Positions 1 to 64,000 of a stretch of 64,000 bases of DNA are shown piece after piece (the first letter of the stretch is position 1; every line of letters begins with the position of its first letter). The stretch spans positions 977 to 64,976 of the forward strand of contig JACPPA010000057.1 of assembly GCA_016191285.1 (NCBI GenBank), read 5' to 3'. Position numbers and translations under genes: made by a program. The notes under the pieces were generated by a model. That model saw nothing but the letters and a program-made list of their open reading frames with translations. It was not told the DNA's origin and did not search any database. Origin of the DNA: Gammaproteobacteria bacterium. Its GTDB lineage: Bacteria > Pseudomonadota > Gammaproteobacteria > Ga0077536.

Positions 1-1
1 C

Positions 2-694
2 GTGCGTCTCGCGGCGGGGGCTGGGTATGCCGTCGTTTTCAGTTATCTCAAGGCACGTGAGGTCGCGGAGGCACTCTGCGCCGAGATCAGGGACGCCGGT
101 GGCGCCGCGTGTGCGATTCAAGCCGATGTCGCCCTGGAAGCGGACGTCGTTCGACTATTCGAAACCGCGGATCGTGAAGTCGGCAAGCTCACCGCCTTGG
201 TCAACAACGCTGGCGTGGCCGAACGCCAGCGCCGTTGCGAGGAGATGAGTGCCGCGCGTCTCAGCCGTGTGTTCGCGACCAATGTCATCGGCAGCTTTTT
301 GTGCGCGCGCGAAGCAGTGAAGCGCATGTCGACGCGTCATGGCGGTCAGGGCGGCGGCATCGTCAATGTGTCGTCGGCCGCGTCACGGCTTGGGTCACCC
401 GGTGAGTTCGTCGACTACGCGGCATCGAAAGGCGCGATCGATACGTTTACCATCGGCCTCGCCAAGGAAGTCGCTGGCGAAGGGATCCGCGTCAACGCGG
501 TGCGGCCCGGGGTTATCTACACGGACATTCATGCGAGTTATGGCGAGCCAGGACGGGTCGATCGCGTCAAGGATAGCGTCCCGATGCGCCGCGGTGGTGA
601 CGCCGAGGAGGTCGCGAAGGCGATTTTATGGTTGCTCTCTGACGACGCGTCGTATTCAACCGGCGCGTTCATCGACGTTTCCGGCGGAAGGTAA
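2..694 (+). CDS. SDR family short-chain dehydrogenase/reductase (5' end runs off window)
   Basis: ORF 2..694; SDR-type sequence (LVNNAGV, PG..YT..H catalytic region); 2 bp upstream of the Rieske dioxygenase alpha gene. Confidence 0.85.
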   Translation: MRLAAGAGYAVVFSYLKAREVAEALCAEIRDAGGAACAIQADVALEADVVRLFETADREVGKLTALVNNAGVAERQRRCEEMSAARLSRVFATNVIGSFLCAREAVKRMSTRHGGQGGGIVNVSSAASRLGSPGEFVDYAASKGAIDTFTIGLAKEVAGEGIRVNAVRPGVIYTDIHASYGEPGRVDRVKDSVPMRRGGDAEEVAKAILWLLSDDASYSTGAFIDVSGGR

Positions 695-696
695 AC

Positions 697-1953
697 ATGA
701 ATGCGCCGACGCAACCGAATTGGGCGCATTTGGTTCGCGCCGATCACGTACACGGATCGCTCTATACCGATCCCACAATCTTTCACGCCGAGCTTGAGAA
801 GATCTGGTATCGCACCTGGGTGTATGTCGGCCACGTGAGCGAAGTGCCGAAGGCGAACGATTTCGTCATGAAGTCGATCGGTCCACAAGCCGTGCTGATG
901 ACGCGCGACAAAGCGGGCGCGATTTACCTTTTGCAAAACCGTTGTAGCCATCGTGGCAATCAGGTTTGTCAGCAACAAAAAGGCAACACCGCGACGTTCA
1001 CTTGCCCTTATCACGGCTGGGCTTTCGCCAACACCGGCGAGTTGCGCGGCTACCCATTCCCCGCCGGCTACGCTGGGGTAGACAGGCGCGAACTCGGCTT
1101 GGGGCGAGTTCCGCGACTCAGCGTTTATAGAGGTTTTGTGTTCGGTTCCTTTGCGCCTGACGGACCGACACTAGAAGAACACCTCGGCGGCGCGCGTGAG
1201 GCGATCGATCGCTTGGTGCGCACGTCACCAGCGGGCGAGATCGAGATCACCGCCGGCTTTCTCAAGCATCAAACACGCGCCAACTGGAAATTCCTCGTCG
1301 AAAACGAAACCGACGGCTATCACCCGCAATTCGTACACCGGTCGATCTTCAGCGTGGCGAAAAGCGGTATCGGCGATCTCTACAGCGATGCGTCGAGCGC
1401 CGTGGCGCGCGATCTCGGCGGCGGTCATTCAGAGAATGATCTACGTCCGGAATTCCGCCGCCTCGACGCGCCGCTTGGGTGGTTCGGCACCACGGCCGAC
1501 CGGCTGCCAGACTACGTCGCCAAAATGAATACGGCTTACGGCGCCGAGGACGCGCGCAAGATCCTCGTCGATGGCACGCCACACACGATGATTTTCCCCA
1601 ATCTCTTCATCGCCGAGATTCAACTATTCGTGCTCCAGCCGTTGGCCGTGGATGAAACCGTGCAACACGTCACGGCGCTGCAATTCAAGGGCGCGCCTGA
1701 TCTGAACCGTCGCCTGCGCCAACAGACCATGGGCTCGGTCGGCCCGGCGGGCTTGCTGCTCGCCGACGACGCCGAGATGTACGAGCGCACCCAACGCGGG
1801 GTGCAAACGCGTGAGCCGCCTTTTCTATTTCTTGGTCGTGGGCGTCATCGTGAACGGCGCGATCCCGAGGGCTTTCTGATCGGCGATGCCACCGATGAAG
1901 TGCCGGCGCGTGGCATGTGGCGCCACTATCGGGCGTTGATGGAAGCCGAGTGA
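697..1953 (+). CDS. Rieske non-heme iron ring-hydroxylating dioxygenase, alpha (large) subunit
   Basis: Rieske motif CSHRG...CPYHGW; NWK..ENE.DGYH catalytic-domain region; stop overlaps the beta start (TGATG). Confidence 0.9.
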   Translation: MNAPTQPNWAHLVRADHVHGSLYTDPTIFHAELEKIWYRTWVYVGHVSEVPKANDFVMKSIGPQAVLMTRDKAGAIYLLQNRCSHRGNQVCQQQKGNTATFTCPYHGWAFANTGELRGYPFPAGYAGVDRRELGLGRVPRLSVYRGFVFGSFAPDGPTLEEHLGGAREAIDRLVRTSPAGEIEITAGFLKHQTRANWKFLVENETDGYHPQFVHRSIFSVAKSGIGDLYSDASSAVARDLGGGHSENDLRPEFRRLDAPLGWFGTTADRLPDYVAKMNTAYGAEDARKILVDGTPHTMIFPNLFIAEIQLFVLQPLAVDETVQHVTALQFKGAPDLNRRLRQQTMGSVGPAGLLLADDAEMYERTQRGVQTREPPFLFLGRGRHRERRDPEGFLIGDATDEVPARGMWRHYRALMEAE

Positions 1954-2444
1954 TGGCATCGATGACGGTGAATAGCGAACTGCTGCGCGAGATTGAGCAG
2001 TTTCTGTATCGCGAGGCGCGCCTGGCTGATGATCACGACTACGATGCGTGGGAGGCGTTGTGGACCTCTGACGGCGTCTATTGGATCCCCGCGAACGGTG
2101 ATGACGGCGATCCCGAACAGGTGATGTCGATCGTCTACGACAATCGTTCGCGAATCGCGCTCCGCATCAAGCAGCTAAACACGGGTAAACGCCACAGCCA
2201 GAATCCACGCTCCAGGCTGCGGCGCATGATCTCCAACGTCGAACTTCTTTCGAGTGCAGAAGACGAACTCCACGTGACAGCCAACGTGTGCGTGTTTGAA
2301 TCCAATGCGCGCGGGGACATCACGTAGGCATCACGCAATGAGTATCGTCTGCGCCGGATCGGTGGCGAACTTCATATGGCTTACAAAAAGGTTGCGCTCG
2401 TCAATAATGACAAGGCCCTGTATTCGCTATCCTTTCTGATTTGA
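1953..2444 (+). pseudogene. Ring-hydroxylating dioxygenase beta (small) subunit interrupted by an in-frame TAG at 2325-2327. Reading through gives 163 aa ending ...RLRRIGGELHMAYKKVALVNNDKALYSLSFLI.
   Basis: ATG at 1953 overlaps the alpha stop; SnoaL/NTF2-like beta-subunit N-terminus (EQFLYREARLADDHDYDAWEALWTSDGVYWIP); the frame stays open for 38 codons after the TAG to a TGA at 2442-2444, and total length matches typical beta subunits. Confidence 0.7.
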
Positions 2445-2458
2445 TAGGGGTTGTTATT

Positions 2459-2492
2459 GTGGGAGCCGCTTTGAGCTTCGAATCTTCGAAGC
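2459..2492. repeat. Partial copy (one arm) of the GTGGGAGCCGCTTT... REP-like palindromic element
   Basis: gtgggagccgctttgagcttcgaatcttcgaagc; the same variant arm recurs at 52028-52052. Confidence 0.6.
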
Positions 2493-2584
2493 ACGAGCGC
2501 GCGCAAAGATTCGATGTCACTGCGAGCGCCCCATACACCCCGCTTCGGGACCGCAACCTATCCAAGACGAGCGAGACCTCTCGT

Positions 2585-2608
2585 CCCCTCGCCCCGCGCG
2601 GGAGCGGG
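2585..2608. terminator. GC-rich hairpin (cccctcgCCCCGCGCGGGAGCGGg) between convergent genes; the identical 16-mer recurs after eutC
   Basis: Inverted repeat with palindromic CCCGCGCGGG core; sits between the beta-subunit end and the convergent DUF1840 gene. Confidence 0.35.
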
Positions 2609-2657
2609 TTAGGGTTAGGGAGAAAGATTGCTTCGTCGAGGATTGATTTGATGACTG

Positions 2658-2966
2658 CTATTTATCCCACATGACATAGGATTCTGCCGTGATGGCGTTA
2701 GTCAGCATGGCGATTAAAGGCGCCGCGCGTTGATGTAAGCTGACCTTCGGTTCGTTCTCGTCATCGTCATCGACTGCGGTCCCTGCTGCACGCGGAGGCG
2801 CAGTCTCTAGCGCTTGTCGCAAGCGGGCGAGTGCCGCGGGGACGTCCTCGGCCGCGAGCGCTCCGGGAATGCCGCCGCCATGACCCATGAGTTTGATCAA
2901 TTGCGTGGCCACGTCACCGAACATCGTAAAAGCAGCCGAATTCTTGCTTTGGAAGCTTACCAACAT
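2658..2966 (-). CDS. DUF1840 domain protein
   Basis: Internal ATG at 2966 gives MLVSFQSKNSAAFTMFGDVATQLIKLMGH..., the typical DUF1840 N-terminus; the longer ORF-track start at 3131 is judged a spurious extension. Confidence 0.7.
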   Translation of the reverse strand: MLVSFQSKNSAAFTMFGDVATQLIKLMGHGGGIPGALAAEDVPAALARLRQALETAPPRAAGTAVDDDDENEPKVSLHQRAAPLIAMLTNAITAESYVMWDK

Positions 2967-3204
2967 GGGACGATTCTCCGTTTCCAAATAGCCGTGGCGC
3001 GGCCGATATCTGGGTGATCGGGCGCACCGATCGGTCGCCATTCCGATATTATCCGCCCGCGTTCTTAACCGCACTATTGATCTGGCCTTTGTGTGGCGTG
3101 GGGCAAACGCTAGCCGCCGAGCTCGAACCACAGGGTTAGCGGTGCGCTCAGCGCGATCGAATCACGGTACACTCACCAAAAATGCTTGGGAAAAAGGCGA
3201 TTGA

Positions 3205-3765
3205 ATGAATACTGAGAAAATCTCCCGTCTGGTGCGCGAACTCCTGATCGAATTAAATGAAGATCCCGAGCGCGAAGGTCTGCAAAAAACTCCGCAGCGA
3301 GTCGCGAAGGCGCTTGAGTTTTTGACTTCGGGCTATCGCACCGATCCGGTCAAATTGATCAACGGCGCGGTGTTCGAGCAGAAGACCAACAGCATGGTCA
3401 TCGTCAAGAACATCGAGGTCTACAGCCTGTGCGAACACCACATGTTGCCGTTCTTCGGACGCTGCCATATCGGTTATTTGCCCAGTGGACGCGTGTTTGG
3501 CGTGAGCAAGCTCGCGCGATTGGTCGATATGTACTCCCGCCGCTTGCAGCTGCAGGAGCGCCTGACCGAGCAGATCTCGCAGGCGCTGATGGACTCGATC
3601 GACGCCACGGGAGTTGGCGTGCTGATTGAGGCCCAGCATCTGTGCATGATGATGCGCGGCGTCGCGAAGCAGAACTCGGTGATGATCACGTCCTCGGTGG
3701 TCGGCACGTTCCGTGATTCGGCCACCACCCGCGAGGAATTCCATGCGTTGATCGGAACGCGCTAG
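3205..3765 (+). CDS. folE: GTP cyclohydrolase I
   Basis: 186 aa; conserved CEHHMLPFFGRCHIGYLP...GVSKLARLVDMYSRRLQLQERLT. Confidence 0.92.
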   Translation: MNTEKISRLVRELLIELNEDPEREGLQKTPQRVAKALEFLTSGYRTDPVKLINGAVFEQKTNSMVIVKNIEVYSLCEHHMLPFFGRCHIGYLPSGRVFGVSKLARLVDMYSRRLQLQERLTEQISQALMDSIDATGVGVLIEAQHLCMMMRGVAKQNSVMITSSVVGTFRDSATTREEFHALIGTR

Positions 3766-3863
3766 TCTTGTCCCGTTGTCCTTCTTTCGCCGTCGTTGTA
3801 AGCCCGGCGAAGCAATCTTTCCCCCTCTCTCCTTGCGGGAGGGCCGGGGTGAGGGGGTGTGGA

Positions 3864-4952
3864 ATGGAAATTCAACTGGCATTGCGCTGGCAAATAGGCA
3901 GCAACCCGGTCGAAGAATTACCGGCGGACCTCGTTCGACTGCTGGACGGCGTTGAACGCGGCGGCAATCTGCAATTTGCCGCCCGTGAGACCAGGATCTC
4001 TTACCGCCATGCGTGGGGTCTGGTCAAACATTGGGAACAGCGCTTCGGATGCGGTCTCGTGACGCTGGAACGCGGTCGTGGTTCGAACCTAACCCCGGCG
4101 GGCGAATTACTGCGCGCGGCATGGCATAAGACGCAAGACCGTACCGCGGTCATGTTGGCGGAAGCTGCCGCGCAAGCGGCACGGCAATTGGAAGCGATGG
4201 CGCACGAACCTGGGGTTGCGTCGCTTGTTCTCGCGGCGAGTCATGGTTTTGGCCTGACCACGCTGGTTACGTTGCTGCGCGCGTCGAAGGTCATGCCAGA
4301 GCTGCAAATCGTCGGCAGCGAAGAAGCGCTTAAGCGCTATGCGGCAGCGCAGGCCCAGGTCGCCGGTTTTCATTTGCCGCAGGGGCCGCACGGTAAGAAA
4401 CTGTGGGCGCGCTTTCAACGCTATCTCGACGCACGGCGCGACATGCTGCTGTTAGTCGAAACGCGCGAGCTTGGATTCATGGCCAAGCGTGGGACGCCGC
4501 GCCTGGCCGTTGAAGACATCGCCGCGAAGCAACTGCGATTTCTAAATCGCCAAGCGGGGTCCGGGAGCCGTCTGGTGTTCGATTTGTTGCTGGCGGATGC
4601 CGGAATTAAACCGGCGCGGATCGCCGGCTATCACAACGAAGAGTACACGCACAATGCAGTGGCGGCGGTAATCGCAGGCGGTGCGGCCGATGTTGGTTTT
4701 GGGGCTCGCACGGCCGCCGAGCAATTTGGTCTGACGTTTTGGCCCGAGGTCACAGAGAAATATTTACTGGCGGTGGCGCGCGAGGCGCTGCCGCGCAAAC
4801 CATTTTCGGCGTTGCCGCGTTTATTGGCGGGGGCGGCGTATAAGCGACTCTTGGCCGGCATCCCCGGCAGCGACAGCCGGGCCGCGGGTAAGGCGATCGA
4901 ACTCAAACAGGTCGCGGCACTTATCAACGCCAACTTGCCACGCACTCAGTAA
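3864..4952 (+). CDS. Winged-HTH (ModE N-terminal/LysR-like) transcriptional regulator with a C-terminal periplasmic-binding-protein-like domain
   Basis: ATG at 3864 (MEIQLALRWQIG...ETRISYRHAWGLVKHWEQRFG...LTPAGELL) matches ModE-type N-terminal HTH; ~270-aa PBP-like C-terminal region; start chosen over upstream alternate start at 3768. Confidence 0.55.
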   Translation: MEIQLALRWQIGSNPVEELPADLVRLLDGVERGGNLQFAARETRISYRHAWGLVKHWEQRFGCGLVTLERGRGSNLTPAGELLRAAWHKTQDRTAVMLAEAAAQAARQLEAMAHEPGVASLVLAASHGFGLTTLVTLLRASKVMPELQIVGSEEALKRYAAAQAQVAGFHLPQGPHGKKLWARFQRYLDARRDMLLLVETRELGFMAKRGTPRLAVEDIAAKQLRFLNRQAGSGSRLVFDLLLADAGIKPARIAGYHNEEYTHNAVAAVIAGGAADVGFGARTAAEQFGLTFWPEVTEKYLLAVAREALPRKPFSALPRLLAGAAYKRLLAGIPGSDSRAAGKAIELKQVAALINANLPRTQ

Positions 4953-4963
4953 ATTGACGATCC

Positions 4964-6115
4964 TCATGAGGTCCCGAATTCCCGCTGCCGCCGCCGCGAG
5001 ATAATGTGATTCATGATTTCCGCGGTGCCATCGCCAATTTCGAGCCCCATAACATCGCGCAGGCGTTGCTGATGCTTGGTCGCGAGGTCGTAACCCGCGT
5101 GTCCGTGCAGCAATAGGCATTTGTGGATGGCCTCGAAGGCGCTGAGCGGCGCCAGGCGTTTGCCCATCGCCGCTTCCACCGTGTGCGGCAAACCGGCATC
5201 GCGCAGCCGCAACGTGTGATAACAAAGCTGACGTGCGGCTTCAACATTGGTCTCATGTTCGGCGAGCGCGAAACTCACGCCTTGGAAAGAACTCAACGGC
5301 GCGCCGAAGGCTTCGCGCTGATGGACGTAGTCCCAGGTCTCATCGAGCGAGGCTTGAGCGGCCGCGAGACATTGCAGGCCAATCAGCGCGCGCGAGTAGT
5401 CAAAGCCCTGCATGACTTGCCCAAAGCCCTCACCTTCCGCACCAAGCCGGCGTGTCACCGGCACGCGAACACTATCAAAAAATAGTGAGCCACGTCCTGA
5501 CGCGCGTCCACCGACGCTAGAGAGGCGCGTGGTACTGATACCGGGGGCGTTGGCATCCACCAGGAACGCACTGACACCACGCGCGCCAGACTGCGGTTCG
5601 CCGGTCCGCGCGAACACCACAAAGCCGTCCGCTTGATCGACTAAGGTAATCGAAGTTTTCTCGCCGTCGAGTACGTAATCATTACCATCCCGGCGCGCGC
5701 GCAACACCAAGTGTGCCGCGTCCGAGCCGCCGCGCGGTTCCGTGAGCGCAAGTCCCACCACGGCTTCACCGCGACACATCCGCGGCAACCATTCAGCCGC
5801 GAGCGCCGGGGTCGCGTGATCGACCAAAATGGCGCCACACAGCGACGCGATGATCTGCACATAGCCGATATTGATGTCGGCATACGCCACCGCTTCGACC
5901 AGCAGGCCTGCCGTTTCTCCCGAAAGGCCGAGACCACCGTAGGCCACTGGCAATTCGGAGCCTAAGAGACCCAGGTCGCCGAGTTCACGCACCAACGCGC
6001 GTTCGAATGATCCCTCAACCTCGCGAGTCTGGTATCCCTGCGCCAAGCGTTCGCGCGCAAAGTGTTGCGCGGCTTCATACACACTGCGCTGCTCGTCGCT
6101 TAAGACTCGATTCAT
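4964..6115 (-). CDS. Acyl-CoA dehydrogenase family protein
   Basis: 383 aa; ACAD N-terminal, middle and C-terminal pattern (…GSELPVAYGGLGLS…, …IYEGTSEIQ-like C-terminus). Confidence 0.88.
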   Translation of the reverse strand: MNRVLSDEQRSVYEAAQHFARERLAQGYQTREVEGSFERALVRELGDLGLLGSELPVAYGGLGLSGETAGLLVEAVAYADINIGYVQIIASLCGAILVDHATPALAAEWLPRMCRGEAVVGLALTEPRGGSDAAHLVLRARRDGNDYVLDGEKTSITLVDQADGFVVFARTGEPQSGARGVSAFLVDANAPGISTTRLSSVGGRASGRGSLFFDSVRVPVTRRLGAEGEGFGQVMQGFDYSRALIGLQCLAAAQASLDETWDYVHQREAFGAPLSSFQGVSFALAEHETNVEAARQLCYHTLRLRDAGLPHTVEAAMGKRLAPLSAFEAIHKCLLLHGHAGYDLATKHQQRLRDVMGLEIGDGTAEIMNHIISRRRQREFGTS

Positions 6116-6136
6116 GGCTAACTCCTGAGAAAAGAA

Positions 6137-6904
6137 TCAGGCGGCGGACATGCCGCCGTCGATGGGAAAGGTGGTGCCGGTGCAGTAACTGCTCTCGTCG
6201 CTCGCCAAGAACAACACTAACTGGGCAACCTCTTCCGGCGTGCCGTAGCGGCGCAGTGGCACGCCGGCCGCGATTCGTGCCTTGGCCTTGTCTGGTGCGC
6301 CGGGCGCGTAGCCTGCTTCAATGGCCGCGATCATGCGGGTGGCGATGGGCGACGGATTGATGGTATTCACGCGAATATTGAGCGGTGCGCATTCGAGCGC
6401 CGCCGAACGCATGATGCCAACCACGGCATGTTTAGCTGCGATGTACGGCGCCATTTTCGGCATGCCTTTGAGGCCGCCGAGTGACGAGGTGATGATAATG
6501 CTGCCGCCGCCGGTTTTCGTCATCGCTGGGATCACGGCCTGCATGCCGAGCCACACCCCGCGCACGTTAACCGCCATCACACGGTCGAACATGGCGAGGG
6601 GATAGTCGACGATTGAATGTACGCTGCCTTCAATTCCGGCGTTGTTGAAAAACACATCGATCCGGCCATGGCGATCAAGCGCGGCTTTCACGTACGCGTT
6701 GACCTGTGGTGGGTCACTAACGTCGGCCACCACCGCACTCGCGTGGCTTTCGCCCAGTTCAGCGACCGCCGCGGCCAGTGCGTCCTGCTGGACATCGACG
6801 AGCAACACCTTGGCGCCCTCGGCTTTGAATAGACGTGCGGTGGCGAGCCCTATCCCTGCTGCACCACCGGTGATGATGGCAATCTTACCGGTCAGTCTGG
6901 CCAT
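6137..6904 (-). CDS. SDR family oxidoreductase
   Basis: TGGAAGIG glycine motif, NNAG, S...YxxxK catalytic set. Confidence 0.9.
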   Translation of the reverse strand: MARLTGKIAIITGGAAGIGLATARLFKAEGAKVLLVDVQQDALAAAVAELGESHASAVVADVSDPPQVNAYVKAALDRHGRIDVFFNNAGIEGSVHSIVDYPLAMFDRVMAVNVRGVWLGMQAVIPAMTKTGGGSIIITSSLGGLKGMPKMAPYIAAKHAVVGIMRSAALECAPLNIRVNTINPSPIATRMIAAIEAGYAPGAPDKAKARIAAGVPLRRYGTPEEVAQLVLFLASDESSYCTGTTFPIDGGMSAA

Positions 6905-6988
6905 AGGCTTCGCTCCGAATTTCTATATTGAAGTGGGTGGATTGTAATCAATCCTTTCCACCCACCGCTAAGGAGAGCGCGAGTCGGC

Positions 6989-7547
6989 TTGGCAATCCCT
7001 CGCACCGAGCCGCACCCAATCTTACGACGGGTGCACTGTCCGGCGCCCCGCCGAATAATCGACTGGCGGTTCCGACGATTCCTTCACGCCACTTGCCCGC
7101 CGGAGGAGCGCGAGTGGCTGGAACAGAAATACCCAGGCTGGAACGCGACGTGGGGCAAGGTGTGGGATGAGGCTACGAACAACTTGCTCGCCGGTCGGGA
7201 GGAGCTGACGCTCGCCAATACGCTGCCGTTGATCTGCAACCTGTGTCAGCTGCCGATCGTGCAGACGCCGGGCGAGTCGTGGAAACCCGAGGATCACATG
7301 TTAGTGTACGCGGGGCGGCGCTATTACTTTCAGTCGCATGTCGACAAGTGGGTGTTCCAGCAGAATCCGCGGCGTTACGGTGAGCACAAGTCGCTGGTCG
7401 ATCGCGCGGCGGCCGGCGAAGTGCAGCCGCCGACGTTCGAGGGTGCGCTCAACTACATGGGGCTCGCTCGGCCCTCACGAGCGCGATTACGACGCCAACA
7501 ATTACGCGTGGCTCGAGAGTTTTCGACGCAAGCTGCGCGCGGCCTAA
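6989..7547 (+). pseudogene. Fragment homologous to the C-terminal (YHS-like) ~150 residues of a soluble di-iron monooxygenase alpha subunit; frameshifted near 7455
   Basis: EEREWLEQKYPGW..GKVW, LPLICNLCQLPIV and HMLVYAGRRYYFQSHVDKWVFQQNPRRY parallel the intact alpha (25804-27327) at ERDFDWFEKKYPGW..GKFW, LPTLCRVCHMPGV and RLIDGRKHAFCSAACEHIFREEPHRY; homology continues in frame 0 (PHERDYDANNYAWLESFRRKLRAA* versus PHLDDHRRWTLDDIRALKIE); no N-terminal catalytic domain upstream. Confidence 0.5.
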
Positions 7548-7939
7548 GCCAGCGCGACCTACGAAGGGTGAATAGATCGCTGGTCGCGAAACCCGCACTC
7601 GACGAGTGTGTGGCCCGCCAATTCGGCCGTGCCGCACGCGCCCACCAAGACACCCTGACCGCGATCTTGACCGACGCGCACTTGAAAGACGTGGAACGCG
7701 CACGGCGCTGGACCACGGCGTTCGTCCACTACGGGTTGTCGCAAGCTGAGAACGTGGCAGTGGTCGCAGAGTGGGTCGCACGCTGGCAACCGTTGGCCGA
7801 TCGCGCCATCGACGCCTGGTGTGCCGGACACGGCGGCCGCCGCGCGCGAGGATCGGTTGTTGCAGTGCCGCGTGCACAACGCGTTGTGAGGTAATTCACG
7901 GGCGATTATGCTCGCCGGATCCCGATAGATCGCGCCGCC

Positions 7940-10382
7940 GTGCAATCACCGCTCATTGCCACCAAGTTTGTCCCCCCCGGGCGTGCCGGCGCGCTGGTCG
8001 AGCGTCCATAGCTGTATGCGCGATTAGCCGCTAGCGCTGAGCGACGGTTGGTGTTGGTCAGTGCGCCCGCCGGTTCCGGCAAGACCAGTGCGCTCGCACA
8101 CCTCTACCACGAGCTCGGTAATAGCGACGCCGATGTTGCGTGGTTATCACTCGATGCCGATGACAACGAGCTCGCGCGTTTTCTCGCCTATGTAGTGGAG
8201 AGGCGTTGCGGCGTCGGCATGCACTGTTCGATCAGGCCACGTTGGCCCTGCTCGGTTCCGGTCCCAATCTGCCGCCCGCGATCCCGCGCAATGCTTTTCT
8301 GAACGAGATGGGGGTCTTCACGCAGCCTTGTCACTTGTTTTTCGACGATTGGCATGTGATCGGCGACGCCGAAGTCGAATCCACCGTGGAGCGTCTGTTA
8401 CTCGCGCCGTTGCCGAATGTGCACCTGTGGCGCGCAACCCGCAGCCCCGGACGCTTGCCGCTTGCGCGCCTCCGGGCGCTGGGCGATTTGGATGAGTTGG
8501 GGTCCGCTGAACTTGCATTCAGCGCCGCCGAGGCGGCGCGCTTATTCGATCTCGCCGCCGACGTCACCCTCGCACACCGCAACGTCGGCGACTTTTTGGC
8601 CGATGAAGTGTTTCGCCGCCAGGAACCCGAGTTGCAGACGTTCCTGCTGCAGACTTCCATCCTCCGTCAGTTCAGTACCGCGCTGTGTACCGCGGTCACT
8701 GGCCGCCCTGACGCACGACGGTTCCTCGATCTGATCGAAGCGCGCAACCTTTTTCTGTTTTCACTCGACAGCGAACGCGGCTGGTACCGCTACCACCATT
8801 TATTTTCGGATTTTCTGCGCAAGCGCTTGCATGAGCAGGACACGATTGCCGCCGTTGAGTGTCATCGCCGTGCGTGCGACTGGCTGAGCGGCAATGGATT
8901 TCGCGTGGACGCCATCGAGCACGCCTTCGCCGCGGCCGATCATGAGCGCGCCGGCGCCTTGTTGGATGCGGCCAGCGCCGAGTTGTCGTGGCAGTTCGAT
9001 GTGGCCCGCGCCGCGCTAGCTGACGCGCGGTGCGCTTTGGGGTCTCGTACTACGAGTCTTGCCGCCGACGACCCTGAATCGTTTTTCTGCGCGACGATTT
9101 GGGTACCGCGCTTGATCTCAGCCAGCAATGGTTAGAACAACGGCGCAGTGTAGATGCCATGATGGAGGCTTCGGCCGGCTCGATGTTGATGGCCGCGAGC
9201 CGCGAACACTTCAGCGTCACCGGAGTCAGCGCGAACGCCGCACAATTGCATCAACGCTTCGTCGACGGTGGCGCTATTTACGGCACCGTGTTCCACGACT
9301 CGATCGCGGGCTGCACGCTGTACATGCGCGGCGATCTCGAGGCCGCGGCGGCCGAGTATCTTCGCGCGCGACGCACTGCGATCCAGCTACATGGCGAAGG
9401 TTCGGTACTCGCCGCCATGCCCTCGTCGATGCTCGCCGAGCTGTGGTACGAGCACGATCGAATCGACGACGCACGTGCGCTGATCGCGCGCTACGCGCCG
9501 CTACATGGCGAACTTGGTTTCGTCGATAACCTCATCGCTGTGCACCTGACTGCCGCGCGCCTCGCGGTGCTCGATGGTGACGTCGCGCGTGCCGAACGTG
9601 AGCTGGAAGACGCCGAGCAAGCGGCGTTCTGCTACGGTTTCGAGCGCATGCTCGCCTGCATCCTCGACGAACGCGTTCGACTGGCGCTAGCGGCTGGCGA
9701 TAGTGTGCGAGCCCGCCGGCTGCTCGATGCGCCGCGCTGGCGACCCTGGCTGGAGCATCCAAAGCCGCACGCGCATTCCAATACCATCCAAATGATTGTC
9801 GTGTGTGCGGCGCTGCGGCTCGTACTCGCGGAGGGCATTGGGCAGGATGATGCGCGATTGCTGCGGGCTTGGTTTCGGCATGCCGCCGATCGTCATTGTG
9901 AGCGTGCGGCGGTACGTCTTGGCATGTTGCTGGTTCGCACTCTTGCCCAACGCGAAGGCGAGCTGGCCGCGCGGCGCGCATTGCGCGAGGTGATCGCGCT
10001 CGCTGCCCGCGGTGGTTTCGTGCGCAGCGTGGTCGACGAAGGCCATACCTTGCATGCCCTGCTCGCCGGTCTCGCGACACAAGCTGCTGAGACTAGCGCG
10101 GACGAGGCCAGCTATCTTCGGCGTCTGCTGGCCGCCTTCGGCCGTGAATCGGAACCGGCGGATACCACTGGCACGTCCGATGGCGCTGACGTGGGTCGGC
10201 GCGAACGCGAATTACTCGCGCTGGCGGAGAACGGTCTCGACAATCGCGACATCGCAGCGCGATTGGGACTCGCCGAGAGTACGGTCAAATGGTATTGGCA
10301 GCGCATCTTCACCAAGCTCGGCGTGCATCGTCGCACCCAGGCGTTGCACAAGGCGCGCCGGCTCGGCCTGCTCGAAGGGTGA
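7940..10382 (+). pseudogene. MalT/LuxR-family (AAA ATPase + TPR + LuxR HTH) transcriptional regulator, disrupted by an in-frame TAG at 8009-8011 and at least two -1 frameshifts (near 8195-8210 and 9050-9110)
   Basis: N-terminus SPLIATKFVPPGRAGALVERP*LYARLAASAERRLVLVSAPAGSGKT (Walker A); middle and TPR region spread over frames 2, 1 and 0 (ORFs 8048-8302, 8206-9135, 9099-10382); C-terminal LuxR HTH (LGLAESTVKWYWQRIFTKLGVHRRTQA). Confidence 0.7.
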
Positions 10383-10495
10383 GCGGAAGCAACGCTGTGA
10401 ATCGGGGAGCGAAATAATTTCTAATCCACAGCGCGGTGCGTAGTTTCGCGATTAGTGTTAACGCGCGATAGGTCGAGCTCCGAAACTGAACTCCG

Positions 10496-10972
10496 TTATC
10501 CCTGAGTCTCGATCCAAGTCGCGACCGCCGCGCAGAATGTGGTGAAATCGCCGGTACGTACACTCGCAAGTTCATATAGACGGTCGAAATCGACGACGCC
10601 ATATTGATGCGCGAGTAGATTCCGTAGTCCCGTTGCGGCCCGCATCCGGACGGCGAGATCGGACCCCAGAACGCCGTGATCGGCGAGCACGGTGAATGAT
10701 TCCGCGTACGTTTTCGGCACGCCCCAACCCGCGTCGGCCAACACGTGCGATGCAAGCGCCACACACTCTTGAATCGCGACAAACAGATTTAGCGCGACGA
10801 CTTCGCGCGCGGTACGATCGGCGCGAAATGCATCCAGCGTTCGGGGCAATATCGCGTGCATCCGCTCGACCGCGTCGCGGATCATGGCAATTTTCGCCGC
10901 CAGGACCGCGCTATCGACCACGCGCTGCCGCCGTGATAACGCCCCGCGCGCATAACGCTTCGAACGGCGCAA
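10496..10972 (-). CDS. hepT: HepT-like (DUF86) toxin of a type VII HepT/MntA toxin-antitoxin pair; true start probably downstream of the ORF-track start
   Basis: RNLLAHQY (Rx4HxY) motif; overlaps the 3' end of the upstream nucleotidyltransferase gene. Confidence 0.7.
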   Translation of the reverse strand: MRRSKRYARGALSRRQRVVDSAVLAAKIAMIRDAVERMHAILPRTLDAFRADRTAREVVALNLFVAIQECVALASHVLADAGWGVPKTYAESFTVLADHGVLGSDLAVRMRAATGLRNLLAHQYGVVDFDRLYELASVRTGDFTTFCAAVATWIETQG

Positions 10973-11303
10973 AGTCTAGATATTCGAGGATCGCGCGAAC
11001 TTTGCGCGCGACGAAGGCGCGATGGTTGTGTTCCACAAGTAGTTGCCCTTCAGCGAATATCCGGTAAGCAACGGCAGGCGGCGCTTCATCCGCCAAGACT
11101 AAGTCGATCGCATGCCCAGTGTCGCGCTCCAGATCGGCCGCCAGTTCGCCCAGCTCCTGAACCGACATCCGCGCGTCGGGCTCAAACCCGAGCGCGATGT
11201 CCAAGTCACTTGCTTCGCTAGCGCTCCCCCGCGCTCGCGAACCGAACAGCAGCGCGTAGGCGATGCGGGGATCGGCGCGGAGTCTGGCAGTTAGTGCATC
11301 CAT
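10911..11303 (-). CDS. mntA: MntA-type nucleotidyltransferase antitoxin
   Basis: GSRARGSASEASDLDIA (GSx10DxD) minimal nucleotidyltransferase motif; 130 aa; directly upstream of and overlapping hepT. Confidence 0.8.
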   Translation of the reverse strand: MDALTARLRADPRIAYALLFGSRARGSASEASDLDIALGFEPDARMSVQELGELAADLERDTGHAIDLVLADEAPPAVAYRIFAEGQLLVEHNHRAFVARKVRAILEYLDFAPFEALCARGVITAAARGR

Positions 11304-11494
11304 ACTAAAAATGTAGCACAGCCCGCTACCGCGGGGCTGCTTTCCCCTGTCGATTTTCGAATTAGCGCGAGCCGCTTGATCGATTGCCCCAGCGTCGAGG
11401 CGATAAGCTTAAGGCGGACAGACCGCCTGATCGCGGCCTGTCATGAATAGGTTGACCGTTTCCAAGCGCATTTCCGATAAGTAACATCCACCAG

Positions 11495-12475
11495 ATGCGC
11501 ATCGCACTTTGCAGCCGCGGTTTCACACGGCTCTTCCAAATTCTGACCGAGTACCTACCTGATGATGAACTCATCGAGTGTGTCGACAGTGAAGTGATCG
11601 CCATCGCCAAGGAGGTGGATGTGTTCATTCCGGTGGTGGCGCGGATCCCCGCGGCGGCGTTTGCGGCGCCTCGCCTCAAACTCGTACAGCAATATGGGGT
11701 TGGCCTCGACAGTATCGATATTCCGGCGGCGACGCGCGCCGGGGTGTTGATTGCGAACGTGCCGAGCGTCGGGACCGGCAACGCCGAGTCAGTGGCCGAA
11801 CTCGCCATCGCGCACATGCTGATGCTGTCACGACAGATGCCGACCGCATGGCGCCGGTTTCGTGAGAAGCGCCTTAGTTCGCCACTCGGTAATTGTTTGT
11901 GGCGGAGCACCGTGCTTATTCTCGGCTACGGCGGGATCGGCGAGGAAATCGCGCGCCGCCTGATGGGGTTTGGCGTGCACCTTATCGCGGTGTCGCGTCA
12001 CGGGCCGAGCAGGGCGCGCGATCATGATCCGGCGGTGCACGTCGATTTGCATGTTGGCGCCGAGGCGCTCGGCGAGGTGCTCGGCGAAGCGGATTATGTG
12101 GTCGTCGCGGCGCCGGCGTCGCCGGAAAATATTGGGCTCGTTAGCGCTGCAATGTTCGCGCGGATGAAACCGGGCGCGTACATCGTCAACATCGCGCGAG
12201 GTCCGGTGATCGATTACGACGCACTGCTCGCCGCGCTGCGGGAAGGCCGAGTCGCCGGCGCCGGGCTGGACGTGTTCTGGCAGGAACCCTTCGATCCAGA
12301 CGATCCGCTGCTTAACGAAAACGTGATCGCTACACCTCATGTGGGCGGCGCGACGGAACGCAGCCTGACGGGAATTGGTAAAGCGGTGGCGGCGAACATC
12401 GACCGCATACGTCGCGGTGAATTACCGCTGTGTTGCATCAACCCGGAAGCGGGGCGGAGCAGGCTTCGCGGTTAG
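11495..12475 (+). CDS. D-isomer-specific 2-hydroxyacid dehydrogenase family (NAD-binding)
   Basis: GYGGIGEEIARRL glycine-rich NAD motif; VNIARGPVID...ATPHVGGAT catalytic region. Confidence 0.88.
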   Translation: MRIALCSRGFTRLFQILTEYLPDDELIECVDSEVIAIAKEVDVFIPVVARIPAAAFAAPRLKLVQQYGVGLDSIDIPAATRAGVLIANVPSVGTGNAESVAELAIAHMLMLSRQMPTAWRRFREKRLSSPLGNCLWRSTVLILGYGGIGEEIARRLMGFGVHLIAVSRHGPSRARDHDPAVHVDLHVGAEALGEVLGEADYVVVAAPASPENIGLVSAAMFARMKPGAYIVNIARGPVIDYDALLAALREGRVAGAGLDVFWQEPFDPDDPLLNENVIATPHVGGATERSLTGIGKAVAANIDRIRRGELPLCCINPEAGRSRLRG

Positions 12476-12522
12476 TCAGTGTGCCCGTGCAACGGCCTTC
12501 GAGTAATCATCGCCTTGATTTC

Positions 12523-12586
12523 GTAGGAGCCGCCTTAGCGGCGAATCTTCATCGCGAGATCTATTCGCGGATAAAGCCGGTTCCAC
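12523..12586. repeat. REP-like palindromic element, degenerate copy
   Basis: gtaggagccgccttagcggcgaatcttcat...attcgcggataaagccggttccac; arms pair with mismatches. Confidence 0.6.
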
Positions 12587-12638
12587 AACAGCAATGCGCC
12601 GATTAATCGCTGGGGTTGACGTCGCGTAGCCGCGCATT

Positions 12639-12703
12639 GTGGGAGCCGCTTTAGCGGCGAACAGGACATTCGAAGGAAGATTCGCCGCTAAAGCGGCTCC
12701 CAC
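12639..12703. repeat. REP-like palindromic element, canonical copy
   Basis: gtgggagccgctttagcggcgaac ... attcgccgctaaagcggctcccac; 23-bp perfect inverted arms. Confidence 0.8.
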
Positions 12704-12813
12704 GGTGCGCGATGTTAAGAGCACCATGCACGGTCATTAAAAGCGCCGATTGCCACAACCTCGAGCATCCAGTCAAATAAACGCCCTAAGCAAAATAAGT
12801 AAGGAGTCTTCTC

Positions 12814-13896
12814 ATGCAATTCGGAATTGGCGTCAGCACGCACATCAACAATTGGGACATCATCCGTTACGCCGAGGAACTCGGTTACGACCGCGCGTGG
12901 ATCGGCGACTCGCAGATGATCTGGTCGGATTGCTACGCGACGATGGCGCTCGCCGCGCATCACACGCAGCGCATTCAAATCGGCACGGGTGTTTCCATCA
13001 CCGGCACGCGTATCGCACCGGTGACCGCGCATTCCATTGCGAGTATCAACGCCATCGCGCCGGGACGCACGTTTCTCGGCCTTGGCACTGGCCACACGGC
13101 GATGCGGGTCATGGGCCAGGATCCGATGCGGGTCGGCGAATTCCGCGAATACCTGCGCGTGGTGCGGGCGTTGCTCGACGGCGAGGCGGTTGACTATACC
13201 TACCACGGCAACACACGTGAGATTCAATTCCTGCATCGCGACCGGCACTTTATCGATCTCGATCACCGCATTCCTATCTACGTCGCCGCCAACGGTCCCA
13301 AAGCCTTGGAAGCGACTGGCGCCTTCGGCGATGGCTGGATCACCGTTGGCGGCGAACCCGAAGTCGTCGCGCCCAAATTAGCCCACATCAAAACTGGCGC
13401 CGCCACGGCGGGCCGCACGCTGCCGGCGAACTTCCACACGGCCTTCATCAGCTCGAGCTGTGTGCTGCGGCCCGGCGATAAGTTGACAGACGCTCGTATC
13501 ATCAACGAAACCGGCAGCTGGGTGGCGTGCGAACTGCATTTCTTCTACGAGGTGTGGAAGGATCTGGGTTGCAAGGACGAAGTGGTGCCGCCGCATTTCC
13601 AAGGCATCTGGGCTGACTATCTAAAGCACGTCGAAAAAATGACCTTCCCCGAGCGTTCGCGTTTCCGGCAAATTCACGACGGTCACCTCGTTTACCTGCA
13701 ACCGGACGAGCGCCGGTTCATCACCCCGGATGCGATCAAATCCAGCGCGCTGGTCGGGGAGCCCGACGAGCTCATCGAACATATTCGCCGTCTCGAAAAA
13801 GGCGGCATCAAAGAACTCGATCTATGGCCGCCGATGGATTGCGAGCGCAAAGTGCTGCGCGATTTTGCGGAGTACGTGATGCCGGCGTTTCGGTGA
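12814..13896 (+). CDS. LLM-class flavin-dependent oxidoreductase (luciferase-like monooxygenase; FMN or F420 type)
   Basis: 360 aa; LLM TIM-barrel pattern; strong SD aaggag 8 nt upstream of the ATG. Confidence 0.85.
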   Translation: MQFGIGVSTHINNWDIIRYAEELGYDRAWIGDSQMIWSDCYATMALAAHHTQRIQIGTGVSITGTRIAPVTAHSIASINAIAPGRTFLGLGTGHTAMRVMGQDPMRVGEFREYLRVVRALLDGEAVDYTYHGNTREIQFLHRDRHFIDLDHRIPIYVAANGPKALEATGAFGDGWITVGGEPEVVAPKLAHIKTGAATAGRTLPANFHTAFISSSCVLRPGDKLTDARIINETGSWVACELHFFYEVWKDLGCKDEVVPPHFQGIWADYLKHVEKMTFPERSRFRQIHDGHLVYLQPDERRFITPDAIKSSALVGEPDELIEHIRRLEKGGIKELDLWPPMDCERKVLRDFAEYVMPAFR

Positions 13897-13941
13897 GCCG
13901 TTCGCGACGCGCTCCTCTTAAGAACGTTGAGGAATCAATGC

Positions 13942-14955
13942 ATGGCCGTCATTTTTATTGCGAGCGAAAGCGCGATGTCTTCACTGAAGGATGAACGATT
14001 GGGAGTGGTGCTGTCGACGGTCACCGAGGCGGAAGTCGGCGAATTAATCGAACTCGGTCAGCTCGCGGAAGCACAGGGCTTCGATGCGGTGCTGGTGAAC
14101 GAGGGGCGCGGCGACGCGTTGGCGGCGAGCCAAGCGATTGCGGCCGCGACTGCGCGCGTTACGGTCGGCACCAACATCGCAAACATTTACTTCCGCCACC
14201 CCTTCCTGTGTGCCGCCACCGCGCGGACGATTGCGTCACTCTCCGCTGGACGCTTGCTGCTCGGTCTTGGCATGAGTCATCGTGCCATGCTCGCCTCGCT
14301 CGGCATCGACATGGGCGAGGCACGGCCAACGCTCCGGCGCTATGTGGAGTTCGTCAAAAATGCGCTCGCCGGCAAGGCCACGCAGGGATTTCTTAATCCG
14401 CCGCCATCGACGCATCAGGTTCCGGTTTATGTCGCCGGCAATACCATTGAGAGCGCGGCGGTGGCGGGCGCGGTTGGCGATGGCCTCATGCCGTTTCTAT
14501 CGCCGCTCGGCTATCTACCGACTTTGATCGAAGCGGCGCATATGGCGGCCGTCGATGCCGGACGCAATACTGCCGATTTTGGTTGCTGTCTAAGTATTCC
14601 GACCTTCGTCGCGGAGGACGAAGACGCCGCGCGCTCGGCGGCACGCTACAACCTGGCCTTCTTTGCGCAGCTGCCAAACTATCGCCGGCAATGGCGGCGC
14701 GCCGGTTACGGCACGGCCATGGACGCGGTGCAGGAAACGTGGAAATCGGGGCAACGCCGCGAAGCCGCACGCCAGATCCCGGATGAACTGGTTGAAGAAG
14801 TCTGTGTGTTTGGCGCCGCCGCGCGCTGTCGCGTACAACTCGCGGCGTTTCGCGCGGCAGGCGTTGACCTGCCGGTTATTGCCGTCAGCCCGGTCAACGA
14901 AGATCGGGTGACCGCGACGCGCAAGGCGCTCGTCGCGCTTGCGCCCACGCGCTGA
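13942..14955 (+). CDS. LLM-class flavin-dependent oxidoreductase (second copy)
   Basis: LLM pattern; ATG at 13942 preceded by gaggaa; ORF-track start at 13927 is an alternate TTG. Confidence 0.8.
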   Translation: MAVIFIASESAMSSLKDERLGVVLSTVTEAEVGELIELGQLAEAQGFDAVLVNEGRGDALAASQAIAAATARVTVGTNIANIYFRHPFLCAATARTIASLSAGRLLLGLGMSHRAMLASLGIDMGEARPTLRRYVEFVKNALAGKATQGFLNPPPSTHQVPVYVAGNTIESAAVAGAVGDGLMPFLSPLGYLPTLIEAAHMAAVDAGRNTADFGCCLSIPTFVAEDEDAARSAARYNLAFFAQLPNYRRQWRRAGYGTAMDAVQETWKSGQRREAARQIPDELVEEVCVFGAAARCRVQLAAFRAAGVDLPVIAVSPVNEDRVTATRKALVALAPTR

Positions 14956-14997
14956 AATTCAGCGCTTCTGTGGATGCCGGAACCGCCACCGGCCGCA

Positions 14998-16740
14998 CTA
15001 TCGCTCGACGATCGGCAGCACCAGGTGCGAAGGGTGGCTGCCATCGTGCCATACGCGATTGGTGGCGACGATGAAATCTTTTTCGGATTCGGTCGCGATC
15101 ACACCTCCGGTATTGGTATTGCGATCGAAACGCGGAAAGTTGCTGCTAGAGATTTCAAGCCGGATGCGATGTCCGGCGCGGAATAAATTAGCAGTCGCAA
15201 CGAGATCGATGTGCAGCTCGTAGACAGTGCCCGGTTGAAGCGGCTGTGGGCTCGACAACGAATTCCGATAGCGGGCGCGCAGGATGCCGTCGGTCAGAAT
15301 GATGGCGCGGCCATCCGCGTGAACGTCGACCAGCTTGCCGGTGAAATCCGTGTCTAACGCCGACGAGCTCGCATACAAAACCAACGTCACGGGGCCAGTG
15401 ACTTCAACATCCCGCGTCAGCACCTCGCTGGTGTAGCACAGCACATCGGCGCGGGCTTCGAGCGCGCGCTGATCGCGCGGGCCGGCGTTGGCGGCGATAA
15501 ACAATCCAGGTAGAAACGTCGCGCCGCCGCAGGTCGGTACCGGATCGCGTGGGTCGTATAAGTAAGTATCGGCGGGCTCGGCGGAAGGTATCGTGGGGCT
15601 GAGCCTACCATCGCCGCTAACACTGTTCCCACGTCCGCCGCTGTGCAGATACCAACGCGCGTAACGCGTGTCGGGCAACGGCCAATCTGTTTCTTCGCGC
15701 CATTCATCGCGACCCATGATGAAGAGCTTGACCGGCTTGGCGCTTGCGACGCCGTTATCGAGGCCCTTCAACCAATGATCGAACCACCTAATCTGCGCGG
15801 CCGTGACATCGGCCACCGCATCATGCGCGAGCAGACCGAAATTATGCTCGGGGTAAACGCCGCCGTTGTAACCATGCACCCACGGTCCGATGAAGAGGTG
15901 CTGGTGAGAACGCGCAGCGGGACTGCCGCCACGCGCTTTCATGCCGAGGTAATTGGCGAGCGTCCCGCCCAAGAACAGATCGTACCAGCCGCCGAAATTG
16001 AGCGCCGGCGCAGTGATCTGTTCGTAGTGTTCGCACGGCGCCACGGCGCGCCAATAGTCGTCATAGGTCGGGTGCGCGAGCCAGTCGAGATAATAGGGCG
16101 TGAGATCGTTGAGTTGTGGTACGTCGATCAACGGAAGGTGGGCGTAGTGCTTGGCGACAGCATCGGCTGCGGCGACTGCGCCAACAAAATCCGCGCCACT
16201 CGCGCGCCCTTGACCGAGCCGACGTACCACTTCTCCGAGCCCGAAGGTCCCGCTCGCCCATTGCAGCATAAAGCCGAGCTGAAACGCGCCGCCTTGGTAG
16301 GTCCAGCCGTTGTAATACTGATCCGTGGTGATGAACGGCGCCATGGCGCGCAAGGCCGGCGGTTGCTTGGCCGCGGCCAGCCATTGTGTCGCGCCGAAAT
16401 AAGACGCGCCCATGGTGCCAACCACGCCGCTGCACCAGGGTTGTTTGGCCGCCCAGGCAATGGCATCGACACCGTCTTCGGCCTCCTGGAAATAAGGATT
16501 GAATTCGCCGCCGGACGCATAAGTCCCGCGGCAATCCTGCACGACCGCTACATACCCGGCCTGCGCCACGCGGAAGATGTCACCAGACAAGGTCAACAAC
16601 ACCGGGTTTTCCTTGTTGTACGGCAATCGCATCATCACTGCGGGCAGGGGCGTGTCCGTGACGGGTCGATAAAGATCGGTGGCGAGTTCGATGCCGTCGC
16701 GCATGGCGACGCGGATATTTTTTTCGATGGTGATGTTCAT
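14998..16740 (-). CDS. CocE/NonD family hydrolase (X-Pro dipeptidyl-peptidase S15-like alpha/beta hydrolase)
   Basis: 580 aa; N-terminal alpha/beta-hydrolase region (GYVAVVQDCRGTYASGGEF..) and C-terminal beta-sandwich. Confidence 0.85.
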   Translation of the reverse strand: MNITIEKNIRVAMRDGIELATDLYRPVTDTPLPAVMMRLPYNKENPVLLTLSGDIFRVAQAGYVAVVQDCRGTYASGGEFNPYFQEAEDGVDAIAWAAKQPWCSGVVGTMGASYFGATQWLAAAKQPPALRAMAPFITTDQYYNGWTYQGGAFQLGFMLQWASGTFGLGEVVRRLGQGRASGADFVGAVAAADAVAKHYAHLPLIDVPQLNDLTPYYLDWLAHPTYDDYWRAVAPCEHYEQITAPALNFGGWYDLFLGGTLANYLGMKARGGSPAARSHQHLFIGPWVHGYNGGVYPEHNFGLLAHDAVADVTAAQIRWFDHWLKGLDNGVASAKPVKLFIMGRDEWREETDWPLPDTRYARWYLHSGGRGNSVSGDGRLSPTIPSAEPADTYLYDPRDPVPTCGGATFLPGLFIAANAGPRDQRALEARADVLCYTSEVLTRDVEVTGPVTLVLYASSSALDTDFTGKLVDVHADGRAIILTDGILRARYRNSLSSPQPLQPGTVYELHIDLVATANLFRAGHRIRLEISSSNFPRFDRNTNTGGVIATESEKDFIVATNRVWHDGSHPSHLVLPIVER

Positions 16741-16916
16741 GAGTGCAATCAGACTGGTGGAGAAGGCGTTATTCTTGCGCTGAATCGACGCTAAGGCGAG
16801 CGTGGAGCCGTCGACTGCACCCGGTACAGCGATCCAACGTGGACGTTCAAGCTCTCGCCGAAGCTAATGCAGCTCTGCTATGGTTCAGATCTGAATCGCG
16901 CCGAGAGAGGAAACCC

Positions 16917-17480
16917 ATGCGTCCCGCCAAGCCACGAGTGACACCACTCGCGCCGAGCGAGTGGTCGGCTGATCAAAAAAATCTACTCGAGCCGTTCGTC
17001 AAGAACGGACCGGTGTGGAATGTGTTCAAGACCTTGGTGCGGCACACCAGCCTCTTCAAGCGCTGGCTGCCCTTCGCCAACCATGTGCTGTTCAAGCAAA
17101 CGCTGACCCCGCGCGATCGCGAGATGTTGATCTTGCGTATCGGTTGGTTGTGTCGCGCGCCCTATGAGTGGACTCAGCACGTGCAAATCGGACTCCGTTC
17201 CGGCATCAGCGAAGCCGAGATCGAACGGATCGCGGACGGTCCAGACGCGCCGGGTTGGAATGAACACGATGCAGCGCTGGTGCGCGCGGCCGATGAATTG
17301 CGTAAGGAGTGCTGTCTCTCGGACAGCACTTGGAACACGCTCGGCAAACGCTATTCAACCGAGCAACTGATCGATGTGGTCTTCACGGTGGGTCAGTACA
17401 ATCTCGTGTCGATGGCGCTCAATACTTTCGGCGTGGAACTCGACGACGAACTGCCACGCTTTCATCGCATCCCCAATTAA
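16917..17480 (+). CDS. Carboxymuconolactone decarboxylase (AhpD-like) family protein
   Basis: ATG at 16917 preceded by gagagagg; CMD-family pattern; upstream part of the longer ORF overlaps the convergent CocE gene. Confidence 0.8.
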   Translation: MRPAKPRVTPLAPSEWSADQKNLLEPFVKNGPVWNVFKTLVRHTSLFKRWLPFANHVLFKQTLTPRDREMLILRIGWLCRAPYEWTQHVQIGLRSGISEAEIERIADGPDAPGWNEHDAALVRAADELRKECCLSDSTWNTLGKRYSTEQLIDVVFTVGQYNLVSMALNTFGVELDDELPRFHRIPN

Positions 17481-17500
17481 ACCAAGAGGACAACACCATA

Positions 17501-17959
17501 ATGCGCATCATCCAAACTCCGAAAGACGTGAAGCACCACATCGGCGAAGAATTTGGGGTTTCCGAGTGGGTCACCGTCGATCAGACCATGATCGACAAGT
17601 TCGCCGAGGCCACCGGCGATCATCAGTGGATTCATGTCGATGTCGCGCGCGCCAAGCAGGAGATGCCGAATGGCAAGACCATCGCCCACGGTTTTCTGAC
17701 CTTGTCGCTGGCGCCGCGACTGAGCGCCACGATTTGGAAGATCGAGCATCGCAGCAGAGGTCTCAATTACGGCCTAAACAAAGTGCGATTCACCGCGCCG
17801 GTGCCGGCGGGTTCGCGCGTGCGCTTGCGTCAAAAGCTACTTGCGGTGGACGACGTGAAGGACGGCGGCATCCGCATGACCTTCGAGAACTTGATTGAGA
17901 TCGAGGATCAGACTCAGCCGGCATTAATTGCCGAGGCGTTGAGCATTGCTTATCCGTGA
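17501..17959 (+). CDS. MaoC-like (R)-specific hydratase/dehydratase
   Basis: ATG at 17501 preceded by aagagga; hot-dog fold pattern DHQWIHVD...GKTIAHGFLT. Confidence 0.85.
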   Translation: MRIIQTPKDVKHHIGEEFGVSEWVTVDQTMIDKFAEATGDHQWIHVDVARAKQEMPNGKTIAHGFLTLSLAPRLSATIWKIEHRSRGLNYGLNKVRFTAPVPAGSRVRLRQKLLAVDDVKDGGIRMTFENLIEIEDQTQPALIAEALSIAYP

Positions 17960-18200
17960 GTGACTCGTCCGGATATTCCCCTGGCAATTTCTCGGCGCGC
18001 CCCGCTCGGTACGAATGCCGGAATAGCGGACCCGAATAGCCGCACGCGCACTCGAGAATAGGCAATGAAGAATCCGCATCCATGCGCTTCCAGTCTGTTC
18101 GCCGACCAAGTTATCCGAATGTATGACGACCCGGTAACGGGCTGCCTGATCATCAGGTTTTGCCGATGCGGAATAGACGTCGCGTGCGGATGGCACTTAA

Positions 18201-18410
18201 CTTAAGGAACCTCTGAATAAGTCCATCCTGGACTTATTCAGAGTACGGGAAGCAAAAAGTATGATTTTTGCTTCCCTTCATTTTCGATGGTTTGCAACCA
18301 TCGAAAATGGCGGCGCTTCCCTGTGCCGCGGGAAGCTCTGCCTTTTGCAGAGCTTCCTTAAGCCTTTGTTGACTCGTCACCCCGTGCGACGACACGGGGT
18401 CCAGTGAAAA
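18201..18410. repeat. Composite hairpin cluster: block 18201-18362 bounded by inverted termini cttaagg/ccttaag and containing four perfect hairpins, followed by hairpin 18378-18401
   Basis: Stems ctctgaataagtcca/tggacttattcagag (18211-18243), gggaagcaaaaa/tttttgcttccc (18247-18276), cattttcgatggtt/aaccatcgaaaatg (18278-18309), ggaagctctgc/gcagagcttcc (18331-18357); the last one recurs as a standalone palindrome at 61736-61770. Confidence 0.7.
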
Positions 18411-19018
18411 ATGAATTCTTTATTCGACTGGATTCCTCCGGCCAAAGCCGGGATTTCGCTGGAACGACGGAGGGATTGATTTTCGTGTCTTTCGCGATGA
18501 ATCCGCTTAAGTAAGCGCCATTCGCGTCCGTCCGTTCCTACACCTACACCCAATCCGCGCACAACAGCTCCGCCTTGGTCATCACCGCCGGATTCACGTT
18601 GCGCCTCAGGCGTGCTGTGCCCGCGTGGCAAGCCTCGACCACCGCTGCAAATGGCACAGCGTCAATCACCAGTAGATCTATATCGCTGGACGCTCGCTCG
18701 GGTTCGTCGAGGGACCGAACAACAAGATTCAGAGTGATTCAGCGCCGGGTTTATGGACTGCGAGATGAAGAATACTTGCGACTCAAAATCCTCACCTGCA
18801 TGTTGCCGCCACTCTGAAATCATTGGAATCTACCCACTCGATTACGCGAAGAGCCAACAAACCAGAGCACGCAGCGCTGTTAGCGCAGGCCTCGCCGTGA
18901 GCCAGCTAGTCTGGCTCAGCAGAAAATCGGCGGACGCTACTGAAATGGCTCAATTCAGCGACGGCGGCAACAACCGACGAATCTTGCGACCCGCCTGACG
19001 GAATTGCTCGGGTGCCGC

Positions 19019-19501
19019 CTAATCTTTACCCGCAGACAAGACGCTTTTGGCCGCAACCGCGAGCAGAAAAACCACTAAAAAGACGCTGGGGACGCCCGGC
19101 AAAAAAGCCATCAAGCCGACTAGATCAGGCTGACCCAAGGCACTGGGTCCTAAGCTAAGTCCGCGATTGCTTGAGGCATTGCCCAGCCAATAAAACACCG
19201 TGAAGGACCACGCGATGTAAATGAAGCCATAGGCGACGAAACGCTGCATGAAATCGCTTAAGCGCAAGATCGGCAAGGCCAGCGCAACGACTATGACCAA
19301 CACTCCATTCAGTGCCCCTCCCGTGTGTGCTCTCACCCATCCAGCCACCGTGCCGTACATGGGTATTTCGATAATCTTCCCCGGCCATATCTCGATTCCC
19401 CCCAGTAACGAGAACATCAACATAAAGCCGGACAACATCGCCATCAGCACGACGAGCAGTCCGTTGCCAATCATGATCCGTTGTAGTCTTTCCATCTTCA
19501 T
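19019..19501 (-). CDS. Small integral membrane protein (hypothetical, about four transmembrane segments)
   Basis: Start ATG at 19501 (MKMERLQRIMIGNGLLVVLMAML...) preceded by GGGGGAGGG; hydrophobic throughout; the longer ORF-track N-terminus overlaps the upstream gene. Confidence 0.5.
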   Translation of the reverse strand: MKMERLQRIMIGNGLLVVLMAMLSGFMLMFSLLGGIEIWPGKIIEIPMYGTVAGWVRAHTGGALNGVLVIVVALALPILRLSDFMQRFVAYGFIYIAWSFTVFYWLGNASSNRGLSLGPSALGQPDLVGLMAFLPGVPSVFLVVFLLAVAAKSVLSAGKD

Positions 19502-19530
19502 ACCCTCCCCCAAATTATTAAGCGAATAAA

Positions 19531-20451
19531 TCACCGCAGCGCATGCCGAGACAACACACTTGGAAACGGCACCGGCATATCCGGACTTTTCGTATCGACC
19601 AACGGCAGTAATTCGCTCGCAGGAAGGGTGGCATGCCCCGCAATCCAGTCCTGCATCCATTTAGGATCGTTTTCGCATCGCGGGTTATGCCACGGCAGTA
19701 GCGCCCGTAGCAGGTAGGGGCCGACATTGAAAATCATTGACGAAATTTCCCGCACGAGCGCGGCGAGATTGCGCGGCTTCCGCAATGCCTGGTCTTTCTT
19801 CAACGCCGTGAGCATTCCAATGAGTCCATATCCCACCAAGTGGAAAGAACCGTGGAAGACTCCGAAAGCGCGCGGCAGATATTGCCCTGAGTAGGCCATA
19901 TAGACATCAAAAGCGACTGTCTTGTGCTCGGTCTCTTCGACCATGTGCATCAACCAGAAGGACGCAACATGCGGCGACGCATCGCGAAAGAGCGCAATGC
20001 GCTTGTTGATGAGCCAATGCGTAAAGCCATTGGTCATGCTTTCAAATCCTGCGTTATAGGCGAGCTGCGTACGCAGACTCATTTTCGACAATCGATCGAA
20101 GGACGCCGCCAGCCGCTGCTCGACGCCAGCCAGTTCCGGGTATCCATTAGCCTTCAATAAATCGTTCAGGCGGCGGTGGCACTGGTAGTGGCGTGCCTCT
20201 TGTCCGTTAAACCCACGCATGTCCGCTAATAATTGCGGTTCGTTAATGAACGTCATCGCCTTCTGCGTACTCTTGATCAGATAGGGCTCAAGATAAGGCA
20301 TCGTCAACGACAGTCCGTTAAACAAATGAGAGCGAACCGGGTTAGCGGGGACCCAGATCGGATCGAGATCGTCCGGAAAGTCGAACGCGAACGCTCGAAT
20401 AATGATCTCATCGACTTGCTTTGGTTCGTATCTATACGTGTGTGTTTTCAT
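19531..20451 (-). CDS. Predicted metal-dependent hydrolase-like protein (COG3687/PF10118-like; assignment tentative)
   Basis: 306 aa with HxxEE.EH-type motif (HMVEETEHK); GC noticeably lower (~55%) than flanking genes. Confidence 0.5.
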   Translation of the reverse strand: MKTHTYRYEPKQVDEIIIRAFAFDFPDDLDPIWVPANPVRSHLFNGLSLTMPYLEPYLIKSTQKAMTFINEPQLLADMRGFNGQEARHYQCHRRLNDLLKANGYPELAGVEQRLAASFDRLSKMSLRTQLAYNAGFESMTNGFTHWLINKRIALFRDASPHVASFWLMHMVEETEHKTVAFDVYMAYSGQYLPRAFGVFHGSFHLVGYGLIGMLTALKKDQALRKPRNLAALVREISSMIFNVGPYLLRALLPWHNPRCENDPKWMQDWIAGHATLPASELLPLVDTKSPDMPVPFPSVLSRHALR

Positions 20452-20600
20452 GGCTACCTACCTCAGCACGTCCGAGGCTGTCTCGCGTGTGTATTGTGTT
20501 GCTGCGGGTCCAGGCCAGACCAAATTACCCGGGTCTACCGAAATAAAGACGATCATCGAGGGCCATTATCTATGCGATTTCGTCGATGGCGAGGCTGCAA

Positions 20601-20795
20601 CTAGGCGCGATCTGCCGCGCCCTCGCTTAAATCACCGACGTATAGGTGGCATGTTGCACAGGCACAGTTTTCACCGCAATCGCCAGCTATGCCCAGAATA
20701 TTATTGCGCACCGCGACCGTCATTAGCGTCTCGCCCGGCGACGCGTCAACGGTGTGCTCAGTACCATTAAATTCGATGTAGATGATCTTGGCCAC
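20601..20795 (-). CDS. Adrenodoxin/putidaredoxin-type [2Fe-2S] ferredoxin, truncated at 64 aa (C-terminal third including the 4th Cys missing; probable pseudogene)
   Basis: MAKIIYIEFNGTEHTVD...AGDCGENCACATCHLYVGD, then stop; the other frames downstream give no convincing C-terminus. Confidence 0.6.
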   Translation of the reverse strand: MAKIIYIEFNGTEHTVDASPGETLMTVAVRNNILGIAGDCGENCACATCHLYVGDLSEGAADRA

Positions 20796-21246
20796 ATGAA
20801 CGGTCTCGTTTTTTGTCTGACTAAGCGTCAGGAGGAAATTTCGATGTCAGTATCGCTTTACCCTAACCGGTAAATGAGAATATCCGATCGTAATATTAGA
20901 GTAGACCCGCACGGGATCTCCGAGTTGAATACTGCCGCTGCAGCTGAAGTCGAACGAGTTCATGAGTTTATCGCCGAACAGCATGCTGAGTTATTGCGTA
21001 ATTTCGATCCCAAAATCGATGCCTTTGATTGACAAAGGCGTTGAAGAAATCGAGCGTCGTCAACAGGACCGATCGCGGTGAACTGCGGCCACCTACCCCG
21101 GAATTTCACGGGACCCTCGCGCGACAGTCGCGTCGAGGGCGGCTGAGGGCGTTTTCTGACACTCGATATTGAGGACTGTCACCAGCAGGCGCGAGTGACC
21201 CCGCGCCAGGTGTTAGACCAGCCTCGCGTCCGTGCGTGAGAATGGG

Positions 21247-22197
21247 CTACCGTTGGCCTAATTCCCTCAGGCCCGGTAATGCCATTGGCGGCGGCGCGGG
21301 CTCGTTGACAGTTTGAGCGCCGCGCCGGCTGCGCTGGGCAGGCGTCACTTGTTCACGCCGCCTATGGTTCGGCGCAAAGACGCCGTGGTAACGCGTAAGA
21401 GCCTGCCCCGGACTTGATCCGGGATTGACTCTCGGCGTCGGCACCAGGGCTGCGAGTCGAGCAATGAAGTCGAATGGCTCGAACACCCCGTCCGTCGTGC
21501 CATCCCGGTAAGGGGTCTTGAGGCGGTACCGAACGTGGCCTTGAGTCGTTAACGACAACCGCTCAGTCGAGACTGCCGGGCGTGATATAGCGGCACAGGC
21601 GCTCTAGTTTCTCGCGTTCATGTGCCTCGCTCGTCATCCCGGTGTGTAACGAGAACCCGGCTGCTTTCGCGACCGAATTGTTGTCCTCTACTGCGGCGAC
21701 TGCCGGCAGCGTCTGCAAGGCAAACGCTTTGCGACCCTGGCGCGGGCCGAGCGCAATCCGGTAAGTAACGGAATGACCCAAGAGATCATCGAAGCCCGCG
21801 CCGTCAGGCGAGTCCGCAGTCAAAAAGCTATTCTTCAAGACCCGTACCAGCAGGCATTGGTCTTCGAGTGCGCGGCCAACCCGCTCACTGATGGCGCGAA
21901 TCAATTTAAGTTTTTCCGAGCGAGGGTCGGATGACAGTAGATAAGTCTCCGGCACCCACCGCAAACAATCGAATAATCGAATCTCCGGCACCAGTTACTC
22001 CTGTGCCGCGTGAAGCGCACCGTCTCGTCATTCCGGAAGTCGCGCAGCGACTTCCGGAATCTATCGCCTTGCGGTAGTCGTGTATCAGGGGCGGTCACAA
22101 CTGTTTGTGTGCCGCACTCGTCGCAGAACTTCGCGGCAGGCGAAGTTAGCTCCACAGGCAGCGCCGACGCGATTTTTTTAGCGAACCGCGCGGACAC
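21247..22197 (-). mobile_element. ISCR/IS91-family rolling-circle (HUH Y2) transposase remnant: 5'-degraded and frameshifted between ORFs 21563-21991 and 21247-21558
   Basis: YRIALGPRQGRKAFALQTLP, GFSLHTG, KLERLCRYITP, then in another frame LKTPYRDGTTDGVFEPFDFIARLAALVPTPRVN...LTRYHGVFAPNHRRR. These match ISCR1-type transposase C-terminal half motifs (LEQLCRYITRPA, LKLKTPWRDGTT, FMQRLAALVPRPR, IRFHGVLAPN) as recalled from memory. Confidence 0.65.
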
Positions 22198-22387
22198 TGC
22201 GGGGTCCGCTTTGTCGGCTACAAACTGGAACGATCGGAGACCGTTCGTGACCGAAGTCTCCTAGTCGCAAATTACCGGCGCCACAAAGCGTATCGCAGTC
22301 CGACGCTTCCGCGTCTTCCTTGAAAAGTAGACTTGTGAGATCAAATTCCTTACTCTAATGTAAGGAATACTCAATCGGAGCCTGCTT

Positions 22388-22630
22388 ATGACAACAGCCA
22401 CCCTCACGAGCAAGGGGCAGATCACAATCCCTGTCGAAGTGCGTCAAGCCCTAGGTGTGGATACCGGTGACCGAGTGGAATTTGTTGAGGTAGCGCCTGG
22501 GCGCTACGAATTCATCGCAGCCACGCGGTCAGTCACTGCATTGAAAGGCATGTTCGGCAAACCCCGCAAAACGATATCGATTGAGGAGATGAATACAGCC
22601 ATCGCCAGGCGTGGCGTGGCCGCCAAATGA
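22388..22630 (+). CDS. vapB: AbrB/MazE/SpoVT-family antitoxin (VapB-like)
   Basis: 80 aa; SKGQITIPVEVRQALG swapped-hairpin motif; stop overlaps vapC start (ATGA). Confidence 0.8.
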   Translation: MTTATLTSKGQITIPVEVRQALGVDTGDRVEFVEVAPGRYEFIAATRSVTALKGMFGKPRKTISIEEMNTAIARRGVAAK

Positions 22631-23022
22631 TGGGGCTCGATACTAACGTTGTGGTGCGCTACATCATGCAGGACGACGTCAAGCAGGCTCTGAAGGCTAC
22701 GCAGCTTATCGAATCGCTTTCTGCGGAGGAACCTGGCTTCGTGCCGCTGATAGTGATCGTGGAACTCGGGTGGGTACTGTCATCGGCGTACGCACTCAAT
22801 AGAGACCAACTTTTCGAAGCATTCGAGGGGTTGCTTCGAACCAAAGAATTGATCGTTGAGCGCGCGGAAATCGTGTGGAAGGCGTTGCGCGTTTTTCAAA
22901 CCGCAAACGCGGATTTCGCAGACTCCCTGATTACGTGCTCTGCGGCAGCCGCCGGATGCGCGAGGATAATGACCTTCGATCGCGTCGCCGTAAAAAGCGG
23001 CGGTATGTCGCTGCTAGCTTGA
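22627..23022 (+). CDS. vapC: PIN-domain ribonuclease toxin VapC
   Basis: 131 aa; LDTNVVVRY N-terminal acidic residue, PIN fold pattern, conserved D near the C-terminus. Confidence 0.85.
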   Translation: MMGLDTNVVVRYIMQDDVKQALKATQLIESLSAEEPGFVPLIVIVELGWVLSSAYALNRDQLFEAFEGLLRTKELIVERAEIVWKALRVFQTANADFADSLITCSAAAAGCARIMTFDRVAVKSGGMSLLA

Positions 23023-23431
23023 TTCAGAACATAGCGCCGCCACTGTTAGGTGGACCTTGCTCCAACGATTCCTAGTCAAGACGCGACGGGTCTCTCCAGT
23101 TGCTGCCCAGATCCTGGTTTGCAGCATTCAAGCAACGACATTCCATCGCCGATAATTAGCTAGGGAAATTTCAGCGTCACTGACCCCTTGATCGCCTTGA
23201 TCGTTGGAACTGACTGCGTTGGACGACGGCGTCTACTGCTCGATCTGCAGAATCAGTTGAACAAACGCCTCCACCGCTCGTCGGGGTCGGCGGGGACTCG
23301 TTTTCCTTAAACGAAACGCTCGGCGACGAGGTATCGATCGTGGATTTCAGCACCTTGCGTGCTTACGACGAATATGCCAAAACAGTCTTATCGGTCTGGG
23401 GAGATCGGATGGGGGAAGGCTGTAGGCCAGT

Positions 23432-24454
23432 TCAGACCGCCGGGTGAAACTTATCGTAGAAAAGATGATCGGCGCGAATTCCTTTTGCTTCTAAAAGTGT
23501 CCCAACCGCGTCACACATCGCAGGTGCGCCACACAGATAGGCGTCGAAGGGTCTTGCGTCGCCGAGAGCGCGCTGTAAGGCGTGCGTCACCCGGCCGCGT
23601 TGTCCATTCCAGTCGGCGCTGCCTCGCGTGAGACTTGGTACGTAGCTCAGGCGCGAGCCCATGAGCTCCTGCAGTTCAGCCAACTCGTGCTGGCAGGGTA
23701 AGTCCTCGTTAGTTCGCGCGCCATAGTGGAAAATAAAGGGACGCTGATCATTGCGTTCGGCCGCGGCCGCGAGGATTGATAGGATCGGAGAGAGTCCCGA
23801 TCCGGTCGCGCACAGTAGCACCGGCTCTGCACCCGCCCGCAGATAGCTCGTGCCGAAAGGCCCGCGTACCGCAAAGCGCTCGCCGATCGCGAGCACCGGT
23901 AGCTGGCTCGAGAAAGCACCTTCAGGGACCCGTTTGATGATGAACTCTAGGGCGAAGGGCCTCGAAGGTGATGAGGCGATCGAGTATGACCGCCGCAACG
24001 CTGCCCACGGTGGCGTCAATTCGACGAATTGACCTGGATAGAACGGCAGTGGTTCCGATAAGGTCAGCACCAGTCGCCAGAGTGCCGAAGTGAGCTGCGC
24101 GATGCTCTCAACTTCGGCCACGACGTCGCGCGGCAATAGCATCGGTGCAGCGCGCGCATCAGAACCCCCCTGTCCCTCAATAACGAGATCGCTCGCCGGC
24201 CGTGCGCAGCACAATAGTGCGTAACCTTCCTCACGCTGGGCTTCGCTTAGCGAGTAAATTGACGCCCCACCGTGATCGACGTCGCCTTCTTGCAGAAAGT
24301 ATTTGCAGCTCGAACAGTTGCCGTGACGGCAGCCGTAATTGAGAGCGACGCCTTGGCGCAAAGCGGCATCGAGCACGGATTCGTTCGCCGAGACCTCGAA
24401 GCTCGTGCCGTCTGGGTCGATGCGTGCCCGATAAGTGCTTATAGCTTGACTCAC
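23432..24454 (-). CDS. Soluble di-iron monooxygenase NADH oxidoreductase component (N-terminal plant-type [2Fe-2S] ferredoxin + FAD/NAD-binding domain)
   Basis: CRHGNCSSCKYFL...LCCA ferredoxin motif; FNR-like flavin and NAD domains; GTG start overlaps the coupling-protein stop (GTGA). Confidence 0.88.
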   Translation of the reverse strand: MSQAISTYRARIDPDGTSFEVSANESVLDAALRQGVALNYGCRHGNCSSCKYFLQEGDVDHGGASIYSLSEAQREEGYALLCCARPASDLVIEGQGGSDARAAPMLLPRDVVAEVESIAQLTSALWRLVLTLSEPLPFYPGQFVELTPPWAALRRSYSIASSPSRPFALEFIIKRVPEGAFSSQLPVLAIGERFAVRGPFGTSYLRAGAEPVLLCATGSGLSPILSILAAAAERNDQRPFIFHYGARTNEDLPCQHELAELQELMGSRLSYVPSLTRGSADWNGQRGRVTHALQRALGDARPFDAYLCGAPAMCDAVGTLLEAKGIRADHLFYDKFHPAV

Positions 24455-24765
24455 GCGGACGTTACAGGCTCAAAGTCGAGCATCTGCGAGGTCACCCGAA
24501 ATGTTCTCGGATCGGTCATCACGCGGCCGACGAAACTCGACATCACCACCAGCCAGTCCCCGAGCGAGATGAATTCACCCAACTCCTGACCGACCCGGTC
24601 GAGATCGATCACGATCTCGTCGTCGCGCGTCGCGATCATCCAATACGGACCTAGATCTTCGATCCCGATCCGCGGGTGATCGGCGCGCAACACATCCAGG
24701 GTCGCGTCGGCCTCCGCGCTTTTGATCAAGACCACGGCCACGCGGTTACTTTCTGCTACTGACAT
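24451..24765 (-). CDS. Monooxygenase coupling/effector protein (MmoB/DmpM family)
   Basis: 104 aa; MmoB/DmpM-like sequence; SD AGGAGA; overlaps the beta-subunit 3' end by 20 nt. Confidence 0.85.
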   Translation of the reverse strand: MSVAESNRVAVVLIKSAEADATLDVLRADHPRIGIEDLGPYWMIATRDDEIVIDLDRVGQELGEFISLGDWLVVMSSFVGRVMTDPRTFRVTSQMLDFEPVTSA

Positions 24766-25807
24766 GGTCGTCTCCTGGTGAGGTCAGTCCGCACGAGGCG
24801 ACTAACTTGGTTTGGGCGGCCGCCGCCGCTTCGACCAGTGATTCGATCGCAAACAGGGGCTGTGGAATTTGTCGCGCAATCGGTGCGAACGCGGCCGCTG
24901 CCGCCAGTGCTTGGGGCCGCCAGCGCGCTAACCACGTCTGCAACACGCTCCGGTTCTCGGTCGCCGCCGGGCAATCCGCCGCGGTCACCATGCGCACGAA
25001 CTCCGCAGTCCACGCAAGATTGCGCCGACGGTCGCGTTCGGCACTCGTGACGATGAAGGGCGTAATTGAATCGCCATTCAATGCCGATGGCTTCCGCACC
25101 AAGTCACCCAGCGCGACTTCGCTCACGAGCGGTGCAACCACGAGATTGACCGCGACCGCAAGCTCGGCCCAGTCGGTGCACACGATCAAGCGTTCAACCA
25201 ATTGGCGCGCCGGTTGGTAGGCAGGATCAGAGAGCCAGCGCGCCTTCGCGTCACCCTCGCGGAAGCTCGGCACCGACTCTTCGATGGCAAGCAAATGACT
25301 CACGATGGCCTGTCCATGACGCATGTGATCGAAAGCCTGGAAACACAATGCGTTGCCGAGCGTATCGGACAGCGCCTCGCGCTGCGCTGTGGCAAACGCC
25401 CGAAACAGACCGTATTCGAAGAAGGACCATACGCGATAATGGCCAGCAAGGATTCGATCGCGCCAAGTGGGCTCGATGGCCGTAAAACTACCGTCAGCTG
25501 CCGCATCCTCGGCTAACCGCTCGATGGCGCGCTCCTGCTCGGCTTGCATACGTATATACGTACGTTGCCAGTGTTGCGCCGGATCGCGAAACGCAAACCA
25601 GTTCGGGTGAGCGAGCGCGGTTGATTCGGGCCGCCACGGCGCGCGCCCATCGGGCGCTAGTAGAAAGTGCCCACCCTTGTCGAAGCCGCCGGTCTCCCAT
25701 TGCTGATGGACAGTCACCGCTTCGTACTCGGTGAGGCGACGTTTGCGCGGTTTGATGAAGATGAAGTCGCGTCGTTCGTTGCTTGCGAGGTTGATCTGGG
25801 CGTTCAT
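24746..25807 (-). CDS. Soluble di-iron monooxygenase hydroxylase beta (small) subunit
   Basis: 353 aa; ferritin-like beta-subunit pattern; ATG overlaps the alpha stop (ATGA). Confidence 0.85.
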   Translation of the reverse strand: MNAQINLASNERRDFIFIKPRKRRLTEYEAVTVHQQWETGGFDKGGHFLLAPDGRAPWRPESTALAHPNWFAFRDPAQHWQRTYIRMQAEQERAIERLAEDAAADGSFTAIEPTWRDRILAGHYRVWSFFEYGLFRAFATAQREALSDTLGNALCFQAFDHMRHGQAIVSHLLAIEESVPSFREGDAKARWLSDPAYQPARQLVERLIVCTDWAELAVAVNLVVAPLVSEVALGDLVRKPSALNGDSITPFIVTSAERDRRRNLAWTAEFVRMVTAADCPAATENRSVLQTWLARWRPQALAAAAAFAPIARQIPQPLFAIESLVEAAAAAQTKLVASCGLTSPGDDHVSSRK

Positions 25808-27327
25808 GCGAGGCCCTCCGCCGGAAGATCGCGCAGCGGATCGCGGATCTCGATCTTGAGTGCGCGGATATCGTCCAAGGTCCAGCGACGATGGTCATCG
25901 AGGTGCGGTTGCGCGATAAGCGTCTTGCCATCGGCGCGCAGAAACCCGTTCTGTTCAATGAAATCGGCGAGATCCATGCCGTCGAACTCTTCGAACAACG
26001 TTGGCGAACCGAGATAGCGGTGCGGCTCCTCGCGGAAGATGTGCTCGCACGCTGCTGAGCAGAAGGCGTGCTTGCGACCATCTATCAGACGCACGCGCGC
26101 GGTCGAAATATCAGGTCGCGGAAACACGCCAGGCATATGGCATACGCGGCACAGCGTCGGTAGGTGTTCGAACATCTGCATCGGTACCATACCGGAAGCT
26201 GGATCGCTCATTCGGCGATAGTCTTCCCAGAATTTGCCGTAATGACCGTACCAACCGGGATACTTCTTTTCGAACCAGTCGAAATCGCGTTCGGTCAACG
26301 GATCGTGCCGCCAGAATTGGAGTGGCCAAGCGGCAAATACCGCCATTGCCGCGCTGTGTCCGACCCACGGCAGACGTTCGCGCGCATCTTCGAACCAGCG
26401 CGGCACCTGCAAGCCGAAGGGTTCGAGCTTGCGGATGTAGGCACCGGCCCAATCCTCTTCCACCCACTCCCGCCACTTTTCGAGATACGAGCTCGTGCGC
26501 TCCTCTTGGAAGTAGTCGTAGACTGCCGCCAGCAGCGGATCAAGAAAATTGTGTTGGCGCCAAAAGGCGCGATCGAAGTCGCGCTGCAGGTGGGGCAGAT
26601 TGTCGGGCTCGGAGCAGATGGCGGCGAGCGTCGAATAACCGTTCGCCATGTGCCGCGCTTCATCCGACTGAATGCTGAGAAACACCGTCGGCGTCGCCTG
26701 GTCGCCGTTAGCCGCGGCGATTTCGGTCATCGCAACGAACAGCGGATTAGTGAACGCGGTCTCGGTCACGACCTGCAGATTCAACGCTCCTTCAACCGGA
26801 TCGGCGTTGAAGAAACCCTGCAACGCGGCGCGACCGGTGCGACACTGGATATTTTTCGAGCGCAACGCGAAGCCCTGGGCGAAACCTTCAGGGTCCGGCG
26901 CGTGCCGCGCGAGATAACGGGTGAGATGCGCGATCTGATTGTTGTGCCGGACCTCGTCGATCATTTGCGCCATATAGCCCTGGCGAAGCTCGGCATTTTC
27001 GACGGCATCGATGAGCTGGCCGGTCGATTTGATCGCGGCGTATTCGCCGAAACCGGTGACAGGTAACACCAGCTTGAGAATTTCGGTCCAGCGCTGTGAC
27101 GCCTTGCCTGGCAACCCGGCTCTCGCCATCACGTCAGACATCGCACCATATTGGCGGTCGTCCTTCTCCTGCTCCATCGAGCAGTAGTCGCGAATCAAGT
27201 GCCGGAATGGATCCTTAGTCCGGGCAGGGATTTTATATTTGGTCGGATAGCGGTTGGGCTTGTCGACGTAAGAGAGCTTCCAGTCGAAGTTCTTGACGCG
27301 GTCATGAGTCTCGATGATGTTCTGCAC
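25804..27327 (-). CDS. Soluble di-iron monooxygenase hydroxylase alpha (catalytic) subunit, propane/Mim-type (group 5/6-like)
   Basis: Di-iron ligand motifs MIDEVRH and QSDEARH; N-terminal KDPFRHLIRDYCSMEQEKDDRQYGAM and C-terminal YHS-like KKYPGW...HAFCSAACEHIF, both typical of PrmA/MimA-type alphas; GTG at 27327 (VQNIIETHDRVKNFDW) preceded by GGGGAA, chosen by N-terminal homology; the ORF-track frame extends to 27642. Confidence 0.88.
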   Translation of the reverse strand: MQNIIETHDRVKNFDWKLSYVDKPNRYPTKYKIPARTKDPFRHLIRDYCSMEQEKDDRQYGAMSDVMARAGLPGKASQRWTEILKLVLPVTGFGEYAAIKSTGQLIDAVENAELRQGYMAQMIDEVRHNNQIAHLTRYLARHAPDPEGFAQGFALRSKNIQCRTGRAALQGFFNADPVEGALNLQVVTETAFTNPLFVAMTEIAAANGDQATPTVFLSIQSDEARHMANGYSTLAAICSEPDNLPHLQRDFDRAFWRQHNFLDPLLAAVYDYFQEERTSSYLEKWREWVEEDWAGAYIRKLEPFGLQVPRWFEDARERLPWVGHSAAMAVFAAWPLQFWRHDPLTERDFDWFEKKYPGWYGHYGKFWEDYRRMSDPASGMVPMQMFEHLPTLCRVCHMPGVFPRPDISTARVRLIDGRKHAFCSAACEHIFREEPHRYLGSPTLFEEFDGMDLADFIEQNGFLRADGKTLIAQPHLDDHRRWTLDDIRALKIEIRDPLRDLPAEGLA

Positions 27328-27486
27328 AGGATTCCCCGCAACTTGATGAGTGGTAGGTGCGACCCGCGGTGTTGGGATGCTCCCACTCGCCGCTAATTTC
27401 GCCTGCGGTGCACGATAGGGGGTAACGAATTGACAAAAAACAGCTCCGGGTGACATTGTTGTTGTCGTTTGGTGACGATGTGAGCG

Positions 27487-28521
27487 ATGCGCCCATCCGA
27501 AATCGACCGCCTGCTGATGCCAAACACTTACGTCAAACAACTGGCGCAGGAGTTCGGCGATCACGCGCGTCTCACTGCCGGCACAGGTATCGCATCCACC
27601 GAGATCGAGCACTACGCGAAACCCGTCACCGTCGCGCAGCATCTGCAGGTCGTGCGCAACGCGTTAGCCATCGCTGAGCGCCCAGAGTGGTATCTGCAAT
27701 GGGGCCAACGCATGGGAGAACATTTTCACGGCGCCGTCAGCGCGGCCTGGCTCAGCGCGCCGACTTTAGGCGCGGGCCTCGATGCATTCCTGAAATACAT
27801 TCCAAGCCGAGTACCTTACCTGCATTGGCAAGGGCATCGCGATGACGAGACGTTCTGCGCCGAGGTCACGGAGTTGGTTGACCTCGGACCCGTACGCGCC
27901 ATGCTGATCGAGGTTCCGATGATCGTGATGCACGAGTACACGCGAACGATCCGCCCGGGTTCCATAGCCGGGGCGCGGATCGAGCTTGCCTACCGGCCGA
28001 CGCCGCACTGCTACCTCTACTCCAACTGGTTCCAGTGCCCGGTGGCGTTCGAATCGTCGCGCAATGCGCTGGTGATCCCGCACCAGTGGCGTGCGATCGA
28101 TAACGTCGGCTTCGATGAAGGAGTGTGGCAGGCAGCGCTGGCTCGCTGCGAGATTCTATGCGCGACGACGGAGGAACGAGATGCCCTCACGAGGGTTCGA
28201 CAGCTGCTGTTCGATGGCTTCGAGCGGCGGCTCAACGACGGCTCACCGCCGAGCCTGGAGACGGTCGCGGAGCGCTTGCATTGCTCGGCGCGTACCTTGA
28301 TTCGCCGACTGCGGAGTATGGATACCACTTATCAGCAGGTCATCGACGAAGTGCAGCAGCAGCGCGCACGCGAACTACTCAGCAATGAGCGGCTACGCAT
28401 CCACGAAGTCGCTGCGGCCCTGGGCTATCAAGACGCCGCGGGGTTCGTTCGTTCTTTCAAGCGCTGGTATGGTATGACGCCCGGTGATTATCGCAAGCAG
28501 ATCGTGGATCCACCGCTCTGA
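27487..28521 (+). CDS. AraC/XylS-family transcriptional regulator, divergent from the monooxygenase operon
   Basis: C-terminal double HTH (RLRIHEVAAALGYQDAAGFVRSFKRWYGMTPGDYRK); about 160-bp shared intergenic region with the alpha gene; TTGACA at 27430-27435 on the + strand. Confidence 0.85.
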   Translation: MRPSEIDRLLMPNTYVKQLAQEFGDHARLTAGTGIASTEIEHYAKPVTVAQHLQVVRNALAIAERPEWYLQWGQRMGEHFHGAVSAAWLSAPTLGAGLDAFLKYIPSRVPYLHWQGHRDDETFCAEVTELVDLGPVRAMLIEVPMIVMHEYTRTIRPGSIAGARIELAYRPTPHCYLYSNWFQCPVAFESSRNALVIPHQWRAIDNVGFDEGVWQAALARCEILCATTEERDALTRVRQLLFDGFERRLNDGSPPSLETVAERLHCSARTLIRRLRSMDTTYQQVIDEVQQQRARELLSNERLRIHEVAAALGYQDAAGFVRSFKRWYGMTPGDYRKQIVDPPL

Positions 28522-29284
28522 GTGGCGCTTCTTCAGCGTGGATTGTGAAAGGTAAGGATAACGGCCTCATATAGCGCATTCGACTAACTTCAACCACCGC
28601 TGATGCTTCGGGAGTAGCCGGTAACCGCCCGACGTACTTGACCATCCGCTAGGCGAACGTTAATGAACACAAGACTAGGCCTCCCGATCAAAGGTGCCCG
28701 CGTCATTAGCGAGCGCAGCGCGGTAATGACGCGGGCGAAAACCTGAAGCACGGCGCGACGTTGCGGAGAGATTTCGGAAGGACGCGCGAATGACGCCGTC
28801 CGTAAATATCAACGGCGTAGAAATTGAAGATCGATTTCTACGCAGCACGACTAATAGGCCGACGGCAGATGAGCGCTTAGACGCTAGGTCAAGAGCCGGT
28901 CTAGTTCGGCATAGCAAAACACGTGACGCAACGTAGAGGCATTGCGTTGATAACGCGATGAAGCGAGTCATAGTCGCGCTTTCAGCTCTGCAGATTAAGC
29001 GCTTCGTAAACTGAAGATCGCGTCGATGCGCGGGCAAATGATGAGCCAATGTGAGTCGAGATGAGTCAACAATATCCGAAGTGATACAACATGCATTTCG
29101 CTGAAATTAGAAAGAAATAACGCTGAAAATATTTCCGCTTTTCAGCGTGCAATTTTAATTTCTTGCGCTATCATTTCCATCGTTGATTTTATGCGTGGCC
29201 ACGACGCTTACTCGTGGCAAATAGGCATCATCGCGATCTAGGAATGATGCGTCAGTCGTAAGGCTGTGGTCGCTGTTCGGATGA

Positions 29285-29662
29285 ATGCTTGTCGTTCGTC
29301 CATTACCTCTCACACGTGTCAGACGGCCTGTGCTCAGGGTTCGTGCTGTTTGTTCGCGTGTTCTTCCACTCAACGGGATTTCTCCCGTTATTCCAAATGC
29401 GGTGCGTGAGCGCCGTACGCTGTTGAGTTTCTCGGGGTCAGAGTTGTTGATGCGTACCTATCACGGTCATTCGATGACGATGATGAACAACTCGGCGTGG
29501 CAGGCAGCGCGGGTGCGCGTGGGGATGACACAGGTGCGGGTTCACGATCTCAAGCACACATTCGGTCGGCGGCTACGCGCGGCCGGTGTGAGTTTCGAAG
29601 ATCGACAAGACTTGCTTAGACATAAGTCTGGACGCATTACGACACACTATTCAGCAGCGTAA
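29285..29662 (+). pseudogene. Tyrosine recombinase/phage-type integrase, C-terminal fragment only
   Basis: Last ~45 aa carry the catalytic-domain motifs VHDLKHTFGRRLRAAGVSFEDRQDLLRHKSGRITTHYSAA (H-x-x-R...Y); upstream part of the ORF has no integrase similarity; sits next to tRNA-Arg. Confidence 0.55.
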
Positions 29663-29800
29663 TTAGAGAATCTGATTGAAGCTGCAAACAAGGTGTGTGC
29701 GATGCAGTCCCGCAAAAGTCCCGCACTGGTGTTGTTGAAACAAAAAGCGGCTACCAGTGGCTTGGTAACCGCTTGATAGTTAAAAGCTAGTTGGCGCGCC

Positions 29801-29818
29801 CAGAGAGACGGATTCGCG
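29801..29818. repeat. 18-bp direct repeat of the tRNA-Arg 3' end (att-like)
   Basis: tggcgcgcccagagagac identical to 29961-29978. Confidence 0.7.
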
Positions 29819-29924
29819 TGCGCTTGTTGCGCACGCTCACCCCTTCGGGGCGCGCTGCGCGCGTCCAAACTCGCTTTGCGAGTTTGTCGAACTGGGGAGT
29901 TCTTGTTTGCGCTGGGTACTTCAA

Positions 29925-29957
29925 ATTAAGAAAACCGGGATTAACCCGGTCTTCTTA
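29925..29957 (-). terminator. Hairpin immediately 3' of tRNA-Arg
   Basis: ttaagaaaaccggg atta cccggtcttcttaa; ~14-bp stem with one mismatch, T-rich on the minus strand. Confidence 0.5.
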
Positions 29958-29960
29958 ATT

Positions 29961-30037
29961 TGGCGCGCCCAGAGAGACTCGAACTCCCGACCACCTGGTT
30001 CGAAGCCAGGTACTCTATCCAACTGAGCTATGGGCGC
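29961..30037 (-). tRNA. tRNA-Arg (anticodon read as TCG)
   Basis: 77 nt: GCGCCCATAGCTCAGTTGGATAGAGTACCTGGCTTCGAACCAGGTGGTCGGGAGTTCGAGTCTCTCTGGGCGCGCCA; 7-bp acceptor stem, GTTCGAGTC T-loop, anticodon loop CTTCGAA. Confidence 0.85.
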
Positions 30038-30475
30038 GTGCGGAGTATTCTGACGGTCGTGACGGTTGGTAAGCAACCGATCAACGAAAAGCTACCAACT
30101 GTGGATACGGAGTTGCTGCCACTGGCGCGCTGGGCGCGCGGTTCACGCGCATCGCTTCGCACGTGGGGTCTTATGGTGCGCCAATAAATGCACAACAAAC
30201 GTCAATCAAGTCGCGCTCGCACCGGAGTATCGGGATTTCCCCTGACAACGTGGGCGCCGAAGGCTAGCAGCGGCCGTCGCAAGTTGCGACAATGCGCGCG
30301 CCCTGCGGCCGCCCGATACGCGGCCGCAGGGCGGGGTTTCAGCAAAGTCTCGGCTTTTGTAATCGCTTCCTCTGCGCTACGCCATTGGGAATGACCCACC
30401 CGCGGGTTCTTAGTCGTGTCCGAGGCATCTCGCGTTGAATCCGGAAGCGCCGTCCTTGTCGATAGGAGTACAGGT

Positions 30476-32038
30476 GTGCGAATAGGCGTCCCGCAAGAAA
30501 TCCATGCTGGAGAGCGGCGTGTGGCCACTACTCCTGAGGTGGCGGCCAAGCTGCAAAAGCTTGGGTTTACCGTCGCAATTCAATCCGGCGCCGGTGTCGG
30601 CGCGGATTTCAGCGACGAAGCGTATCGCGGGGTCGGCGTCGAAATTATCGATGACGCGCGCACGCTGTGGACCGCCGACATCATTTTAAAAGTGCGCGGG
30701 CCTGAAGCGCATCCAGCACTGGGCTGCCACGAACTCGATTTAATGCGCGAGGGCGCGCTGCTCATTTCGTTTATTTGGCCCGCGCAGAACGCCGATCTGA
30801 TGGAACGACTCGCCGCGCGTCACGCCACCGCGATCGCCATGGATAGCGTGCCGCGAATTTCACGCGCACAGAAGCTCGATGCCTTGAGTTCCATGGCCAA
30901 CATCGCCGGGTACCGGGCGGTGATCGAAGCGGCGCAAAATTTTGGACGCTTTTTTACCGGGCAGGTGACGGCCGCGGGGAAGGTCCCGCCGGCCAAGGTC
31001 CTGGTCATCGGTGCTGGCGTGGCGGGGCTCGCCGCCATCGGCGCCGCGAATGGCCTGGGCGCCATCGTGCGCGCGATGGATACACGACCGGAAGTCAAAG
31101 AGCAGGTCAAGAGCCTCGGCGCCGAGTACGTCGAAGTGAATTACCAAGAAGAAGGTGGCGGTGTCGGTGGCTATGCAAAGACCATGAGCGAGGGCTATCA
31201 AAAAGCCCAGCGCGAAACCACCGCCAAGCAATGCATGGAAGTCGACGTGGTGATCACGACCGCGCTCATTCCCGGCAAGCCGGCGCCCAAGCTCATCACG
31301 GCGGGCATGGTCGAGGCGATGCAGGAAGGCAGCGTGATTGTTGATCTCGCCGCCGAGCAAGGCGGCAATTGCGAACTCACGGTTCCTGGCCAAGTGGTTA
31401 AACGACACGGCGTGTCGATCGTAGGATTTGTCGATCTGCCGAGCCGCATGGCGCGGCAGTCGAGTCAACTCTACGCCACCAACCTGTTACGCGTTCTGGA
31501 AGAGTTGTCCCCGAAAAAAGACGGCGTTGCCACCGTCAACATGGACGACGAAATGATCCGTGGCGCGACCGTGGTGAACGCGGGGATGATCACGTGGCCA
31601 CCACCGCCACTCAAAGTCTCGGTCGCATCAACGCCGGTCAATGGCGCCGCGCCGCTTGTGCCGCCGCCGCCCAAGAAACCTTGGTTGCCGGCGCGCGCAC
31701 GCACGGCGCTGTGGTGCGTGCTCGCGGGCTTTGCTTTGTATGGTCTAGGCAGCGCTGCGCCGCCGGCGTTCATGTCGCACTTCATGGTCTTCGTACTCGC
31801 GTGTTTTGTCGGGTACATGGTGATTTGGAATGTCACGCCCGCCTTGCACACGCCGTTGATGAGCGTGACCAATGCCATCAGCAGCATTATCGCCATTGGC
31901 GCCTTGATTCAGATCTCCGCACCCGGCATGTTGCTGACGCTGCTTACCGGTTTCGCGCTAATTCTCACCAGCATCAACATGGCGGGCGGCTTTGCGGTCA
32001 CGCAGCGCATGCTGCGTATGTTCCGGCGGTCGGAGTAA
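30476..32038 (+). CDS. pntA: NAD(P) transhydrogenase subunit alpha
   Basis: GTG at 30476 ([21 protein letters not shown]..., cf. E. coli MRIGIPRE) with AGGAG 7 nt upstream; dI domain plus C-terminal membrane dIIa. Confidence 0.9.
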
Positions 32039-32040
32039 CC

Positions 32041-33441
32041 ATGAGCGAAGGTCTAGTCACCGTCTCCTATATCGCCGCGACTATTCTTTTTATTTTGAGT
32101 CTCGGCGGGTTGAGTAATCCCGAAACGGCGCGGCGCGGAAATTTTTACGGTATGGCGGCCATGGCGCTTGCCATTCTCGCGACCGTTCTCGGACCCCAGG
32201 TCGAGACGTTATGGCCGGTCGTGACGGCGATGGCGATCGGCGGCAGCATCGGGCTTTACGCGGCGTTCAAAGTGCAGATGACCGAAATGCCCGAGCTCGT
32301 CGCGCTCATGCACAGCTTGGTGGGGTTAGCCGCGGTCCTTATTGGATTTGCGACTTACGCCGATAACTCAGTGCACCTCGCGGGCATCGAAAAGACTATC
32401 CATGAAATCGAAATCTATGTGGGAATATTGATCGGCGCGATCACGTTTTCGGGTTCGGTGATCGCATTCGGCAAATTATCGGGGCGCATCGGCGGTAAGC
32501 CATGGCTACTGCCGGGTCGGCATCTCCTCAATCTCGTCGGTCTCATCGCAGTCATCGTCGTCGGCAAGTTATTTCTCAACGTTGATTCGGGGGTCAGCGG
32601 CGCGTTTTTCTTGTTGATCATGACTGGGGTCGCGCTCGCGTTCGGCATCCACATGGTAATGGCCATCGGCGGCGCGGATATGCCAGTGGTGGTGTCAATG
32701 TTGAACAGCTATTCGGGGTGGGCGGCGTCCGCCACCGGCTTCATGCTCGGCAATGATTTGCTGATCGTTATTGGCGCGTTAGTCGGATCCTCCGGCGCCA
32801 TTCTCTCCTACATCATGTGCCGCGCGATGAATCGACATTTTTTCGCGGTCATCGCCGGTGGTTTCGGTACCGCGGGTGGTACGACGGTAAGCAGTGCCGG
32901 TCCGCAAGGCGAGGTGCAAGCGATTACGGCCGAAGAAACGGCGGAGCTTCTGCGCGGGGCTTCCAAAGTCATTTTGGTTCCTGGCTACGGCATGGCTGTC
33001 GCTCAAGCGCAGCACACGGTGTTCGAAATCACCAAACTGTTGAGAGAACGTAATATCGACGTGCATTTCGCGATTCATCCCGTCGCGGGCCGCATGCCCG
33101 GCCACATGAATGTGCTGCTGGCGGAGGCCAAGGTGCCGTACGACATCGTGGCTGAGATGGATGAAATTAATCACGATTTTCCGCAGACCGACGTGGCGAT
33201 GGTCATTGGCGCCAACGACATCGTCAATCCCGCCGCACAGGATGATCCGGGCAGTCCGATTGCGGGCATGCCGGTGTTGGAAGTGTGGAAGGCGCGGATC
33301 TCCATCGTCATGAAGCGCTCGATGGCGTCCGGCTATGCCGGCGTCGACAATCCGCTCTTCTACAAAGAAAACAATCGCATGTTGTTCGGCGATGCCAAGC
33401 AGATGTTGGAAGCCGTGCTTACGGCGTTACGCGCAAATTAA
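32041..33441 (+). CDS. pntB: NAD(P) transhydrogenase subunit beta
   Basis: [26 protein letters not shown]-terminus; 3 nt after the pntA stop; membrane dIIb + dIII. Confidence 0.9.
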
Positions 33442-33451
33442 AACGGAAGCT

Positions 33452-33510
33452 GGGGCTACTTTAGCAGCGAAATGATCGTGGCTAGGATTCGCCGCCAGAG
33501 CGGCTCCCAC
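33452..33510. repeat. REP-like palindromic element, degenerate copy
   Basis: ggggctactttagcagcgaa ... attcgccgccagagcggctcccac. Confidence 0.55.
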
Positions 33511-33558
33511 AAAAAGGGTCGCCTTTACTTTACTTGACTGTAATCCACACACGATTAA

Positions 33559-35193
33559 TTAGTGCACACTCGCGGCTTCGGCGCCAAGCCCGGTCTGCGA
33601 TCGCACGAATTGCGCGGCAAACGCCGCGCGTTCCGCGCTGGCCTGCGGACTTCGATCGAGTAGCGAGCCAACCAGGCTACCGCTGAACGACGCGGCGAGC
33701 GCAAAGAGCGTGGGATATTTGTAAGGGAAGATCGGCGCCGCGTGGTGCAACACTTCCACCCACACCGTTGGCCCGAGAATAATGCCGCCGACCGCCGTGG
33801 TGAGGCCCATGATCCCGCCCAACAACGCACCCCACGTGGTTAGATCGCGCCAGTACATCGATAAAAACAACAATGGAAAATTCACGCTTGCGCCGATCGC
33901 GAACGCGAGCTGCACCATGTACGCGACATTCTGGTGTTCGAACACCAGGCCAAGGCTTACGGCAATGACGCCGAGCACTAGCGCCGTTATTTTTGAAATC
34001 CGCACCACCTCCTGTTCAGTCGCATGCGGATTAAACACATTGGCATAGAGATCATGCGAAATCGCCGACGCGCCGGATAACGTCAACCCCGAGACCACGG
34101 CCAAGATCGTCGCGAAGCACACGGCGGACATGAAACCCAGAAAGGCATCACCGCCGATGGCGTGGGCGAGATGAATCGCCGCCATATTGGTGCCGCCGAT
34201 CATGACATTGGTCTTTGGATCGAAGTAGCCACCGTCGTGAGTCACCAAGGCCACCGCGCCGAAGCCGAGAACGAAAATAAGCAGGTAGAAGTAGCCGATA
34301 AAACCGGTGGCGAATAACACCGAACGGCGCGCGGCGGGCGCGTCCGCCACGGTGAAAAAGCGCATCAGAATGTGCGGCAATCCGGCGGTGCCGAGGAGGA
34401 GCGTGGTGCCGAGTGAAATTGCCGACACCGGATCGCGAACCAGATGGCCGGGTTCCAGGAGTTCGATGCCGCGCGGATGATTCGCTACCGCGCCGCGCAG
34501 GATCGCATCGAATGAATAATTGAAATGGCGATAAACTAAAAAGGCCAGCAAGCTACCGCCGGCAAGCAGCAAGCTGGCTTTGATGATCTGTACCCAGGTG
34601 GTCGCGATCATGCCGCCAAAGCTGACGTAGAACACCATTAGCCCGCCGATGACGCACACCGCATAGTCGTAATCGAGATGGAACAGCACTTCGACCAATT
34701 TGCCGGCGCCGACCATCTGGCCGATCAAATACAACACCACCGCGCAAAGGGAACCCGTGGCGGCCAGGCTGCGAATCGGTTTGGCTTGCAGACGCAACGA
34801 CACCGCATCGGCAAAGGTGTATTTGCCGAGATTCTTCAACCGCTCGGCGAGCAAGAAGAGCACTAGCGGCCATCCGGCGACGCCGCCTACCGCGTAGATC
34901 AGACCATCAAAGCCATGCTCGAACATCAAGGCCGAAATACCGAGAAAGGTCGCGGCGGACATGAAGTCGCCAGCGATCGCGAGTCCGTTCTGGAAGCCCG
35001 TGATCCGTCCGCCGGCGGCATAGAAGTCATGCGTGGTACGCGTGCGGCGCGCTGCCCAGAAGGTGATAGCCAACGTGATCCCAACAAAGCCGAGAAACAT
35101 CGCGACCGCCAGTTTATTAACCGCGCCGTCAGCGGCATGGGCCGCGGTCGGCAGGAGCAGTCCCGCGGCGAGCAAGCTAGCGCGTGGTCGCAC
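33559..35193 (-). CDS. actP: Cation/acetate symporter, SSF family (ActP-like)
   Basis: 544 aa; ActP-like N-terminus (signal-like segment, then [32 protein letters not shown]); 13+ TM pattern; preceded by and overlapping a DUF485 gene. Confidence 0.85.
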
Positions 35194-35521
35194 GTTGTTT
35201 TAGGCGCGCGAGGAGCACTTGATTACGCACGTCGAACTCACGATTGGCGCGCCACACGTACCAGGCGGTCAAGACAACGCTGAAGAGGATGACGGCCACC
35301 CCTGCGGCAATGCCCGTGGTGACCATGGTGTGCGCATTGAGTGGCCGAGAAAACCAAGTCGGCGCGAACGCGATCACGGAGAGGAAGCTATAAAACGCCA
35401 CGAACACGCACGCCAGAAGACCCCACGAAAAACGGCTTCGCGCGCGTTGCAGCGCATGGAATTCTGGATCGGCATCGATTAGGCGATAAAGATCATGCAT
35501 ACGGCGCGGCGCTATCGGCAC
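35177..35521 (-). CDS. DUF485 (YjcH-like) inner-membrane protein
   Basis: [26 protein letters not shown] motif; overlaps actP start by 17 nt; start codon uncertain (M1 at 35521 or M8 at 35500). Confidence 0.8.
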
Positions 35522-35698
35522 TTAAGCTAGTGTTGCGCCGGACCTTCCGCGCCGATCCCAGTCTGCGAGCGCACGAATTGATCATCAAAAGGAATTGGCG
35601 AACACCACGCTGGCGAGCACCCACGTGAACACGCGGCGTTTACGTTCCAACGCATGAAAACCTGGATCAGGGTAGATCTTCTTATAAACGTCCTGCAT
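35522..35698 (-). other. Duplication scar: N-terminal 37 codons of a second DUF485 paralog fused to a copy of the last ~60 nt of the actP gene
   Basis: MQDVYKKIYPDPGFHALERKRRVFTWVLASVVF resembles the DUF485 N-terminus; 35528-35580 is ~85% identical to the actP 3' end at 33562-33615. Confidence 0.55.
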
Positions 35699-35700
35699 GG

Positions 35701-36864
35701 CTAGCCCCACAGTTTTTTCGACGCGAGCTTGGCGCCAGCGGCTAACGCTTCGAATTTTTTCCACACCACGGACGCCGCCACCATTTCCCAGCCAGCGAAG
35801 GTGCCGAACCCACAATCGGCGCCGGCGATGACGCGTTCGCGATCGCCCACCACGCTGACCGCCTCGAGCAGCCGATTGCAGATCACCTGGGGGTGCTCGA
35901 TGTAGTTGACGGTCGAATCGATAACGCCAGGGATCAAAATCTTGTCTTTTTTGAGCGGATGCTTCTTTAGCGCGGCGTATTCATGCTGATGGCGCGGATT
36001 CGCGAACTCAACCGAGAACGCGCCAACATTCGCTTCCATGATGATGGGGAAAATATCCTCGAGCGGCACGTCGCAATCGTGCGGGCCGTCGTAATTGCCC
36101 CAGCACACATGCAACCTGATCCGATCCGCCGGGATGTTTTCGCAGGCCTCGTTGATCGCCGCGATATGCACGGTGATCGCATCTTGGAATTGTTTCAGCG
36201 TCCCGTGCTGGAACATGCCGTGCCATTCCATCGCCAGATCAGGACAGTCGAGCTGCAGGATGTAGCCGCGACTATGAATCAGCTCATATTCTTTTTGGAG
36301 TTCGCGCGCGACCGCGCGGACATAACTTTCATGCGAATCGTAGTACCCGCCATTACGCATGGTGGTGCAGACGATCCCCGGCGAGGCGGCGGTCATAAAG
36401 GTCTCGGTGAATTCTCCCGGATGCGCCGTCAGTGCTTGGTCGAAGAGGTCGCATTCGCGACGCGCTGGCGTTAAATCTTTGTAGCGCACCGCCTCGGACG
36501 CCGCCGGTGCGTCAAAAACTTTCGACATCACCATGCCGCGATTGGCCCACACTTGGCCGAAATCCGGGTAGTCCGCGAAATCCTTGAAGGGGTCGCGTTC
36601 GCTAACGCCATTGAACCCTTCCAGGCGTTGTCCGACATACGTCTGGAAGCCGACTCGGGGTTGTTCGCCATCGTTGATGATGTCGAGGCCGCTTTCGACC
36701 TGTTTGGCGACCACGTGTTGCACACCGGCGCGCGCCAGGCGCTCGAGTTCGGCCCGGTCGATGGGGCGTTTGGCTTCGTCGGCGATCAATAGATCAGACA
36801 GCGCGCGGGCGCGCGGTAAGCTGCCGACGTGGGTAGTAAGGATGCGGTGTTCGCTGCGTTTCAT
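35701..36864 (-). CDS. Cobalamin-independent methionine synthase II (MetE C-terminal-domain-like) family protein
   Basis: ATG at 36864 with AGGAGGA SD; UROD/MetE-like fold pattern (HVGSLPR, CGFG). Confidence 0.85.
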   Translation of the reverse strand: MKRSEHRILTTHVGSLPRARALSDLLIADEAKRPIDRAELERLARAGVQHVVAKQVESGLDIINDGEQPRVGFQTYVGQRLEGFNGVSERDPFKDFADYPDFGQVWANRGMVMSKVFDAPAASEAVRYKDLTPARRECDLFDQALTAHPGEFTETFMTAASPGIVCTTMRNGGYYDSHESYVRAVARELQKEYELIHSRGYILQLDCPDLAMEWHGMFQHGTLKQFQDAITVHIAAINEACENIPADRIRLHVCWGNYDGPHDCDVPLEDIFPIIMEANVGAFSVEFANPRHQHEYAALKKHPLKKDKILIPGVIDSTVNYIEHPQVICNRLLEAVSVVGDRERVIAGADCGFGTFAGWEMVAASVVWKKFEALAAGAKLASKKLWG

Positions 36865-37127
36865 GGCAAGTGTCCTCCTCTGGTCATGCGCCTGGCATGC
36901 TCCCACGCGCCAGGCGCGCCAGGTTGTGCACTCAAGCTGTTGAAATGGGTACTTCGCATTCGGTGCGAGAGGTCCACGTGGTCAGTGCTGGGCTTAATTT
37001 TTTTGGAGAGCTGCGGCCCATTCGATCTGACGGTGATGCCCCGGCTAGTGTACACCGTACGCGCTTCCAAGCAGCCGCGATCGCACCTGCGGGCGAGCAC
37101 TTGGTTGTCTGCTGGACGAAACAGACT

Positions 37128-37197
37128 GTGGGAGCCGCTTTAGCGGCGAAAGGGGTCTCTACTCTCGATCGGGATTCACCGCTAAAGCGGCTCCCAC
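37128..37197. repeat. REP-like palindromic element, canonical copy
   Basis: gtgggagccgctttagcggcgaaa ... ttcaccgctaaagcggctcccac. Confidence 0.8.
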
Positions 37198-37209
37198 CAA
37201 GATTGAGGT

Positions 37210-38037
37210 CTAGCGTAATCGACCGACGGTGGGTTCCGGCTGAGGCAGCGTAAAGAGTACGCTGGTGCCGCCGGCGGCGCTCGATTCGATCCAGATCCGG
37301 CCCGCGTGGGTGTCGACGATCTTCTTGCAAATCGCGAGGCCCATACCGGTGCCGGGCTGTGCGCGATCACGTGTGAGCCGTTGAAAGATCATGAATACGC
37401 GTTCGTGATATTCAGGTGCGATACCGCGGCCGTTGTCTTCAACCGCGAATTGCCAGTCGCCACCGGCAGGTGTCGCGCTCAAGCGGATGCGCGGGGCGCG
37501 CTCGGCGGCGCGATAGTTAAGCGCGTTGCGAATCAGGTTGTAGACCAATTGTTTGAGCTGGCGGCGGCGACCGACCACCGTCGGCAGCGGTTCAATCCGC
37601 AGTTCTCCGCCGCAATCGACTAGCGCCGCCTGCAGCGTGGTTTCGACTTCGTGCGCGACATCGGCCATGGCCACGGTGGCGATCGATGATAAATCGTTAC
37701 AGACCCGCGAGTACTCGAGCAAATCGTTGATCAAGGCCTTCATTTGCCGCGATCCGCTGAGCGCGTAGTGCAGATATTGTTGGCCCGTGGAATCGACAAC
37801 GTCGCCATAACGACGCGCGAAAAGTTCCATAAAACTCGTCATCAAGCGCAGCGGCTCTTGCAGATCATGGGCCGCGATATAGGCGAATTGTTCGAGATCC
37901 TGATTGGCGCGGCGTAACTCGGTTGCTATCTGCGCCAGTGCCGCTTCGCGCGCCGCGCAATCGGCTTCCGTTACCACGCGCTCAGCGGAGCCGCTCTCGA
38001 TCTGCCGGACTGCACTGTCGTAGGGAAGCATGAACAC
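37210..38037 (-). CDS. Histidine kinase catalytic core (HisKA + HATPase_c) without a sensor domain or adjacent response regulator
   Basis: H-box AAHDLQEPLR; N, G1 and G2 boxes in the C-terminal half; only ~45 aa precede HisKA and the upstream space is occupied by a GST gene. Confidence 0.8.
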   Translation of the reverse strand: MFMLPYDSAVRQIESGSAERVVTEADCAAREAALAQIATELRRANQDLEQFAYIAAHDLQEPLRLMTSFMELFARRYGDVVDSTGQQYLHYALSGSRQMKALINDLLEYSRVCNDLSSIATVAMADVAHEVETTLQAALVDCGGELRIEPLPTVVGRRRQLKQLVYNLIRNALNYRAAERAPRIRLSATPAGGDWQFAVEDNGRGIAPEYHERVFMIFQRLTRDRAQPGTGMGLAICKKIVDTHAGRIWIESSAAGGTSVLFTLPQPEPTVGRLR

Positions 38038-38142
38038 GTAATCGGCACGCCGGGCGCGGAACTTGAATAGGCTTCCAAATAGCGCGCATTGTCATTACTA
38101 CACCCTGCAGAGCGCAACAATTAGCGGAATCCATCCGACAAT

Positions 38143-39081
38143 CTAGACCACCTCAATCCGGTAACCGATCTTCGGGAAATGCACGACCACTTCACCAACG
38201 CGCGGATCATGGCGTAACACCGACACGCTGCGCACGGTGGTGCCCACCAATTCGCCGACCACGTTTACTTCGGCGTAATCACTCGGCGAAACGCACACGT
38301 GAGTGCCCACTTTGATTCCGAGGGGATCGTATTGATCGACCCCAGTGGCTGGATTGGGCGAGGCGGCTCTGGCGATATCGAGCGCAGCGTCGGGAGCCAT
38401 TTCTTTACGGGTTCCCTGGCCGATGGCGACAAGCCGGGCTAACCATTGTGCAATGCGCGGAAAACGATCATAGGCGCGCTGCGCTTCCTTGGGCGCAAAG
38501 CGATACAGAAACCACGGATCCCACATTGCATGCAAATCCGCGAGACCGGGCTTTTCTCCAGTCAAGAATGATCGGCCATCGGCCAATTGCAGATTGATGA
38601 AATCGGTATGCGCATCCAGTTGTGCGCGCAGACCGGGTAGTTTTGGTGCGAGCGAATCCGTGTCAAATTGCGTCTTCCACATTTTTTTGCGGTCCTCGAA
38701 AAAATGCGACGGCAAATCCACCGCACCCGCAAACGGATCTTCGCTGCCCATGTAGAGCGCGACAGAGGTGACCACATACGGCCCATGCGCCCAACTGCCG
38801 AGCGCATAACCCAACCCCGGGTTACCGTCCGGGAAGACTGATGGCTGGGGATGTGCGTGCTCCAGGACCGCCGTAATGAGTTGGGTGTCGCAATAGATGT
38901 CGGCGCCGATCTGTAAGACTGGCGTACGGCGGTACCCGCCGGTCAACGGGACGAGGTGTGGCTTCGGTAGTGCTGCCGGTTGGATGACTGAACGCCAAGT
39001 CAGGTTTTTGATGCCAAAAATCAGACGGATCTTTTCCGCGAACGGGGCCTCATCGTAGTGGTGCAAAATGAGCTCGGCCAT
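38143..39081 (-). CDS. Glutathione S-transferase-like protein (thioredoxin-like N-terminal domain)
   Basis: ATG at 39081 (MAELILHHYDEAPFAEKIRLIF...) with GGAGG SD; GST N-terminal pattern. Confidence 0.65.
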   Translation of the reverse strand: MAELILHHYDEAPFAEKIRLIFGIKNLTWRSVIQPAALPKPHLVPLTGGYRRTPVLQIGADIYCDTQLITAVLEHAHPQPSVFPDGNPGLGYALGSWAHGPYVVTSVALYMGSEDPFAGAVDLPSHFFEDRKKMWKTQFDTDSLAPKLPGLRAQLDAHTDFINLQLADGRSFLTGEKPGLADLHAMWDPWFLYRFAPKEAQRAYDRFPRIAQWLARLVAIGQGTRKEMAPDAALDIARAASPNPATGVDQYDPLGIKVGTHVCVSPSDYAEVNVVGELVGTTVRSVSVLRHDPRVGEVVVHFPKIGYRIEVV

Positions 39082-39267
39082 GGGAACCTCCGCAGCGTGA
39101 TTTGATGTTGTAGGTTCACTCGACTGTAGACGCAAAATGTTCAAAATGGCAGGGTTGCTTCAACCTGCTAACGGCAGCATTACGGAGAACCGCGTCGAGT
39201 ACAATGGCTTCAAAGACGGCGCGATATTAGTGTCGCCCGGCTTCTACAAACTGCGAGCAGTCTGCCC

Positions 39268-40209
39268 ATGACCACTCCCCTTAAAGCTGCCGATCTCAAC
39301 GTGGTGCTGCCAGTGCTGGCGGTGGATCGTGGCTATGATCCGGTTTACGCCAAAGCGGTCGAGATCGCGCCACTTATTCGCCGGGTGCTCGCGCGCAATC
39401 CCAATCACTTCACGTTCCACGGCACCGGCACCTATATCGTCGGCCGCGGCAACGTCGCCGTCATCGACCCCGGACCGTTGATCGATGAACATCTCGACGC
39501 CTTAAAGACCGCGCTTGCCGGCGAAACCGTCACGCACATCCTCGTCACGCACACGCATAACGATCACTCGCCAGCCGCCGCACCCCTCAAGGCGGCGACC
39601 GGCGCTAAGACCTATGGCTATGGCGCGCACGGCGCCGGAAAACGCGAGACGGGTGTGGCGATTGAAGAGGGTGGAGATATGGATTTCCATCCGGATGTGA
39701 CGGTAGGTCATGGCGCGGTAATCGTCGGCGACGGCTGGACCATCGATTGCGTGTACACGCCAGGGCATACGTCTAATCATATGTGTTTCGCATTGCGCGA
39801 AGTACGGGCGCTCTTCGTCGGCGATCATGTGATGGGCTGGTCGACGACGGTAATTGTGCCACCGGATGGTGACATGGCGCAGTATTTTGCGAGCTTGGAG
39901 ATCCTAAAGAACCGTACCGATCATCTTTACTATCCGACCCACGGCAATCCAATCCACACGCCGCAGGCTTTCGTCAGCACGCTCATCGAACATCGGCATG
40001 CGCGTGAACGTCAGATTGCAGCGTGCCTCACACGGGGCCTCTCGCGGATCCCAGATATGGTCGCGGTGATCTATTCTGAAATCGATCAACGCCTGCACGC
40101 CGCCGCCGCGATGTCGGTACTCGCGCATCTCCAGCATATGGTTGCGACCGGCCGCGCTGTCTGCGCCGGCGGGTCGAGCGCTGACACTCACTATCGCCTC
40201 GTGACCTAA
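39268..40209 (+). CDS. MBL-fold metallo-hydrolase
   Basis: HxHxDH motif (THTHNDH) and later His ligands (PGHTSNH). Confidence 0.85.
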
Positions 40210-40223
40210 CGATAATTCACACC

Positions 40224-40562
40224 ATGCTCGACTTCCTACGAACCGCGGCGTTATTTGCGATCACGGCGGTCGCTGAAATCCTCGGCTGCTATCTGCCGTG
40301 GCGCGTCCTGCGCGCCGACGGCGCGCCGTGGTTGCTGCTTCCCGGGGCTTTATCGCTGGCCGCGTTCGCGTGGTTGTTGTCACTGCATCCAAGTGCGGCT
40401 GGCCGGACTTATGCCGCTTACGGTGGCGTGTACATTGGCGTCGCGCTGCTGTGGTTGTGGCGGATCGATCGTATCCGGCCGACGGCGTGGGATGTGGCCG
40501 GCGCGCTGATCGCGTTGAGTGGGATGGCGGTAATTGTGTTGCAACCGAACTTAAGCAAGTAA
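40224..40562 (+). CDS. YnfA-family (UPF0060) small membrane protein
   Basis: 112 aa, four hydrophobic segments, YnfA-like sequence. Confidence 0.75.
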
Positions 40563-40623
40563 CGTCGCGAAAGAGGATTCAACTGTTAACATGAACACGA
40601 ATGCAATCAATCGGGAGGCTCGC

Positions 40624-40908
40624 ATGAGGCAATTAATGTGGACCACGCTGCTAATCGGCATGGCAGCGACGACCTCGGTCGCGGCTGCCCAAATGGAAAC
40701 GCGGTGCAGAATTGACGGCGCGTTTATCAAGGTCTACGGCGATAATGAAAGTGAGCAACGCAAAAACTGCGAACGACAGGGCGGCGTGCTGGCGGAATAT
40801 ATGCCGCACGAAAGCCAACGCCAAGAATTTGGCGAGCGCGAACGACGTGCGGGTTCGCACCCGGGCATGAGTCAGATGCCGGGCGGTGGAGCGATGGGGC
40901 GTTATTGA
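40624..40908 (+). CDS. Hypothetical small secreted protein
   Basis: Signal-peptide-like MRQLMWTTLLIGMAATTSVAAAQ; no recognisable domain. Confidence 0.4.
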   Translation: MRQLMWTTLLIGMAATTSVAAAQMETRCRIDGAFIKVYGDNESEQRKNCERQGGVLAEYMPHESQRQEFGERERRAGSHPGMSQMPGGGAMGRY

Positions 40909-40927
40909 AGCGTAGTGGAGAGCGCGT

Positions 40928-42178
40928 ATGAACCGACCCGACAGCGATATTCGCTATCCCACGGGATTGGCTGACCTCAACGATCTCGATCTATTTTCCG
41001 ACGGCCAGCCGCACGACGTTTTTCGACGACTGCGTGAAGAGGCCCCCGTGTTCTGGAATCCAGAAAAAGAGGGGCCGGGCTACTGGGTGATCACCCGATA
41101 CGACGATATCGTTCAGATTTCCAAGAAGCCGAAAATTTTTTCGAACGCCTTGGGCGGGCACTACATCTCGTATGACTCGATGGGCATCACGGATCCCGAA
41201 GCCCAGAATGCTTTTCTTCACATGCTGCTCGCGATGGATCCGCCCGAGCACAACGTGCATCGGCGGCTGATCGCGCCGGCCTTTAATCCGAATATCGTAC
41301 GCAAGTTCGAGGACGGAGTGCGGAATAAAGTCCGAGAACTGCTTGATCGAATCGCGTCGCGCGGTGAATGCGATTTTGTAACCGAGGTGGCGACGCCGCT
41401 GCCACTGTGGACGTTATCGGAATTACTCGGCGTGCCCGAGGCAGATCGCCAAGACATCATCAAGTGGTCGAACGAAGCGTTGGCGCTGCTCGATCCGGAT
41501 TACTTTGCGTCGCCCGCTGCGGGACAACACGTGTTCGTGAAGATGTTCGATTATGGCAAACGCATCATGGCCTTGCGCCGCGAACACCCGGCCGACGATT
41601 TAACCAGCATCATGGCCAATACCCGCATCGATGGCGAAGGTCTACCGCAGGCCACGCTGGACGGCTTCTTCGTGTTGATGATCTTGGCCGGCAATGAGAC
41701 CACGCGAAACACCATCGCCGGCGGCATGCGCGCGCTGACCGAATTTCCCGAGCAGCGCCGCAAGCTGTGCGCGGATCCGTCGCTTATTCCGAATGCGGTC
41801 GAAGAGATGCTGCGTTACGTCAGCGCCATCATCTACATGCGGCGCACCGCGACCGAAGACACCGAAATTCGCGGGCAGAAAATCGCGAAGAACGATAAGG
41901 TGGTGATGTGGTACGGCGGCGCTAACTTCGATTCTGAGGTCTTCGAAAAACCTTATGAGTTCGATGTCACGCGCAGTAATGCGCGCGAACATCTCGCCTT
42001 TGGCATCGGGCAGCATTTTTGCATTGGCTCGCAAGTGGCGCGCATGCAGGTTCGCATCATGTACGAGGAAATTCTGGCGCGCTTTCCCGACATCCGCGCG
42101 GTTGGCAATTATCGCTATTTACGCTCAAATCACTTGAATGGTTTGAAGTCGATGCCGGTGGTATTTACGCCGGAGTGA
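40928..42178 (+). CDS. Cytochrome P450
   Basis: Heme-binding loop FGIGQHFCIGSQ; EMLR (ExxR) motif; AGNETT I-helix. Confidence 0.9.
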   Translation: MNRPDSDIRYPTGLADLNDLDLFSDGQPHDVFRRLREEAPVFWNPEKEGPGYWVITRYDDIVQISKKPKIFSNALGGHYISYDSMGITDPEAQNAFLHMLLAMDPPEHNVHRRLIAPAFNPNIVRKFEDGVRNKVRELLDRIASRGECDFVTEVATPLPLWTLSELLGVPEADRQDIIKWSNEALALLDPDYFASPAAGQHVFVKMFDYGKRIMALRREHPADDLTSIMANTRIDGEGLPQATLDGFFVLMILAGNETTRNTIAGGMRALTEFPEQRRKLCADPSLIPNAVEEMLRYVSAIIYMRRTATEDTEIRGQKIAKNDKVVMWYGGANFDSEVFEKPYEFDVTRSNAREHLAFGIGQHFCIGSQVARMQVRIMYEEILARFPDIRAVGNYRYLRSNHLNGLKSMPVVFTPE

Positions 42179-42353
42179 ATATTTGGGACAGACGATAATT
42201 TCGCCGGCCGGCAATCGCCGGCCGCTGATTTGCCGCTGAGGCGGCAATCCCCGGCAAAGCATCGCACCTTATCGCGTGCATTACCCCTTCTCCCCTCGCG
42301 GGCTGTCTCTTGTGCACATTTTTGCAGCAGCGACAGCGGCCGCGTGCCAACTG

Positions 42354-42808
42354 CCGTCATGCCGGCGAATGCCGGAATCCAGTACGGTTTCGCGGCGCCT
42401 TCGCGCGTGAAAAAAGCGCTCTACGATTAGCGTGGAGGCTGGACCTTATTGAGCGCACGAACTCGCGTTGGGAAGACCGGTATTCGAGGTTGCTTTAAGG
42501 TCCTCTGGATTCCGGCGTGCGCCGGAATGACGATGGTGGGGTTGCTGCTCTAAGGCCTCTGGATTCCGGCATGCGCCGGCATGACGGTGGTGGGGGCTCT
42601 GAGGCCCTTTGGATACCGGCATTCGCCGGCATGACGGTGGTGGGGGCTCTGAGGTCCTTTGGATTCCGGCATTCGCCGGCATGACGGTGGTGGGGGGACT
42701 CTGAGGTCCTTTGGATTCCGGCGTTCTGGGCCGTGTAACAACTCCAAGTGAATTCGAGCAGGAAACAACAACCCGGCACCCGTCATTCCGGCGCACGCCG
42801 GAATCCAG
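42354..42808. repeat. Tandem array of ~50-bp units (42497-42730, about 4.5 copies), each containing the palindrome ATTCCGGCrTkCGCCGGmAT, bounded by ~30-bp direct repeats carrying the same palindrome (42354-42383 and 42779-42808)
   Basis: ggattccgg recurs at 42507, 42561, 42611, 42661 and 42713 (period 50-54); perfect palindromes attccggcgtgcgccggaat (42508-42527) and attccggcgcacgccggaat (42784-42803); both flanks read cgtcatKccggcgMAYgccggaatccagta. Confidence 0.8.
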
Positions 42809-43067
42809 TAAAAAAAAGCGGATCCGCGCTGCGCGGACGCCTATTCTGACTGGATCCCAGAGTTTCGCTGTGCGAATTCCGGAGTGACGGCGGTTCGAGC
42901 TTTTACACAGCCTCGCAAGCCGGCATGACGAGTGGGCCGCGACAAGGTGCTTCGATGAATAAAGGTGCATAAGAAGAGTCAGCCTTGCGGGTAGGAAATG
43001 GTCTCGCTTCGCAACGTCTGGCACGCGACTTGCGAGGCCAGGTCATCGCAGGGAGATCATCCGCGTC

Positions 43068-43649
43068 ATGGAAATCAATCGGACCGCCTTACCGGTCACG
43101 GGACCCGCGCCAGCAAATGGCGGCGTCATGCACACCCTTAGGTCGATGTTGTTTGGCGACGGTCCGTCGTTTAGCGATGTCCTAGATCTAGTAAATCCGT
43201 TGCAACACATCCCGATTATCGGCTCCCTCTATCGCAAATTGACGGGCGACGTAATCGCGCCGGCGATCCGCGTCGCTGGCGGCGCGTTGTTCGGCGGCCC
43301 ACTCGGCGCCGCGTTATCGTTGGGCAGCATGCTCGTGGAGCCGGCAAGTGCTAAGGAGGGCGCGCCGAGGACGGCAGATCCCGTTGTTGCATTGGCGGAG
43401 GCTTCGAGCGGCCAGCCCTATCGCGGCGGGTGGATTGTGAATGCCGCGATGACCGGCCAGATGTTACCGTTCGCGCCGTCTTCGATCCCGGCCACTGCCG
43501 AGGCCACGAAGAGCCCGGCAAAAATCGCCGAGACCAATCATCCAGAAGTCAGACGCGGCGGCTGGATAGTGGCGCAGGCCTACGCACTCAATGCTGCGGA
43601 GCAAGCGGCGAATGACAAAGTCGCCGGGCAAATCGATGATGCGGTTTGA
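43068..43649 (+). CDS. Hypothetical protein (Ala/Gly-rich, no recognisable domain)
   Basis: 193-aa ORF downstream of the repeat array. Confidence 0.45.
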   Translation: MEINRTALPVTGPAPANGGVMHTLRSMLFGDGPSFSDVLDLVNPLQHIPIIGSLYRKLTGDVIAPAIRVAGGALFGGPLGAALSLGSMLVEPASAKEGAPRTADPVVALAEASSGQPYRGGWIVNAAMTGQMLPFAPSSIPATAEATKSPAKIAETNHPEVRRGGWIVAQAYALNAAEQAANDKVAGQIDDAV

Positions 43650-43790
43650 CGCCTATTAGATTCCAAGTTCGTCCTTCGATGACGATCCGTTCAATCCGTT
43701 TGCGCTAACCCGCCTCGGCTGCGCCGATCACTCCGACCAGCGCGCACCGATTTGATATGCTCCGCCAATAACTAACGCGGAGGTACGCCG

Positions 43791-44981
43791 GTGCATTCGA
43801 TTCTCGGTGGAATTCGGGTGGTGGAAGCGGCGACCTTTGTCGCTGGGCCCGCGGCAGGGACGATCATGGCGGATTTCGGCGCCGATGTGATCCACATCGA
43901 GCCACCAGGAATTGGCGACGCCTACCGCTATTTGTACAAGCTGCGACCGCTGCCGGAATGCGCGGAGAACTACCCGTGGCTCCTCGATTCGCGCAACAAA
44001 AAATCGATCACCCTGAACTTGAAGCGGCCCGCCGGGCGCGCGGCGCTTTATCGACTGCTGGAGACGGCAGACGTCTTTATCACTAACTATCAACCTTCCG
44101 TGCTCAGCGATCTTGGCGTCCGTTTCGAGGATATCGACGGCTTGAGCGCGCGATTGATCTACGCGCATGTCACGGGTTATGGCGACGCGGGCGCCGAAGT
44201 CGAGCGGCCCGGTTACGACGCGACGGCATGGTGGGCGCGCTCTGGCATGATGGACCTCATTCGTCCGCACGGCGGCGAACTCGCGTTGTCGGCGCCCGGC
44301 ATGGGCGATCATCCGACCGCAGTCGCTCTGTTCGGTGCGATCATGCTCGCGCTGTATCGTCGCGAGCGCACCGGCCAGGGCGGAAAGGTGTCGACCTCGC
44401 TGATGGCGAACGGCGTGTGGGCCAATGGCATCCTTGCCCAGGCAGCACTGTGCGGGGCGACGTTCTTCGAACGCGGCACCCACGCTGAATCGCCGAATCC
44501 GTTGATCGCGGTTTATCAGACTCTGGACGAACGCCATTTTTCACTGGTGATGGTGAAAGAGGCGCACGAATGGGATCTCTTCTGTACTGCGATCGCGCGC
44601 CCGGAATTGGGCGCCGATCCGCGTTTCGAGTCGTCGGCCAAACGGCGCGAACACGCGTCGGCGCTGGTCGCGATCCTCGATCAAGTGTTCGCCACTAAGA
44701 CGCTCGCCGAGTGGAGTGCCATCCTGGACCAGCATCGCGTGACCTTCGGGGTCGTGCAGAAGAGTGAGGCCTTGCCGAGCGATGCGCAGATGCTTGCGAA
44801 CGGTGTGTTTCCGGAGATCGTCGATTTGCCGGGCCGGCGGACGGTCGATTCGCCGATTAACGTCGACGGTACCACGAAGATCCCGCCGCAGGCGGCGCCG
44901 GCGCTCGGCGCACATACGCGCGAAGTGCTGCAGAACCTCGGCTATTCAGACGCCGAGATCACGGCGATGGCCGCGGATTAA
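43791..44981 (+). CDS. CoA-transferase family III (CaiB/BaiF) protein
   Basis: Family III N-terminal pattern (GIRVVEAATFVAGPAAGTIMADFGADVIHIEPP) and conserved active-site Asp region. Confidence 0.9.
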   Translation: MHSILGGIRVVEAATFVAGPAAGTIMADFGADVIHIEPPGIGDAYRYLYKLRPLPECAENYPWLLDSRNKKSITLNLKRPAGRAALYRLLETADVFITNYQPSVLSDLGVRFEDIDGLSARLIYAHVTGYGDAGAEVERPGYDATAWWARSGMMDLIRPHGGELALSAPGMGDHPTAVALFGAIMLALYRRERTGQGGKVSTSLMANGVWANGILAQAALCGATFFERGTHAESPNPLIAVYQTLDERHFSLVMVKEAHEWDLFCTAIARPELGADPRFESSAKRREHASALVAILDQVFATKTLAEWSAILDQHRVTFGVVQKSEALPSDAQMLANGVFPEIVDLPGRRTVDSPINVDGTTKIPPQAAPALGAHTREVLQNLGYSDAEITAMAAD

Positions 44982-45043
44982 CGGTGCTGACACCGGCGTT
45001 GCCCGTCAGCGAGACTACGTCTGAGCGAAACTTTGAAGGGACG

Positions 45044-45451
45044 ATGAGCATGGAACCAAACGCGATCGCCACGATTGAAGAATGCGCGAAGCGCTCTCAC
45101 GACGGCAGCATTGATTTTGGCTCAGTGGTCATGAAATTAATGTCGGTTGGTGTCGAGTCCTATCATGCGGACTACCGGCGCGGCGAAACAACCTATTATT
45201 TGCCGAACGGCGACTCTCACGTCGTGGCGTTTCCGACCAGTCACGCCACGATCGCGGAGAATTTCGTTGCCTCAGAGATTCAAGCCGCGGTTCGTGGCGC
45301 ACAAACCGGGACGGTTAAGTACCCCGAGTTTAAAACGCGCACGATGGCGGCGGGTTGCGTTGGCTACTGCGTGTGGATTGTGGGCGGCACTGTCCAGTAT
45401 TTCGGTCGTCGAGGCCAAGTCCATACCGAGCACTTTCCCGGCCAGAACTAG
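45044..45451 (+). CDS. DUF1398 family protein
   Basis: ATG at 45044; pattern ESYHADYRRGETTYYLPNGD typical of DUF1398. Confidence 0.65.
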   Translation: MSMEPNAIATIEECAKRSHDGSIDFGSVVMKLMSVGVESYHADYRRGETTYYLPNGDSHVVAFPTSHATIAENFVASEIQAAVRGAQTGTVKYPEFKTRTMAAGCVGYCVWIVGGTVQYFGRRGQVHTEHFPGQN

Positions 45452-45492
45452 GCAGGCGCCGCCATTAGCGCGAAATTAACGCCGTCGCCAAA

Positions 45493-45945
45493 TTAAATCG
45501 GCTCCAGCAATACCACCGGAATTTCACGCTGCGTCTTGTCCTGATACTGGGTGTACGGAGGATACATCGCCGCCATCTGTTTCCAGATATTGGCGCGCTC
45601 AACACCGCTCGTCACGCGCGCCTTCGCCTTAACGACTTTGTCGGCCACTTGCACAGTGACGACATTCTGCGCGAGCAAATTGTGATACCAGCCGGGATGT
45701 TTCGGCGCGCCACCCTTGGAGGCGACGATCGCGTACGCGCCTTTCACTTCGCCGTAGAGCAAGGGCATGACACTGGACGTGCCGGACTTCGCGCCAACGG
45801 TGGTCAGTAACAAGGTCGGCAAGGGTCCCGGTCCGCCAGCGAACGACGAATCCCATAAATGACCGGCGGCAGGATTCTTAAGATATTGGTCGCGGTGCTG
45901 GGCAATCCAACCCTTGGTGCTCGCTTCGATAATAGGGTCGCTCAT
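45493..45945 (-). CDS. Nitroreductase-family deazaflavin-dependent oxidoreductase-like (DDN/PF04075-like) protein
   Basis: ATG at 45945 with GGAGAA SD; PF04075-like split-barrel pattern. Confidence 0.75.
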   Translation of the reverse strand: MSDPIIEASTKGWIAQHRDQYLKNPAAGHLWDSSFAGGPGPLPTLLLTTVGAKSGTSSVMPLLYGEVKGAYAIVASKGGAPKHPGWYHNLLAQNVVTVQVADKVVKAKARVTSGVERANIWKQMAAMYPPYTQYQDKTQREIPVVLLEPI

Positions 45946-46080
45946 GGGGTTTTCTCCGTGGCTAAAAGGTTGTCCATCGTACACAGGCTGCGCGCGGATT
46001 TCACGGCTTTAGCGAATAAGTATTCGCGCGCGCGCGTTAGAACGGCGCCGCAAAATCGGTTTAACCTATTAGAGGAGCGC

Positions 46081-46617
46081 GTGTCGCGCATCGATGAGTT
46101 GGGCCGCCAAGGGAATTCCGAAATGAGCGTGGAAATCGAACGAGGATACGCGCCGGGTGCGATTGGCCGCATCACCGAACTACATGGGACCTTCTACCAG
46201 CAACACACCGGCTTCGGTCTTTATTTTGAAAGCAAGGTGGCTTGTGAGCTATCGGAGTTTCTCCGCCGTTACGACAGCAACCGGGACGGAATCTGGCTAG
46301 CGCGCACGCACGGCAGTATCGAAGGGTCGCTCGTCATCGACAGTGTCGACGCCGCGACGGCAGGCGCGCACCTGCGCTGGTTTATCGCTTCCGATACCCT
46401 GCGCGGTACCGGCGTTGGCAATCGACTGATGCGTGCGGCACTCGATTTTTGCCGTTTGCGAAATTACATAAAAATTTATTTGTGGACCTTTGAAGGATTG
46501 AACGCTGCGCGTCATCTATACGAGAAATATGGTTTCCGCTTAGTACAACAGCAGCGCGGTAATCAGTGGGGGGCGGAGGTCAATGAACAACGTTTCGAGT
46601 GTCGGCTGGCGCAGTAG
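46081..46617 (+). CDS. GNAT family N-acetyltransferase
   Basis: Acetyl-CoA binding motif RGTGVGNRLM; GTG at 46081 after GAGGAG (alternative ATG at 46123); the longer ORF-track start overlaps the convergent gene. Confidence 0.75.
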   Translation: MSRIDELGRQGNSEMSVEIERGYAPGAIGRITELHGTFYQQHTGFGLYFESKVACELSEFLRRYDSNRDGIWLARTHGSIEGSLVIDSVDAATAGAHLRWFIASDTLRGTGVGNRLMRAALDFCRLRNYIKIYLWTFEGLNAARHLYEKYGFRLVQQQRGNQWGAEVNEQRFECRLAQ

Positions 46618-46928
46618 CACAACCGTGACTTTAAATCGTGTGCCCAAGGTATACGCGATAGATACAATCGCAACTTGTGTGTATTCGTCGTACGGAATGC
46701 CGAGCAGGTCCGCGATGTCTCGCCCATGAACCCAAGTCGTCGTTGCGAGGAGTACAACGACGACTTGCCATGTTTTCATCCACGATCTGGAACGTCGGGG
46801 CATCGCGCCGCTCAAGGGGCTCAGTATTTCCGCTTCTCTATGTAGCGGCTAATCGCGTTCAAACGATTGTCGACCGACCCTGAGTCCGGCTACCTTAGAC
46901 GCTCAATCCAATGCACGGAGCCGCGGTC

Positions 46929-47234
46929 ATGTTTAAAGTCATTGGCATTATCAAGCGCCCGGTCGGCATGGAATTCGAAGCGTTTAAAACCTGGTGGCTT
47001 ACGGAACACGCGCCCAAGGTCAAACAGTGGCCGGGGCTGGTCAAATACGCGATCAATCTTTGCACCACACCCGATCAACCCTTCGACGGCGTCGCGGAAG
47101 TGTGGTTCGAAACGCGCGCGGCCATGGGCGCGGTGTTCAGCACGCCGCAAGGCCAATATGCCCGCGAAGGCGCGACGGCAACGGCTTCGAGCTTGGTTAT
47201 CCTACAAACCGAGGAGCACGTAATGGTGGCGTGA
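46929..47234 (+). CDS. EthD-family (dimeric alpha/beta-barrel) protein
   Basis: ~100 aa; MFKVIGIIKRP...FEAFKTWWLTEHAP pattern typical of EthD/Dabb. Confidence 0.7.
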   Translation: MFKVIGIIKRPVGMEFEAFKTWWLTEHAPKVKQWPGLVKYAINLCTTPDQPFDGVAEVWFETRAAMGAVFSTPQGQYAREGATATASSLVILQTEEHVMVA

Positions 47235-47559
47235 AACTACGATGAACAAAGCGGCGAATTCGTCGTTGATTTCAACTTACGGCATCAACACTTCGGCACA
47301 CAAGGAACCGGCCAATGCCAAAACCGAGTGAATTTTTCATCGGCATCCTCGACTTCTTCGCAATCTTGCTGCCCGGCGCAATCCTCACCGCGATTTTCGC
47401 GCTCCGGATGAATCATTTTTTGTTCGGGCCTACGAGCGGCGATTGAAGAGTACGACCCAAGCGTATATCCACGCTTTAACGCTGTATCGCCTGGGTGATT
47501 TAGCTAATGATGCCAGAGCATCGATTACTTAACCCGAAATTAAATCTGTCCCCAAAAAA

Positions 47560-47730
47560 TTGAAAAAGCCGACCGCGCGTACTGTTCCCGCCCTACTTGC
47601 CGAATTGGTAGCTCGCGCACCAGACGCGCCGTTTCTCGTTGGCGACGATGTACGTCTGAGTTACGGTGAATTCGCCGACTCGGTGGTGTTGACTGCACGC
47701 GCGCTGAGCGCGCAAGGGATGACAGGTGCC
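47560..47730 (+). pseudogene. 5' fragment (~55 codons) of an AMP-dependent acyl-CoA ligase gene, truncated where the RAYT element begins
   Basis: MKKPTARTVPALLAELVARAPDAPFLVGDDVRLSYGEFADSVVLTARALSAQGMTG matches acyl-CoA synthetase N-termini; similarity ends at the RAYT left inverted repeat (47738). Confidence 0.45.
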
Positions 47731-47737
47731 GATGACA

Positions 47738-47770
47738 GGTGCCGGAGTTTCGCTTATTCGTTTATTCAGG
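47738..47770. repeat. Left inverted repeat of the RAYT element
   Basis: ggtgccggagtttcgcttattcgtttattcagg is the reverse complement of aataaacgaataWRcgaaactccggcacc at 48811-48839. Confidence 0.75.
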
Positions 47771-48695
47771 CAACATTTTGCGCGAAGTGTCGTTCCAATA
47801 AACCGTGCAAGGTCGAGGGGCTGCGCCCGAACAACCGCGCGACTTCTGACAATTGCGCGCTGCGTTCGTCTAGCAGGCGAGCCGCTATCTGGGCTCGGAT
47901 ACGACATAGCTTGCGGCTTCGTGATTGGCTCCGGAGCAACGAAAGACTAACACCCAACTCGACCGCATAGTGCTCTGCCATCGCCGATAGTGTTTCAGAG
48001 GGCGGGCCAGACGCGTTCTCACCCAATGAAAACGAGCCCTGCGAATCGGTGCCCAGAAGTCGTGGGTCGGATGAATTCTCGCCCCGTAGCAGAGTCAACT
48101 CGCTGTCCGGGCCATCGACGCTGAGAAATTTTCGATATGCCCTGCGCGCGTCTCCCAATCGACTTCCGAACAACGCGAGTATTGATTCCGTCGTCAACCA
48201 AGAAACCGCCGTGAGCCCCACATAAGCGCGATGGCTACTCCATGGATAGTCCGTTGGTTCGGCTACCAGACCGGCACGTACTGGGTTGCGATGAATGTAT
48301 CGCACAAGGCTCACGAGATACGCAGTGTCGTTTATCAATATCGCCTTGTAGCGGCGTTCGAACAAATGCCCAGTCGTCAGGAGGTTTCGTTGCACGCGAC
48401 GCGCGTATTGGCTGGCGATGGATTGCATGAAGTGGCCTAACGGCCGCGTACCAACTTGAACTGCGAGGTGAATGTGGTTGCTCATCCAACAATACGCATG
48501 AATATGCGTGTCGTTGGCGCGGATCGCTCGCGCGATTGTCGTCTCGATCAGATCGCGATCAGAGTCGCAGTAAAAGATTTGCTGACGATGATTCCCACGC
48601 AAAATCACGTGATAAATTCCGCCCGCAAGATGAATTCTCGGTCGTCTCGGCATCCTTGCAATCCCAAAGCAGGCCATCCTTGGCCCGGTTGTCAC
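47766..48695 (-). mobile_element. REP-associated tyrosine transposase (RAYT; IS200-like Y1 HUH transposase fused to a DnaA-C-like HTH domain)
   Basis: HUH motif SNHIHLAV; catalytic Tyr region RYIHRNPVRAGL; 309 aa; flanked by inverted repeats at 47738-47770 and 48745-48839. Confidence 0.8.
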
Positions 48696-48744
48696 GGATT
48701 ATCGCAGAACCGATTGCATCTGCCAGCTTTAGCGTCTTCCACCG

Positions 48745-48839
48745 ATAATCGAATAAGCGAAACTCCGGCACCGTCCGGCACCGGCACCGTGCGGCCGTCA
48801 CCGTGCGGCAATAAACGAATATACGAAACTCCGGCACCG
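48745..48839. repeat. Right-side doublet of RAYT flanking repeats
   Basis: ataatcgaataagcgaaactccggcaccg (48745-48773) and ataaacgaatatacgaaactccggcaccg (48811-48839), direct copies ~65 bp apart, both inverted relative to 47738-47770. Confidence 0.75.
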
Positions 48840-48909
48840 CTTTTTACGAGATGTTCTCGCTGTCGCTACCGCGCGCGCTCCCGCTGTTTTCCTCCTCACG
48901 CGGTATCCG

Positions 48910-50067
48910 TTATCGCAGCTCCCGGAAAAAGGCGCGAACATCGTCAACCAATAGCTGCGGCTTTTCCATCGCCGCGAAATGCCCACCGGCCGGCATCGGG
49001 GTCCAGCGCTGAATATTGTAGGCTCGTTCGGCCCATTCACGCGGAGGCGTGGCAATCTCTTTGGGAAACAGTGCTATCGCAGTCGGCACGGTAACCTTGT
49101 CATTTTTTCCCATACGCCACGGATGCTGTCGCTCCTCAAAGTACAGTCGGGTGGAGGAATTAATCGTCTGGGTCGCCCAGTAAATCATAATGTTGGTCAG
49201 GAGCTGATCTTTGGTGTACGAGTTTTCGACATTGCCATTGCAATCACTCCACGTCCGGAATTTTTCGACGATCCAGGCACACAGACCAACCGGCGAATCG
49301 TTCAGTGCATAGCCTAGCGTCTGCGGCTTGGTGCCTTGAATGCCTTGATAGCCAGTTTCTTCGTTACGCCATTTATCCATCGACTGCAGAAAAGTTTGTT
49401 CCGTCGGAGAAAGATTCTGGCGATTGGCCGGATGTGGAGCGACACCGACCATATTGAGATGAATACCGGCAACGTGATCGGCATCGGCAAATCCTAACCG
49501 GGAGGTGACCATCGCCCCCCAATCCCCCCCTTGAGCGCCGTACCGTGTATAGCCAAGGACATCGTTCATCAGCACGGCGAACCACTCGGCAATGCGCGTG
49601 ATGTTGACTTGCCGATCGTGTGTCGGGTCAGAAAATCCATACCCCGGGAGCGAGGGTGCGATGACATCGAACGCATCAGCCGGATCACCGCCATGCGCCG
49701 CTGGATCGGTAAGCGGTCCAATGATCTCCACGAACTCGGCGATCGACCCGGGCCAGCCGTGCGTGATAATCAACGGAAACGGTTTTGGTCCTTTGCCGCG
49801 TTCGTGAATGTAGTGGAGTCGCTGACCATCGATAATGACGCGAAAATGCGTCCAGCGATTGAGCTGCCGCTCGTGCACCCGCCAGTCGTAGCGCGTGCGC
49901 CAGTAGTCGACCAACTCTTTCATGTAGGCCAAGTTCGTGCCGTAATCCCACGCAGAGTTCGGGACTTCCCCCGGCCATCGCACGCGCTCAAGCCGTTCAC
50001 GCAGATCGGTCAGTACGGCGTCTGACACATCGATACTGAATGGTTCTGGGGTCGTATATCGTGACAT
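48910..50067 (-). CDS. Epoxide hydrolase (microsomal-type N-terminal domain + alpha/beta hydrolase)
   Basis: ATG at 50067 with GGAGAC SD; EH N-terminal domain RWPGE...; oxyanion HGWPGS; catalytic nucleophile GGDWG. Confidence 0.85.
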   Translation of the reverse strand: MSRYTTPEPFSIDVSDAVLTDLRERLERVRWPGEVPNSAWDYGTNLAYMKELVDYWRTRYDWRVHERQLNRWTHFRVIIDGQRLHYIHERGKGPKPFPLIITHGWPGSIAEFVEIIGPLTDPAAHGGDPADAFDVIAPSLPGYGFSDPTHDRQVNITRIAEWFAVLMNDVLGYTRYGAQGGDWGAMVTSRLGFADADHVAGIHLNMVGVAPHPANRQNLSPTEQTFLQSMDKWRNEETGYQGIQGTKPQTLGYALNDSPVGLCAWIVEKFRTWSDCNGNVENSYTKDQLLTNIMIYWATQTINSSTRLYFEERQHPWRMGKNDKVTVPTAIALFPKEIATPPREWAERAYNIQRWTPMPAGGHFAAMEKPQLLVDDVRAFFRELR

Positions 50068-50238
50068 GATTCTTGGTCTCCAGAAACGTTGATATCCCGG
50101 CGACTTCAGCAGCGTTGTCGGGTGGGAAAGCGCAGTGCACCCGCCGAATGGGATCAACACGATCCGGCCCCAGTACTATGCATCGCCAGGGCAATCGTGC
50201 GATCTAATCGAAGGACGTGGCACGCCTGCGTTTTAAGG

Positions 50239-50670
50239 TTATCGATTCGCGTTGTACAACCCGATCAAGTCCTGCATGCTAATCGTGGCGACCACATTCA
50301 TGTCGTCGTCAAGCAATTCGTATAAAACGCCGTCGCTGCCGCGAATGCTGAAGGCGATAATCACATCCTGATCTCCCCCGCCTTCGCGATGAGGTTCGTT
50401 GCTCGGCGGGCTGGAAGTCAGGCTTCCTACCGGCCGGATCTCTTTAATCACGCCATTGGGGTGATAAAGCCGGTGTTCGCCTTGAATAACGAAGGTGTTG
50501 TTGTGCGCCAAGTGGCGGTGAAGAACGATTTGCTCGTTGGCGGAGAACTTGAATAGCACATCCGCGATATTGTTTTTCTCATCAACATCGAGAATGGAAA
50601 AGCGCAGATGCTCCAGGTCGCCGAGCTTCTGCCAGCTGATGTTGCGATCGTCAAAATTGAAAGCGCTCAT
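50239..50670 (-). CDS. Cupin domain protein (ChrR-like cupin)
   Basis: HRHLAHNNTFVIQGEH cupin motif; start ATG at 50670 chosen on SD spacing. Confidence 0.5.
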   Translation of the reverse strand: MSAFNFDDRNISWQKLGDLEHLRFSILDVDEKNNIADVLFKFSANEQIVLHRHLAHNNTFVIQGEHRLYHPNGVIKEIRPVGSLTSSPPSNEPHREGGGDQDVIIAFSIRGSDGVLYELLDDDMNVVATISMQDLIGLYNANR

Positions 50671-50734
50671 AGACATTACCTTCTGGTTGAATTGAATAAA
50701 GTTGCGTACAGTGATAGTGGCCAATAGAACCTCA

Positions 50735-51973
50735 TCACTCAGCAATCCCAGCCTGCGTGGTTGCTACCTCCCACACGAGCGGTAATCCATCCACCACGCC
50801 AACGAGGCCGCCACGAAACCGGATTTCCGCGCCAGGTGCGATCGCGAATTCGGGAATGCGCTTCAACCATTCCTCGATGGTGATCCGTATCTCGGTGCGC
50901 GCGAGATGCGCACCCGGACACAGGTGAGGTCCGTTACCGAACGTCGCGTGTTCGAAGGAGCTTCGGCGAAAATTAACCGTCAGCGCGTCGGCATTCAGCT
51001 GCTCATCCGTGCCGACCAAGGGAGTTGGAATGGCGACCATATCGCCCTGCCGCAATTGAACGCCGTCATACTCGATGTCGTTCCTCACTTCGCGCGCCAA
51101 GCTAACCACCGGGAAGCGGCGGAGCAGCTCTTGGACCGCGTTTGGAACGAGAGCGGGCTCGGCGATCAATTCGCGGCGATGTTCGGGGTTCCGCGCGAGG
51201 AACAGCAGCACGAATCCGAGGAAATTAACCACGGTGTCGAGTCCACCCAGCAGCATTTGCATGCACAGGCTTAGCATTTCTGATTTGCTGAGTTCGCGGC
51301 CGTTGACCTTGCCGTTGATGATGCGACTTAAGACGTCTTCGTCATCACCGCCAAAACGCGCGTCGATGTGCGGCTCGAGATAATCGTAGAGGTGTTGTTT
51401 GGCGTCGTGATAACTCATGCTGCCGTCGGGATGGACGATCTGATCCGTCCAAACTTTTATTTTGGCGACGTCGGTTTGCGGCAAATTCACCATCTCCATG
51501 AAAATCTGCACGGGCAGGATCTCGGCATACTCTTTCGTAAAATCGCATTGTCCCGTAGCGCGCACGTGTTCGACCAGTGCGCCCGCCAGCCGGCGAATCG
51601 TGCGCTCCATGCCGTTGACGGTTTTCGGCGCCAGGCTGGTGTTGAGCAGCAGGCGATAGGGGCGATGCGCCGGCGGATCCAACACCACGGGTAGCATCTG
51701 GTGCTGTTCGCCGACCGCTTTCGGAACCAGCATCACGCGACATGAAAAGCGTTCGTAGTCGGCGAAGACCTCCGCAATCATCCGGCCGCTGGTCGCCAGC
51801 CAATGTCCGCCGTTATGCGGCGTCCAGACCAGATCCGGCACGTCGGGCGCGTGCAGTTTCTGCCAGGCTTCATGAAACCCGTGCGCCACCCCTGGGGGGT
51901 TGTACAAATCGAAATCGATCACGCGCGCGGCCGGCACATTCGATGGGCGTTCGATTTTCGAATCAGGAGCCAC
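50735..51973 (-). CDS. Cytochrome P450 (second copy)
   Basis: Heme loop FGNGPHLCPGAHLAR; ELLR ExxR motif; GTG start with GGAGAA SD. Confidence 0.9.
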   Translation of the reverse strand: MAPDSKIERPSNVPAARVIDFDLYNPPGVAHGFHEAWQKLHAPDVPDLVWTPHNGGHWLATSGRMIAEVFADYERFSCRVMLVPKAVGEQHQMLPVVLDPPAHRPYRLLLNTSLAPKTVNGMERTIRRLAGALVEHVRATGQCDFTKEYAEILPVQIFMEMVNLPQTDVAKIKVWTDQIVHPDGSMSYHDAKQHLYDYLEPHIDARFGGDDEDVLSRIINGKVNGRELSKSEMLSLCMQMLLGGLDTVVNFLGFVLLFLARNPEHRRELIAEPALVPNAVQELLRRFPVVSLAREVRNDIEYDGVQLRQGDMVAIPTPLVGTDEQLNADALTVNFRRSSFEHATFGNGPHLCPGAHLARTEIRITIEEWLKRIPEFAIAPGAEIRFRGGLVGVVDGLPLVWEVATTQAGIAE

Positions 51974-52027
51974 GACAGATTTCTCCGCTCAGGTTGAACG
52001 CGATGCGATTACCGCCGGCCGTGCTTT

Positions 52028-52099
52028 GTGGGCGCCGGGCGCCGCTTTGAGCTTCGAATTCTGCGGAATTTCCCCATTCGCGGCTAAAGCCGCTCCCAC
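52028..52099. repeat. REP-like palindromic element, variant copy
   Basis: gtgggcgccgggcgccgctttgagcttcgaat ... attcgcggctaaagccgctcccaca. Confidence 0.65.
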
Positions 52100-52160
52100 A
52101 GCAGCAACACGTCGATAGATGAAGGTTCATTACGGGACATCGCACTAGCATTTCTTGGCT

Positions 52161-53174
52161 TCAAATTTTCGCCTTGAGCTTATAAACGCGCGTCGCCGTG
52201 CCACGAAACAAGCTGTCTTTTTCGGCTTCCGAATAACCTGCCGCCAATTTCTTAAACGCGTTCCACAGTACGGGATACGAAATCGCGCATTTGTCGACGG
52301 GGAAATTACTCTCGAACATGCAGCGCTCGGGTCCGAATTTTTCGATCGCATGGTGATAGTAACGTTTTTGCTTCGCGACCAGTTCATCGGAGCTCGGGGG
52401 CCGCTTGGCGGTTTCAAAACCGAACCCGTTCCAGGGCATGGCAAGCCCGCCAAGTTTAATGTTCACATTCGGGCAGGTCGCGAGTTCGGCCAGATCACGC
52501 GACCATTGCGTGAAAACCGCTTCCTGTTTGCCCGCATACGGACCAATGCCGACCGGCGTGCCTAGATGATCAAGCACGATCACGGCAGCGGGAAACGCGC
52601 GCGCCAAGGCCGTTAAATGCGGCGTCTGCGTGTGATAGTGATATGCGTCAAACGCCAGCCCCATGTCCGTCAGCACCTTGAATCCGGCACGGAAATCGCG
52701 ATCGCCATACAGGTTCCCATCGGTCAACCCCGGCATGCTCATCAGCGCATCGCTGGCGTCCCACGCCGCGATATCTCGAATTCCGCGAAATAGCGAACTC
52801 GCGGCCAAATGCGCTTCCAGCACCTCGCGCACCCGTGCGCCTAGGCGTAAATCGGCGGTGCCCATGATCGCGCCGATTTGTGCGGCTTGGGGTGTTTTGC
52901 GGGCACGCGCGGCAAAACCGTCAACCCATTCGGTTTCGCCTACTACTTTAAGTTCCTCGGGTCCGCTATCGCGGTAGCCTTCCCAGCATTGCAGATACAC
53001 CGTCTGCTCAACATGATGCGTCGCGGTATCCGCCCACAGCGTGTCGAGATCGTACTTCGGGAATTCCGGATTCACGGCGAAGAAGTGATGGTGCGGATCG
53101 ACAATGCGGCGGGTGGGTTCGAGAATTTCTTCGGTGACTTGAGCCAGCCAGTCTTCACGTACTTGGATTGTCAT
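52161..53174 (-). CDS. Amidohydrolase-2 family (TIM-barrel metal-dependent hydrolase/decarboxylase, ACMSD-like)
   Basis: VDPHHHF metal-binding N-terminus and PF04909-like pattern. Confidence 0.85.
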   Translation of the reverse strand: MTIQVREDWLAQVTEEILEPTRRIVDPHHHFFAVNPEFPKYDLDTLWADTATHHVEQTVYLQCWEGYRDSGPEELKVVGETEWVDGFAARARKTPQAAQIGAIMGTADLRLGARVREVLEAHLAASSLFRGIRDIAAWDASDALMSMPGLTDGNLYGDRDFRAGFKVLTDMGLAFDAYHYHTQTPHLTALARAFPAAVIVLDHLGTPVGIGPYAGKQEAVFTQWSRDLAELATCPNVNIKLGGLAMPWNGFGFETAKRPPSSDELVAKQKRYYHHAIEKFGPERCMFESNFPVDKCAISYPVLWNAFKKLAAGYSEAEKDSLFRGTATRVYKLKAKI

Positions 53175-53232
53175 GGTGCGGTCCTCGAGGTTGATGGGTG
53201 TTAATAGTGAGTCGCGGGATCAATCCGCCGCC

Positions 53233-53829
53233 CTAATCCAATAGGTCAACAAATCCTGGCAGCGCACGCACGCGGTCCAACCACGCACGGACCGCGGTGT
53301 ACGGTTCCAAACTGATGTCGCCGTCGCCACTTTGGGAAATTGCCGGGAAGGCTGCGATGTCGGCGACGGTGGGATGGTCCAATGCAATCCAGGCGCGGTT
53401 GGTTAGTCGGTCGTTGTACAGCTTCAGCGCATGCGCGCTTTGCTCGCGCACGGTATGGAAGTTGACGCAGAGCGACGGCAGCAATTTGGCCAGTCGTGCG
53501 TCATAAGGCCCCAAACGCACTTCGTAAGCCGCCGTGTAGAGCCAGGCGTTGACCACTGCTTCTTGATCCGGGTCGCGTGGCATCCAAGCGTCGTTGCCGT
53601 ATTTGCGCGCGAGCCAGACCAATATGGCCTGCGAATCGCGGAGAATGAGCGATCCCTCCTTCAGCGCCGGCACTTGGCCGAAGGGATTGACCGCCAAAAA
53701 TTCGAGGGTTTTGTGCTCGCCGTTTAGCAGATCAACCGGCTGACGTTGATAGGCGACACCGAGCAGACCCAGCAGCAGTCTGACCTTGTAACAATTAAGC
53801 GAAAGCGGAAAGTTGTAGAGAATAATCAT
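53233..53829 (-). CDS. Glutathione S-transferase
   Basis: ATG at 53829 (MIILYNFPLSLNCYKVRLLL...) with GGGAGA SD; GST N- and C-terminal domain pattern. Confidence 0.8.
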   Translation of the reverse strand: MIILYNFPLSLNCYKVRLLLGLLGVAYQRQPVDLLNGEHKTLEFLAVNPFGQVPALKEGSLILRDSQAILVWLARKYGNDAWMPRDPDQEAVVNAWLYTAAYEVRLGPYDARLAKLLPSLCVNFHTVREQSAHALKLYNDRLTNRAWIALDHPTVADIAAFPAISQSGDGDISLEPYTAVRAWLDRVRALPGFVDLLD

Positions 53830-53997
53830 CAACGTCTCCCTTGGGCGGTAATGGCTGGACACGAAATGAAGGCCTGATTGCCGCGCGATTGTAGGGCGAT
53901 CACCCGGTCCGTTCCATCGCCGAGTCATGTCCCGGTTGACGCTGAGGCGCTGGCGTCGGATGCTACTTACCCCGACCCTGCGTAGGGAATTCAAGGT

Positions 53998-55389
53998 ATG
54001 CGCTACAGCCATTCCGTTGGCGCCAGCACTTACCGCTTCGCGGATCTCAAAGCGGTGCTGGCTAAGGCGTCACCCGCGCGCTCCGGCGATTTTCTGGCCG
54101 GCGTGGCGGCCGGGAGCGCTGTCGAACGCATGGCGGCGCGTCTCTGCCTCGCCGACCTGCCGTTGTCCGTATTCTTGAACGAGACGTTGATCCCATACGA
54201 AACCGACGCCGTTACCCGACTGATCATCGATCGGCACGACCTTCAAGCCTTCACCGAAATCGCGCATTTCACGGTGGGCGATTTTCGCAATTGGTTGTTG
54301 CTGGAGGCGACTGACGAAGCGGCGCTGGCGCGAATCGCTCTCGCGGTAACCCCCGAGATGGCGGCCGCCGTGTCCAAGCTCATGCGTAATCAAGATCTCA
54401 TTCTGGTCGCGCGTAAGTGTCGCGTGATCACGCGTTTTCGAAACACCCTCGGGCTACCCGGTCGGTTGGCGGTGCGCTTACAGCCGAATCATCCGACCGA
54501 TGATGTCAAAGGCATTGCGGCGGTGATCCTCGATGGCCTTTTGTATGGTAGTGGCGACGCGGTGATCGGGATCAATCCCGCCAGCGATAGCTTGCCGGTC
54601 TTGATGGGGTTGTGGCGCATGGTCGATGACGTCATCCAGCGCTTTAACGTGCCGACCCAGTCCTGCGTGCTCACGCATGTCACTAACCAAATTCAAGCCA
54701 TCGAACGTGGCGCGCCGATCGATCTCGTGTTCCAGTCGATTGCGGGCACCGAAGCCGCCAATGCGAGTTTCGGCGTCACGTTGAAACTACTGGCCGAAGC
54801 GCGCGACGCCGCGCTGTCGCTCGGGCGTGGCACGGTGGGCGATAACGTCATGTACTTCGAAACCGGGCAGGGCAGCGCGTTGTCGGCGAACGCGAATTTT
54901 GGGATCGATCAGCAAACCTGCGAAGCACGCGCCTACGCGGTCGCGCGCGAATTCAAACCGCTGTTGGTGAATACCGTGGTCGGCTTCATTGGTCCCGAAT
55001 ATTTGTACGACGGAAAGCAGATCATTCGCGCCGGGCTTGAGGATCATTTTTGCGGCAAGTTGATGGGCGTGCCGCTGGGTTGCGATGTCTGTTACACCAA
55101 TCACGCCGAAGCCGATCAAGACGACATGGACAATCTATTAACGCTGTTGGGGGCAGCGGGTGTTACTTACATCATGGGCATCCCGGGGGCGGACGATATC
55201 ATGCTCAATTATCAGAGCACGTCGTTTCATGATGCGCTGTATCTGCGGACCGTGCTCGGGCTTAGGCACGCCCCCGAGTTCGAAGCTTGGCTTGAACACA
55301 GGCAAGTGACCGCGGGCGGCAAATTGCGCGCGTTACCGACGCAGCATGGTCTACTGCGTGCACTCAGCGATATGACACAGAACGCATGA
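53998..55389 (+). CDS. eutB: Ethanolamine ammonia-lyase large subunit
   Basis: 463 aa, EutB family sequence; stop overlaps eutC start (ATGA). Confidence 0.92.
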   Translation: MRYSHSVGASTYRFADLKAVLAKASPARSGDFLAGVAAGSAVERMAARLCLADLPLSVFLNETLIPYETDAVTRLIIDRHDLQAFTEIAHFTVGDFRNWLLLEATDEAALARIALAVTPEMAAAVSKLMRNQDLILVARKCRVITRFRNTLGLPGRLAVRLQPNHPTDDVKGIAAVILDGLLYGSGDAVIGINPASDSLPVLMGLWRMVDDVIQRFNVPTQSCVLTHVTNQIQAIERGAPIDLVFQSIAGTEAANASFGVTLKLLAEARDAALSLGRGTVGDNVMYFETGQGSALSANANFGIDQQTCEARAYAVAREFKPLLVNTVVGFIGPEYLYDGKQIIRAGLEDHFCGKLMGVPLGCDVCYTNHAEADQDDMDNLLTLLGAAGVTYIMGIPGADDIMLNYQSTSFHDALYLRTVLGLRHAPEFEAWLEHRQVTAGGKLRALPTQHGLLRALSDMTQNA

Positions 55390-56165
55390 CCCCCAAGCCG
55401 CCGGTGCCGGTCGCAATCGAAGCCAATCCGTGGGCTGAACTCAAGCAATTCACCTCGGCGCGGATCGCGCTCGGCCGGGTGGGGAGCAGCCTGCCAACGG
55501 ACGAGGTATTGCGCTTCGGACTTGCACACGCGGCGGCGCGCGATGCCGTGCATGCTCCGCTCGATTATGCGGCGCTCGGTCGCGAGTTGTCGGCCGCTGG
55601 CTTTGACTCGTACCGGGTGCACAGCCGCGCCGCGGATCGCCCAACTTATTTGCTGCGGCCCGATCTCGGGCGTGATCTGCGCGACGACAGCCGGGCGTTG
55701 CTGAGCTCGAATGCGGATAGGGAACTCGACACCGTGTTCGTGATCGCGGACGGACTTTCCGCATTCGCTATTACGCGACATGCGCTGCCGCTGCTCGTTG
55801 CGGTCCACGCACTGCTGCCTCCCACGTACGTAATGCCGCCTGTAGTGATCGTCAGTCAGGGTCGCGTCGCGATTGGAGACGCCATCGGTGAATCCCTGCG
55901 CGCGCGCAGTGTGGTGGTGTTAATTGGAGAACGGCCGGGACTGAGTTCGCCCGATAGTCTCGGCGTTTATCTCACTTACGCCCCCAAAATCGGACGTACT
56001 GACGCCGAACGCAATTGCGTTTCGAATATTCGACCCGAAGGTCTGGCGTATCCGGACGCGGCGCGTAAATTGAGCTGGCTGCTACAGACAGCGCTGCAGC
56101 TACGATTAAGCGGCATCGGACTCAAGGATCAAAGTGACCTGCTGGAATACCAGCCACACGAATGA
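55386..56165 (+). CDS. eutC: Ethanolamine ammonia-lyase small subunit
   Basis: 259 aa EutC family; translationally coupled to eutB. Confidence 0.9.
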   Translation: MTPKPPVPVAIEANPWAELKQFTSARIALGRVGSSLPTDEVLRFGLAHAAARDAVHAPLDYAALGRELSAAGFDSYRVHSRAADRPTYLLRPDLGRDLRDDSRALLSSNADRELDTVFVIADGLSAFAITRHALPLLVAVHALLPPTYVMPPVVIVSQGRVAIGDAIGESLRARSVVVLIGERPGLSSPDSLGVYLTYAPKIGRTDAERNCVSNIRPEGLAYPDAARKLSWLLQTALQLRLSGIGLKDQSDLLEYQPHE

Positions 56166-56171
56166 CTTTTT

Positions 56172-56194
56172 CCGCTCTCCCCGCGCGGGAGCGG
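56172..56194. terminator. GC-rich hairpin after eutC sharing a 16-mer (CCCCGCGCGGGAGCGG) with the hairpin at 2585-2608
   Basis: ccgctctccccgcgcgggagcgg inverted repeat. Confidence 0.35.
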
Positions 56195-56259
56195 AGCTAA
56201 CCCGGGTGGATGGATGTAGCGCGACAATAAATCGTTTAAAAATCTCTAGGGGAATATCG

Positions 56260-57810
56260 ATGAATTCAACACAGCACGGCGGCGCGGAGTTGCATGATGA
56301 CGATGTAAAAATTTTGCATGGCATGGGTTACGCCCAGGAATTACATCGCGGCATGGGCGCTTTTTCGAACTTTGCGATTTCCTTTTCGATCATTTGCATT
56401 CTGTCGGGGGGGATTAATTCATTGGCCCAAGCCACCTCTGGCGCGGGGGGCGCCGCGATTGGCATCGGGTGGCCAATCGGCTGTTTTTTCTCCTTCGTAT
56501 TCGCATTGGCCATGGCGCAAATCTCATCCGCCTATCCGACCGCAGGCGGTCTGTATCACTGGGGATCAATCCTCGGCAATCGTTTCACCGGGTGGGTGAC
56601 GGCGTGGTTTAACTTACTTGGCTTGGTGACCGTGCTCGGCGCAATTAATGTCGGTACTTATTATTTCTTCTTTGGCGCCTTCGGTCCGGCGCTCGGCATG
56701 GCGGACACGATCCCGGTGCGGATAACCGCCCTGGCGGTGTTGACCGGCATTCAGGCGTTAATCAATCACTATGGCATTGGCTTAACCGCCAAGCTGACGG
56801 ATTTTTCCGGCTATCTCATTTTCGCGACTGCGCTCGGACTCACGGTGGTGTGTCTCGCTTCCGCGCCGAGTTTTGAATTTAGTCGACTGTTCACCTTCGC
56901 CAATTATTCGGGTGAAGCCGGTGGCAATGTGTGGCCCGCGGTGTCCTCGAGCTGGGTGTTTGCGCTGGGTCTACTATTGCCGATTTATACCATCACGGGC
57001 TATGACGCCTCGGCGCACACCTCCGAAGAAACCAAAAACGCCGCGCAATCGGTGCCGCGCGGCATGGTCAGTTCGGTCATTTGGTCCACGGTGTTTGGCT
57101 ACCTCATGCTGTGCGCCTTCGTACTCATGCTGCCGAACATGGACGACGCCGCGAAACAAGGTTGGAATGTGTTCTTCTGGGGCATGGATGCACAGGTGAA
57201 TCCGACGGTGAAAGTTGTAACCTATGTGGCGATTTTTGTGTCGCAGTTTTTGTGCGGCTTAGCCACGGTCACTTCAGTATCGCGAATGATTTTTGCTTTT
57301 TCACGCGACGGTGGACTGCCCATGTCGAAGGCCCTGGCCAAAGTCTCGCCCGCTTATCGCACACCGGTTAACGCGATCTGGACGGGTTCGATCTTGGCCG
57401 TGCTGTTCGTATGGGGCTCGTCGCTGGTGTCGATCGGGGAGACTCCGGTGTATTCCATCGTTGTTTCCTGCACTGTTATTTTCATCTTCTTCTCGTTCGT
57501 CATTCCCATCACACTCGGGTTGTTTACTTACGGCACCGCAAAATGGCCAAAGATGGGACCGTGGAATATGGGGCGCGGACTGTTCTCGTTGTTCGCGCTG
57601 CTGTCCATCATCTCGATGGTGATCATTTTTATCATTGGCGTGCAGCCGCCTAATCAACTGGCATCGAATGTCACGCTGGGATTTTTGATTTTGACTGCGG
57701 TGGTCTGGTTCGGATTGGAAAATCGCCGCTTCAAAGGACCCCCGATTGGGGATGTGATCGCCAAGCGGCAAGCGGAAATTGCCGCGGCGGAAGCAGCGCT
57801 GAGTAAATAA
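56260..57810 (+). CDS. APC-family amino acid/ethanolamine permease
   Basis: ATG at 56260 (MNSTQHGG...) after aggggaa; 12-TM APC pattern; downstream of eutBC. Confidence 0.85.
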   Translation: MNSTQHGGAELHDDDVKILHGMGYAQELHRGMGAFSNFAISFSIICILSGGINSLAQATSGAGGAAIGIGWPIGCFFSFVFALAMAQISSAYPTAGGLYHWGSILGNRFTGWVTAWFNLLGLVTVLGAINVGTYYFFFGAFGPALGMADTIPVRITALAVLTGIQALINHYGIGLTAKLTDFSGYLIFATALGLTVVCLASAPSFEFSRLFTFANYSGEAGGNVWPAVSSSWVFALGLLLPIYTITGYDASAHTSEETKNAAQSVPRGMVSSVIWSTVFGYLMLCAFVLMLPNMDDAAKQGWNVFFWGMDAQVNPTVKVVTYVAIFVSQFLCGLATVTSVSRMIFAFSRDGGLPMSKALAKVSPAYRTPVNAIWTGSILAVLFVWGSSLVSIGETPVYSIVVSCTVIFIFFSFVIPITLGLFTYGTAKWPKMGPWNMGRGLFSLFALLSIISMVIIFIIGVQPPNQLASNVTLGFLILTAVVWFGLENRRFKGPPIGDVIAKRQAEIAAAEAALSK

Positions 57811-57987
57811 ATACGCATAGTTATAGTGGGCGGCGTCAGCCGATCGTGGCGCCGCCTCGCTAGACGCCGAAGTGGCGGCATACCGTCGAGCGCTTGAAAT
57901 CGCATTTCCAAAAGTGGAATGACAGCGTGGCGTAAAATCGAAATGGGTGGGTTGATAAACCGAGCCTAGGGATTAGGATACTCAGTA

Positions 57988-58746
57988 ATGAACGATTCCT
58001 TACTCGCATTAACTTCGTCGCCAATCGTCGAAGCGGTGCTTGATATCGACTGCGATATGCCACCCGCGACGAATCTTGCTGCGTTGGAACCGACGGCTAC
58101 GCGCGTGTTCGGCGATCAATATCCCACAGCCAAAACGCAAATCGCGCAAGAGACGCAAATAGAATCACGAGGCCAGGAATTTCCAAGGGTTACCACAACG
58201 CATGGCCTTGCAGCGCTGCAGTTTTTCAGTGACGACGACAAACAACTGGTCCAATTGCGCTTACAAGGCTATTCGTTCAATAGGCTTACGCCGTATTCGA
58301 GTTTAGATGATTATCTGCCTGAGATTGAGCGCACGTGGCGGCTGTTCTTGACGTTGGCTGCACCGATTAAAGTTAGCCGCATACGGCTGCGCTACATCAA
58401 CCGGCTGCTACTACCGTTAACGGAGGGTAAAGTTGGGCTGGACGAATTTTTACGTCTAGGTCCGCGGTTACCCGATGACGCGACGCTAGTGTTTTCCAGC
58501 TTCTTCAATCAGCATGTCCTGAGCGAACCGGTGACCGGCAATGTCGTCAAAGTTATCATGGCGTCCCAGCTCCCTGAGAACCACGCTTTGCCCCTGATTT
58601 TGGATATCGAGGCCGAACGGCCATGCGCGATTGAACCGAATGATTGGACGAAAATAGCACAGCGGATAGATTCATTGCGGGCACTGAAGAACCTTGTTTT
58701 TAGAAAATCCTTAACCGAACCATGCTTAAACCGATATCGACAGTAG
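57988..58746 (+). CDS. Uncharacterised protein resembling the TIGR04255 family (first gene of a low-GC three-gene cassette)
   Basis: 252 aa; IRLRYINRL motif recalled for TIGR04255-type proteins (tentative); local GC ~45-50% versus ~65% in flanking genes. Confidence 0.5.
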   Translation: MNDSLLALTSSPIVEAVLDIDCDMPPATNLAALEPTATRVFGDQYPTAKTQIAQETQIESRGQEFPRVTTTHGLAALQFFSDDDKQLVQLRLQGYSFNRLTPYSSLDDYLPEIERTWRLFLTLAAPIKVSRIRLRYINRLLLPLTEGKVGLDEFLRLGPRLPDDATLVFSSFFNQHVLSEPVTGNVVKVIMASQLPENHALPLILDIEAERPCAIEPNDWTKIAQRIDSLRALKNLVFRKSLTEPCLNRYRQ

Positions 58747-59264
58747 GCGCACAGGTTGGCTTAGCGCTGCTCTATTCGCTGGCGCGACCAGGTACGGCAA
58801 TCTCGAACGAGGCTGCTCTGGTGCAAACGGCGGCGAATCGCGCGATGGATTCGGTCGAGCGGTCGCGCGCGTTATTCGGCAACAAGGCAACGGCCATTTC
58901 GCAGGTATGGGCGCTTGCGCAAGAATGCAGCGTGGAAGATTGGGATGGTAATGGTTCGCTGCCGATTAAACCCGTTTCAGTGCATAGAGCAATCGCACTC
59001 ATTCGCGCGCTTCCGGCTGATATGCCCTTGCCTGAGTTCGCGCCAGACCCCGATGGCGCGATTTCACTTGATTGGATTCGATCGCGAAGCCGCCTGTTCT
59101 CTTTGAGCGTCGGCGATAGCGACCGGCTCGCCTATGCCTGGCTCGACGGATCAGATAGCGGGCATGGTGTCGCGCGCTTTGATGGAGAGGCGCTACCGCT
59201 CCGAGTACTGCAAGGTATCGCCTCGATAATGGAATTCAATGACGCTGCCATCGGGATTGTCTGA
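58722..59264 (+). CDS. Hypothetical protein (cassette gene 2; start uncertain, possibly the GTG near 58821)
   Basis: ORF overlaps gene 1 by 25 nt and gene 3 by 26 nt; no recognisable domain. Confidence 0.4.
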   Translation: MLKPISTVGAQVGLALLYSLARPGTAISNEAALVQTAANRAMDSVERSRALFGNKATAISQVWALAQECSVEDWDGNGSLPIKPVSVHRAIALIRALPADMPLPEFAPDPDGAISLDWIRSRSRLFSLSVGDSDRLAYAWLDGSDSGHGVARFDGEALPLRVLQGIASIMEFNDAAIGIV

Positions 59265-59649
59265 CTCCGTCGCGGACAGCGAGCCGCTAGCTCGCTTTCT
59301 AACCTCGAGCAGCCAATTCAACGTCAGCGGCGTGAAGCCTTCGGTCTTTTTGCCCAACCCGAAAAATAATCAAACGTCGGTTTTCCGCCACGGCGCAGAG
59401 CCGCGTGAAGCACTATGGCGCATTGCGCGTGAATACGCCGTCGGCGATCGACCACTACATGGCGCAGCGGTGTGCTTGGCGGGAGATGTTCGCGCCGTGC
59501 TCCTCGAGGTAAACCCAAAAGAACCGCCGCCCGGTCACGCAAATATCGAAAACTGGTCTGTAAATAAAAACGACCCTGAGCTGACGAAGGCGACTCAGAA
59601 GGAGCTGGCGACGAAGATTGCCCAACGCGCGACTCTGGTGCAATTTTAG
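59239..59649 (+). CDS. Hypothetical protein (cassette gene 3)
   Basis: 136-aa ORF; no recognisable domain; low GC like genes 1 and 2. Confidence 0.4.
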   Translation: MTLPSGLSDSVADSEPLARFLTSSSQFNVSGVKPSVFLPNPKNNQTSVFRHGAEPREALWRIAREYAVGDRPLHGAAVCLAGDVRAVLLEVNPKEPPPGHANIENWSVNKNDPELTKATQKELATKIAQRATLVQF

Positions 59650-59670
59650 CGCCGTGCAGCTCAGTTTCGA

Positions 59671-60450
59671 TCAGCCGATAGTGGCGCCGCCATCGACGAT
59701 GAAATTCTGTCCGGTGGTGAAGCTGCTCGCACGCGAGGCAAGATAGACCGCGATGCCGGCGACTTCCTCCGGCTCGCCGATTCGGCGCAGGGGATCGTGC
59801 TCGGTGCGGCGTGCGAGTGTCTCGGGGTTCTCCCATAGCGCGCGTGCAAAGTCGGTGCGAATGAGGCCGGGCGAAATGGCATTAACGCGAATGTTGTGCG
59901 GTCCGTTCTCGACGGCGAGGTTGCGCACCAGCTGCAGATCGGCGGCTTTGGAGATGCAGTACGCGCCGAGCGTGCGGTGACCGCGCAGACCGCCGATGGA
60001 GGACACGATGATGATGGTACCGTCGCGCCGTTCGATCATCTCCGGCAGCACCAGCTGACACAGCCAGTGATTGGCGAGGATGTTGATGTCGAGAATTTTC
60101 TCGAACGCGGAATCCGGCAGATCGCGCATGGGGCCGTACGCAGGATTGACTGCGGCATTGCAGATCAAAATGTCGATACGCCCGAGCTGTGCTTGAGTTT
60201 CGCGAACCAGGCGCGCTAATTCCTCCCGCTGTCCGATATGCGCGGGAATGGCGATCGCGCGACCGGCCTGACCGGCGAGTTCCGCGTTGATGGTGGCGGC
60301 GACATCGGCACACACGTCGCCCTTGCGACTTGAGATTACAACCGTCGCGCCGTGGCGCGCCATTTCTTCGGCGATGGCGCGGCCGATGCCTTTGCTCGAA
60401 CCGGTGATCAACGCCGTTTTGCCAGTGAGATCGAATAAGGTACTAGCCAT
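59671..60450 (-). CDS. SDR family oxidoreductase
   Basis: TGSSKGIG glycine motif; NAA; YxxxK. Confidence 0.9.
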   Translation of the reverse strand: MASTLFDLTGKTALITGSSKGIGRAIAEEMARHGATVVISSRKGDVCADVAATINAELAGQAGRAIAIPAHIGQREELARLVRETQAQLGRIDILICNAAVNPAYGPMRDLPDSAFEKILDINILANHWLCQLVLPEMIERRDGTIIIVSSIGGLRGHRTLGAYCISKAADLQLVRNLAVENGPHNIRVNAISPGLIRTDFARALWENPETLARRTEHDPLRRIGEPEEVAGIAVYLASRASSFTTGQNFIVDGGATIG

Positions 60451-60479
60451 CGCCGGATCAATTCCGCGTTGTGTTTACG

Positions 60480-61349
60480 CTATAAGCTCGCCGCATTGAA
60501 GGTATCGCATTGCTTCATGTCGCCGCTCTCGATACCGCGCTTGAACCAGCGCACGCGCTGTTCAGAGGTGCCGTGCGTAAACGATTCCGGCACGGCGTAG
60601 CCTTGGGCTTGCTTCTGCAAACGATCATCGCCGATGGCGGTGGCGGCGGCGAGCGCCTGCTCGATTTCGCCGGGTTCGAGAATGTGTTTCATCGCGTCCG
60701 CGCGCTGGCCCCAAACCCCGGCATAACAATCGGCTTGGAGTTCCATGCGTACCGACAGCGCATTGGCTTCGGCGCGGCCACCGCGCGCCTGGGCGGCGTG
60801 CACCTTGTCGGCGGTGCCGAGCAGATTTTGGACGTGATGGCCGACTTCATGCGCGATGACATACGCTTCCGCGAATTCGCCTGGAGCGTGGAAGCGTTCT
60901 TGGAGTTCACGATAAAACGCCAAATCGATATAAACCTTTTGATCGCCCGGACAGTAGAACGGGCCCATCGCGGTTTGCCCGGTGCCACACGCAGTCGGTG
61001 TCTCGCCGGTGAACAACACAAGTTTGGGTTCGGCATAGGTGGCGCCACTGGCTTGGAAAATCGCGCGCCACGTGTCCTCGGTATCGGCCAATATTTTTGA
61101 TACGAAGTGCGCCTGGGTATCGTTGGCCGGTGGGGCACGCGCGGGGGCTTCGGCAGAGGTGCCGCCATCAACGCCGGACAGGATGTTGAGCACCGTACTC
61201 GGGCTTACGCCCAGAAAATAACTCGCGGCTAGCGCGATAACGATCGAGCCGATGCCCACATGGCGCGCGCCAATACCGCCACCCCCGCTGTAGCCCTCAC
61301 CCCGGCGATCTTCGACGTTCTGGCTCTCGCGTTGGTCTTCTAAGCGCAT
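60480..61349 (-). CDS. YpfJ-family neutral zinc metallopeptidase
   Basis: HEXXH (IAHEVGHHV); N-terminal TM segment; PF04228-like sequence. Confidence 0.85.
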   Translation of the reverse strand: MRLEDQRESQNVEDRRGEGYSGGGGIGARHVGIGSIVIALAASYFLGVSPSTVLNILSGVDGGTSAEAPARAPPANDTQAHFVSKILADTEDTWRAIFQASGATYAEPKLVLFTGETPTACGTGQTAMGPFYCPGDQKVYIDLAFYRELQERFHAPGEFAEAYVIAHEVGHHVQNLLGTADKVHAAQARGGRAEANALSVRMELQADCYAGVWGQRADAMKHILEPGEIEQALAAATAIGDDRLQKQAQGYAVPESFTHGTSEQRVRWFKRGIESGDMKQCDTFNAASL

Positions 61350-61558
61350 CGGCGTGTCCCCGGCTGGTTGTGTTGAGCGGGATCGTACGCGAAAAGGCTT
61401 AGCCGGGGGCTAACCCACTCGAGACCGCAGAGCGCGCGATCTCGCCGGTGCCCGACATCACGTGCAATTGCCCCTGGTCGAGGATGCCGGCCGCCCGCCG
61501 CCTGCTGCTCGGCATGACGCTTCGGAATCCGATGTTTTAGAATTCTTCCGTTGCTATC

Positions 61559-61620
61559 GTGGGAGCGGCTTTAGCGGCGAATCTTCATTGAACTCCATTC
61601 GCGGCTAAAGCCGCTCCCAC
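61559..61620. repeat. REP-like palindromic element, canonical copy
   Basis: gtgggagcggctttagcggcgaatcttcat ... attcgcggctaaagccgctcccac. Confidence 0.8.
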
Positions 61621-61735
61621 AATGTGGCATTCCACAATGCGGCTTCTACAAACCGCCGCCAGCAGTACGCGAATTATGTAGGTTCGATGCGGGACACCAC
61701 ACGGCCAATTGATTCAAAATAACGCCCAGGCGGTG

Positions 61736-61770
61736 TTAAGGAAGCTCTGCCTTTTGCAGAGCTTCCTTAA
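61736..61770. promoter_or_regulatory. Perfect 15-bp-stem palindrome (ttaaggaagctctgc cttttgcagagcttccttaa) 33 bp upstream of the beta-propeller gene; second copy of the element nested in the 18.2-kb hairpin cluster
   Basis: Exact inverted arms with 5-nt loop; identical core to 18331-18357. Confidence 0.6.
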
Positions 61771-61803
61771 ATGGTTGGACGTTAAACTCGAAGCGAGGCA
61801 TTT

Positions 61804-63411
61804 ATGAATCCAGGACGCTACCCCATTTCCGCCACGACAACGGCTCGCGCCACACCGGGATGGAGCTTAAACACGGCGTTGGCGCCCAGTGCCTTGTTCG
61901 GCGCCAACGGCATGAAATTCGGACCCGATGGCCAACTCTATGTGGCGCAGGCCTTCGGCAGTCAAATCAGCGCACTAAATCCCGAGACGGGGGCGGCGCG
62001 CACCATCGTGCCCGTCGGCAGCGCGGTGGTGGCGCCCGATGATCTTGCGTTTGATACGCATGGCGTGCTGTACATCACCGAAGTCATGAGCGAGCGGGTC
62101 AGCGCACGCCTGCCGGACGGCACGTTGCGCGTGATCGCGGACAACGTGCCGGTTGCCAATGGCATCACGACGCACGGCGATCGTATTTTCATGGATGAGT
62201 TTCGCGTGGGCGGTCGCGTGCTGGAGCTTTTTGCAGATGGCCGCACGCCGCGCGTGATCGCCGAGAATCTCAGGTTACCCAACGCGCTCGCGATGGGCCC
62301 TGATGGCCATCTGTATTTCCCGCAGGTGGCGAACGGCGAGATCTGGCGGGTGGCGGCGGAGGGCGGTCTGCCCGAGCGCGTGACCGCAGGTCTCGCGTTG
62401 CCGACTGCCGCGAAGTTCAGTCCACGCGGCGAGCTTTACACCGTTGAGGCGGCCTCGGGCGATATCACCCGGATCGATCTCCAAACTCGCACTAAGACCA
62501 CGATCGCCAAAGTGCGGCCTGGCATCGACAACTTCGCGTTTACCGCCGATGGTCGACTCTTCGTTTCGCACTTCATCGACGGTGGGGTGGCCGAAATCGA
62601 GGCCGACGGTCGCGAACGGATTCTGGTTGCCGCTGGCTTGCTCGGGCCGTTCGGTCTTGCCACCGGTGCCGATGGTACGTTGTATATCGCCGACGGCATG
62701 AGTCTCGCCGTGCATAAAGCCGATGGCAGCTTGGCAGCGCGTCCGGCCTTGCTGGTGAATCATGATTTTCCAGGCTTCGCGCGCGGCGTTGCCGTGGATG
62801 CCGCTGGGGCGTGCTATCTGACGACCAGCGCGGGCACGGTGGCGCGTTATCTTGCCGGGCAGGAAACGAAGGCCCTTGCGACATCGCTTAACCTTGCCAC
62901 TGGAATTGCACTTGCGGCTGATGGTAGCGTCATTGTGTGTGAGACCGGTGCCGGCCGCGTGTTGAAAATTTCGATGGAGGGTAAAACCACCACCCTGGCG
63001 CGCGGCCTCGCGAGTCCGGTTGGCGTGGTGGCGTTGCCCGATGGCTCGTGTTTCGTCTCGGAATCGGCGGCCGGGCGAGTTGTTCATGTGCAAGGTGGCA
63101 ATGTCACGCCCGTTCTCGCCGGACTGCGCGAACCACACGGTCTCGCGCAGCTCGGCGATACGCTCTTCGTGCTCGATCGCGCCGCGAAAACTTTGACTCA
63201 ATTCACGCGGTCAACCGGCCAGACTGAACTCGTGGCGGAATATTTACCGGTGGGTGCGGCGCCCGGCATCGTGCCCAAAACGCTGCCGGGTATTGCGGAT
63301 GTGATGCCGGGTCCGTTGTTGCCGTTTTCTGATCTCGCGGCCACCGCCGATGGACGAATTCTGATCGGCGCGGATGGCGCCGGTGCGGTGTTGGCCGTGA
63401 CGCGGAAATGA
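61804..63411 (+). CDS. SMP-30/gluconolactonase/LRE-like or NHL-repeat double beta-propeller protein
   Basis: 535 aa with repeated ~45-aa blades (…DG.LY..D…G.V.R…); no signal of other domains. Confidence 0.7.
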   Translation: MNPGRYPISATTTARATPGWSLNTALAPSALFGANGMKFGPDGQLYVAQAFGSQISALNPETGAARTIVPVGSAVVAPDDLAFDTHGVLYITEVMSERVSARLPDGTLRVIADNVPVANGITTHGDRIFMDEFRVGGRVLELFADGRTPRVIAENLRLPNALAMGPDGHLYFPQVANGEIWRVAAEGGLPERVTAGLALPTAAKFSPRGELYTVEAASGDITRIDLQTRTKTTIAKVRPGIDNFAFTADGRLFVSHFIDGGVAEIEADGRERILVAAGLLGPFGLATGADGTLYIADGMSLAVHKADGSLAARPALLVNHDFPGFARGVAVDAAGACYLTTSAGTVARYLAGQETKALATSLNLATGIALAADGSVIVCETGAGRVLKISMEGKTTTLARGLASPVGVVALPDGSCFVSESAAGRVVHVQGGNVTPVLAGLREPHGLAQLGDTLFVLDRAAKTLTQFTRSTGQTELVAEYLPVGAAPGIVPKTLPGIADVMPGPLLPFSDLAATADGRILIGADGAGAVLAVTRK

Positions 63412-63622
63412 AGATCCCCAACCCCTAAAGAGTGGTCTGGAGTCTGCTCATGCGAACGTTGATTCAACACCGTCGTGGCCGTACCACGCGGCAGTCGCAT
63501 CGCGATCTCGATGACATGCTGGTGACGAATTAACCCAGGATGGTTTCGATGGACGTTCCGCCGTTCTCTACCGCGCCAATGATCCCACCAAGTGTCGCGC
63601 GACCGGCCGCTTCCGGACGACG

Positions 63623-63997
63623 ATGGTGCAAAGTTCGGCACTTATGACCAACGATTTCAACGATCCCGCCGGCCTACCGCAGCGCTTGTTTTATAACGCG
63701 GATTGCGCGATCTGGTGTTCGCGCCGCAACGCCTCGATGCCGTATTACCGCCGCAATGTGGATGGTGACGAGTGCTGGCTTGTGCATCGGGGGCGCGGTA
63801 CGGTGGAAACGGAATTCGGACCGCTCGCCTTCGAATCCGGTGACTATGTGGTGATCCCGAAATCGATCACCCATCGCTGGGTGATGGCGAGTACTGAATC
63901 GGTGCTATTCGGCTGCGAGACGATCGGCGAGCTAAGCGCGCTGCGCCGACGAATGGGAACAACACCCGCGGCTCGAATGGGAAATGATCATGATTGA
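63623..63997 (+). CDS. Cupin domain protein
   Basis: 124 aa; cupin-like G..H.H...E....G pattern weakly present (WLVHRGRGTVETEFG...GDYVVIP). Confidence 0.45.
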   Translation: MVQSSALMTNDFNDPAGLPQRLFYNADCAIWCSRRNASMPYYRRNVDGDECWLVHRGRGTVETEFGPLAFESGDYVVIPKSITHRWVMASTESVLFGCETIGELSALRRRMGTTPAARMGNDHD

Positions 63998-64000
63998 AAC

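Follow-up and report, generated by a model that had tools for sequence, protein, structure and literature searches.

Group-2 soluble diiron monooxygenases (SDIMOs) are four-component systems, and among those described, TouA/TouE (PDB 1T0Q) and TmoA/TmoE (PDB 3DHG) are the hydroxylase subunits to which the locus analysed here is to be compared. Its second point of comparison is the MalT/LAL (large ATP-binding LuxR-family) class of regulators, examples of which are E. coli MalT and P. putida AlkS. To our knowledge, no regulator of the LAL/MalT kind is on record for toluene monooxygenases, and a full-text literature search yielded nothing relevant on MalT/LuxR-type regulators of toluene or diiron monooxygenases.

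Here we describe a 3.4-kb locus within a 64,000-nt stretch of gammaproteobacterial DNA, which we refer to as the window. The locus is ordinary gene wreckage: the tails of two toluene-monooxygenase-type subunits, followed by a broken MalT/LuxR-type regulator gene (Table 1). With a probability that we put at roughly 90%, positions 7100-10382 are the non-functional remnant of a group-2 SDIMO operon of the toluene/o-xylene monooxygenase type, together with the gene of an accompanying LAL/MalT-type activator.

Table 1. Features of the decayed locus (positions in the window)
Feature	Position	Strand	Evidence or detail
Chimeric 301-codon ORF made by lesions	6989-7894	+	ORF list
α C-terminal remnant, group-2 SDIMO hydroxylase (TouA/TmoA type)	7100-7547	+	PDB phmmer, tblastn, DNA alignment
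4-nt tandem duplication GCTC/GCTC, frameshifting the α remnant	7462-7469	+	pairwise DNA alignment with L004
30-nt junction, no homology to α or β gene	7548-7577	+	
β C-terminal remnant, TouE/TmoE type, ~105 last residues	7578-7894	+	Pfam, tblastn, PDB phmmer
Pseudogene of ~915-aa LAL/MalT-type regulator	7940-10382	+	tblastn with L002 regulator, Pfam
In-frame TAG	8009-8011	+	relatives have His, Gln, Glu or Arg (ERP(stop)LYARL vs ERPHL/ERPQL)
First regulator frameshift, frame 2 to frame 1, equivalent to 1-nt loss	8195-8202	+	
In-frame 41-codon deletion, reference residues 215-255	8575-8580	+	tblastn gap, alignment with six intact relatives
In-frame 37-codon deletion, reference residues 386-422	8965-8970	+	
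~16-codon deletion, frame 1 to frame 3, reference residues about 459-474	9076-9084	+	
Undisrupted 3' part (TPR_MalT and LuxR helix-turn-helix)	9159-10382	+	Pfam, automatic annotation

Remnants of the α and β subunits

The α remnant comprises the last 147 residues only, equivalent to residues 352-498. Searches of the PDB with phmmer align it to TouA 352-498 of 498 (E=5e-52) and to TmoA 352-493 of 500 (E=4e-46), and in tblastn it is 55-59% identical to the TmoA sequences of two database loci (L003 and L002). Its closest intact relative is the α gene of an uncultured gammaproteobacterial MAG (CAYOJP010000080.1, hereafter L004), with 83% amino-acid and 80% nucleotide identity; DNA homology between the two is bounded at 7103 and about 7552. 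The homology ends sharply at 7100-7103, in protein and DNA alike, which bears out the sequence-only reading of this region, made earlier without database searches, that no catalytic domain lies upstream; nothing in 6001-8200 matches α residues 1-351 or diiron-domain sequence. Homology to TouA/TmoA is therefore not full-length, and the ligand-bearing region of the diiron four-helix bundle, with its two E...EXXH motifs (the Pfam Phenol_Hydrox core), is absent: the Phenol_Hydrox match in the ORF covers profile positions 174-229 only and is part of the β tail. What is present, at 55-83% identity but not in a single frame, is the sequence of the α C-terminal domain, the part of TouA/TmoA-type subunits that is marked by a KYPGW motif, a CxxC loop and a YHS-like segment. 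That same reading had recognized an α C-terminal fragment with a YHS-like segment; tblastn with the intact α subunit elsewhere in the window (25804-27642, minus strand) indeed matches 7064-7378 in frame 2 (E=4e-9, 26% identity), and a weak Pfam YHS match is found. That distant in-window α subunit was the only one with which it had compared the fragment.

Frame 2 carries the α remnant up to about 7465; from 7467 its reading continues in frame 3 and reaches the native stop at 7545-7547. Alignment with the intact L004 gene, which has both halves in one frame, contains a single 4-nt gap, at the tandem duplication; the frame jump noticed earlier near 7455 is thus real, but lies at 7462-7469. Removal of one GCTC copy restores the reading ...YMGLGPHERDYDANNYAW...

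The β remnant, which the sequence-only reading had left out together with the three regulator deletions described below, lies in frame 2 and ends with a stop at 7892-7894. It matches Pfam Phenol_Hydrox over profile positions 174-229 of 230 (E=6.6e-7), L003 TmoE over residues 218-328 in tblastn (E=2.7e-22) and, in the PDB, TouE over 223-320 of 330 (E=1.4e-20) and TmoE over 217-301; it is 63% identical to the L004 β subunit. The junction between the two remnants replaces about 1.3 kb of an operon arranged as in L004, where the α gene ends at 10116 and the β match starts at 11420, or about 1.8 kb of an operon arranged as tmoABCDEF; in other relatives the β match lies 1.7-2.2 kb downstream of the α end. 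Missing at this point are the genes of the small subunit and the effector, along with all but the last third of the β gene. Within 6001-8200 we found no match to tmoB, tmoC or tmoD, except for a stray tmoC HSP (E=0.007) that lies on the other strand; tmoF gave no significant match either. Of a complete group-2 operon (gamma subunit TmoB, Rieske ferredoxin TmoC, effector TmoD, full β subunit TmoE and reductase TmoF) there is thus only TmoE from residue ~217 onwards.

The chimeric ORF runs through an unrelated leader, the α remnant, an out-of-frame read-through and the β remnant, crossing the true α tail out of frame because of the 4-nt duplication. In the source MAG it is represented by a 244-aa hypothetical protein (P0023, HYX63_23750) on an 82,658-bp contig.

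The regulator pseudogene

A tblastn search with the intact 915-aa regulator of L002 gave three HSPs, each in a different frame and with 35-45% identity (frame 2, 7940-8197; frame 1, 8200-9080; frame 3, 9078-10382), in agreement with the earlier description of a MalT/LuxR regulator scattered over three frames with a TAG. The encoded domains follow the order STAND NTPase, winged helix, MalT-like TPR and LuxR helix-turn-helix, and the Walker A motif, TPR region and helix-turn-helix that had been read from the letters were all found. The P-loop STAND NTPase is recognizable by its Walker A (APAGSGKT) and Walker B-like (LFFDDWH) motifs; its Pfam matches (nSTAND_NTPase5 and AAA_16) are weak, and the domain is interrupted by the TAG and a frameshift. 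WHD_MalT is recorded for the middle ORF, and the TPR and helix-turn-helix regions score well (TPR_MalT PF17874, E=1.7e-19; GerE/LuxR PF00196, E=1.2e-14).

Mapping against the intact L002 relative, checked against six intact relatives of 907-916 aa, revealed six lesions: one TAG, two frameshifts and three internal deletions, the second frameshift being at the site of the third deletion. The first frameshift falls at reference residues 88/89 (...AYVVE/ALRRRH...). The segments lost in all three deletions (41, 37 and 16 codons) are present in 6/6 of the intact relatives, and the largest deletion takes out the clade-invariant segment LR..TEGW...LQ.A.IAL. There is no continuous frame of ~900 aa, and a full-length regulator cannot be made from the pseudogene. 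Automatic annotation calls the undisrupted 3' part as a 407-aa gene, to which database protein P0001 is 100% identical.

Linkage of the regulator clade to tmo operons

The regulator falls into a clade that is small and stands apart, in which its best intact relative is 45% identical; matches outside the clade are below 30% identity over most of the query. At three loci (L071-L073) an intact clade regulator divergently adjoins a complete tmoABCDEF operon. At L070 a frameshifted clade regulator lies beside, and divergent from, a contig-truncated tmoA, at L074 a tmoF-like reductase is found near the clade regulator, and at L002 the regulator is 8 kb from the tmoA cluster. A parallel case of decay is provided by L062-L065, identical contigs from four samples, in which a regulator fragment carrying two frameshifts is fused with TmoA residues 1-65. 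The linkage of this clade to tmo operons elsewhere and the second decayed TmoA-regulator pair support the view, already taken from the letters alone, that the regulator was the operon's own, and it probably once controlled the adjacent tmo-type operon.

We stress that this linkage emerged from a regulator-centred search and not from a TmoA-centred one: among 58 TmoA-type loci in species-representative genomes, none (0/58) has a regulator homologue within 10 kb, so that the pairing is specific to the clade and not general. The regulator is divergent from the operon in L070-L073, whereas at the decayed locus it lies downstream and points the same way; any ancestral arrangement of operon and regulator at this locus is a reconstruction. 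The clade regulators, which are genomically linked to tmo operons, are putative ATP- and effector-dependent activators of a target promoter, and a distinct LAL-type clade that repeatedly adjoins tmoABCDEF operons is a lead that could represent a new kind of hydrocarbon-responsive activator.

Genomic context

The genes directly flanking the decayed locus are intact. The sequence-only reading had placed all indels of the window at this locus; this holds in part only, since truncated genes also occur elsewhere, namely a fragment of an IS91-type transposase (21247-21558) and one of an integrase (29285-29662). The syntenic comparison that it proposed was run through the SDR gene: a relative shares the flanking pair of SDR and acyl-CoA dehydrogenase genes at 82% identity, and at the position of the decayed locus it carries SnoaL and purD in place of an intact α-regulator pair, so that the comparison yielded no undamaged ancestor of the locus. 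On this comparison, the decayed block appears to be lineage-specific. A megablast search of PLSDB with window positions 5000-12500 gave no match. A search for repeats at the deletion junctions found nothing above chance-level short matches. Scans of the locus returned 0 promoter-like sites and one terminator-like site, which is below the shuffled expectation.

Alternative explanations

Since the source sequence is a metagenome-assembled genome, the genes might be intact in the organism, with the indels and junctions arising from read errors or from chimeric assembly. The locus is reproduced in a Logan contig (L001, SRR12113392) that matches at 100% identity and free of gaps along 10,209 bp (window 2460-12668) and comes from a different assembler; this contig is the only replicate and was probably built from the same read set as the MAG, so that it replicates the assembly and not the sequencing. 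The lesions themselves, however, are atypical of short-read errors, comprising genes truncated at the kilobase scale, losses of 123, 111 and about 48 nt, the tandem duplication of 4 nt and a substitution that creates TAG; the immediate flanking genes are intact, the junctions lack repeats that would promote mis-joins, and the same kind of decay occurs in four samples of the L062 lineage. We therefore regard an artefact as very improbable and side with the earlier judgement that the decay is real.

An even slimmer chance attaches to the proposal that ORF 6989-7894 encodes a genuine small protein with a YHS domain, or else a working fusion of α and β tails. In its favour, 301 codons are open and the ORF has been annotated as a protein, P0023; against it, the ORF runs out of frame across the true α tail before entering the β tail, and no promoter-like site was found. 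The sequence-only reading had named in advance a small YHS-domain protein in relatives as the finding that would speak against a fragment, and one candidate exists, a 152-aa database entry with a YHS match called "toluene monooxygenase protein A" (P0024). Its gene starts at base 5 of its contig (L003 5-463) and is followed by tmoBCDEF, which identifies it as a TmoA truncated by the contig end, and we reject it as an example of a small YHS protein. Apart from P0024, the sole protein match is the window's own product. In every relative checked in the genome scan the stretch lies inside a full-length α gene or at a contig end, and the YHS score of the remnant, 25.1 bits, is below the gathering cut-off of 30.3 for the Pfam YHS family (PF04945).

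Decay could also be partial, with the 407-427-codon 3' ORF (9099/9159-10382) still expressed as an NTPase-less regulator and the rest dead, a reading that is compatible with our main explanation for the other parts of the locus. The regulator gene has its six lesions within the first 1.14 kb and none in the last 1.3 kb; given their confinement to the first 47% of the gene (chance about 0.02 under a uniform model, post hoc), some C-terminal function might have been kept. In E. coli MalT, the DNA-binding domain at the C-terminus can activate transcription on its own if overproduced, and the L062 lineage keeps an open 333-codon 3' ORF after its two frameshifts. That case carries an ascertainment bias, however, because it was found through its open ORF, and neither a promoter-like site nor an evident Shine-Dalgarno sequence was found before 9099 or 9159. 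Moreover, codon-position GC periodicity is kept in every inferred frame of the remnants, at a level similar to that of the intact neighbours, so that recency alone can explain the unbroken 3' half. We consider retained expression unlikely. Decidedly unlikely, in our estimate, is the joint reading in which the clade represents a dedicated effector-sensing activator of tmoABCDEF-type operons from uncultured Proteobacteria of soil and groundwater and the 407-aa TPR-LuxR module is still expressed here; if both were so, the targets of the NTPase-less module would possibly include further oxygenase genes, for instance those of the intact MmoX-like cluster.

A model for the decay of the locus

Returning to the non-functional remnant as our preferred explanation, we propose that a deletion or rearrangement would have taken everything 5' of α codon ~352, the diiron catalytic domain included, and that a second deletion of about 1.3-1.8 kb would have removed the β gene up to its last third, together with the genes for the small subunit and the effector. 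The α tail was frameshifted by a 4-nt duplication, probably through slippage, and the regulator gene would afterwards have gathered its nonsense codon, frameshifts and deletions. This order is the one that seems most plausible to us, and the decay was probably fairly recent. No enzyme can be made from the locus because the iron ligands and the effector and electron-transfer partners are gone. For annotation, the 244-aa "hypothetical protein" and the two or three regulator "genes" in the source MAG are pseudogene pieces, and metabolic or SDIMO surveys should include them neither as a second monooxygenase nor as YHS or LuxR-solo proteins.

Comparison with known systems

The likeness to TouA/TouE and TmoA/TmoE consists of an end-to-end alignment of the α tail, an alignment of the β tail, and an α gene preceding a β gene on the same strand. 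In contrast to those systems, the remnants are C-terminal tails only, the α tail is frameshifted, and the diiron four-helix bundle, TmoB-type subunit, Rieske ferredoxin, effector and reductase are all absent. L004 has the motif YYFQSHVDKW in common with the remnant, a motif without the two Cys residues of the L002 TmoA-like sequence; unlike the remnant, it retains a complete 514-aa α subunit, an MmoB-like effector and a 335-aa β subunit, and its contig contains no homologue of the regulator. The pseudogene shares its domain order with the MalT/LAL regulators E. coli MalT and P. putida AlkS, but its frame is broken.

The intact SDIMO of the window (23432-27642, minus strand), 18 kb away, belongs to the same superfamily, and its α C-terminus has the KYPGW motif and a weak YHS-like match. 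It is, however, MmoX-like (PDB 4GAM, E=5e-121) and only 26-29% identical to the remnants, with the gene order α, β, MmoB, reductase and an AraC-type regulator. A remnant born as a duplicate of this cluster is rejected, given an MmoX-like α at 26% identity against a remnant of TouA/TmoA group 2, and the proposal of a second monooxygenase locus stands, its fragments belonging to another SDIMO group. The locus documents the loss of an aromatic/alkene monooxygenase system from a lineage that keeps a different, MmoX-like SDIMO.

Results

Searching with tblastn with the window's own intact soluble diiron monooxygenase (SDIMO) proteins, we observed that alpha residues 439-543 match 7064-7378 (E=4e-9, 26% identity), confirming the alpha C-terminal fragment claimed in the earlier, sequence-only reading, and that beta residues 218-300 match 7568-7798 (E=1e-3), a second fragment that had been overlooked. 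Against Pfam, the ORF at 6989-7894 matches YHS below threshold, and its Phenol_Hydrox match spans only the last 55 profile positions. With its frame repaired, the alpha tail aligns with the C-terminal 147 residues of TouA from toluene/o-xylene monooxygenase (352-498 of 498; E=5e-52), and it also matches T4MO TmoA (E=4e-46); the beta piece aligns with TouE 223-320 and TmoE 217-301. Set against the intact alpha elsewhere in the window, which is MmoX-like (PDB 4GAM, E=5e-121), these matches show that the remnant derives from a different SDIMO group (group 2) and does not duplicate the intact cluster.

The best relative among species-representative genomes is a locus of an uncultured gammaproteobacterial MAG (L004), where the alpha gene is intact (514 aa) and is accompanied by genes for an MmoB-like effector and a beta of 335 aa. 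DNA similarity to L004 (80%) sets in abruptly at 7103 and ends just beyond the alpha stop, near 7552. The alignment contains one gap only, four additional window bases making a GCTC-GCTC tandem at 7462-7469; removal of one GCTC copy restores ...YMGLGPHERDYDANNYAW..., a stretch that L004 has in one frame. Similarity to beta picks up again at ~7578; in place of the intervening 30 nt (7548-7577), L004 has ~1.3 kb and tmoABCDEF operons have ~1.8 kb. Within 6001-8200 the alpha catalytic domain, TmoB, TmoC and TmoD are undetectable, except for a stray opposite-strand tmoC HSP (E=0.007), and TmoF has no significant match there.

Among intact relatives of the regulator, the closest is an ORF of 915 codons from a Nevskiaceae MAG (L002 9494-12241). 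Its reading frame, uninterrupted from an ATG at 9494, specifies 915 aa with the NTPase domain complete; as deposited (P0002, 746 aa), the gene begins 169 codons too late. Used as the reference for lesion mapping, this ORF yields three window HSPs in frames 2, 1 and 3 (see table), and thus the two frameshifts and in-frame TAG of the sequence-only reading are borne out. When six intact clade members of 907-916 aa are aligned with the window, three further deletions come to light. One, 41 codons long, takes in the clade-invariant LR..TEGW...LQ.A.IAL segment; the other two measure 37 and 16 codons, and the 16-codon one coincides with the second frameshift. The motifs still recognisable are Walker A, a Walker B-like motif, TPR_MalT and the LuxR helix-turn-helix. 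A GTG at 7940, 45 nt beyond the beta stop, is a possible start.

Features of the remnant locus and of other parts of the window
Feature	Coordinates	Strand or frame	Remark
SDR gene, intact	6137-6904	minus	divergently oriented; borders the ORFs of 6989-10382
301-codon ORF	6989-7894		ORF list
Regulator HSP 1	7958-8197	frame 2	reference 9-88; TAG at 8009-8011 within
Regulator HSP 2	8200-9080	frame 1	reference 89-458
Regulator HSP 3	9078-10358	frame 3	reference 475-909
Three partly overlapping ORFs	8048-8302, 8206-9135, 9099-10382	different frames	ORF list
HepT/MNT toxin-antitoxin pair	10496-11303	minus	directly downstream of regulator remnant
IS91-family (Y2_Tnp) transposase C-terminal fragment	21247-22197		fragment 21247-21558; broken ORFs upstream
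MazE-like/PIN toxin-antitoxin pair	22388-23022	plus	adjoins IS91 fragment
AraC-type regulator	27487-28521		divergent from intact SDIMO cluster
Phage-integrase C-terminal fragment	29285-29662		

Genes flanking 6989-10382 on either side have clean, full-length Pfam matches. One relative has retained the pair of SDR and acyl-CoA dehydrogenase genes, with SnoaL and purD genes at the remnant's position, so the block is lineage-specific; this comparison did not recover the intact ancestral state of the locus. A perfect 9-bp inverted repeat, GTGGGTGGA-N15-TCCACCCAC, at 6933-6965, ~30 nt upstream of the SDR start, may be an operator or 5'-UTR hairpin.

The intact SDIMO cluster (23432-28521) comprises four minus-strand genes (alpha, beta, MmoB-like effector and reductase); in its longest alpha ORF (612 codons), the first ~100 codons are a 5' extension and probably go untranslated. 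The transposase and integrase fragments bracket the cluster, and GC content is low at 18-21 kb and 29-30 kb, suggesting an old, decayed mobile island. The window holds two toxin-antitoxin pairs.

Discussion

We consider 6989-10382 to be a real but ordinary pseudogenised locus, made up of the 3' ends of touA/tmoA- and touE/tmoE-type genes and a multiply disrupted LAL/MalT gene. Over window 2460-12668 the Logan assembly of SRR12113392 (L001, 10,209 bp) shows 100% identity without a gap; since it and the NCBI gammaproteobacterial MAG whose 82,658-bp contig carries the window probably share reads, it replicates the assembly, not the sequencing. The lesions themselves (kb-scale truncations, 48-123 nt deletions, a 4-nt tandem duplication and a nonsense substitution) look mutational, unlike read errors, and together with the gap-free identity they uphold the earlier preference for real decay over sequencing error. 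That all indels of the window are concentrated here was only partly right, given the transposase and integrase fragments elsewhere. Codon-position GC periodicity is kept in every inferred frame, as in the intact neighbours, which supports the frame assignments and suggests that the decay is fairly recent. The sequence-only reading had itself raised a bona fide small YHS protein as the alternative to a fragment. The only small homologue, a 152-aa "toluene monooxygenase protein A" (P0024, 54% identical), sits at the edge of its 5-kb contig, starting at base 5, with tmoB, tmoC, tmoD, tmoE and tmoF downstream; we rejected it as a TmoA that the end of the contig truncates, and the fragment reading stands.

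The undisrupted 3' TPR-helix-turn-helix ORF could conceivably have kept a function. All six regulator lesions fall within the first 47% of the gene (chance ~0.02, post hoc), a confinement for which recent decay accounts equally well, and no expression signals were found for this ORF.

Approached from TmoA, a regulator homologue lies within 10 kb of none of 58 TmoA-type loci; approached from the regulator, the result is different. The clade is small, the next matches in 5.8 billion proteins being <30% identical along most of the query. In three metagenome loci (L071-L073) an intact ~900-aa clade member adjoins a complete, divergent tmoABCDEF operon. L070 has the same divergent arrangement; its contig ends within tmoA, and its regulator is frameshifted. 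The apparent frameshift (972-1406 and 1405-3621, at reference residue 152; intact in L071 and L072 of the same project) reflects either a sequencing error or one more copy that has been inactivated. The L002 regulator lies 8 kb away from a tmoA cluster, and in L074 a TmoF-like reductase follows 2.6 kb downstream of a clade member. In L062 (9145-10987), a TmoA fragment (residues 1-65) directly precedes a same-strand regulator fragment, which begins at reference residue 384 and has two frameshifts at positions unlike the window's. An aldehyde dehydrogenase fragment lies upstream. This decayed pair is identical in L063, L064 and L065 (four samples) and is a second, independent case of decay, in another lineage.

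The recurrent linkage of the clade to tmo loci (L070-L073, L002, L074, L062-L065) supports the earlier description of this gene as the monooxygenase's own regulator, a functional pairing with a tmo-type operon that we infer. To our knowledge, this distinct LAL/MalT clade of ~910 aa is a regulator type uncharacterised for toluene monooxygenases, and its association with tmo operons offers a modest lead.

Follow-up and report, generated by a model that had tools for sequence, protein, structure and literature searches.

Soluble di-iron monooxygenases (SDIMOs) of group 6, the propane-1-monooxygenases, are rare and only a few have been characterised, and they matter for the biodegradation of gaseous alkanes, 1,4-dioxane, tetrahydrofuran and chlorinated solvents. 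R. aetherivorans BCP1 cannot grow on C4-C6 alkanes without its SmoABCD enzyme, which also supports propane growth and breaks down chloroform and trichloroethane (PMC11057499), and PrmABCD of M. dioxanotrophicus PH-06 acts on tetrahydrofuran and 1,4-dioxane (PMC11825192). Alkene epoxidation is a property of SDIMOs in general. The order alpha-beta-coupling-reductase is stated as canonical for group 6 (PMC11825192, PMC11057499), and a GroEL-like chaperonin is required for the heterologous activity of the actinobacterial relatives (PMC11057499). Within this group, subgroup A gathers uncharacterised sequences, mostly from metagenome-assembled genomes (MAGs) of Pseudomonadota, and the Pseudomonadota branch is devoid of any characterised member (PMC11825192). 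On the regulatory side, it is already established that genes for CypR-type AraC regulators can lie divergent to those of alkane hydroxylases (PMC8784404).

The window analysed here, a 64-kb stretch of DNA from an uncultured gammaproteobacterium, carries an intact four-gene SDIMO operon on the reverse strand (23432-27327) which, taken as a whole, is very probably a group-6 SDIMO of the Pseudomonadota subclade. It encodes the hydroxylase alpha subunit (25804-27327; 507 aa, GTG start; Pfam Phenol_Hydrox, 2.8e-51, with a weak YHS match), the beta subunit (24746-25807; 353 aa, ATG start; Phenol_Hydrox, 1.1e-56, with an NCBIfam MmoY-like match of 9e-56 that stays under the equivalog cut-off), a coupling/effector protein of the MmoB/DmpM family (24451-24765; 104 aa; Pfam MmoB_DmpM, 6e-13) and an NADH:acceptor reductase (23432-24454; 340 aa, GTG start). 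In the latter, an N-terminal plant-type [2Fe-2S] ferredoxin domain is followed by FAD and NAD domains (Pfam Fer2, FAD_binding_6 and NAD_binding_1; NCBIfam MmoC-like match, 3.5e-61). A regulator of the AraC/XylS family (27487-28521, forward strand; 344 aa; Pfam Arabinose_bd and HTH_18) is encoded divergently. The boundaries of all five genes were reproduced by an independent gene caller on a short-read assembly of the same population (Logan SRR12113392). The NCBI record gives alpha as a 550-aa form starting at 27456, whose extra 43 aa have no counterpart in homologues; in the alignment of intergenic regions, the position of the alpha start codon is kept across eight loci. A GGAG-like ribosome-binding site precedes every start in the operon. 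The four-nucleotide overlaps reported in the earlier note hold for alpha/beta (ATGA) and for coupling/reductase (GTGA), the beta/coupling overlap being of 20 nt instead of 4. As the four genes overlap, they would probably be translationally coupled and form a single operon.

This gene order had been presented in the earlier note as atypical, a view which is not borne out. It is the canonical order of group 6 and was observed in the annotated operons of PH-06, NBB4 and WAY2 and in more than 40 related loci; the claimed anomaly is the family norm and leaves the understanding of the family unchanged. The description of a complete four-component SDIMO lacking a gamma subunit is confirmed by the Pfam assignment of each gene and by a negative search for gamma: none was found in the 64-kb window, adjacent to the operon or elsewhere, the best E-value of a tblastn search with a Rhodococcus group-3 gamma subunit being 0.29. 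The operon contains no ferredoxin or MmoD-type accessory gene, and its overlapping genes leave no room for these or for a gamma subunit. [quoted passage not shown]

Alignment of the alpha subunit recovered both di-iron E..EXXH motifs announced in the earlier note (E95, E125/H128, E189, E223/H226), together with the conserved T193 and N194, counterparts of T213 and N214 of MmoX. A four-cysteine motif (C393, C396, C423, C427) is invariant in the group-6 sequences examined and present in one of two group-5 references, and M. capsulatus MmoX lacks it. Where MmoX has C151, the window has I132; Q, V, I or A are found there within its clade, and E in most other group-6 sequences, with Q in some members of subgroup B. 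The changed residue could confer a different specificity.

Alpha shares 56.7% identity with PrmA of M. dioxanotrophicus PH-06 and 58.5% with SmoA of M. chubuense NBB4, both of group 6, compared with 45% with the group-4 EtnC, 38.9% with MmoX and 41.4% with an actinobacterial group-3-like alpha, 37-39% with the group-5 enzymes of Methylocella tundrae (PrmA-like) and R. ruber (ThmA), and 25-26% with DmpN and TmoA, the phenol and toluene enzymes of groups 1 and 2, whose operons have six genes, one of them for a gamma subunit, with or without a ferredoxin. A neighbour-joining distance tree using the phenol/toluene enzymes as outgroup placed it with the group-6 references, away from groups 1 and 2; bootstrap values were 100% for the clade immediately around it and 94% for the broader clade of Pseudomonadota. 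The deep nodes of this tree are weak, the one that links the window clade with the characterised enzymes of group 6 receiving 41-70%. A 2025 review of SDIMOs sets the alpha identity required for membership at 40% for group 5 and 50% for group 3 (PMC11825192), and the window alpha falls under both cut-offs (37-39% and 39-41%, respectively). The PrmA/MimA-type affiliation to group 5 proposed in the earlier note does not withstand these comparisons. A group-5 propane-2/acetone/phenol monooxygenase whose genes had been rearranged into an sMMO-like order would share the four-component composition without gamma, and the C-terminal four-cysteine/YHS motif also occurs in one of the two group-5 references, but the identity values and the tree agree on group 6, to which the order is native, whereas the group-5 loci examined run alpha-reductase-beta-coupling; this origin is exceedingly improbable. 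Hardly more probable is a group-3 enzyme (sMMO, butane-monooxygenase or Smo-like) that would have lost its gamma subunit and MmoD. The closest solved structure to alpha is indeed MmoX (7e-121 in a PDB sequence search) and the gene order resembles that of the Rhodococcus ZPP group-3-like cluster; however, the PDB matches include no solved alpha subunit of groups 4 to 6, so that MmoX is simply the nearest solved relative, and this reading is opposed by the identities below 50%, the lack of gamma and the presence of the four-cysteine motif that M. capsulatus MmoX does not have. Within group 6, the relatives sharing 63-83% alpha identity with the window belong to Gammaproteobacteria and Pseudomonadota MAGs and to Panacagrimonas, and display the same four-gene order. 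From their taxonomy, this subclade probably corresponds to subgroup A of the review.

The divergent AraC-type gene described in the earlier note is real and stays beside the operon in each of the eight nearest loci, with 56-89% identity in L001-L005, L087 and L089 (L088 being the same contig as L003). Its conservation sets this subclade apart; one locus of the sister clade carries a convergent MalT/LuxR regulator instead. The contrast drawn with NtrC-type regulation is the appropriate one for groups 5 and 3; the actinobacterial operons of group 6 rely on a pair made of a histidine kinase and LuxR. The best NCBIfam match of the regulator is CypR (1.4e-45), at 156 bits against an equivalog cut-off of 500 bits, and the protein is to be classed, from its predicted domains, as a CypR-like member of the AraC/XylS family and not as a CypR orthologue. 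The divergent control region between alpha and araC spans 159 bp (27328-27486). Aligning the intergenic regions of the eight loci revealed a common GTCA(C/A) motif, present in the window in three copies spaced by 20-22 nt beside the araC start codon (27472-27476, 27450-27454 and 27430-27434), which we propose as putative AraC half-sites. No sigma-70 consensus promoter was found in the intergenic region, which would fit an activator-dependent promoter.

Beyond the regulator, a tRNA-Arg(TCG) gene lies on the reverse strand at 29961-30037 (ARAGORN; Rfam, 68 bits) and its 3'-terminal 19 nt are exactly repeated at 29791-29809; the island bearing the module probably integrated at this gene. Between the regulator and this repeat, a C-terminal fragment of a phage-type tyrosine recombinase (29285-29662, forward strand) matches only positions 105-167 of the Pfam Phage_integrase profile (1.3e-06). 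Other relics of mobile elements are located directly downstream of the reductase (21247-23022) and comprise, according to Pfam, IS91-type (Y2_Tnp) transposase fragments (21247-21558, reverse strand), a MazE/AbrB antitoxin gene (22388-22630, forward strand) and a PIN toxin gene (22627-23022, forward strand). Relatives carry the five-gene module with unrelated flanks. The module is self-contained and mobile, and sits in a degraded island beside the tRNA-Arg gene. A truncated ferredoxin gene also flanks it, along with the truncated integrase and the IS91 fragments, and a second SDIMO survives only in part; these might evoke a module that decays without function inside a dead mobile element. Against this, all five reading frames are unbroken, no catalytic residue is missing and eight loci share the module; moreover, dN/dS values of 0.034 for alpha and of 0.10 for araC against a 96%-identical relative, the araC comparison being with L087, indicate that both genes are under purifying selection, which makes non-functionality very improbable.

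All the neighbours cited in the earlier note are present: two P450s (40928-42178 and 50735-51973), an epoxide hydrolase (48910-50160), a CoA-transferase (43791-44981), an EthD protein (46929-47234) and two luciferase-like monooxygenases (12814-13896 and 13927-14955). Their grouping with the operon in an oxidation island finds no support, since relatives do not keep any of the flanking genes in synteny with the operon; moreover pntAB, an acetate-permease-like gene pair and a tRNA gene lie between the operon and the P450 and epoxide hydrolase genes. The second SDIMO, elsewhere in the window, is a fragment only. A clear homologue of styrene oxide isomerase (19019-19495; PDB 8pnu, 3e-26) is encoded 4 kb downstream on the same strand as the operon, and raises the alternative of an enzyme of the same family devoted to alkene epoxidation, which would deliver its epoxide to this isomerase or to the epoxide hydrolase located 21 kb away. 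The general ability of SDIMOs to epoxidise alkenes and the replacement, in the window clade, of the E usually seen opposite MmoX C151 in group 6 are in favour of such a role. However, no relative has the isomerase or the epoxide hydrolase gene linked to its operon, genes of the CoM, glutathione or CoA epoxide pathways are not adjacent, and the proximity of the isomerase looks accidental because IS91 fragments, the toxin-antitoxin pair and the truncated ferredoxin gene intervene between it and the operon. A dedicated epoxidation role is therefore unlikely, although clearly less remote than the other alternatives.

For the group-6 SDIMO preferred here, a mode of action can be proposed from its family. 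The reductase would draw two electrons from NAD(P)H by way of FAD and the [2Fe-2S] cluster and pass them to the carboxylate-bridged di-iron centre of alpha, within an (alpha-beta)2 hydroxylase deprived of gamma, to which the small MmoB-like protein would bind in order to couple O2 activation to substrate oxidation. Transcription of the operon would most likely be activated by the divergent CypR-like AraC regulator acting on the GTCA(C/A) repeats of the 159-bp region. By analogy with the characterised enzymes, the substrates are likely to be short-chain C2-C6 alkanes oxidised at the terminal carbon, as the C1 oxidation of propane and butane expected of the group would have it, with a likely co-oxidation of alkenes, cyclic ethers and chlorinated alkanes; as no member of the Pseudomonadota subgroup is characterised, these substrates are an extrapolation across about 43% of sequence divergence.

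A bolder and rather doubtful proposal, to which we give only slightly more credit than to dedicated epoxidation, is that the AraC-linked gammaproteobacterial subclade forms a branch of group 6 with a function of its own, folding without a dedicated GroEL-type chaperonin and remodelled at the second-sphere and pocket position of MmoX C151 (I, Q, V or A in place of E); taken together, these traits could point to a substrate or inducer other than those of the actinobacterial propane-1-monooxygenases. If true, a group-6-type enzyme could for the first time be readily expressed in Pseudomonas or E. coli, with an AraC-type sensor for small hydrocarbons already supplied alongside it. The compact module of five genes, joining regulator and enzyme in a Gram-negative host with no linked chaperonin, is in any case a sensible choice for heterologous expression and for developing an AraC-based hydrocarbon biosensor.

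Compared with known systems, the locus is closest to PrmABCD of PH-06 and SmoABCD of R. aetherivorans BCP1 and NBB4, with which it shares the four-gene order and the absence of gamma; the alpha subunits of these group-6 references are 57-58% identical to that of the window and have the same di-iron ligands and four-cysteine motif, and their operons are also borne on mobile DNA. As far as can be judged from sequence, it stands apart from the studied group-6 examples only by its AraC-type regulator and its missing helper genes. Its host is a gammaproteobacterium and not an actinobacterium, the divergent AraC/CypR-like regulator takes the place of the histidine kinase and LuxR pair, the genes for GroEL and for the alcohol and aldehyde dehydrogenases that are linked to the operons of NBB4, PH-06 and WAY2 are lacking, the module lies in a degraded island beside tRNA-Arg, and I replaces E at the position of MmoX C151. 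Even among actinobacteria, these linked genes and the histidine kinase and LuxR pair are conserved only in part and hence do not define the group. The resemblance to the group-3 sMMO (MmoXYBZDC) extends to the alpha fold, the ligands, the T213/N214 pair and the MmoY-, MmoB- and MmoC-like partners, but the window alpha is only 39% identical, its four-cysteine motif is an additional feature, the MmoZ (gamma) gene is missing, there is no room for MmoD and pocket residues of MmoX are changed (L110 to T, F188 to A and G208 to T). Finally, whereas the regulator scores 156 bits against the cut-off of 500 for CypR and presumptively controls an SDIMO instead of a P450, it has in common with the CypR regulators of the CYP153 alkane hydroxylases of Alcanivorax and Dietzia its domain architecture, its divergent gene and an intergenic region of about 115-160 bp to the hydroxylase operon.

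The locus is, judged from its sequence, a real and intact operon predicted to encode a soluble di-iron monooxygenase (SDIMO) of group 6, the propane-1-monooxygenase kind, belonging to a Pseudomonadota branch of this group. Four overlapping reading frames occupy positions 23432-27327 on the minus strand and are read in the order alpha, beta, coupling protein and reductase: alpha at 25804-27327 (GTG start, 507 aa; Pfam Phenol_Hydrox, 2.8e-51), beta at 24746-25807 (353 aa; Phenol_Hydrox, 1.1e-56), the coupling protein at 24451-24765 (104 aa; MmoB_DmpM) and the reductase at 23432-24454 (340 aa; Fer2, FAD_binding_6 and NAD_binding_1), all on the minus strand. An AraC-family gene (27487-28521, plus strand; 344 aa; Arabinose_bd and HTH_18) diverges from them across a gap of 159 bp. 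The NCBIfam matches describe beta, the coupling protein, the reductase and the regulator as MmoY-, MmoB-, MmoC- and CypR-like, respectively, all below the equivalog cut-offs. The five gene boundaries were identical when a different gene caller was run on Logan SRR12113392, an assembly of short reads from the same population; coordinates, Pfam domains and this second caller thus confirm the four-gene operon with a divergent regulator proposed in the earlier note. The translational coupling by ATGA or GTGA overlaps also proposed there holds for two of the three junctions, alpha/beta (ATGA) and coupling protein/reductase (GTGA), but not for beta/coupling protein, which overlap by 20 nt. A GGAG-type ribosome-binding site precedes every gene start of the operon.

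The NCBI record of alpha (MBI2803265.1) gives a protein of 550 aa starting at 27456, 30 nt from araC. This start was rejected in favour of the GTG at 27327, which coincides in the alignment with the ATG start codons of eight homologues and is also backed by the second gene caller; the longest open reading frame, extending to 27642, was discarded as it runs into araC. Alignment to MmoX, the alpha subunit of soluble methane monooxygenase (sMMO), places both expected di-iron motifs in the protein (E95, E125, H128, E189, E223 and H226), with T193 and N194 also conserved. A C-terminal four-cysteine motif (C393, C396, C423 and C427) is invariant in all group-6-type sequences examined, occurs also in group 4 and in DmpN, and is absent from Methylococcus capsulatus MmoX. 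The equivalent of MmoX C151, near the active site, is I132 in this protein, I, Q, V or A within the seven-member clade to which it belongs, and E, sometimes Q, in the remaining group-6 sequences examined. Compared with a 96%-identical relative (locus L087 of our survey), the dN/dS of alpha is 0.034 and that of araC 0.10: both are under purifying selection rather than decaying.

Among solved structures, the top match of alpha is sMMO MmoX (7e-121), those of phenol hydroxylase (~1e-40) and toluene monooxygenases (~1e-30) being far weaker. Since no structure of group 4, 5 or 6 is among these matches, MmoX is best regarded as simply the nearest solved relative. In tblastn searches against annotated plasmids, the closest alphas were those of Mycolicibacterium chubuense NBB4 pMYCCH.01 (58% identity), Rhodococcus ZPP and WAY2 (57%) and Mycobacterium dioxanotrophicus PH-06 (56.5%), followed by the ethene monooxygenase EtnC (45%), an actinobacterial sMMO-like alpha (43%) and group-5 and proteobacterial Prm-like alphas (36-38%); no near-identical DNA was matched in plasmids. 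An alignment of 87 sequences placed group-6 NBB4 SmoA (58.5%) and PH-06 PrmA (56.7%) ahead of group-4 EtnC (45.3%), the group-3 Smo-like protein of Rhodococcus ZPP (41.4%), group-5 Methylocella PrmA (39.4%), group-3 MmoX (38.9%), group-5 R. ruber ThmA (37.4%), and the phenol and toluene enzymes DmpN (26.4%) and TmoA (25.1%).

In a neighbour-joining tree (100 bootstraps), the alpha groups with those of L087 and L001-L005, all gammaproteobacterial metagenome-assembled genomes (MAGs), with 100% support, inside a wider Pseudomonadota clade including Panacagrimonas (94%). Next out is a clade that mixes Chloroflexota, Dormibacterota, Myxococcota and Mycobacterium, followed by that of the characterised PH-06 and NBB4 enzymes; groups 3, 4 and 5 branch after all of these. 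The support of the deep nodes is just 41-70%, and the group-6 assignment therefore leans jointly on identity, gene order and topology. The Pseudomonadota branch of group 6 is uncharacterised, yet already noted in the literature; the papers checked for gammaproteobacterial group-6 enzymes report none. The two closest MAGs, SJ420 (L001/L021) and chromosome OZ257136.1 (L002/L020), each encode two paralogous group-6-type alphas, one AraC-linked and 82-83% identical to the present one, the other from a sister clade, 67% identical and without an araC gene.

The gene order, alpha-beta-coupling protein-reductase, had been considered atypical, but the order used for comparison was that of group 5 (alpha-reductase-beta-coupling protein), as checked in R. 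ruber thmADBC and the Methylocella tundrae prm-like cluster. The annotated NBB4, PH-06 and Rhodococcus WAY2 operons have the same order as the present one, to which smoA, smoB, smoC and smoD of Rhodococcus aetherivorans BCP1 are also assigned (PMC11057499), and of 79 related loci surveyed by tblastn more than 40, from at least six phyla, share it. The 2025 SDIMO review (PMC11825192) likewise gives it as canonical for group 6. It is thus the norm of the family. Group 4, unlike this operon, runs beta-coupling protein-alpha-reductase, and an actinobacterial group-3-like cluster differs in having an extra gamma gene behind the reductase. Other orders were observed around alphas of 49-55% identity, one set being reductase-alpha-beta-coupling protein and the other beta-coupling protein-alpha-reductase (L059, L060, L063, L066 and L070, from Sporichthyaceae and other Actinomycetota MAGs, and L061, L062, L065, L069, L074 and L078); several records of the latter order are titled 'Enterobacteriaceae', which may be a mislabel.

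The divergent AraC-type gene, as previously described, is real and its position is kept in relatives: homologues sharing 56-89% identity lie at the same place in L001-L005, L087 and L089, and none does in any other related locus surveyed. A sister-clade locus (L095) has a full-length convergent MalT/LuxR regulator instead. With AraC absent from the other related loci, and other regulators in this one and in the actinobacterial clusters, the regulator is specific to this subclade. Alignment of the intergenic region of eight loci revealed a block common to all beside the araC start codon, holding three copies of GTCA(C/A) spaced by 20-22 nt (27472-27476, 27450-27454 and 27430-27434 in the window), which are putative AraC half-sites. 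A sigma-70 scan of this region detected no consensus promoter, as would be in keeping with a promoter that depends on an activator. In five of the more distant loci (L001, L002, L004, L005 and L089) the middle copy reads TGGCA(C/G)-N7-(A/C)GCTT, with a sigma-54-like -24/-12 spacing; the neighbouring regulator there is an AraC, and an enhancer-binding-protein gene is not evident nearby. In the window, L087 and L088 (on the same contig as L003) this copy is TGTCA (TGTCAC in the window), GG being changed to GT and one base inserted, and for that reason we do not claim a sigma-54 promoter in the window. For CYP153 alkane hydroxylases, AraC regulators of the CypR type encoded divergently are well documented (PMC8784404); none of the papers searched describes one paired with a group-6 SDIMO.

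The five-gene module is surrounded by mobile relics. After the reductase gene come a MazE/PIN toxin-antitoxin pair and fragments of IS91-type transposase, the latter adjoined by the N-terminal fragment of a [2Fe-2S] ferredoxin (20601-20795, minus strand; 64 aa, Fer2 profile positions 2-49 of 77). Past araC, a C-terminal integrase fragment (29285-29662), the remainder of a truncated gene, stands beside tRNA-Arg(TCG) (29961-30037), of which 19 nt of the 3' end (29960-29978) are repeated exactly 169 bp away, at 29791-29809. Apart from this repeat, no distal att copy with three or fewer mismatches was found in the window. A duplicated tRNA end beside a truncated integrase is the mark that one or more old integrations leave behind. 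The GC content falls to 54-57% on either side of the module, and the same-population short-read contig ends at ~18.3 kb and ~30.0 kb. Relatives have the module between unrelated flanks, without flanking-gene synteny outside the five genes; it therefore behaves as a self-contained unit within a degraded tRNA-linked island.

The P450s, epoxide hydrolase, CoA-transferase, EthD and LLM oxygenases cited by the earlier note in favour of an oxidation island all exist, but they lie 8.5-24 kb from the operon and are syntenic with it in no relative, so that nothing indicates a pathway shared with the monooxygenase. Between the operon and those on the araC side (all but the LLM oxygenases) stand the tRNA gene, a histidine kinase gene, pntAB and a pair of ActP-like permease genes; the closest named relatives of PntB (MBI2803269.1) are from Methylococcaceae (~80% identity). 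Four kb downstream of the operon, on the same strand, a 158-aa membrane protein (19019-19495, minus) is a clear homologue of styrene oxide isomerase (PDB 8pnu, E 3e-26) retaining the RAH..ALNG segment, and adjoins a PF10118 'predicted metal-dependent hydrolase' gene (19531-20451, minus); this pair is unlinked to the operon in every relative. The window also holds what is left of another SDIMO, unrelated to the first, at 6989-7894 (plus strand), where ~127 C-terminal residues of a TmoA-like toluene-monooxygenase alpha (7088-7468; 57% identity to Paraburkholderia pSYM TmoA, E 4e-46) are fused in one open reading frame to a beta-subunit-like Phenol_Hydrox C-terminal piece. Its half bearing the di-iron ligands being missing, it is considered a pseudogene fragment. 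Beside it, a MalT/LuxR-type regulator is seemingly split into two overlapping reading frames (8206-9135 and 9099-10382, plus).

The absence of a gamma subunit, anticipated from the sequence, was borne out by a tblastn search of the 64 kb with a Rhodococcus gamma query; the same approach retrieved neither GroEL (NBB4 and ZPP queries) nor NDMA-dependent alcohol dehydrogenase or aldehyde dehydrogenase (best E-value 0.29). An adjacent GroEL gene is missing in the proteobacterial loci too. In BCP1, these accessory genes were required for heterologous growth on alkanes (PMC11057499). Modestly new in this locus are its conserved AraC regulator, its location in an island and the fact that neither chaperonin nor dehydrogenase genes are linked to it; the actinobacterial group-6 clusters have a histidine kinase and LuxR pair in place of AraC, and GroEL and dehydrogenase genes after the reductase.

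Follow-up and report, generated by a model that had tools for sequence, protein, structure and literature searches.

Background

The closest described counterpart of the locus treated here is the system formed by the Neisseria repeat NTS and the nuclease SsnA. NTS is a 28-nt sequence, CGTCATTCCCGCGMAVGCGGGAATCYRG, that contains dRS3, and a degenerate "Ssn-related motif" (SRM) has been defined alongside it (Chenal et al. 2025, Nat Commun 16:2388, PMC11893778). SsnA, a single-domain GIY-YIG protein of 94 aa, requires NTS to be single-stranded for binding and cleaves the forward strand alone, a few nucleotides upstream of the repeat; mutation of E64 abolished this cleavage, and Ssn has no action on RNA (PMC11893778). 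The GTC lying 5' of the palindrome is critical for cutting and the C just 3' of it for binding (PMC11893778). Changes to the palindrome which kept the hairpin abolished cutting by the meningococcal enzyme (PMC11893778), so that a matched Ssn enzyme is required. Single-strand binding and cutting have been shown solely for the Neisseria and Wolbachia enzymes; ssn genes, of the single-domain GIY-YIG type cd10448, typically have SRMs on both sides across phyla, and the mobility of such units has been raised as an idea that is unproven (PMC11893778). In NIME, dRS3 repeats are separated by RS elements of 19-214 bp (Bentley 2007, PMC1797815; also Parkhill 2000).

Here we describe a cluster of hairpin repeats in an intergenic region of an uncultured, probably gammaproteobacterial, host. 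We propose, with a probability of roughly 0.82, that it represents an SRM-ssn-SRM unit in decay, accompanied by a NIME-like array of Ssn-related hairpin motifs.

Anatomy of the repeat cluster

The cluster was first delimited as positions 42354-42808 of a 64-kb window (the whole stretch of 64,000 nucleotides that was analysed, to which all coordinates refer). It lies in the 889 bp between a P450 gene (40928-42178; PF00067) and a 193-aa ORF on the same strand (43068-43649) for which a Pfam match is absent, so that the intergenic location given in an earlier sequence-only reading holds. ORFs crossing the array have no match in a Pfam search. The approximately 50-bp tandem array of that reading is recovered by TRF at 42498-42726 (period 50, 4.5 copies, 88% matches, score 313) and is by far the strongest tandem repeat of the window; a repeat search places the unit starts at 42502, 42556, 42606 and 42656, with spacings of 54, 50 and 50. 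The embedded 20-bp palindrome is equally real: ATTCCGGC-N4-GCCGGAAT with at most three mismatches occurs eight times in the window against 0.72 expected, a count that none of 100 shuffles of the window matched. Six of the eight occurrences fall at the array locus (42359, 42509, 42563, 42613, 42663 and 42785), and two of these, at 42509 and 42785, have the perfect 9-nt arms that had been ascribed to the best copies. The other REP family of the window (GTGGGAGCSGCTTTAGCSGCGAA, with a GTGG head) is, as had been noted, different from the array element.

The flanking direct repeats of about 30 bp required more revision. They are genuine and direct relative to each other (42354-42384 against 42780-42810, 90% identical), but they do not constitute a separate element, each being a further copy of the 28-nt element that recurs in the array units, with its orientation reversed; flank and array copies accordingly form inverted pairs of 28-43 nt with 86-93% complementarity in the repeat search. 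Nor do they strictly bound the array: the left copy sits 122 nt upstream of it, and more degenerate copies lie to the right, at 42850-42890 and 42919-42936.

Read in the CGTCAT...CCAG orientation, the order of elements is copy A (+), then after 122 nt the full copies B1 to B4 with a truncated fifth (all -), then after 54 nt copy C (+), and finally degenerate and half copies. Copy A (CGTCATGCCGGCGAATGCCGGAATCCAG; 42355-42382, + or NTS-forward) matches the SRM pattern and carries a T-to-G change, discussed below, which leaves it with a 5-bp stem of -6.4 kcal/mol as single-stranded DNA. B1 (42505-42532, -) is the canonical sequence CGTCATTCCGGCGCACGCCGGAATCCAG and the exact reverse complement of copy C (42781-42808, +), which is likewise canonical and was recovered by palindrome, SRM pattern and fold. 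B2 (42559-42586, -; palindrome, SRM pattern and fold) has the CATGCC variant, as do B3 (42609-42636, -), in which the 3' arm has a further A-to-T change and the tail is CCAA, and B4 (42659-42686, -), which also ends in CCAA; these two were identified by palindrome, repeat search and fold. Of the fifth copy (42711-42726, -), which shares the array's repeat family, just the half nearest the CCAA tail is left.

Beyond copy C, a putative terminator-like hairpin, GTCCGCGCAGCGCGGAT followed by a T-run, lies on the minus strand at 42812-42838, as judged from a consensus match. It is followed by a probable degenerate SRM-like copy (CTGGATCCCAGAG...GAATTCCGGAGTGACGG; 42850-42890, -), read from the sequence and weakly folding, which would form an inverted doublet with copy C, and by a half SRM (GCCGGCATGACG then AGTGGG; 42919-42936, -) identical to the array copies at 12 of 12 nt. 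The window holds two SRM loci in all, at 42.3-42.9 kb and at 18.4 kb. The latter (18375-18470) is an inverted doublet of SRM type that matches the SRM pattern, with CGTCACCCCGTG...CACGGGGTCCAG, 23 nt, and then a degenerate CTGGATTCC...GGAACGACGG; it is unrelated to the first and has a different stem.

The repeated element is an Ssn-related motif

The oriented element is 28 nt long and reads CGTCAT-TCCGGCG-loop-CGCCGGA-ATCCAG. It resembles the dRS3/NIME repeats of Neisseria. Comparison with NTS shows that the canonical copy equals NTS with one compensatory swap of a stem pair, C:G to G:C. When the window was searched with the published SRM sequence, HGTCWYN(0-2)YYVSBRHN(0-5)WNVSBRGN(0-2)RNCYNB (PMC11893778), six matches were found, whereas 100 simulated windows averaged 0.4, and the six include the copies at 42355 (+), 42505 (-), 42559 (-) and 42781 (+). 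The remaining two of the six full copies, B3 and B4, miss the strict pattern solely at their CCAA tail. All six full copies read CGTCAT...GGWATCC, and thus retain GTC on the 5' side of the palindrome and C on its 3' side. Folded as single-stranded DNA, the canonical copies B1 and C form 8-bp stems with a 4-nt loop (-8.0 kcal/mol, z about -3.2), and the other four form stems of 5-8 bp (-6.4 to -6.9 kcal/mol).

The match to the pattern, the hairpin with its oriented flanks and the association with ssn genes described below all agree with membership in the SRM group. The core of the array is an SRM/NTS-type repeat of the kind recognised by Ssn nucleases, and by analogy the stem variant seen here would be recognised in the same way. 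Of the suggestion that the array represents a new interspersed repeat family, the interspersed part stands; the family itself is not new and matches the published SRM/NTS repeats (PMC11893778).

A truncated ssn gene lies between copies A and B1

Examination of the 122-nt spacer between copies A and B1 revealed a 5'-truncated ssn pseudogene (42397-42498, +) that consists of the last 33 codons, AFAREKSALRLAWRLDLIERTNSRWEDRYSRLL, and a stop codon, and corresponds to positions 64-98 of an Ssn-like profile. This profile, of 100 positions, derives from 120 small PF01541 proteins that a GIY-YIG query had retrieved. Of all six-frame ORFs in the window and in 1.7 Mb of fetched loci, just one matches it below E=0.01, an ORF starting at about 42229 whose aligned part spans 42397-42495 and is followed by the stop codon. 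The 122-nt spacer alone scores 20.2 bits against the profile; when it was shuffled and the best of six frames taken, none of 4000 sequences reached 17 bits, the top score being 9.7. Furthermore, the remnant is 41% identical to gonococcal SsnA (BLASTP, E=1e-5) and keeps all 11 of the 11 columns that are invariant among six intact Ssn proteins, including E64.

The stop codon of the remnant lies 6 nt ahead of B1, which is the geometry of intact units. Given this normal stop geometry and the homology of the remnant, copy A, the remnant and B1 together represent an SRM-ssn-SRM unit that lacks approximately its first 63 codons. The profile search detected no intact ssn in the 64-kb window, and searches of the window and the loci L002-L232 by tblastn with GIY-YIG queries, by a regular expression for GIY-YIG and by the profile recovered no ssn gene besides the remnant.

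SRMs of the same stem type bracket GIY-YIG genes in metagenomes

We then scanned metagenome contigs with a gene-blind pattern of two inverted elements, ATTCCGGC-N4-GCCGGAATCC, 288-318 nt and GGATTCCGGC-N4-GCCGGAAT. At least 120 metagenome stretches match it. Among the matches listed, 111 of the 120 SRM-bracketed units encode a small GIY-YIG protein when the profile is applied in any frame; in eleven of the 111 the match is split across frames, and the profile matches the longest enclosed ORF in 95 of the 120 listed units. Automatic placement of both ends succeeded in a few units; in these the start codon is 6-30 nt past the upstream SRM, and the stop lies 5-11 nt ahead of the downstream SRM or the ORF runs into it. 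One enclosed protein is 62% identical to gonococcal SsnA, which is encoded by a chromosomal ORF of 94 aa; that ssnA ORF sits among seven canonical NTS copies in 1.47 kb. Homologs of the enclosed Ssn-like proteins have Pfam PF01541 on record, and a search of NCBIfam and PDB sequences with the Ssn-like proteins gave just weak GIY-YIG-type matches below the cut-off.

Four separately fetched ssn loci are likewise hugged by SRMs, with the compensatory stem variants CCCGC, CTGGC, CCAGC and ACCCGC. Since the genes enclosed by the CCGGC variant are of the GIY-YIG type, and other ssn loci have compensatory stems of their own, the CCGGC variant is a bona fide SRM. On viral contigs, gapped patterns consisting of an SRM with a gene start, or of an SRM, a gene and an SRM, had no match for either form.

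Spread of the CCGGC variant across bacteria and viral contigs

An exact scan for the 26-nt core, TGGATTCCGGC-N4-GCCGG-N-ATGAC, found it in at least 120 stretches of species-representative bacterial and archaeal assemblies (one genome per species, the source genome not being among them) and in 105 stretches of IMG/VR viral contigs. The hosts include Dehalococcoidia and other Chloroflexota, alpha-, beta-, gamma- and deltaproteobacteria (among the proteobacteria Dyella, Sphingomonas, Allosphingosinicella and Devosia), Bacteroidota, Acidimicrobiia, Zixibacteria, Cloacimonadota, Planctomycetota and others. Alignment of 123 copies from elsewhere showed nothing in common outside TGGATTCC...GGAATGAC; hence the conserved unit measures about 26-28 nt. 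The sequence-only reading had reserved the label of an ordinary REP/BIME-type element for a unit scattered over many random intergenic contexts, and in spirit such scatter is what is found, across bacteria. A 52-nt similarity to the viral contig L093 was considered separately and dropped, as it amounts to an SRM with a short G/T-rich flank.

Copies lying within 400 bp of each other have a preferred arrangement: 74 of 92 such pairs show outward-GTCAT polarity (GTCAT..CCAG, 12-90 nt, CTGG..ATGAC), which is the polarity of the copies around ssn genes. Inverted doublets of this polarity that enclose no gene are common in many genomes. None of 74 spacers of gene-less inverted doublets from other genomes held an ssn remnant, and for this reason the notion that such doublets are decayed ssn units is unsupported as a general rule. 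Clustering of the neighbouring ORFs at 225 motif loci revealed no recurring transposase or nuclease; the only recurring neighbours are phage structural genes (on viral contigs) and common families, among them SDR, ABC-F and sensor kinases.

A lineage-specific block in a chromosomal context

The whole repeat cluster is contained in a lineage-specific block of 741 bp (42277-43017). A homolog of the window's P450 with 97% identity occurs on five contigs from different samples (L227-L231), on which 168 bp separate the P450 gene from the next gene. The longest of them, L227, has 89% nucleotide identity over the syntenic genes and aligns by BLASTN with window positions 38143-42276 and 43018-43681; in place of the 741-bp block it has only 20 bp. 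The SRM pattern has no match in approximately 21 kb of this sister lineage (L227-L231), and the borders of the block, compared with L227, display neither a target duplication nor a clean insertion junction. The nearest named homolog derives from a gammaproteobacterial MAG.

The Logan short-read assembly of SRR12113392 is 100% identical to the window over 39816-42328 and 42870-46649 and does not bridge the cluster; it is evidently from the window's own strain. The Logan matches to the window consist of one 2.5-kb and one 18.9-kb contig, both from this single run. The genes near the array (P450, UPF0060, CoA-transferase and others) constitute a chromosomal metabolic context, with no regulator, rep or par gene within approximately 4 kb of the array. 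No promoter-like site was found in 42100-43150, BLASTN of the cluster against plasmid and phage collections gave no match, and no Rfam family matched at the gathering score or at E<=1.

How the array arose

Three parts make up each array unit, namely a stretch homologous to the final ~17 nt of the remnant with the stop codon included (GGTTGCTTTAAGGTCCT, which changes to ..GCTCTAAGGCCT and ..GCTCTGAGGYCCT), the SRM and a 9-nt sequence, GTGGTGGGG. The end of the ssn remnant at 42488-42520 is in register with the later array units and belongs to the same repeat family. Given that the unit combines the 3' end of ssn, the SRM and 9 nt, the array is a local tandem duplication of one end of the unit and not the product of serial insertions. 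The T-to-G change that generates CATGCC is private to this locus: it is common to A and B2-B4 (four of the six full copies) and absent from the 123 copies elsewhere, which suggests that a copy already bearing the mutation was amplified or converted locally. Three of these copies are left with a stem of 5 bp in place of 8, and B3 regains a weak 8-pair fold via its second change.

Tandem SRM arrays are also seen beside intact ssn genes, at L345 (upstream 3.9 x 44 bp, downstream 5.0 x 42 bp) and at L259 (3.5 x 63 bp, 4.4 x 44 bp). Arrays in this position are rare: 4 of the 120 listed units contain them. A Dehalococcoidia genome also has SRM arrays, of 62-64 bp. The array at the present locus might have grown through replication slippage or through unequal recombination of its hairpin-bearing direct repeats, with Ssn nicks perhaps contributing.

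Weighing the alternatives

The sequence-only reading had considered an iterated operator array for a dimeric regulator of the P450 or the downstream gene, or else a set of iterons or partition sites, and evenly spaced palindromes upstream of a gene would indeed suit either. However, the element is asymmetric and oriented, and the same 26-mer occurs in hundreds of unrelated contexts in many phyla. The operator version fails because the block is missing from the five orthologous contigs, which have the same genes, and because no regulator gene adjoins the array or promoter-like site accompanies it; with the sister lineage lacking the block, it is not needed to regulate the P450 or downstream gene. 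The iteron or partition version is contradicted by the chromosomal metabolic context, in which no rep or par genes are nearby, and by the lack of matches in the plasmid and phage collections. We regard both versions as exceedingly improbable. Hardly more credible is an ordinary REP/BIME (REPIN) family spread by a RAYT transposase (Y1, IS200/IS605-like), which would account for a short extragenic palindrome that is widely dispersed and occurs in inverted doublets and clusters. The gene enclosed in 111 of the 120 listed units is nevertheless of the GIY-YIG type and not a Y1 transposase, no recurrent transposase adjoins the copies in the 120 genome loci listed, and the window has its own, different REP family with the GTGG head. 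That the tandem unit number is an assembly artefact is very unlikely too. Although the same-strain short-read assembly breaks on either side of the cluster, the unique DNA on both sides of the block is confirmed in that independent assembly, and the units are distinguishable, with periods of 54, 50, 50 and 52 and 80-92% identity to the reference unit; their differences by substitutions and indels argue against a simple assembly expansion.

A main role at the level of RNA, as transcription attenuators or mRNA stabilisers between co-oriented genes, has a precedent in some E. coli REPs that act in these ways. The cluster does lie between genes of the same strand, and the block holds the terminator-like hairpin with its T-run, though on the opposite strand; but the SRM hairpins lack U-tracts, Rfam offers no match even at the relaxed threshold, Ssn is inactive on RNA (PMC11893778) and the sister lineage has no element at the site, so that we consider such a role improbable. 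Far more serious is the possibility that the locus is a pure fossil, that is, the neutral wreck of a former ssn unit in a genome with no Ssn left, persisting via drift and slippage, to which we would give a little less than even odds. The reduction of the local ssn to 33 codons, the private stem-weakening change in four copies that is unseen in the 123 copies elsewhere, the degenerate and half copies on the right side, the lack of an intact ssn within the window and a sister lineage that manages without the block all speak for it. Against it, B1 and C remain perfect, with no difference across their 28 nt, the second SRM doublet 24 kb away suggests that the family is active in the genome now or was recently, and ssn, normally a single-copy gene, could sit anywhere beyond the window.

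A model for the decayed unit and its implications

Under our preferred reading of the locus as a decayed SRM-ssn-SRM unit, each SRM would fold into a hairpin wherever replication, transformation or conjugation exposes a single strand. By extension from the Neisseria system (PMC11893778), the hairpin and the C adjoining its 3' side would be bound by a cognate Ssn, whose cut would fall a few nucleotides ahead of CGTCAT and be confined to the forward strand, which is the minus strand for the four array copies and the plus strand for the two outer ones. Such cuts would be predicted to limit or reshape the recombination of incoming DNA at the locus (PMC11893778). As the local ssn is dead and four copies are stem-weakened, any present activity depends on an intact ssn elsewhere in the genome, and the array may be largely fossil.

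A more far-reaching, and to us doubtful, possibility is that SRM-ssn-SRM moves autonomously by means of its GIY-YIG single-strand nuclease and in this parallels RAYT/REPIN; the locus would then mark a single past insertion, after which the gene decayed and one end was amplified. Some ssn units that are approximately 95% identical lie in unrelated flanks, with the homology ending exactly at the outer GTCAT/ATGAC. Together with the absence of the block in the sister lineage and the existence of gene-less doublets, these near-identical units are compatible with unit mobility; the presence or absence at the syntenic site and the units in unrelated flanks both bear on this question. If the mobile-element reading is true, the tandem end arrays by intact genes (L345 and L259) would be by-products of strand-specific cutting during replication.

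For annotation, the result removes a candidate regulatory or iteron array, as Ssn-related hairpin repeats explain the palindrome, the array and the MPANAGIQ-type junk ORFs read through it. For the study of Ssn and NTS, it shows that the CCGGC stem variant, compensatory with respect to the Neisseria NTS, is widespread in environmental bacteria and viral contigs, and it offers an ssn unit caught in the course of decay, with its last 33 codons left and its 3' end and SRM amplified 4.5-fold.

Comparison with known systems

With CRISPR the locus shares a regularly spaced partial palindrome of approximately 28 nt, whereas its spacers are short (22-26 nt) and near-identical (88% matches across units) and its repeats occur in both orientations; a CRISPR array was ruled out on the basis of the near-identical spacers and the lack of cas genes and of a leader. 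Iteron, parS and operator arrays are marked by an adjacent rep, par or regulator gene and by conservation at orthologous loci, neither of which is seen here. The likeness to REP/BIME/REPIN-RAYT systems comprises short extragenic palindromes that act as single-strand hairpins, their grouping into inverted doublets and clusters, and the presence of two copies around an associated single-copy gene. The systems differ in that the gene encodes a GIY-YIG nuclease and not a Y1 (HUH) transposase, in the head, which is GTCAT here and not GTAG, and in the mobility of SRMs, which is only putative; where a cognate RAYT gene would be expected between the repeats, 111 of the 120 listed units have a GIY-YIG gene.

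NIME resembles the locus in its 20-bp ATTCC-N-GGAAT palindromes, short spacers, intergenic position, mixed orientations and a length that varies between related genomes. The spacers here, of 22-122 nt, fall within the 19-214-bp separation of NIME repeats, and the intergenic block is variable, being absent in the sister lineage. The element departs from the dRS3 consensus ATTCCCNNNNNNNNGGGAAT (ATTCCC-N8-GGGAAT) at the sixth and fifteenth positions, which are G and C here and not C and G. The locus also differs from NIME in its non-Neisseria host and in its spacers, whose near-identity reflects the recent tandem duplication that produced the array, whereas typical NIMEs are mosaics of different RS families.

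The NTS/SRM-SsnA system is matched most fully. Common to both are an oriented 28-nt hairpin with a CGTCAT head and an ATCCAG tail, the intergenic and clustered occurrence, the inverted copies that hug a gene for a GIY-YIG protein of approximately 95 aa, and, in the local remnant, homology to the C-terminus of SsnA. The stem is CCGGCG/CGCCGG here and CCCGCG/CGCGGG in the Neisseria NTS; the host is an uncultured and probably gammaproteobacterial lineage, the ssn gene is truncated, and the SRM has been amplified 4.5 times together with the 3' end of the gene. The repeat family is one already described in 2025, to which this locus adds another case, decayed and NIME-like in form.

Additional copies of the SRM family in the source genome and its relatives

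An inverted doublet of the SRM (Ssn-related motif) type is also present at 18375-18470 of the window. It consists of CGTCACCCCGTGCGACGACACGGGGTCCAG followed, after 23 nt, by a degenerate CTGGATTCC...GGAACGACGG, with a stem differing from that of the 42-kb cluster. This doublet shows that the SRM family is present at more than one site of the source genome. A contig from a more distant relative (L232), whose P450 is 87% identical in the absence of synteny, carries two SRMs (3647-3674 and 7156-7183) with yet another stem variant, CGTCATCCCGGCG-N3-GCCGGGATCC. The sister-lineage contig L227 encodes a 164-aa rubrerythrin-like protein (12151-12645) between the hypothetical gene and a CoA-transferase gene; comparison of the two reveals that the window lacks this gene at the corresponding 43650-43790, so that the region differs between the two lineages by a further indel besides the one at the repeat cluster.

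Metagenomic, viral and archaeal-binned contexts

In metagenomic stretches containing ssn, the gene for a small GIY-YIG nuclease, between inverted SRMs (L237-L356), about 30% of the CCGGC-flanked units display a conserved motif, AAGCGCTAACTTA, located 10-58 nt beyond each SRM in inverted orientation (among 103 of the units listed: 30 on the left, 27 on the right and 20 on both sides). This motif, which is absent from the window, may represent a terminal repeat lying outside the SRMs, or else a target that the units prefer. Certain ssn units with 91-95% DNA identity are lodged in unrelated flanks (pairs L266/L274, L274/L341 and L274/L353), and their homology extends no further than the outer SRM ends (GTCAT / ATGAC). 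The SRM 26-mer is further seen in 105 viral-contig stretches from IMG/VR (L002-L106), with at least 9 copies on a single 39-kb contig, 3300050015_000339 (L005/L038/L069); these IMG/VR loci yielded no ssn gene. Three SRM copies also occur on a 3.8-kb contig of an archaeal bin (Bathyarchaeota MAG, JAIVTC010000274.1), which could be real or reflect a binning error.

Other repeats in the window

Inverted repeats of 28-29 nt, 93-96% complementary, are found at 47738-47766, 48745-48772 and 48810-48838, and also at 21965-21993. The first three bracket a 309-aa ORF on the minus strand (47766-48695), and the ensemble looks like an insertion sequence or MITE-type element. A 31-nt hairpin, GGAAGCTCTGCCTTTTGCAGAGCTTCCTTAA, occurs in two 100% identical copies (18331-18361 and 61740-61770), one next to the SRM doublet at 18375-18470, the other next to a REP doublet. 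The REP family GTGGGAGCSGCTTTAGCSGCGAA, separate from the SRMs, is represented at 12522-12704, 33485-33511, 37127-37198, 52074-52100 and 61558-61621, for the most part as inverted doublets with 14-24 nt between members, and its organisation is classic REP/REPIN-like.
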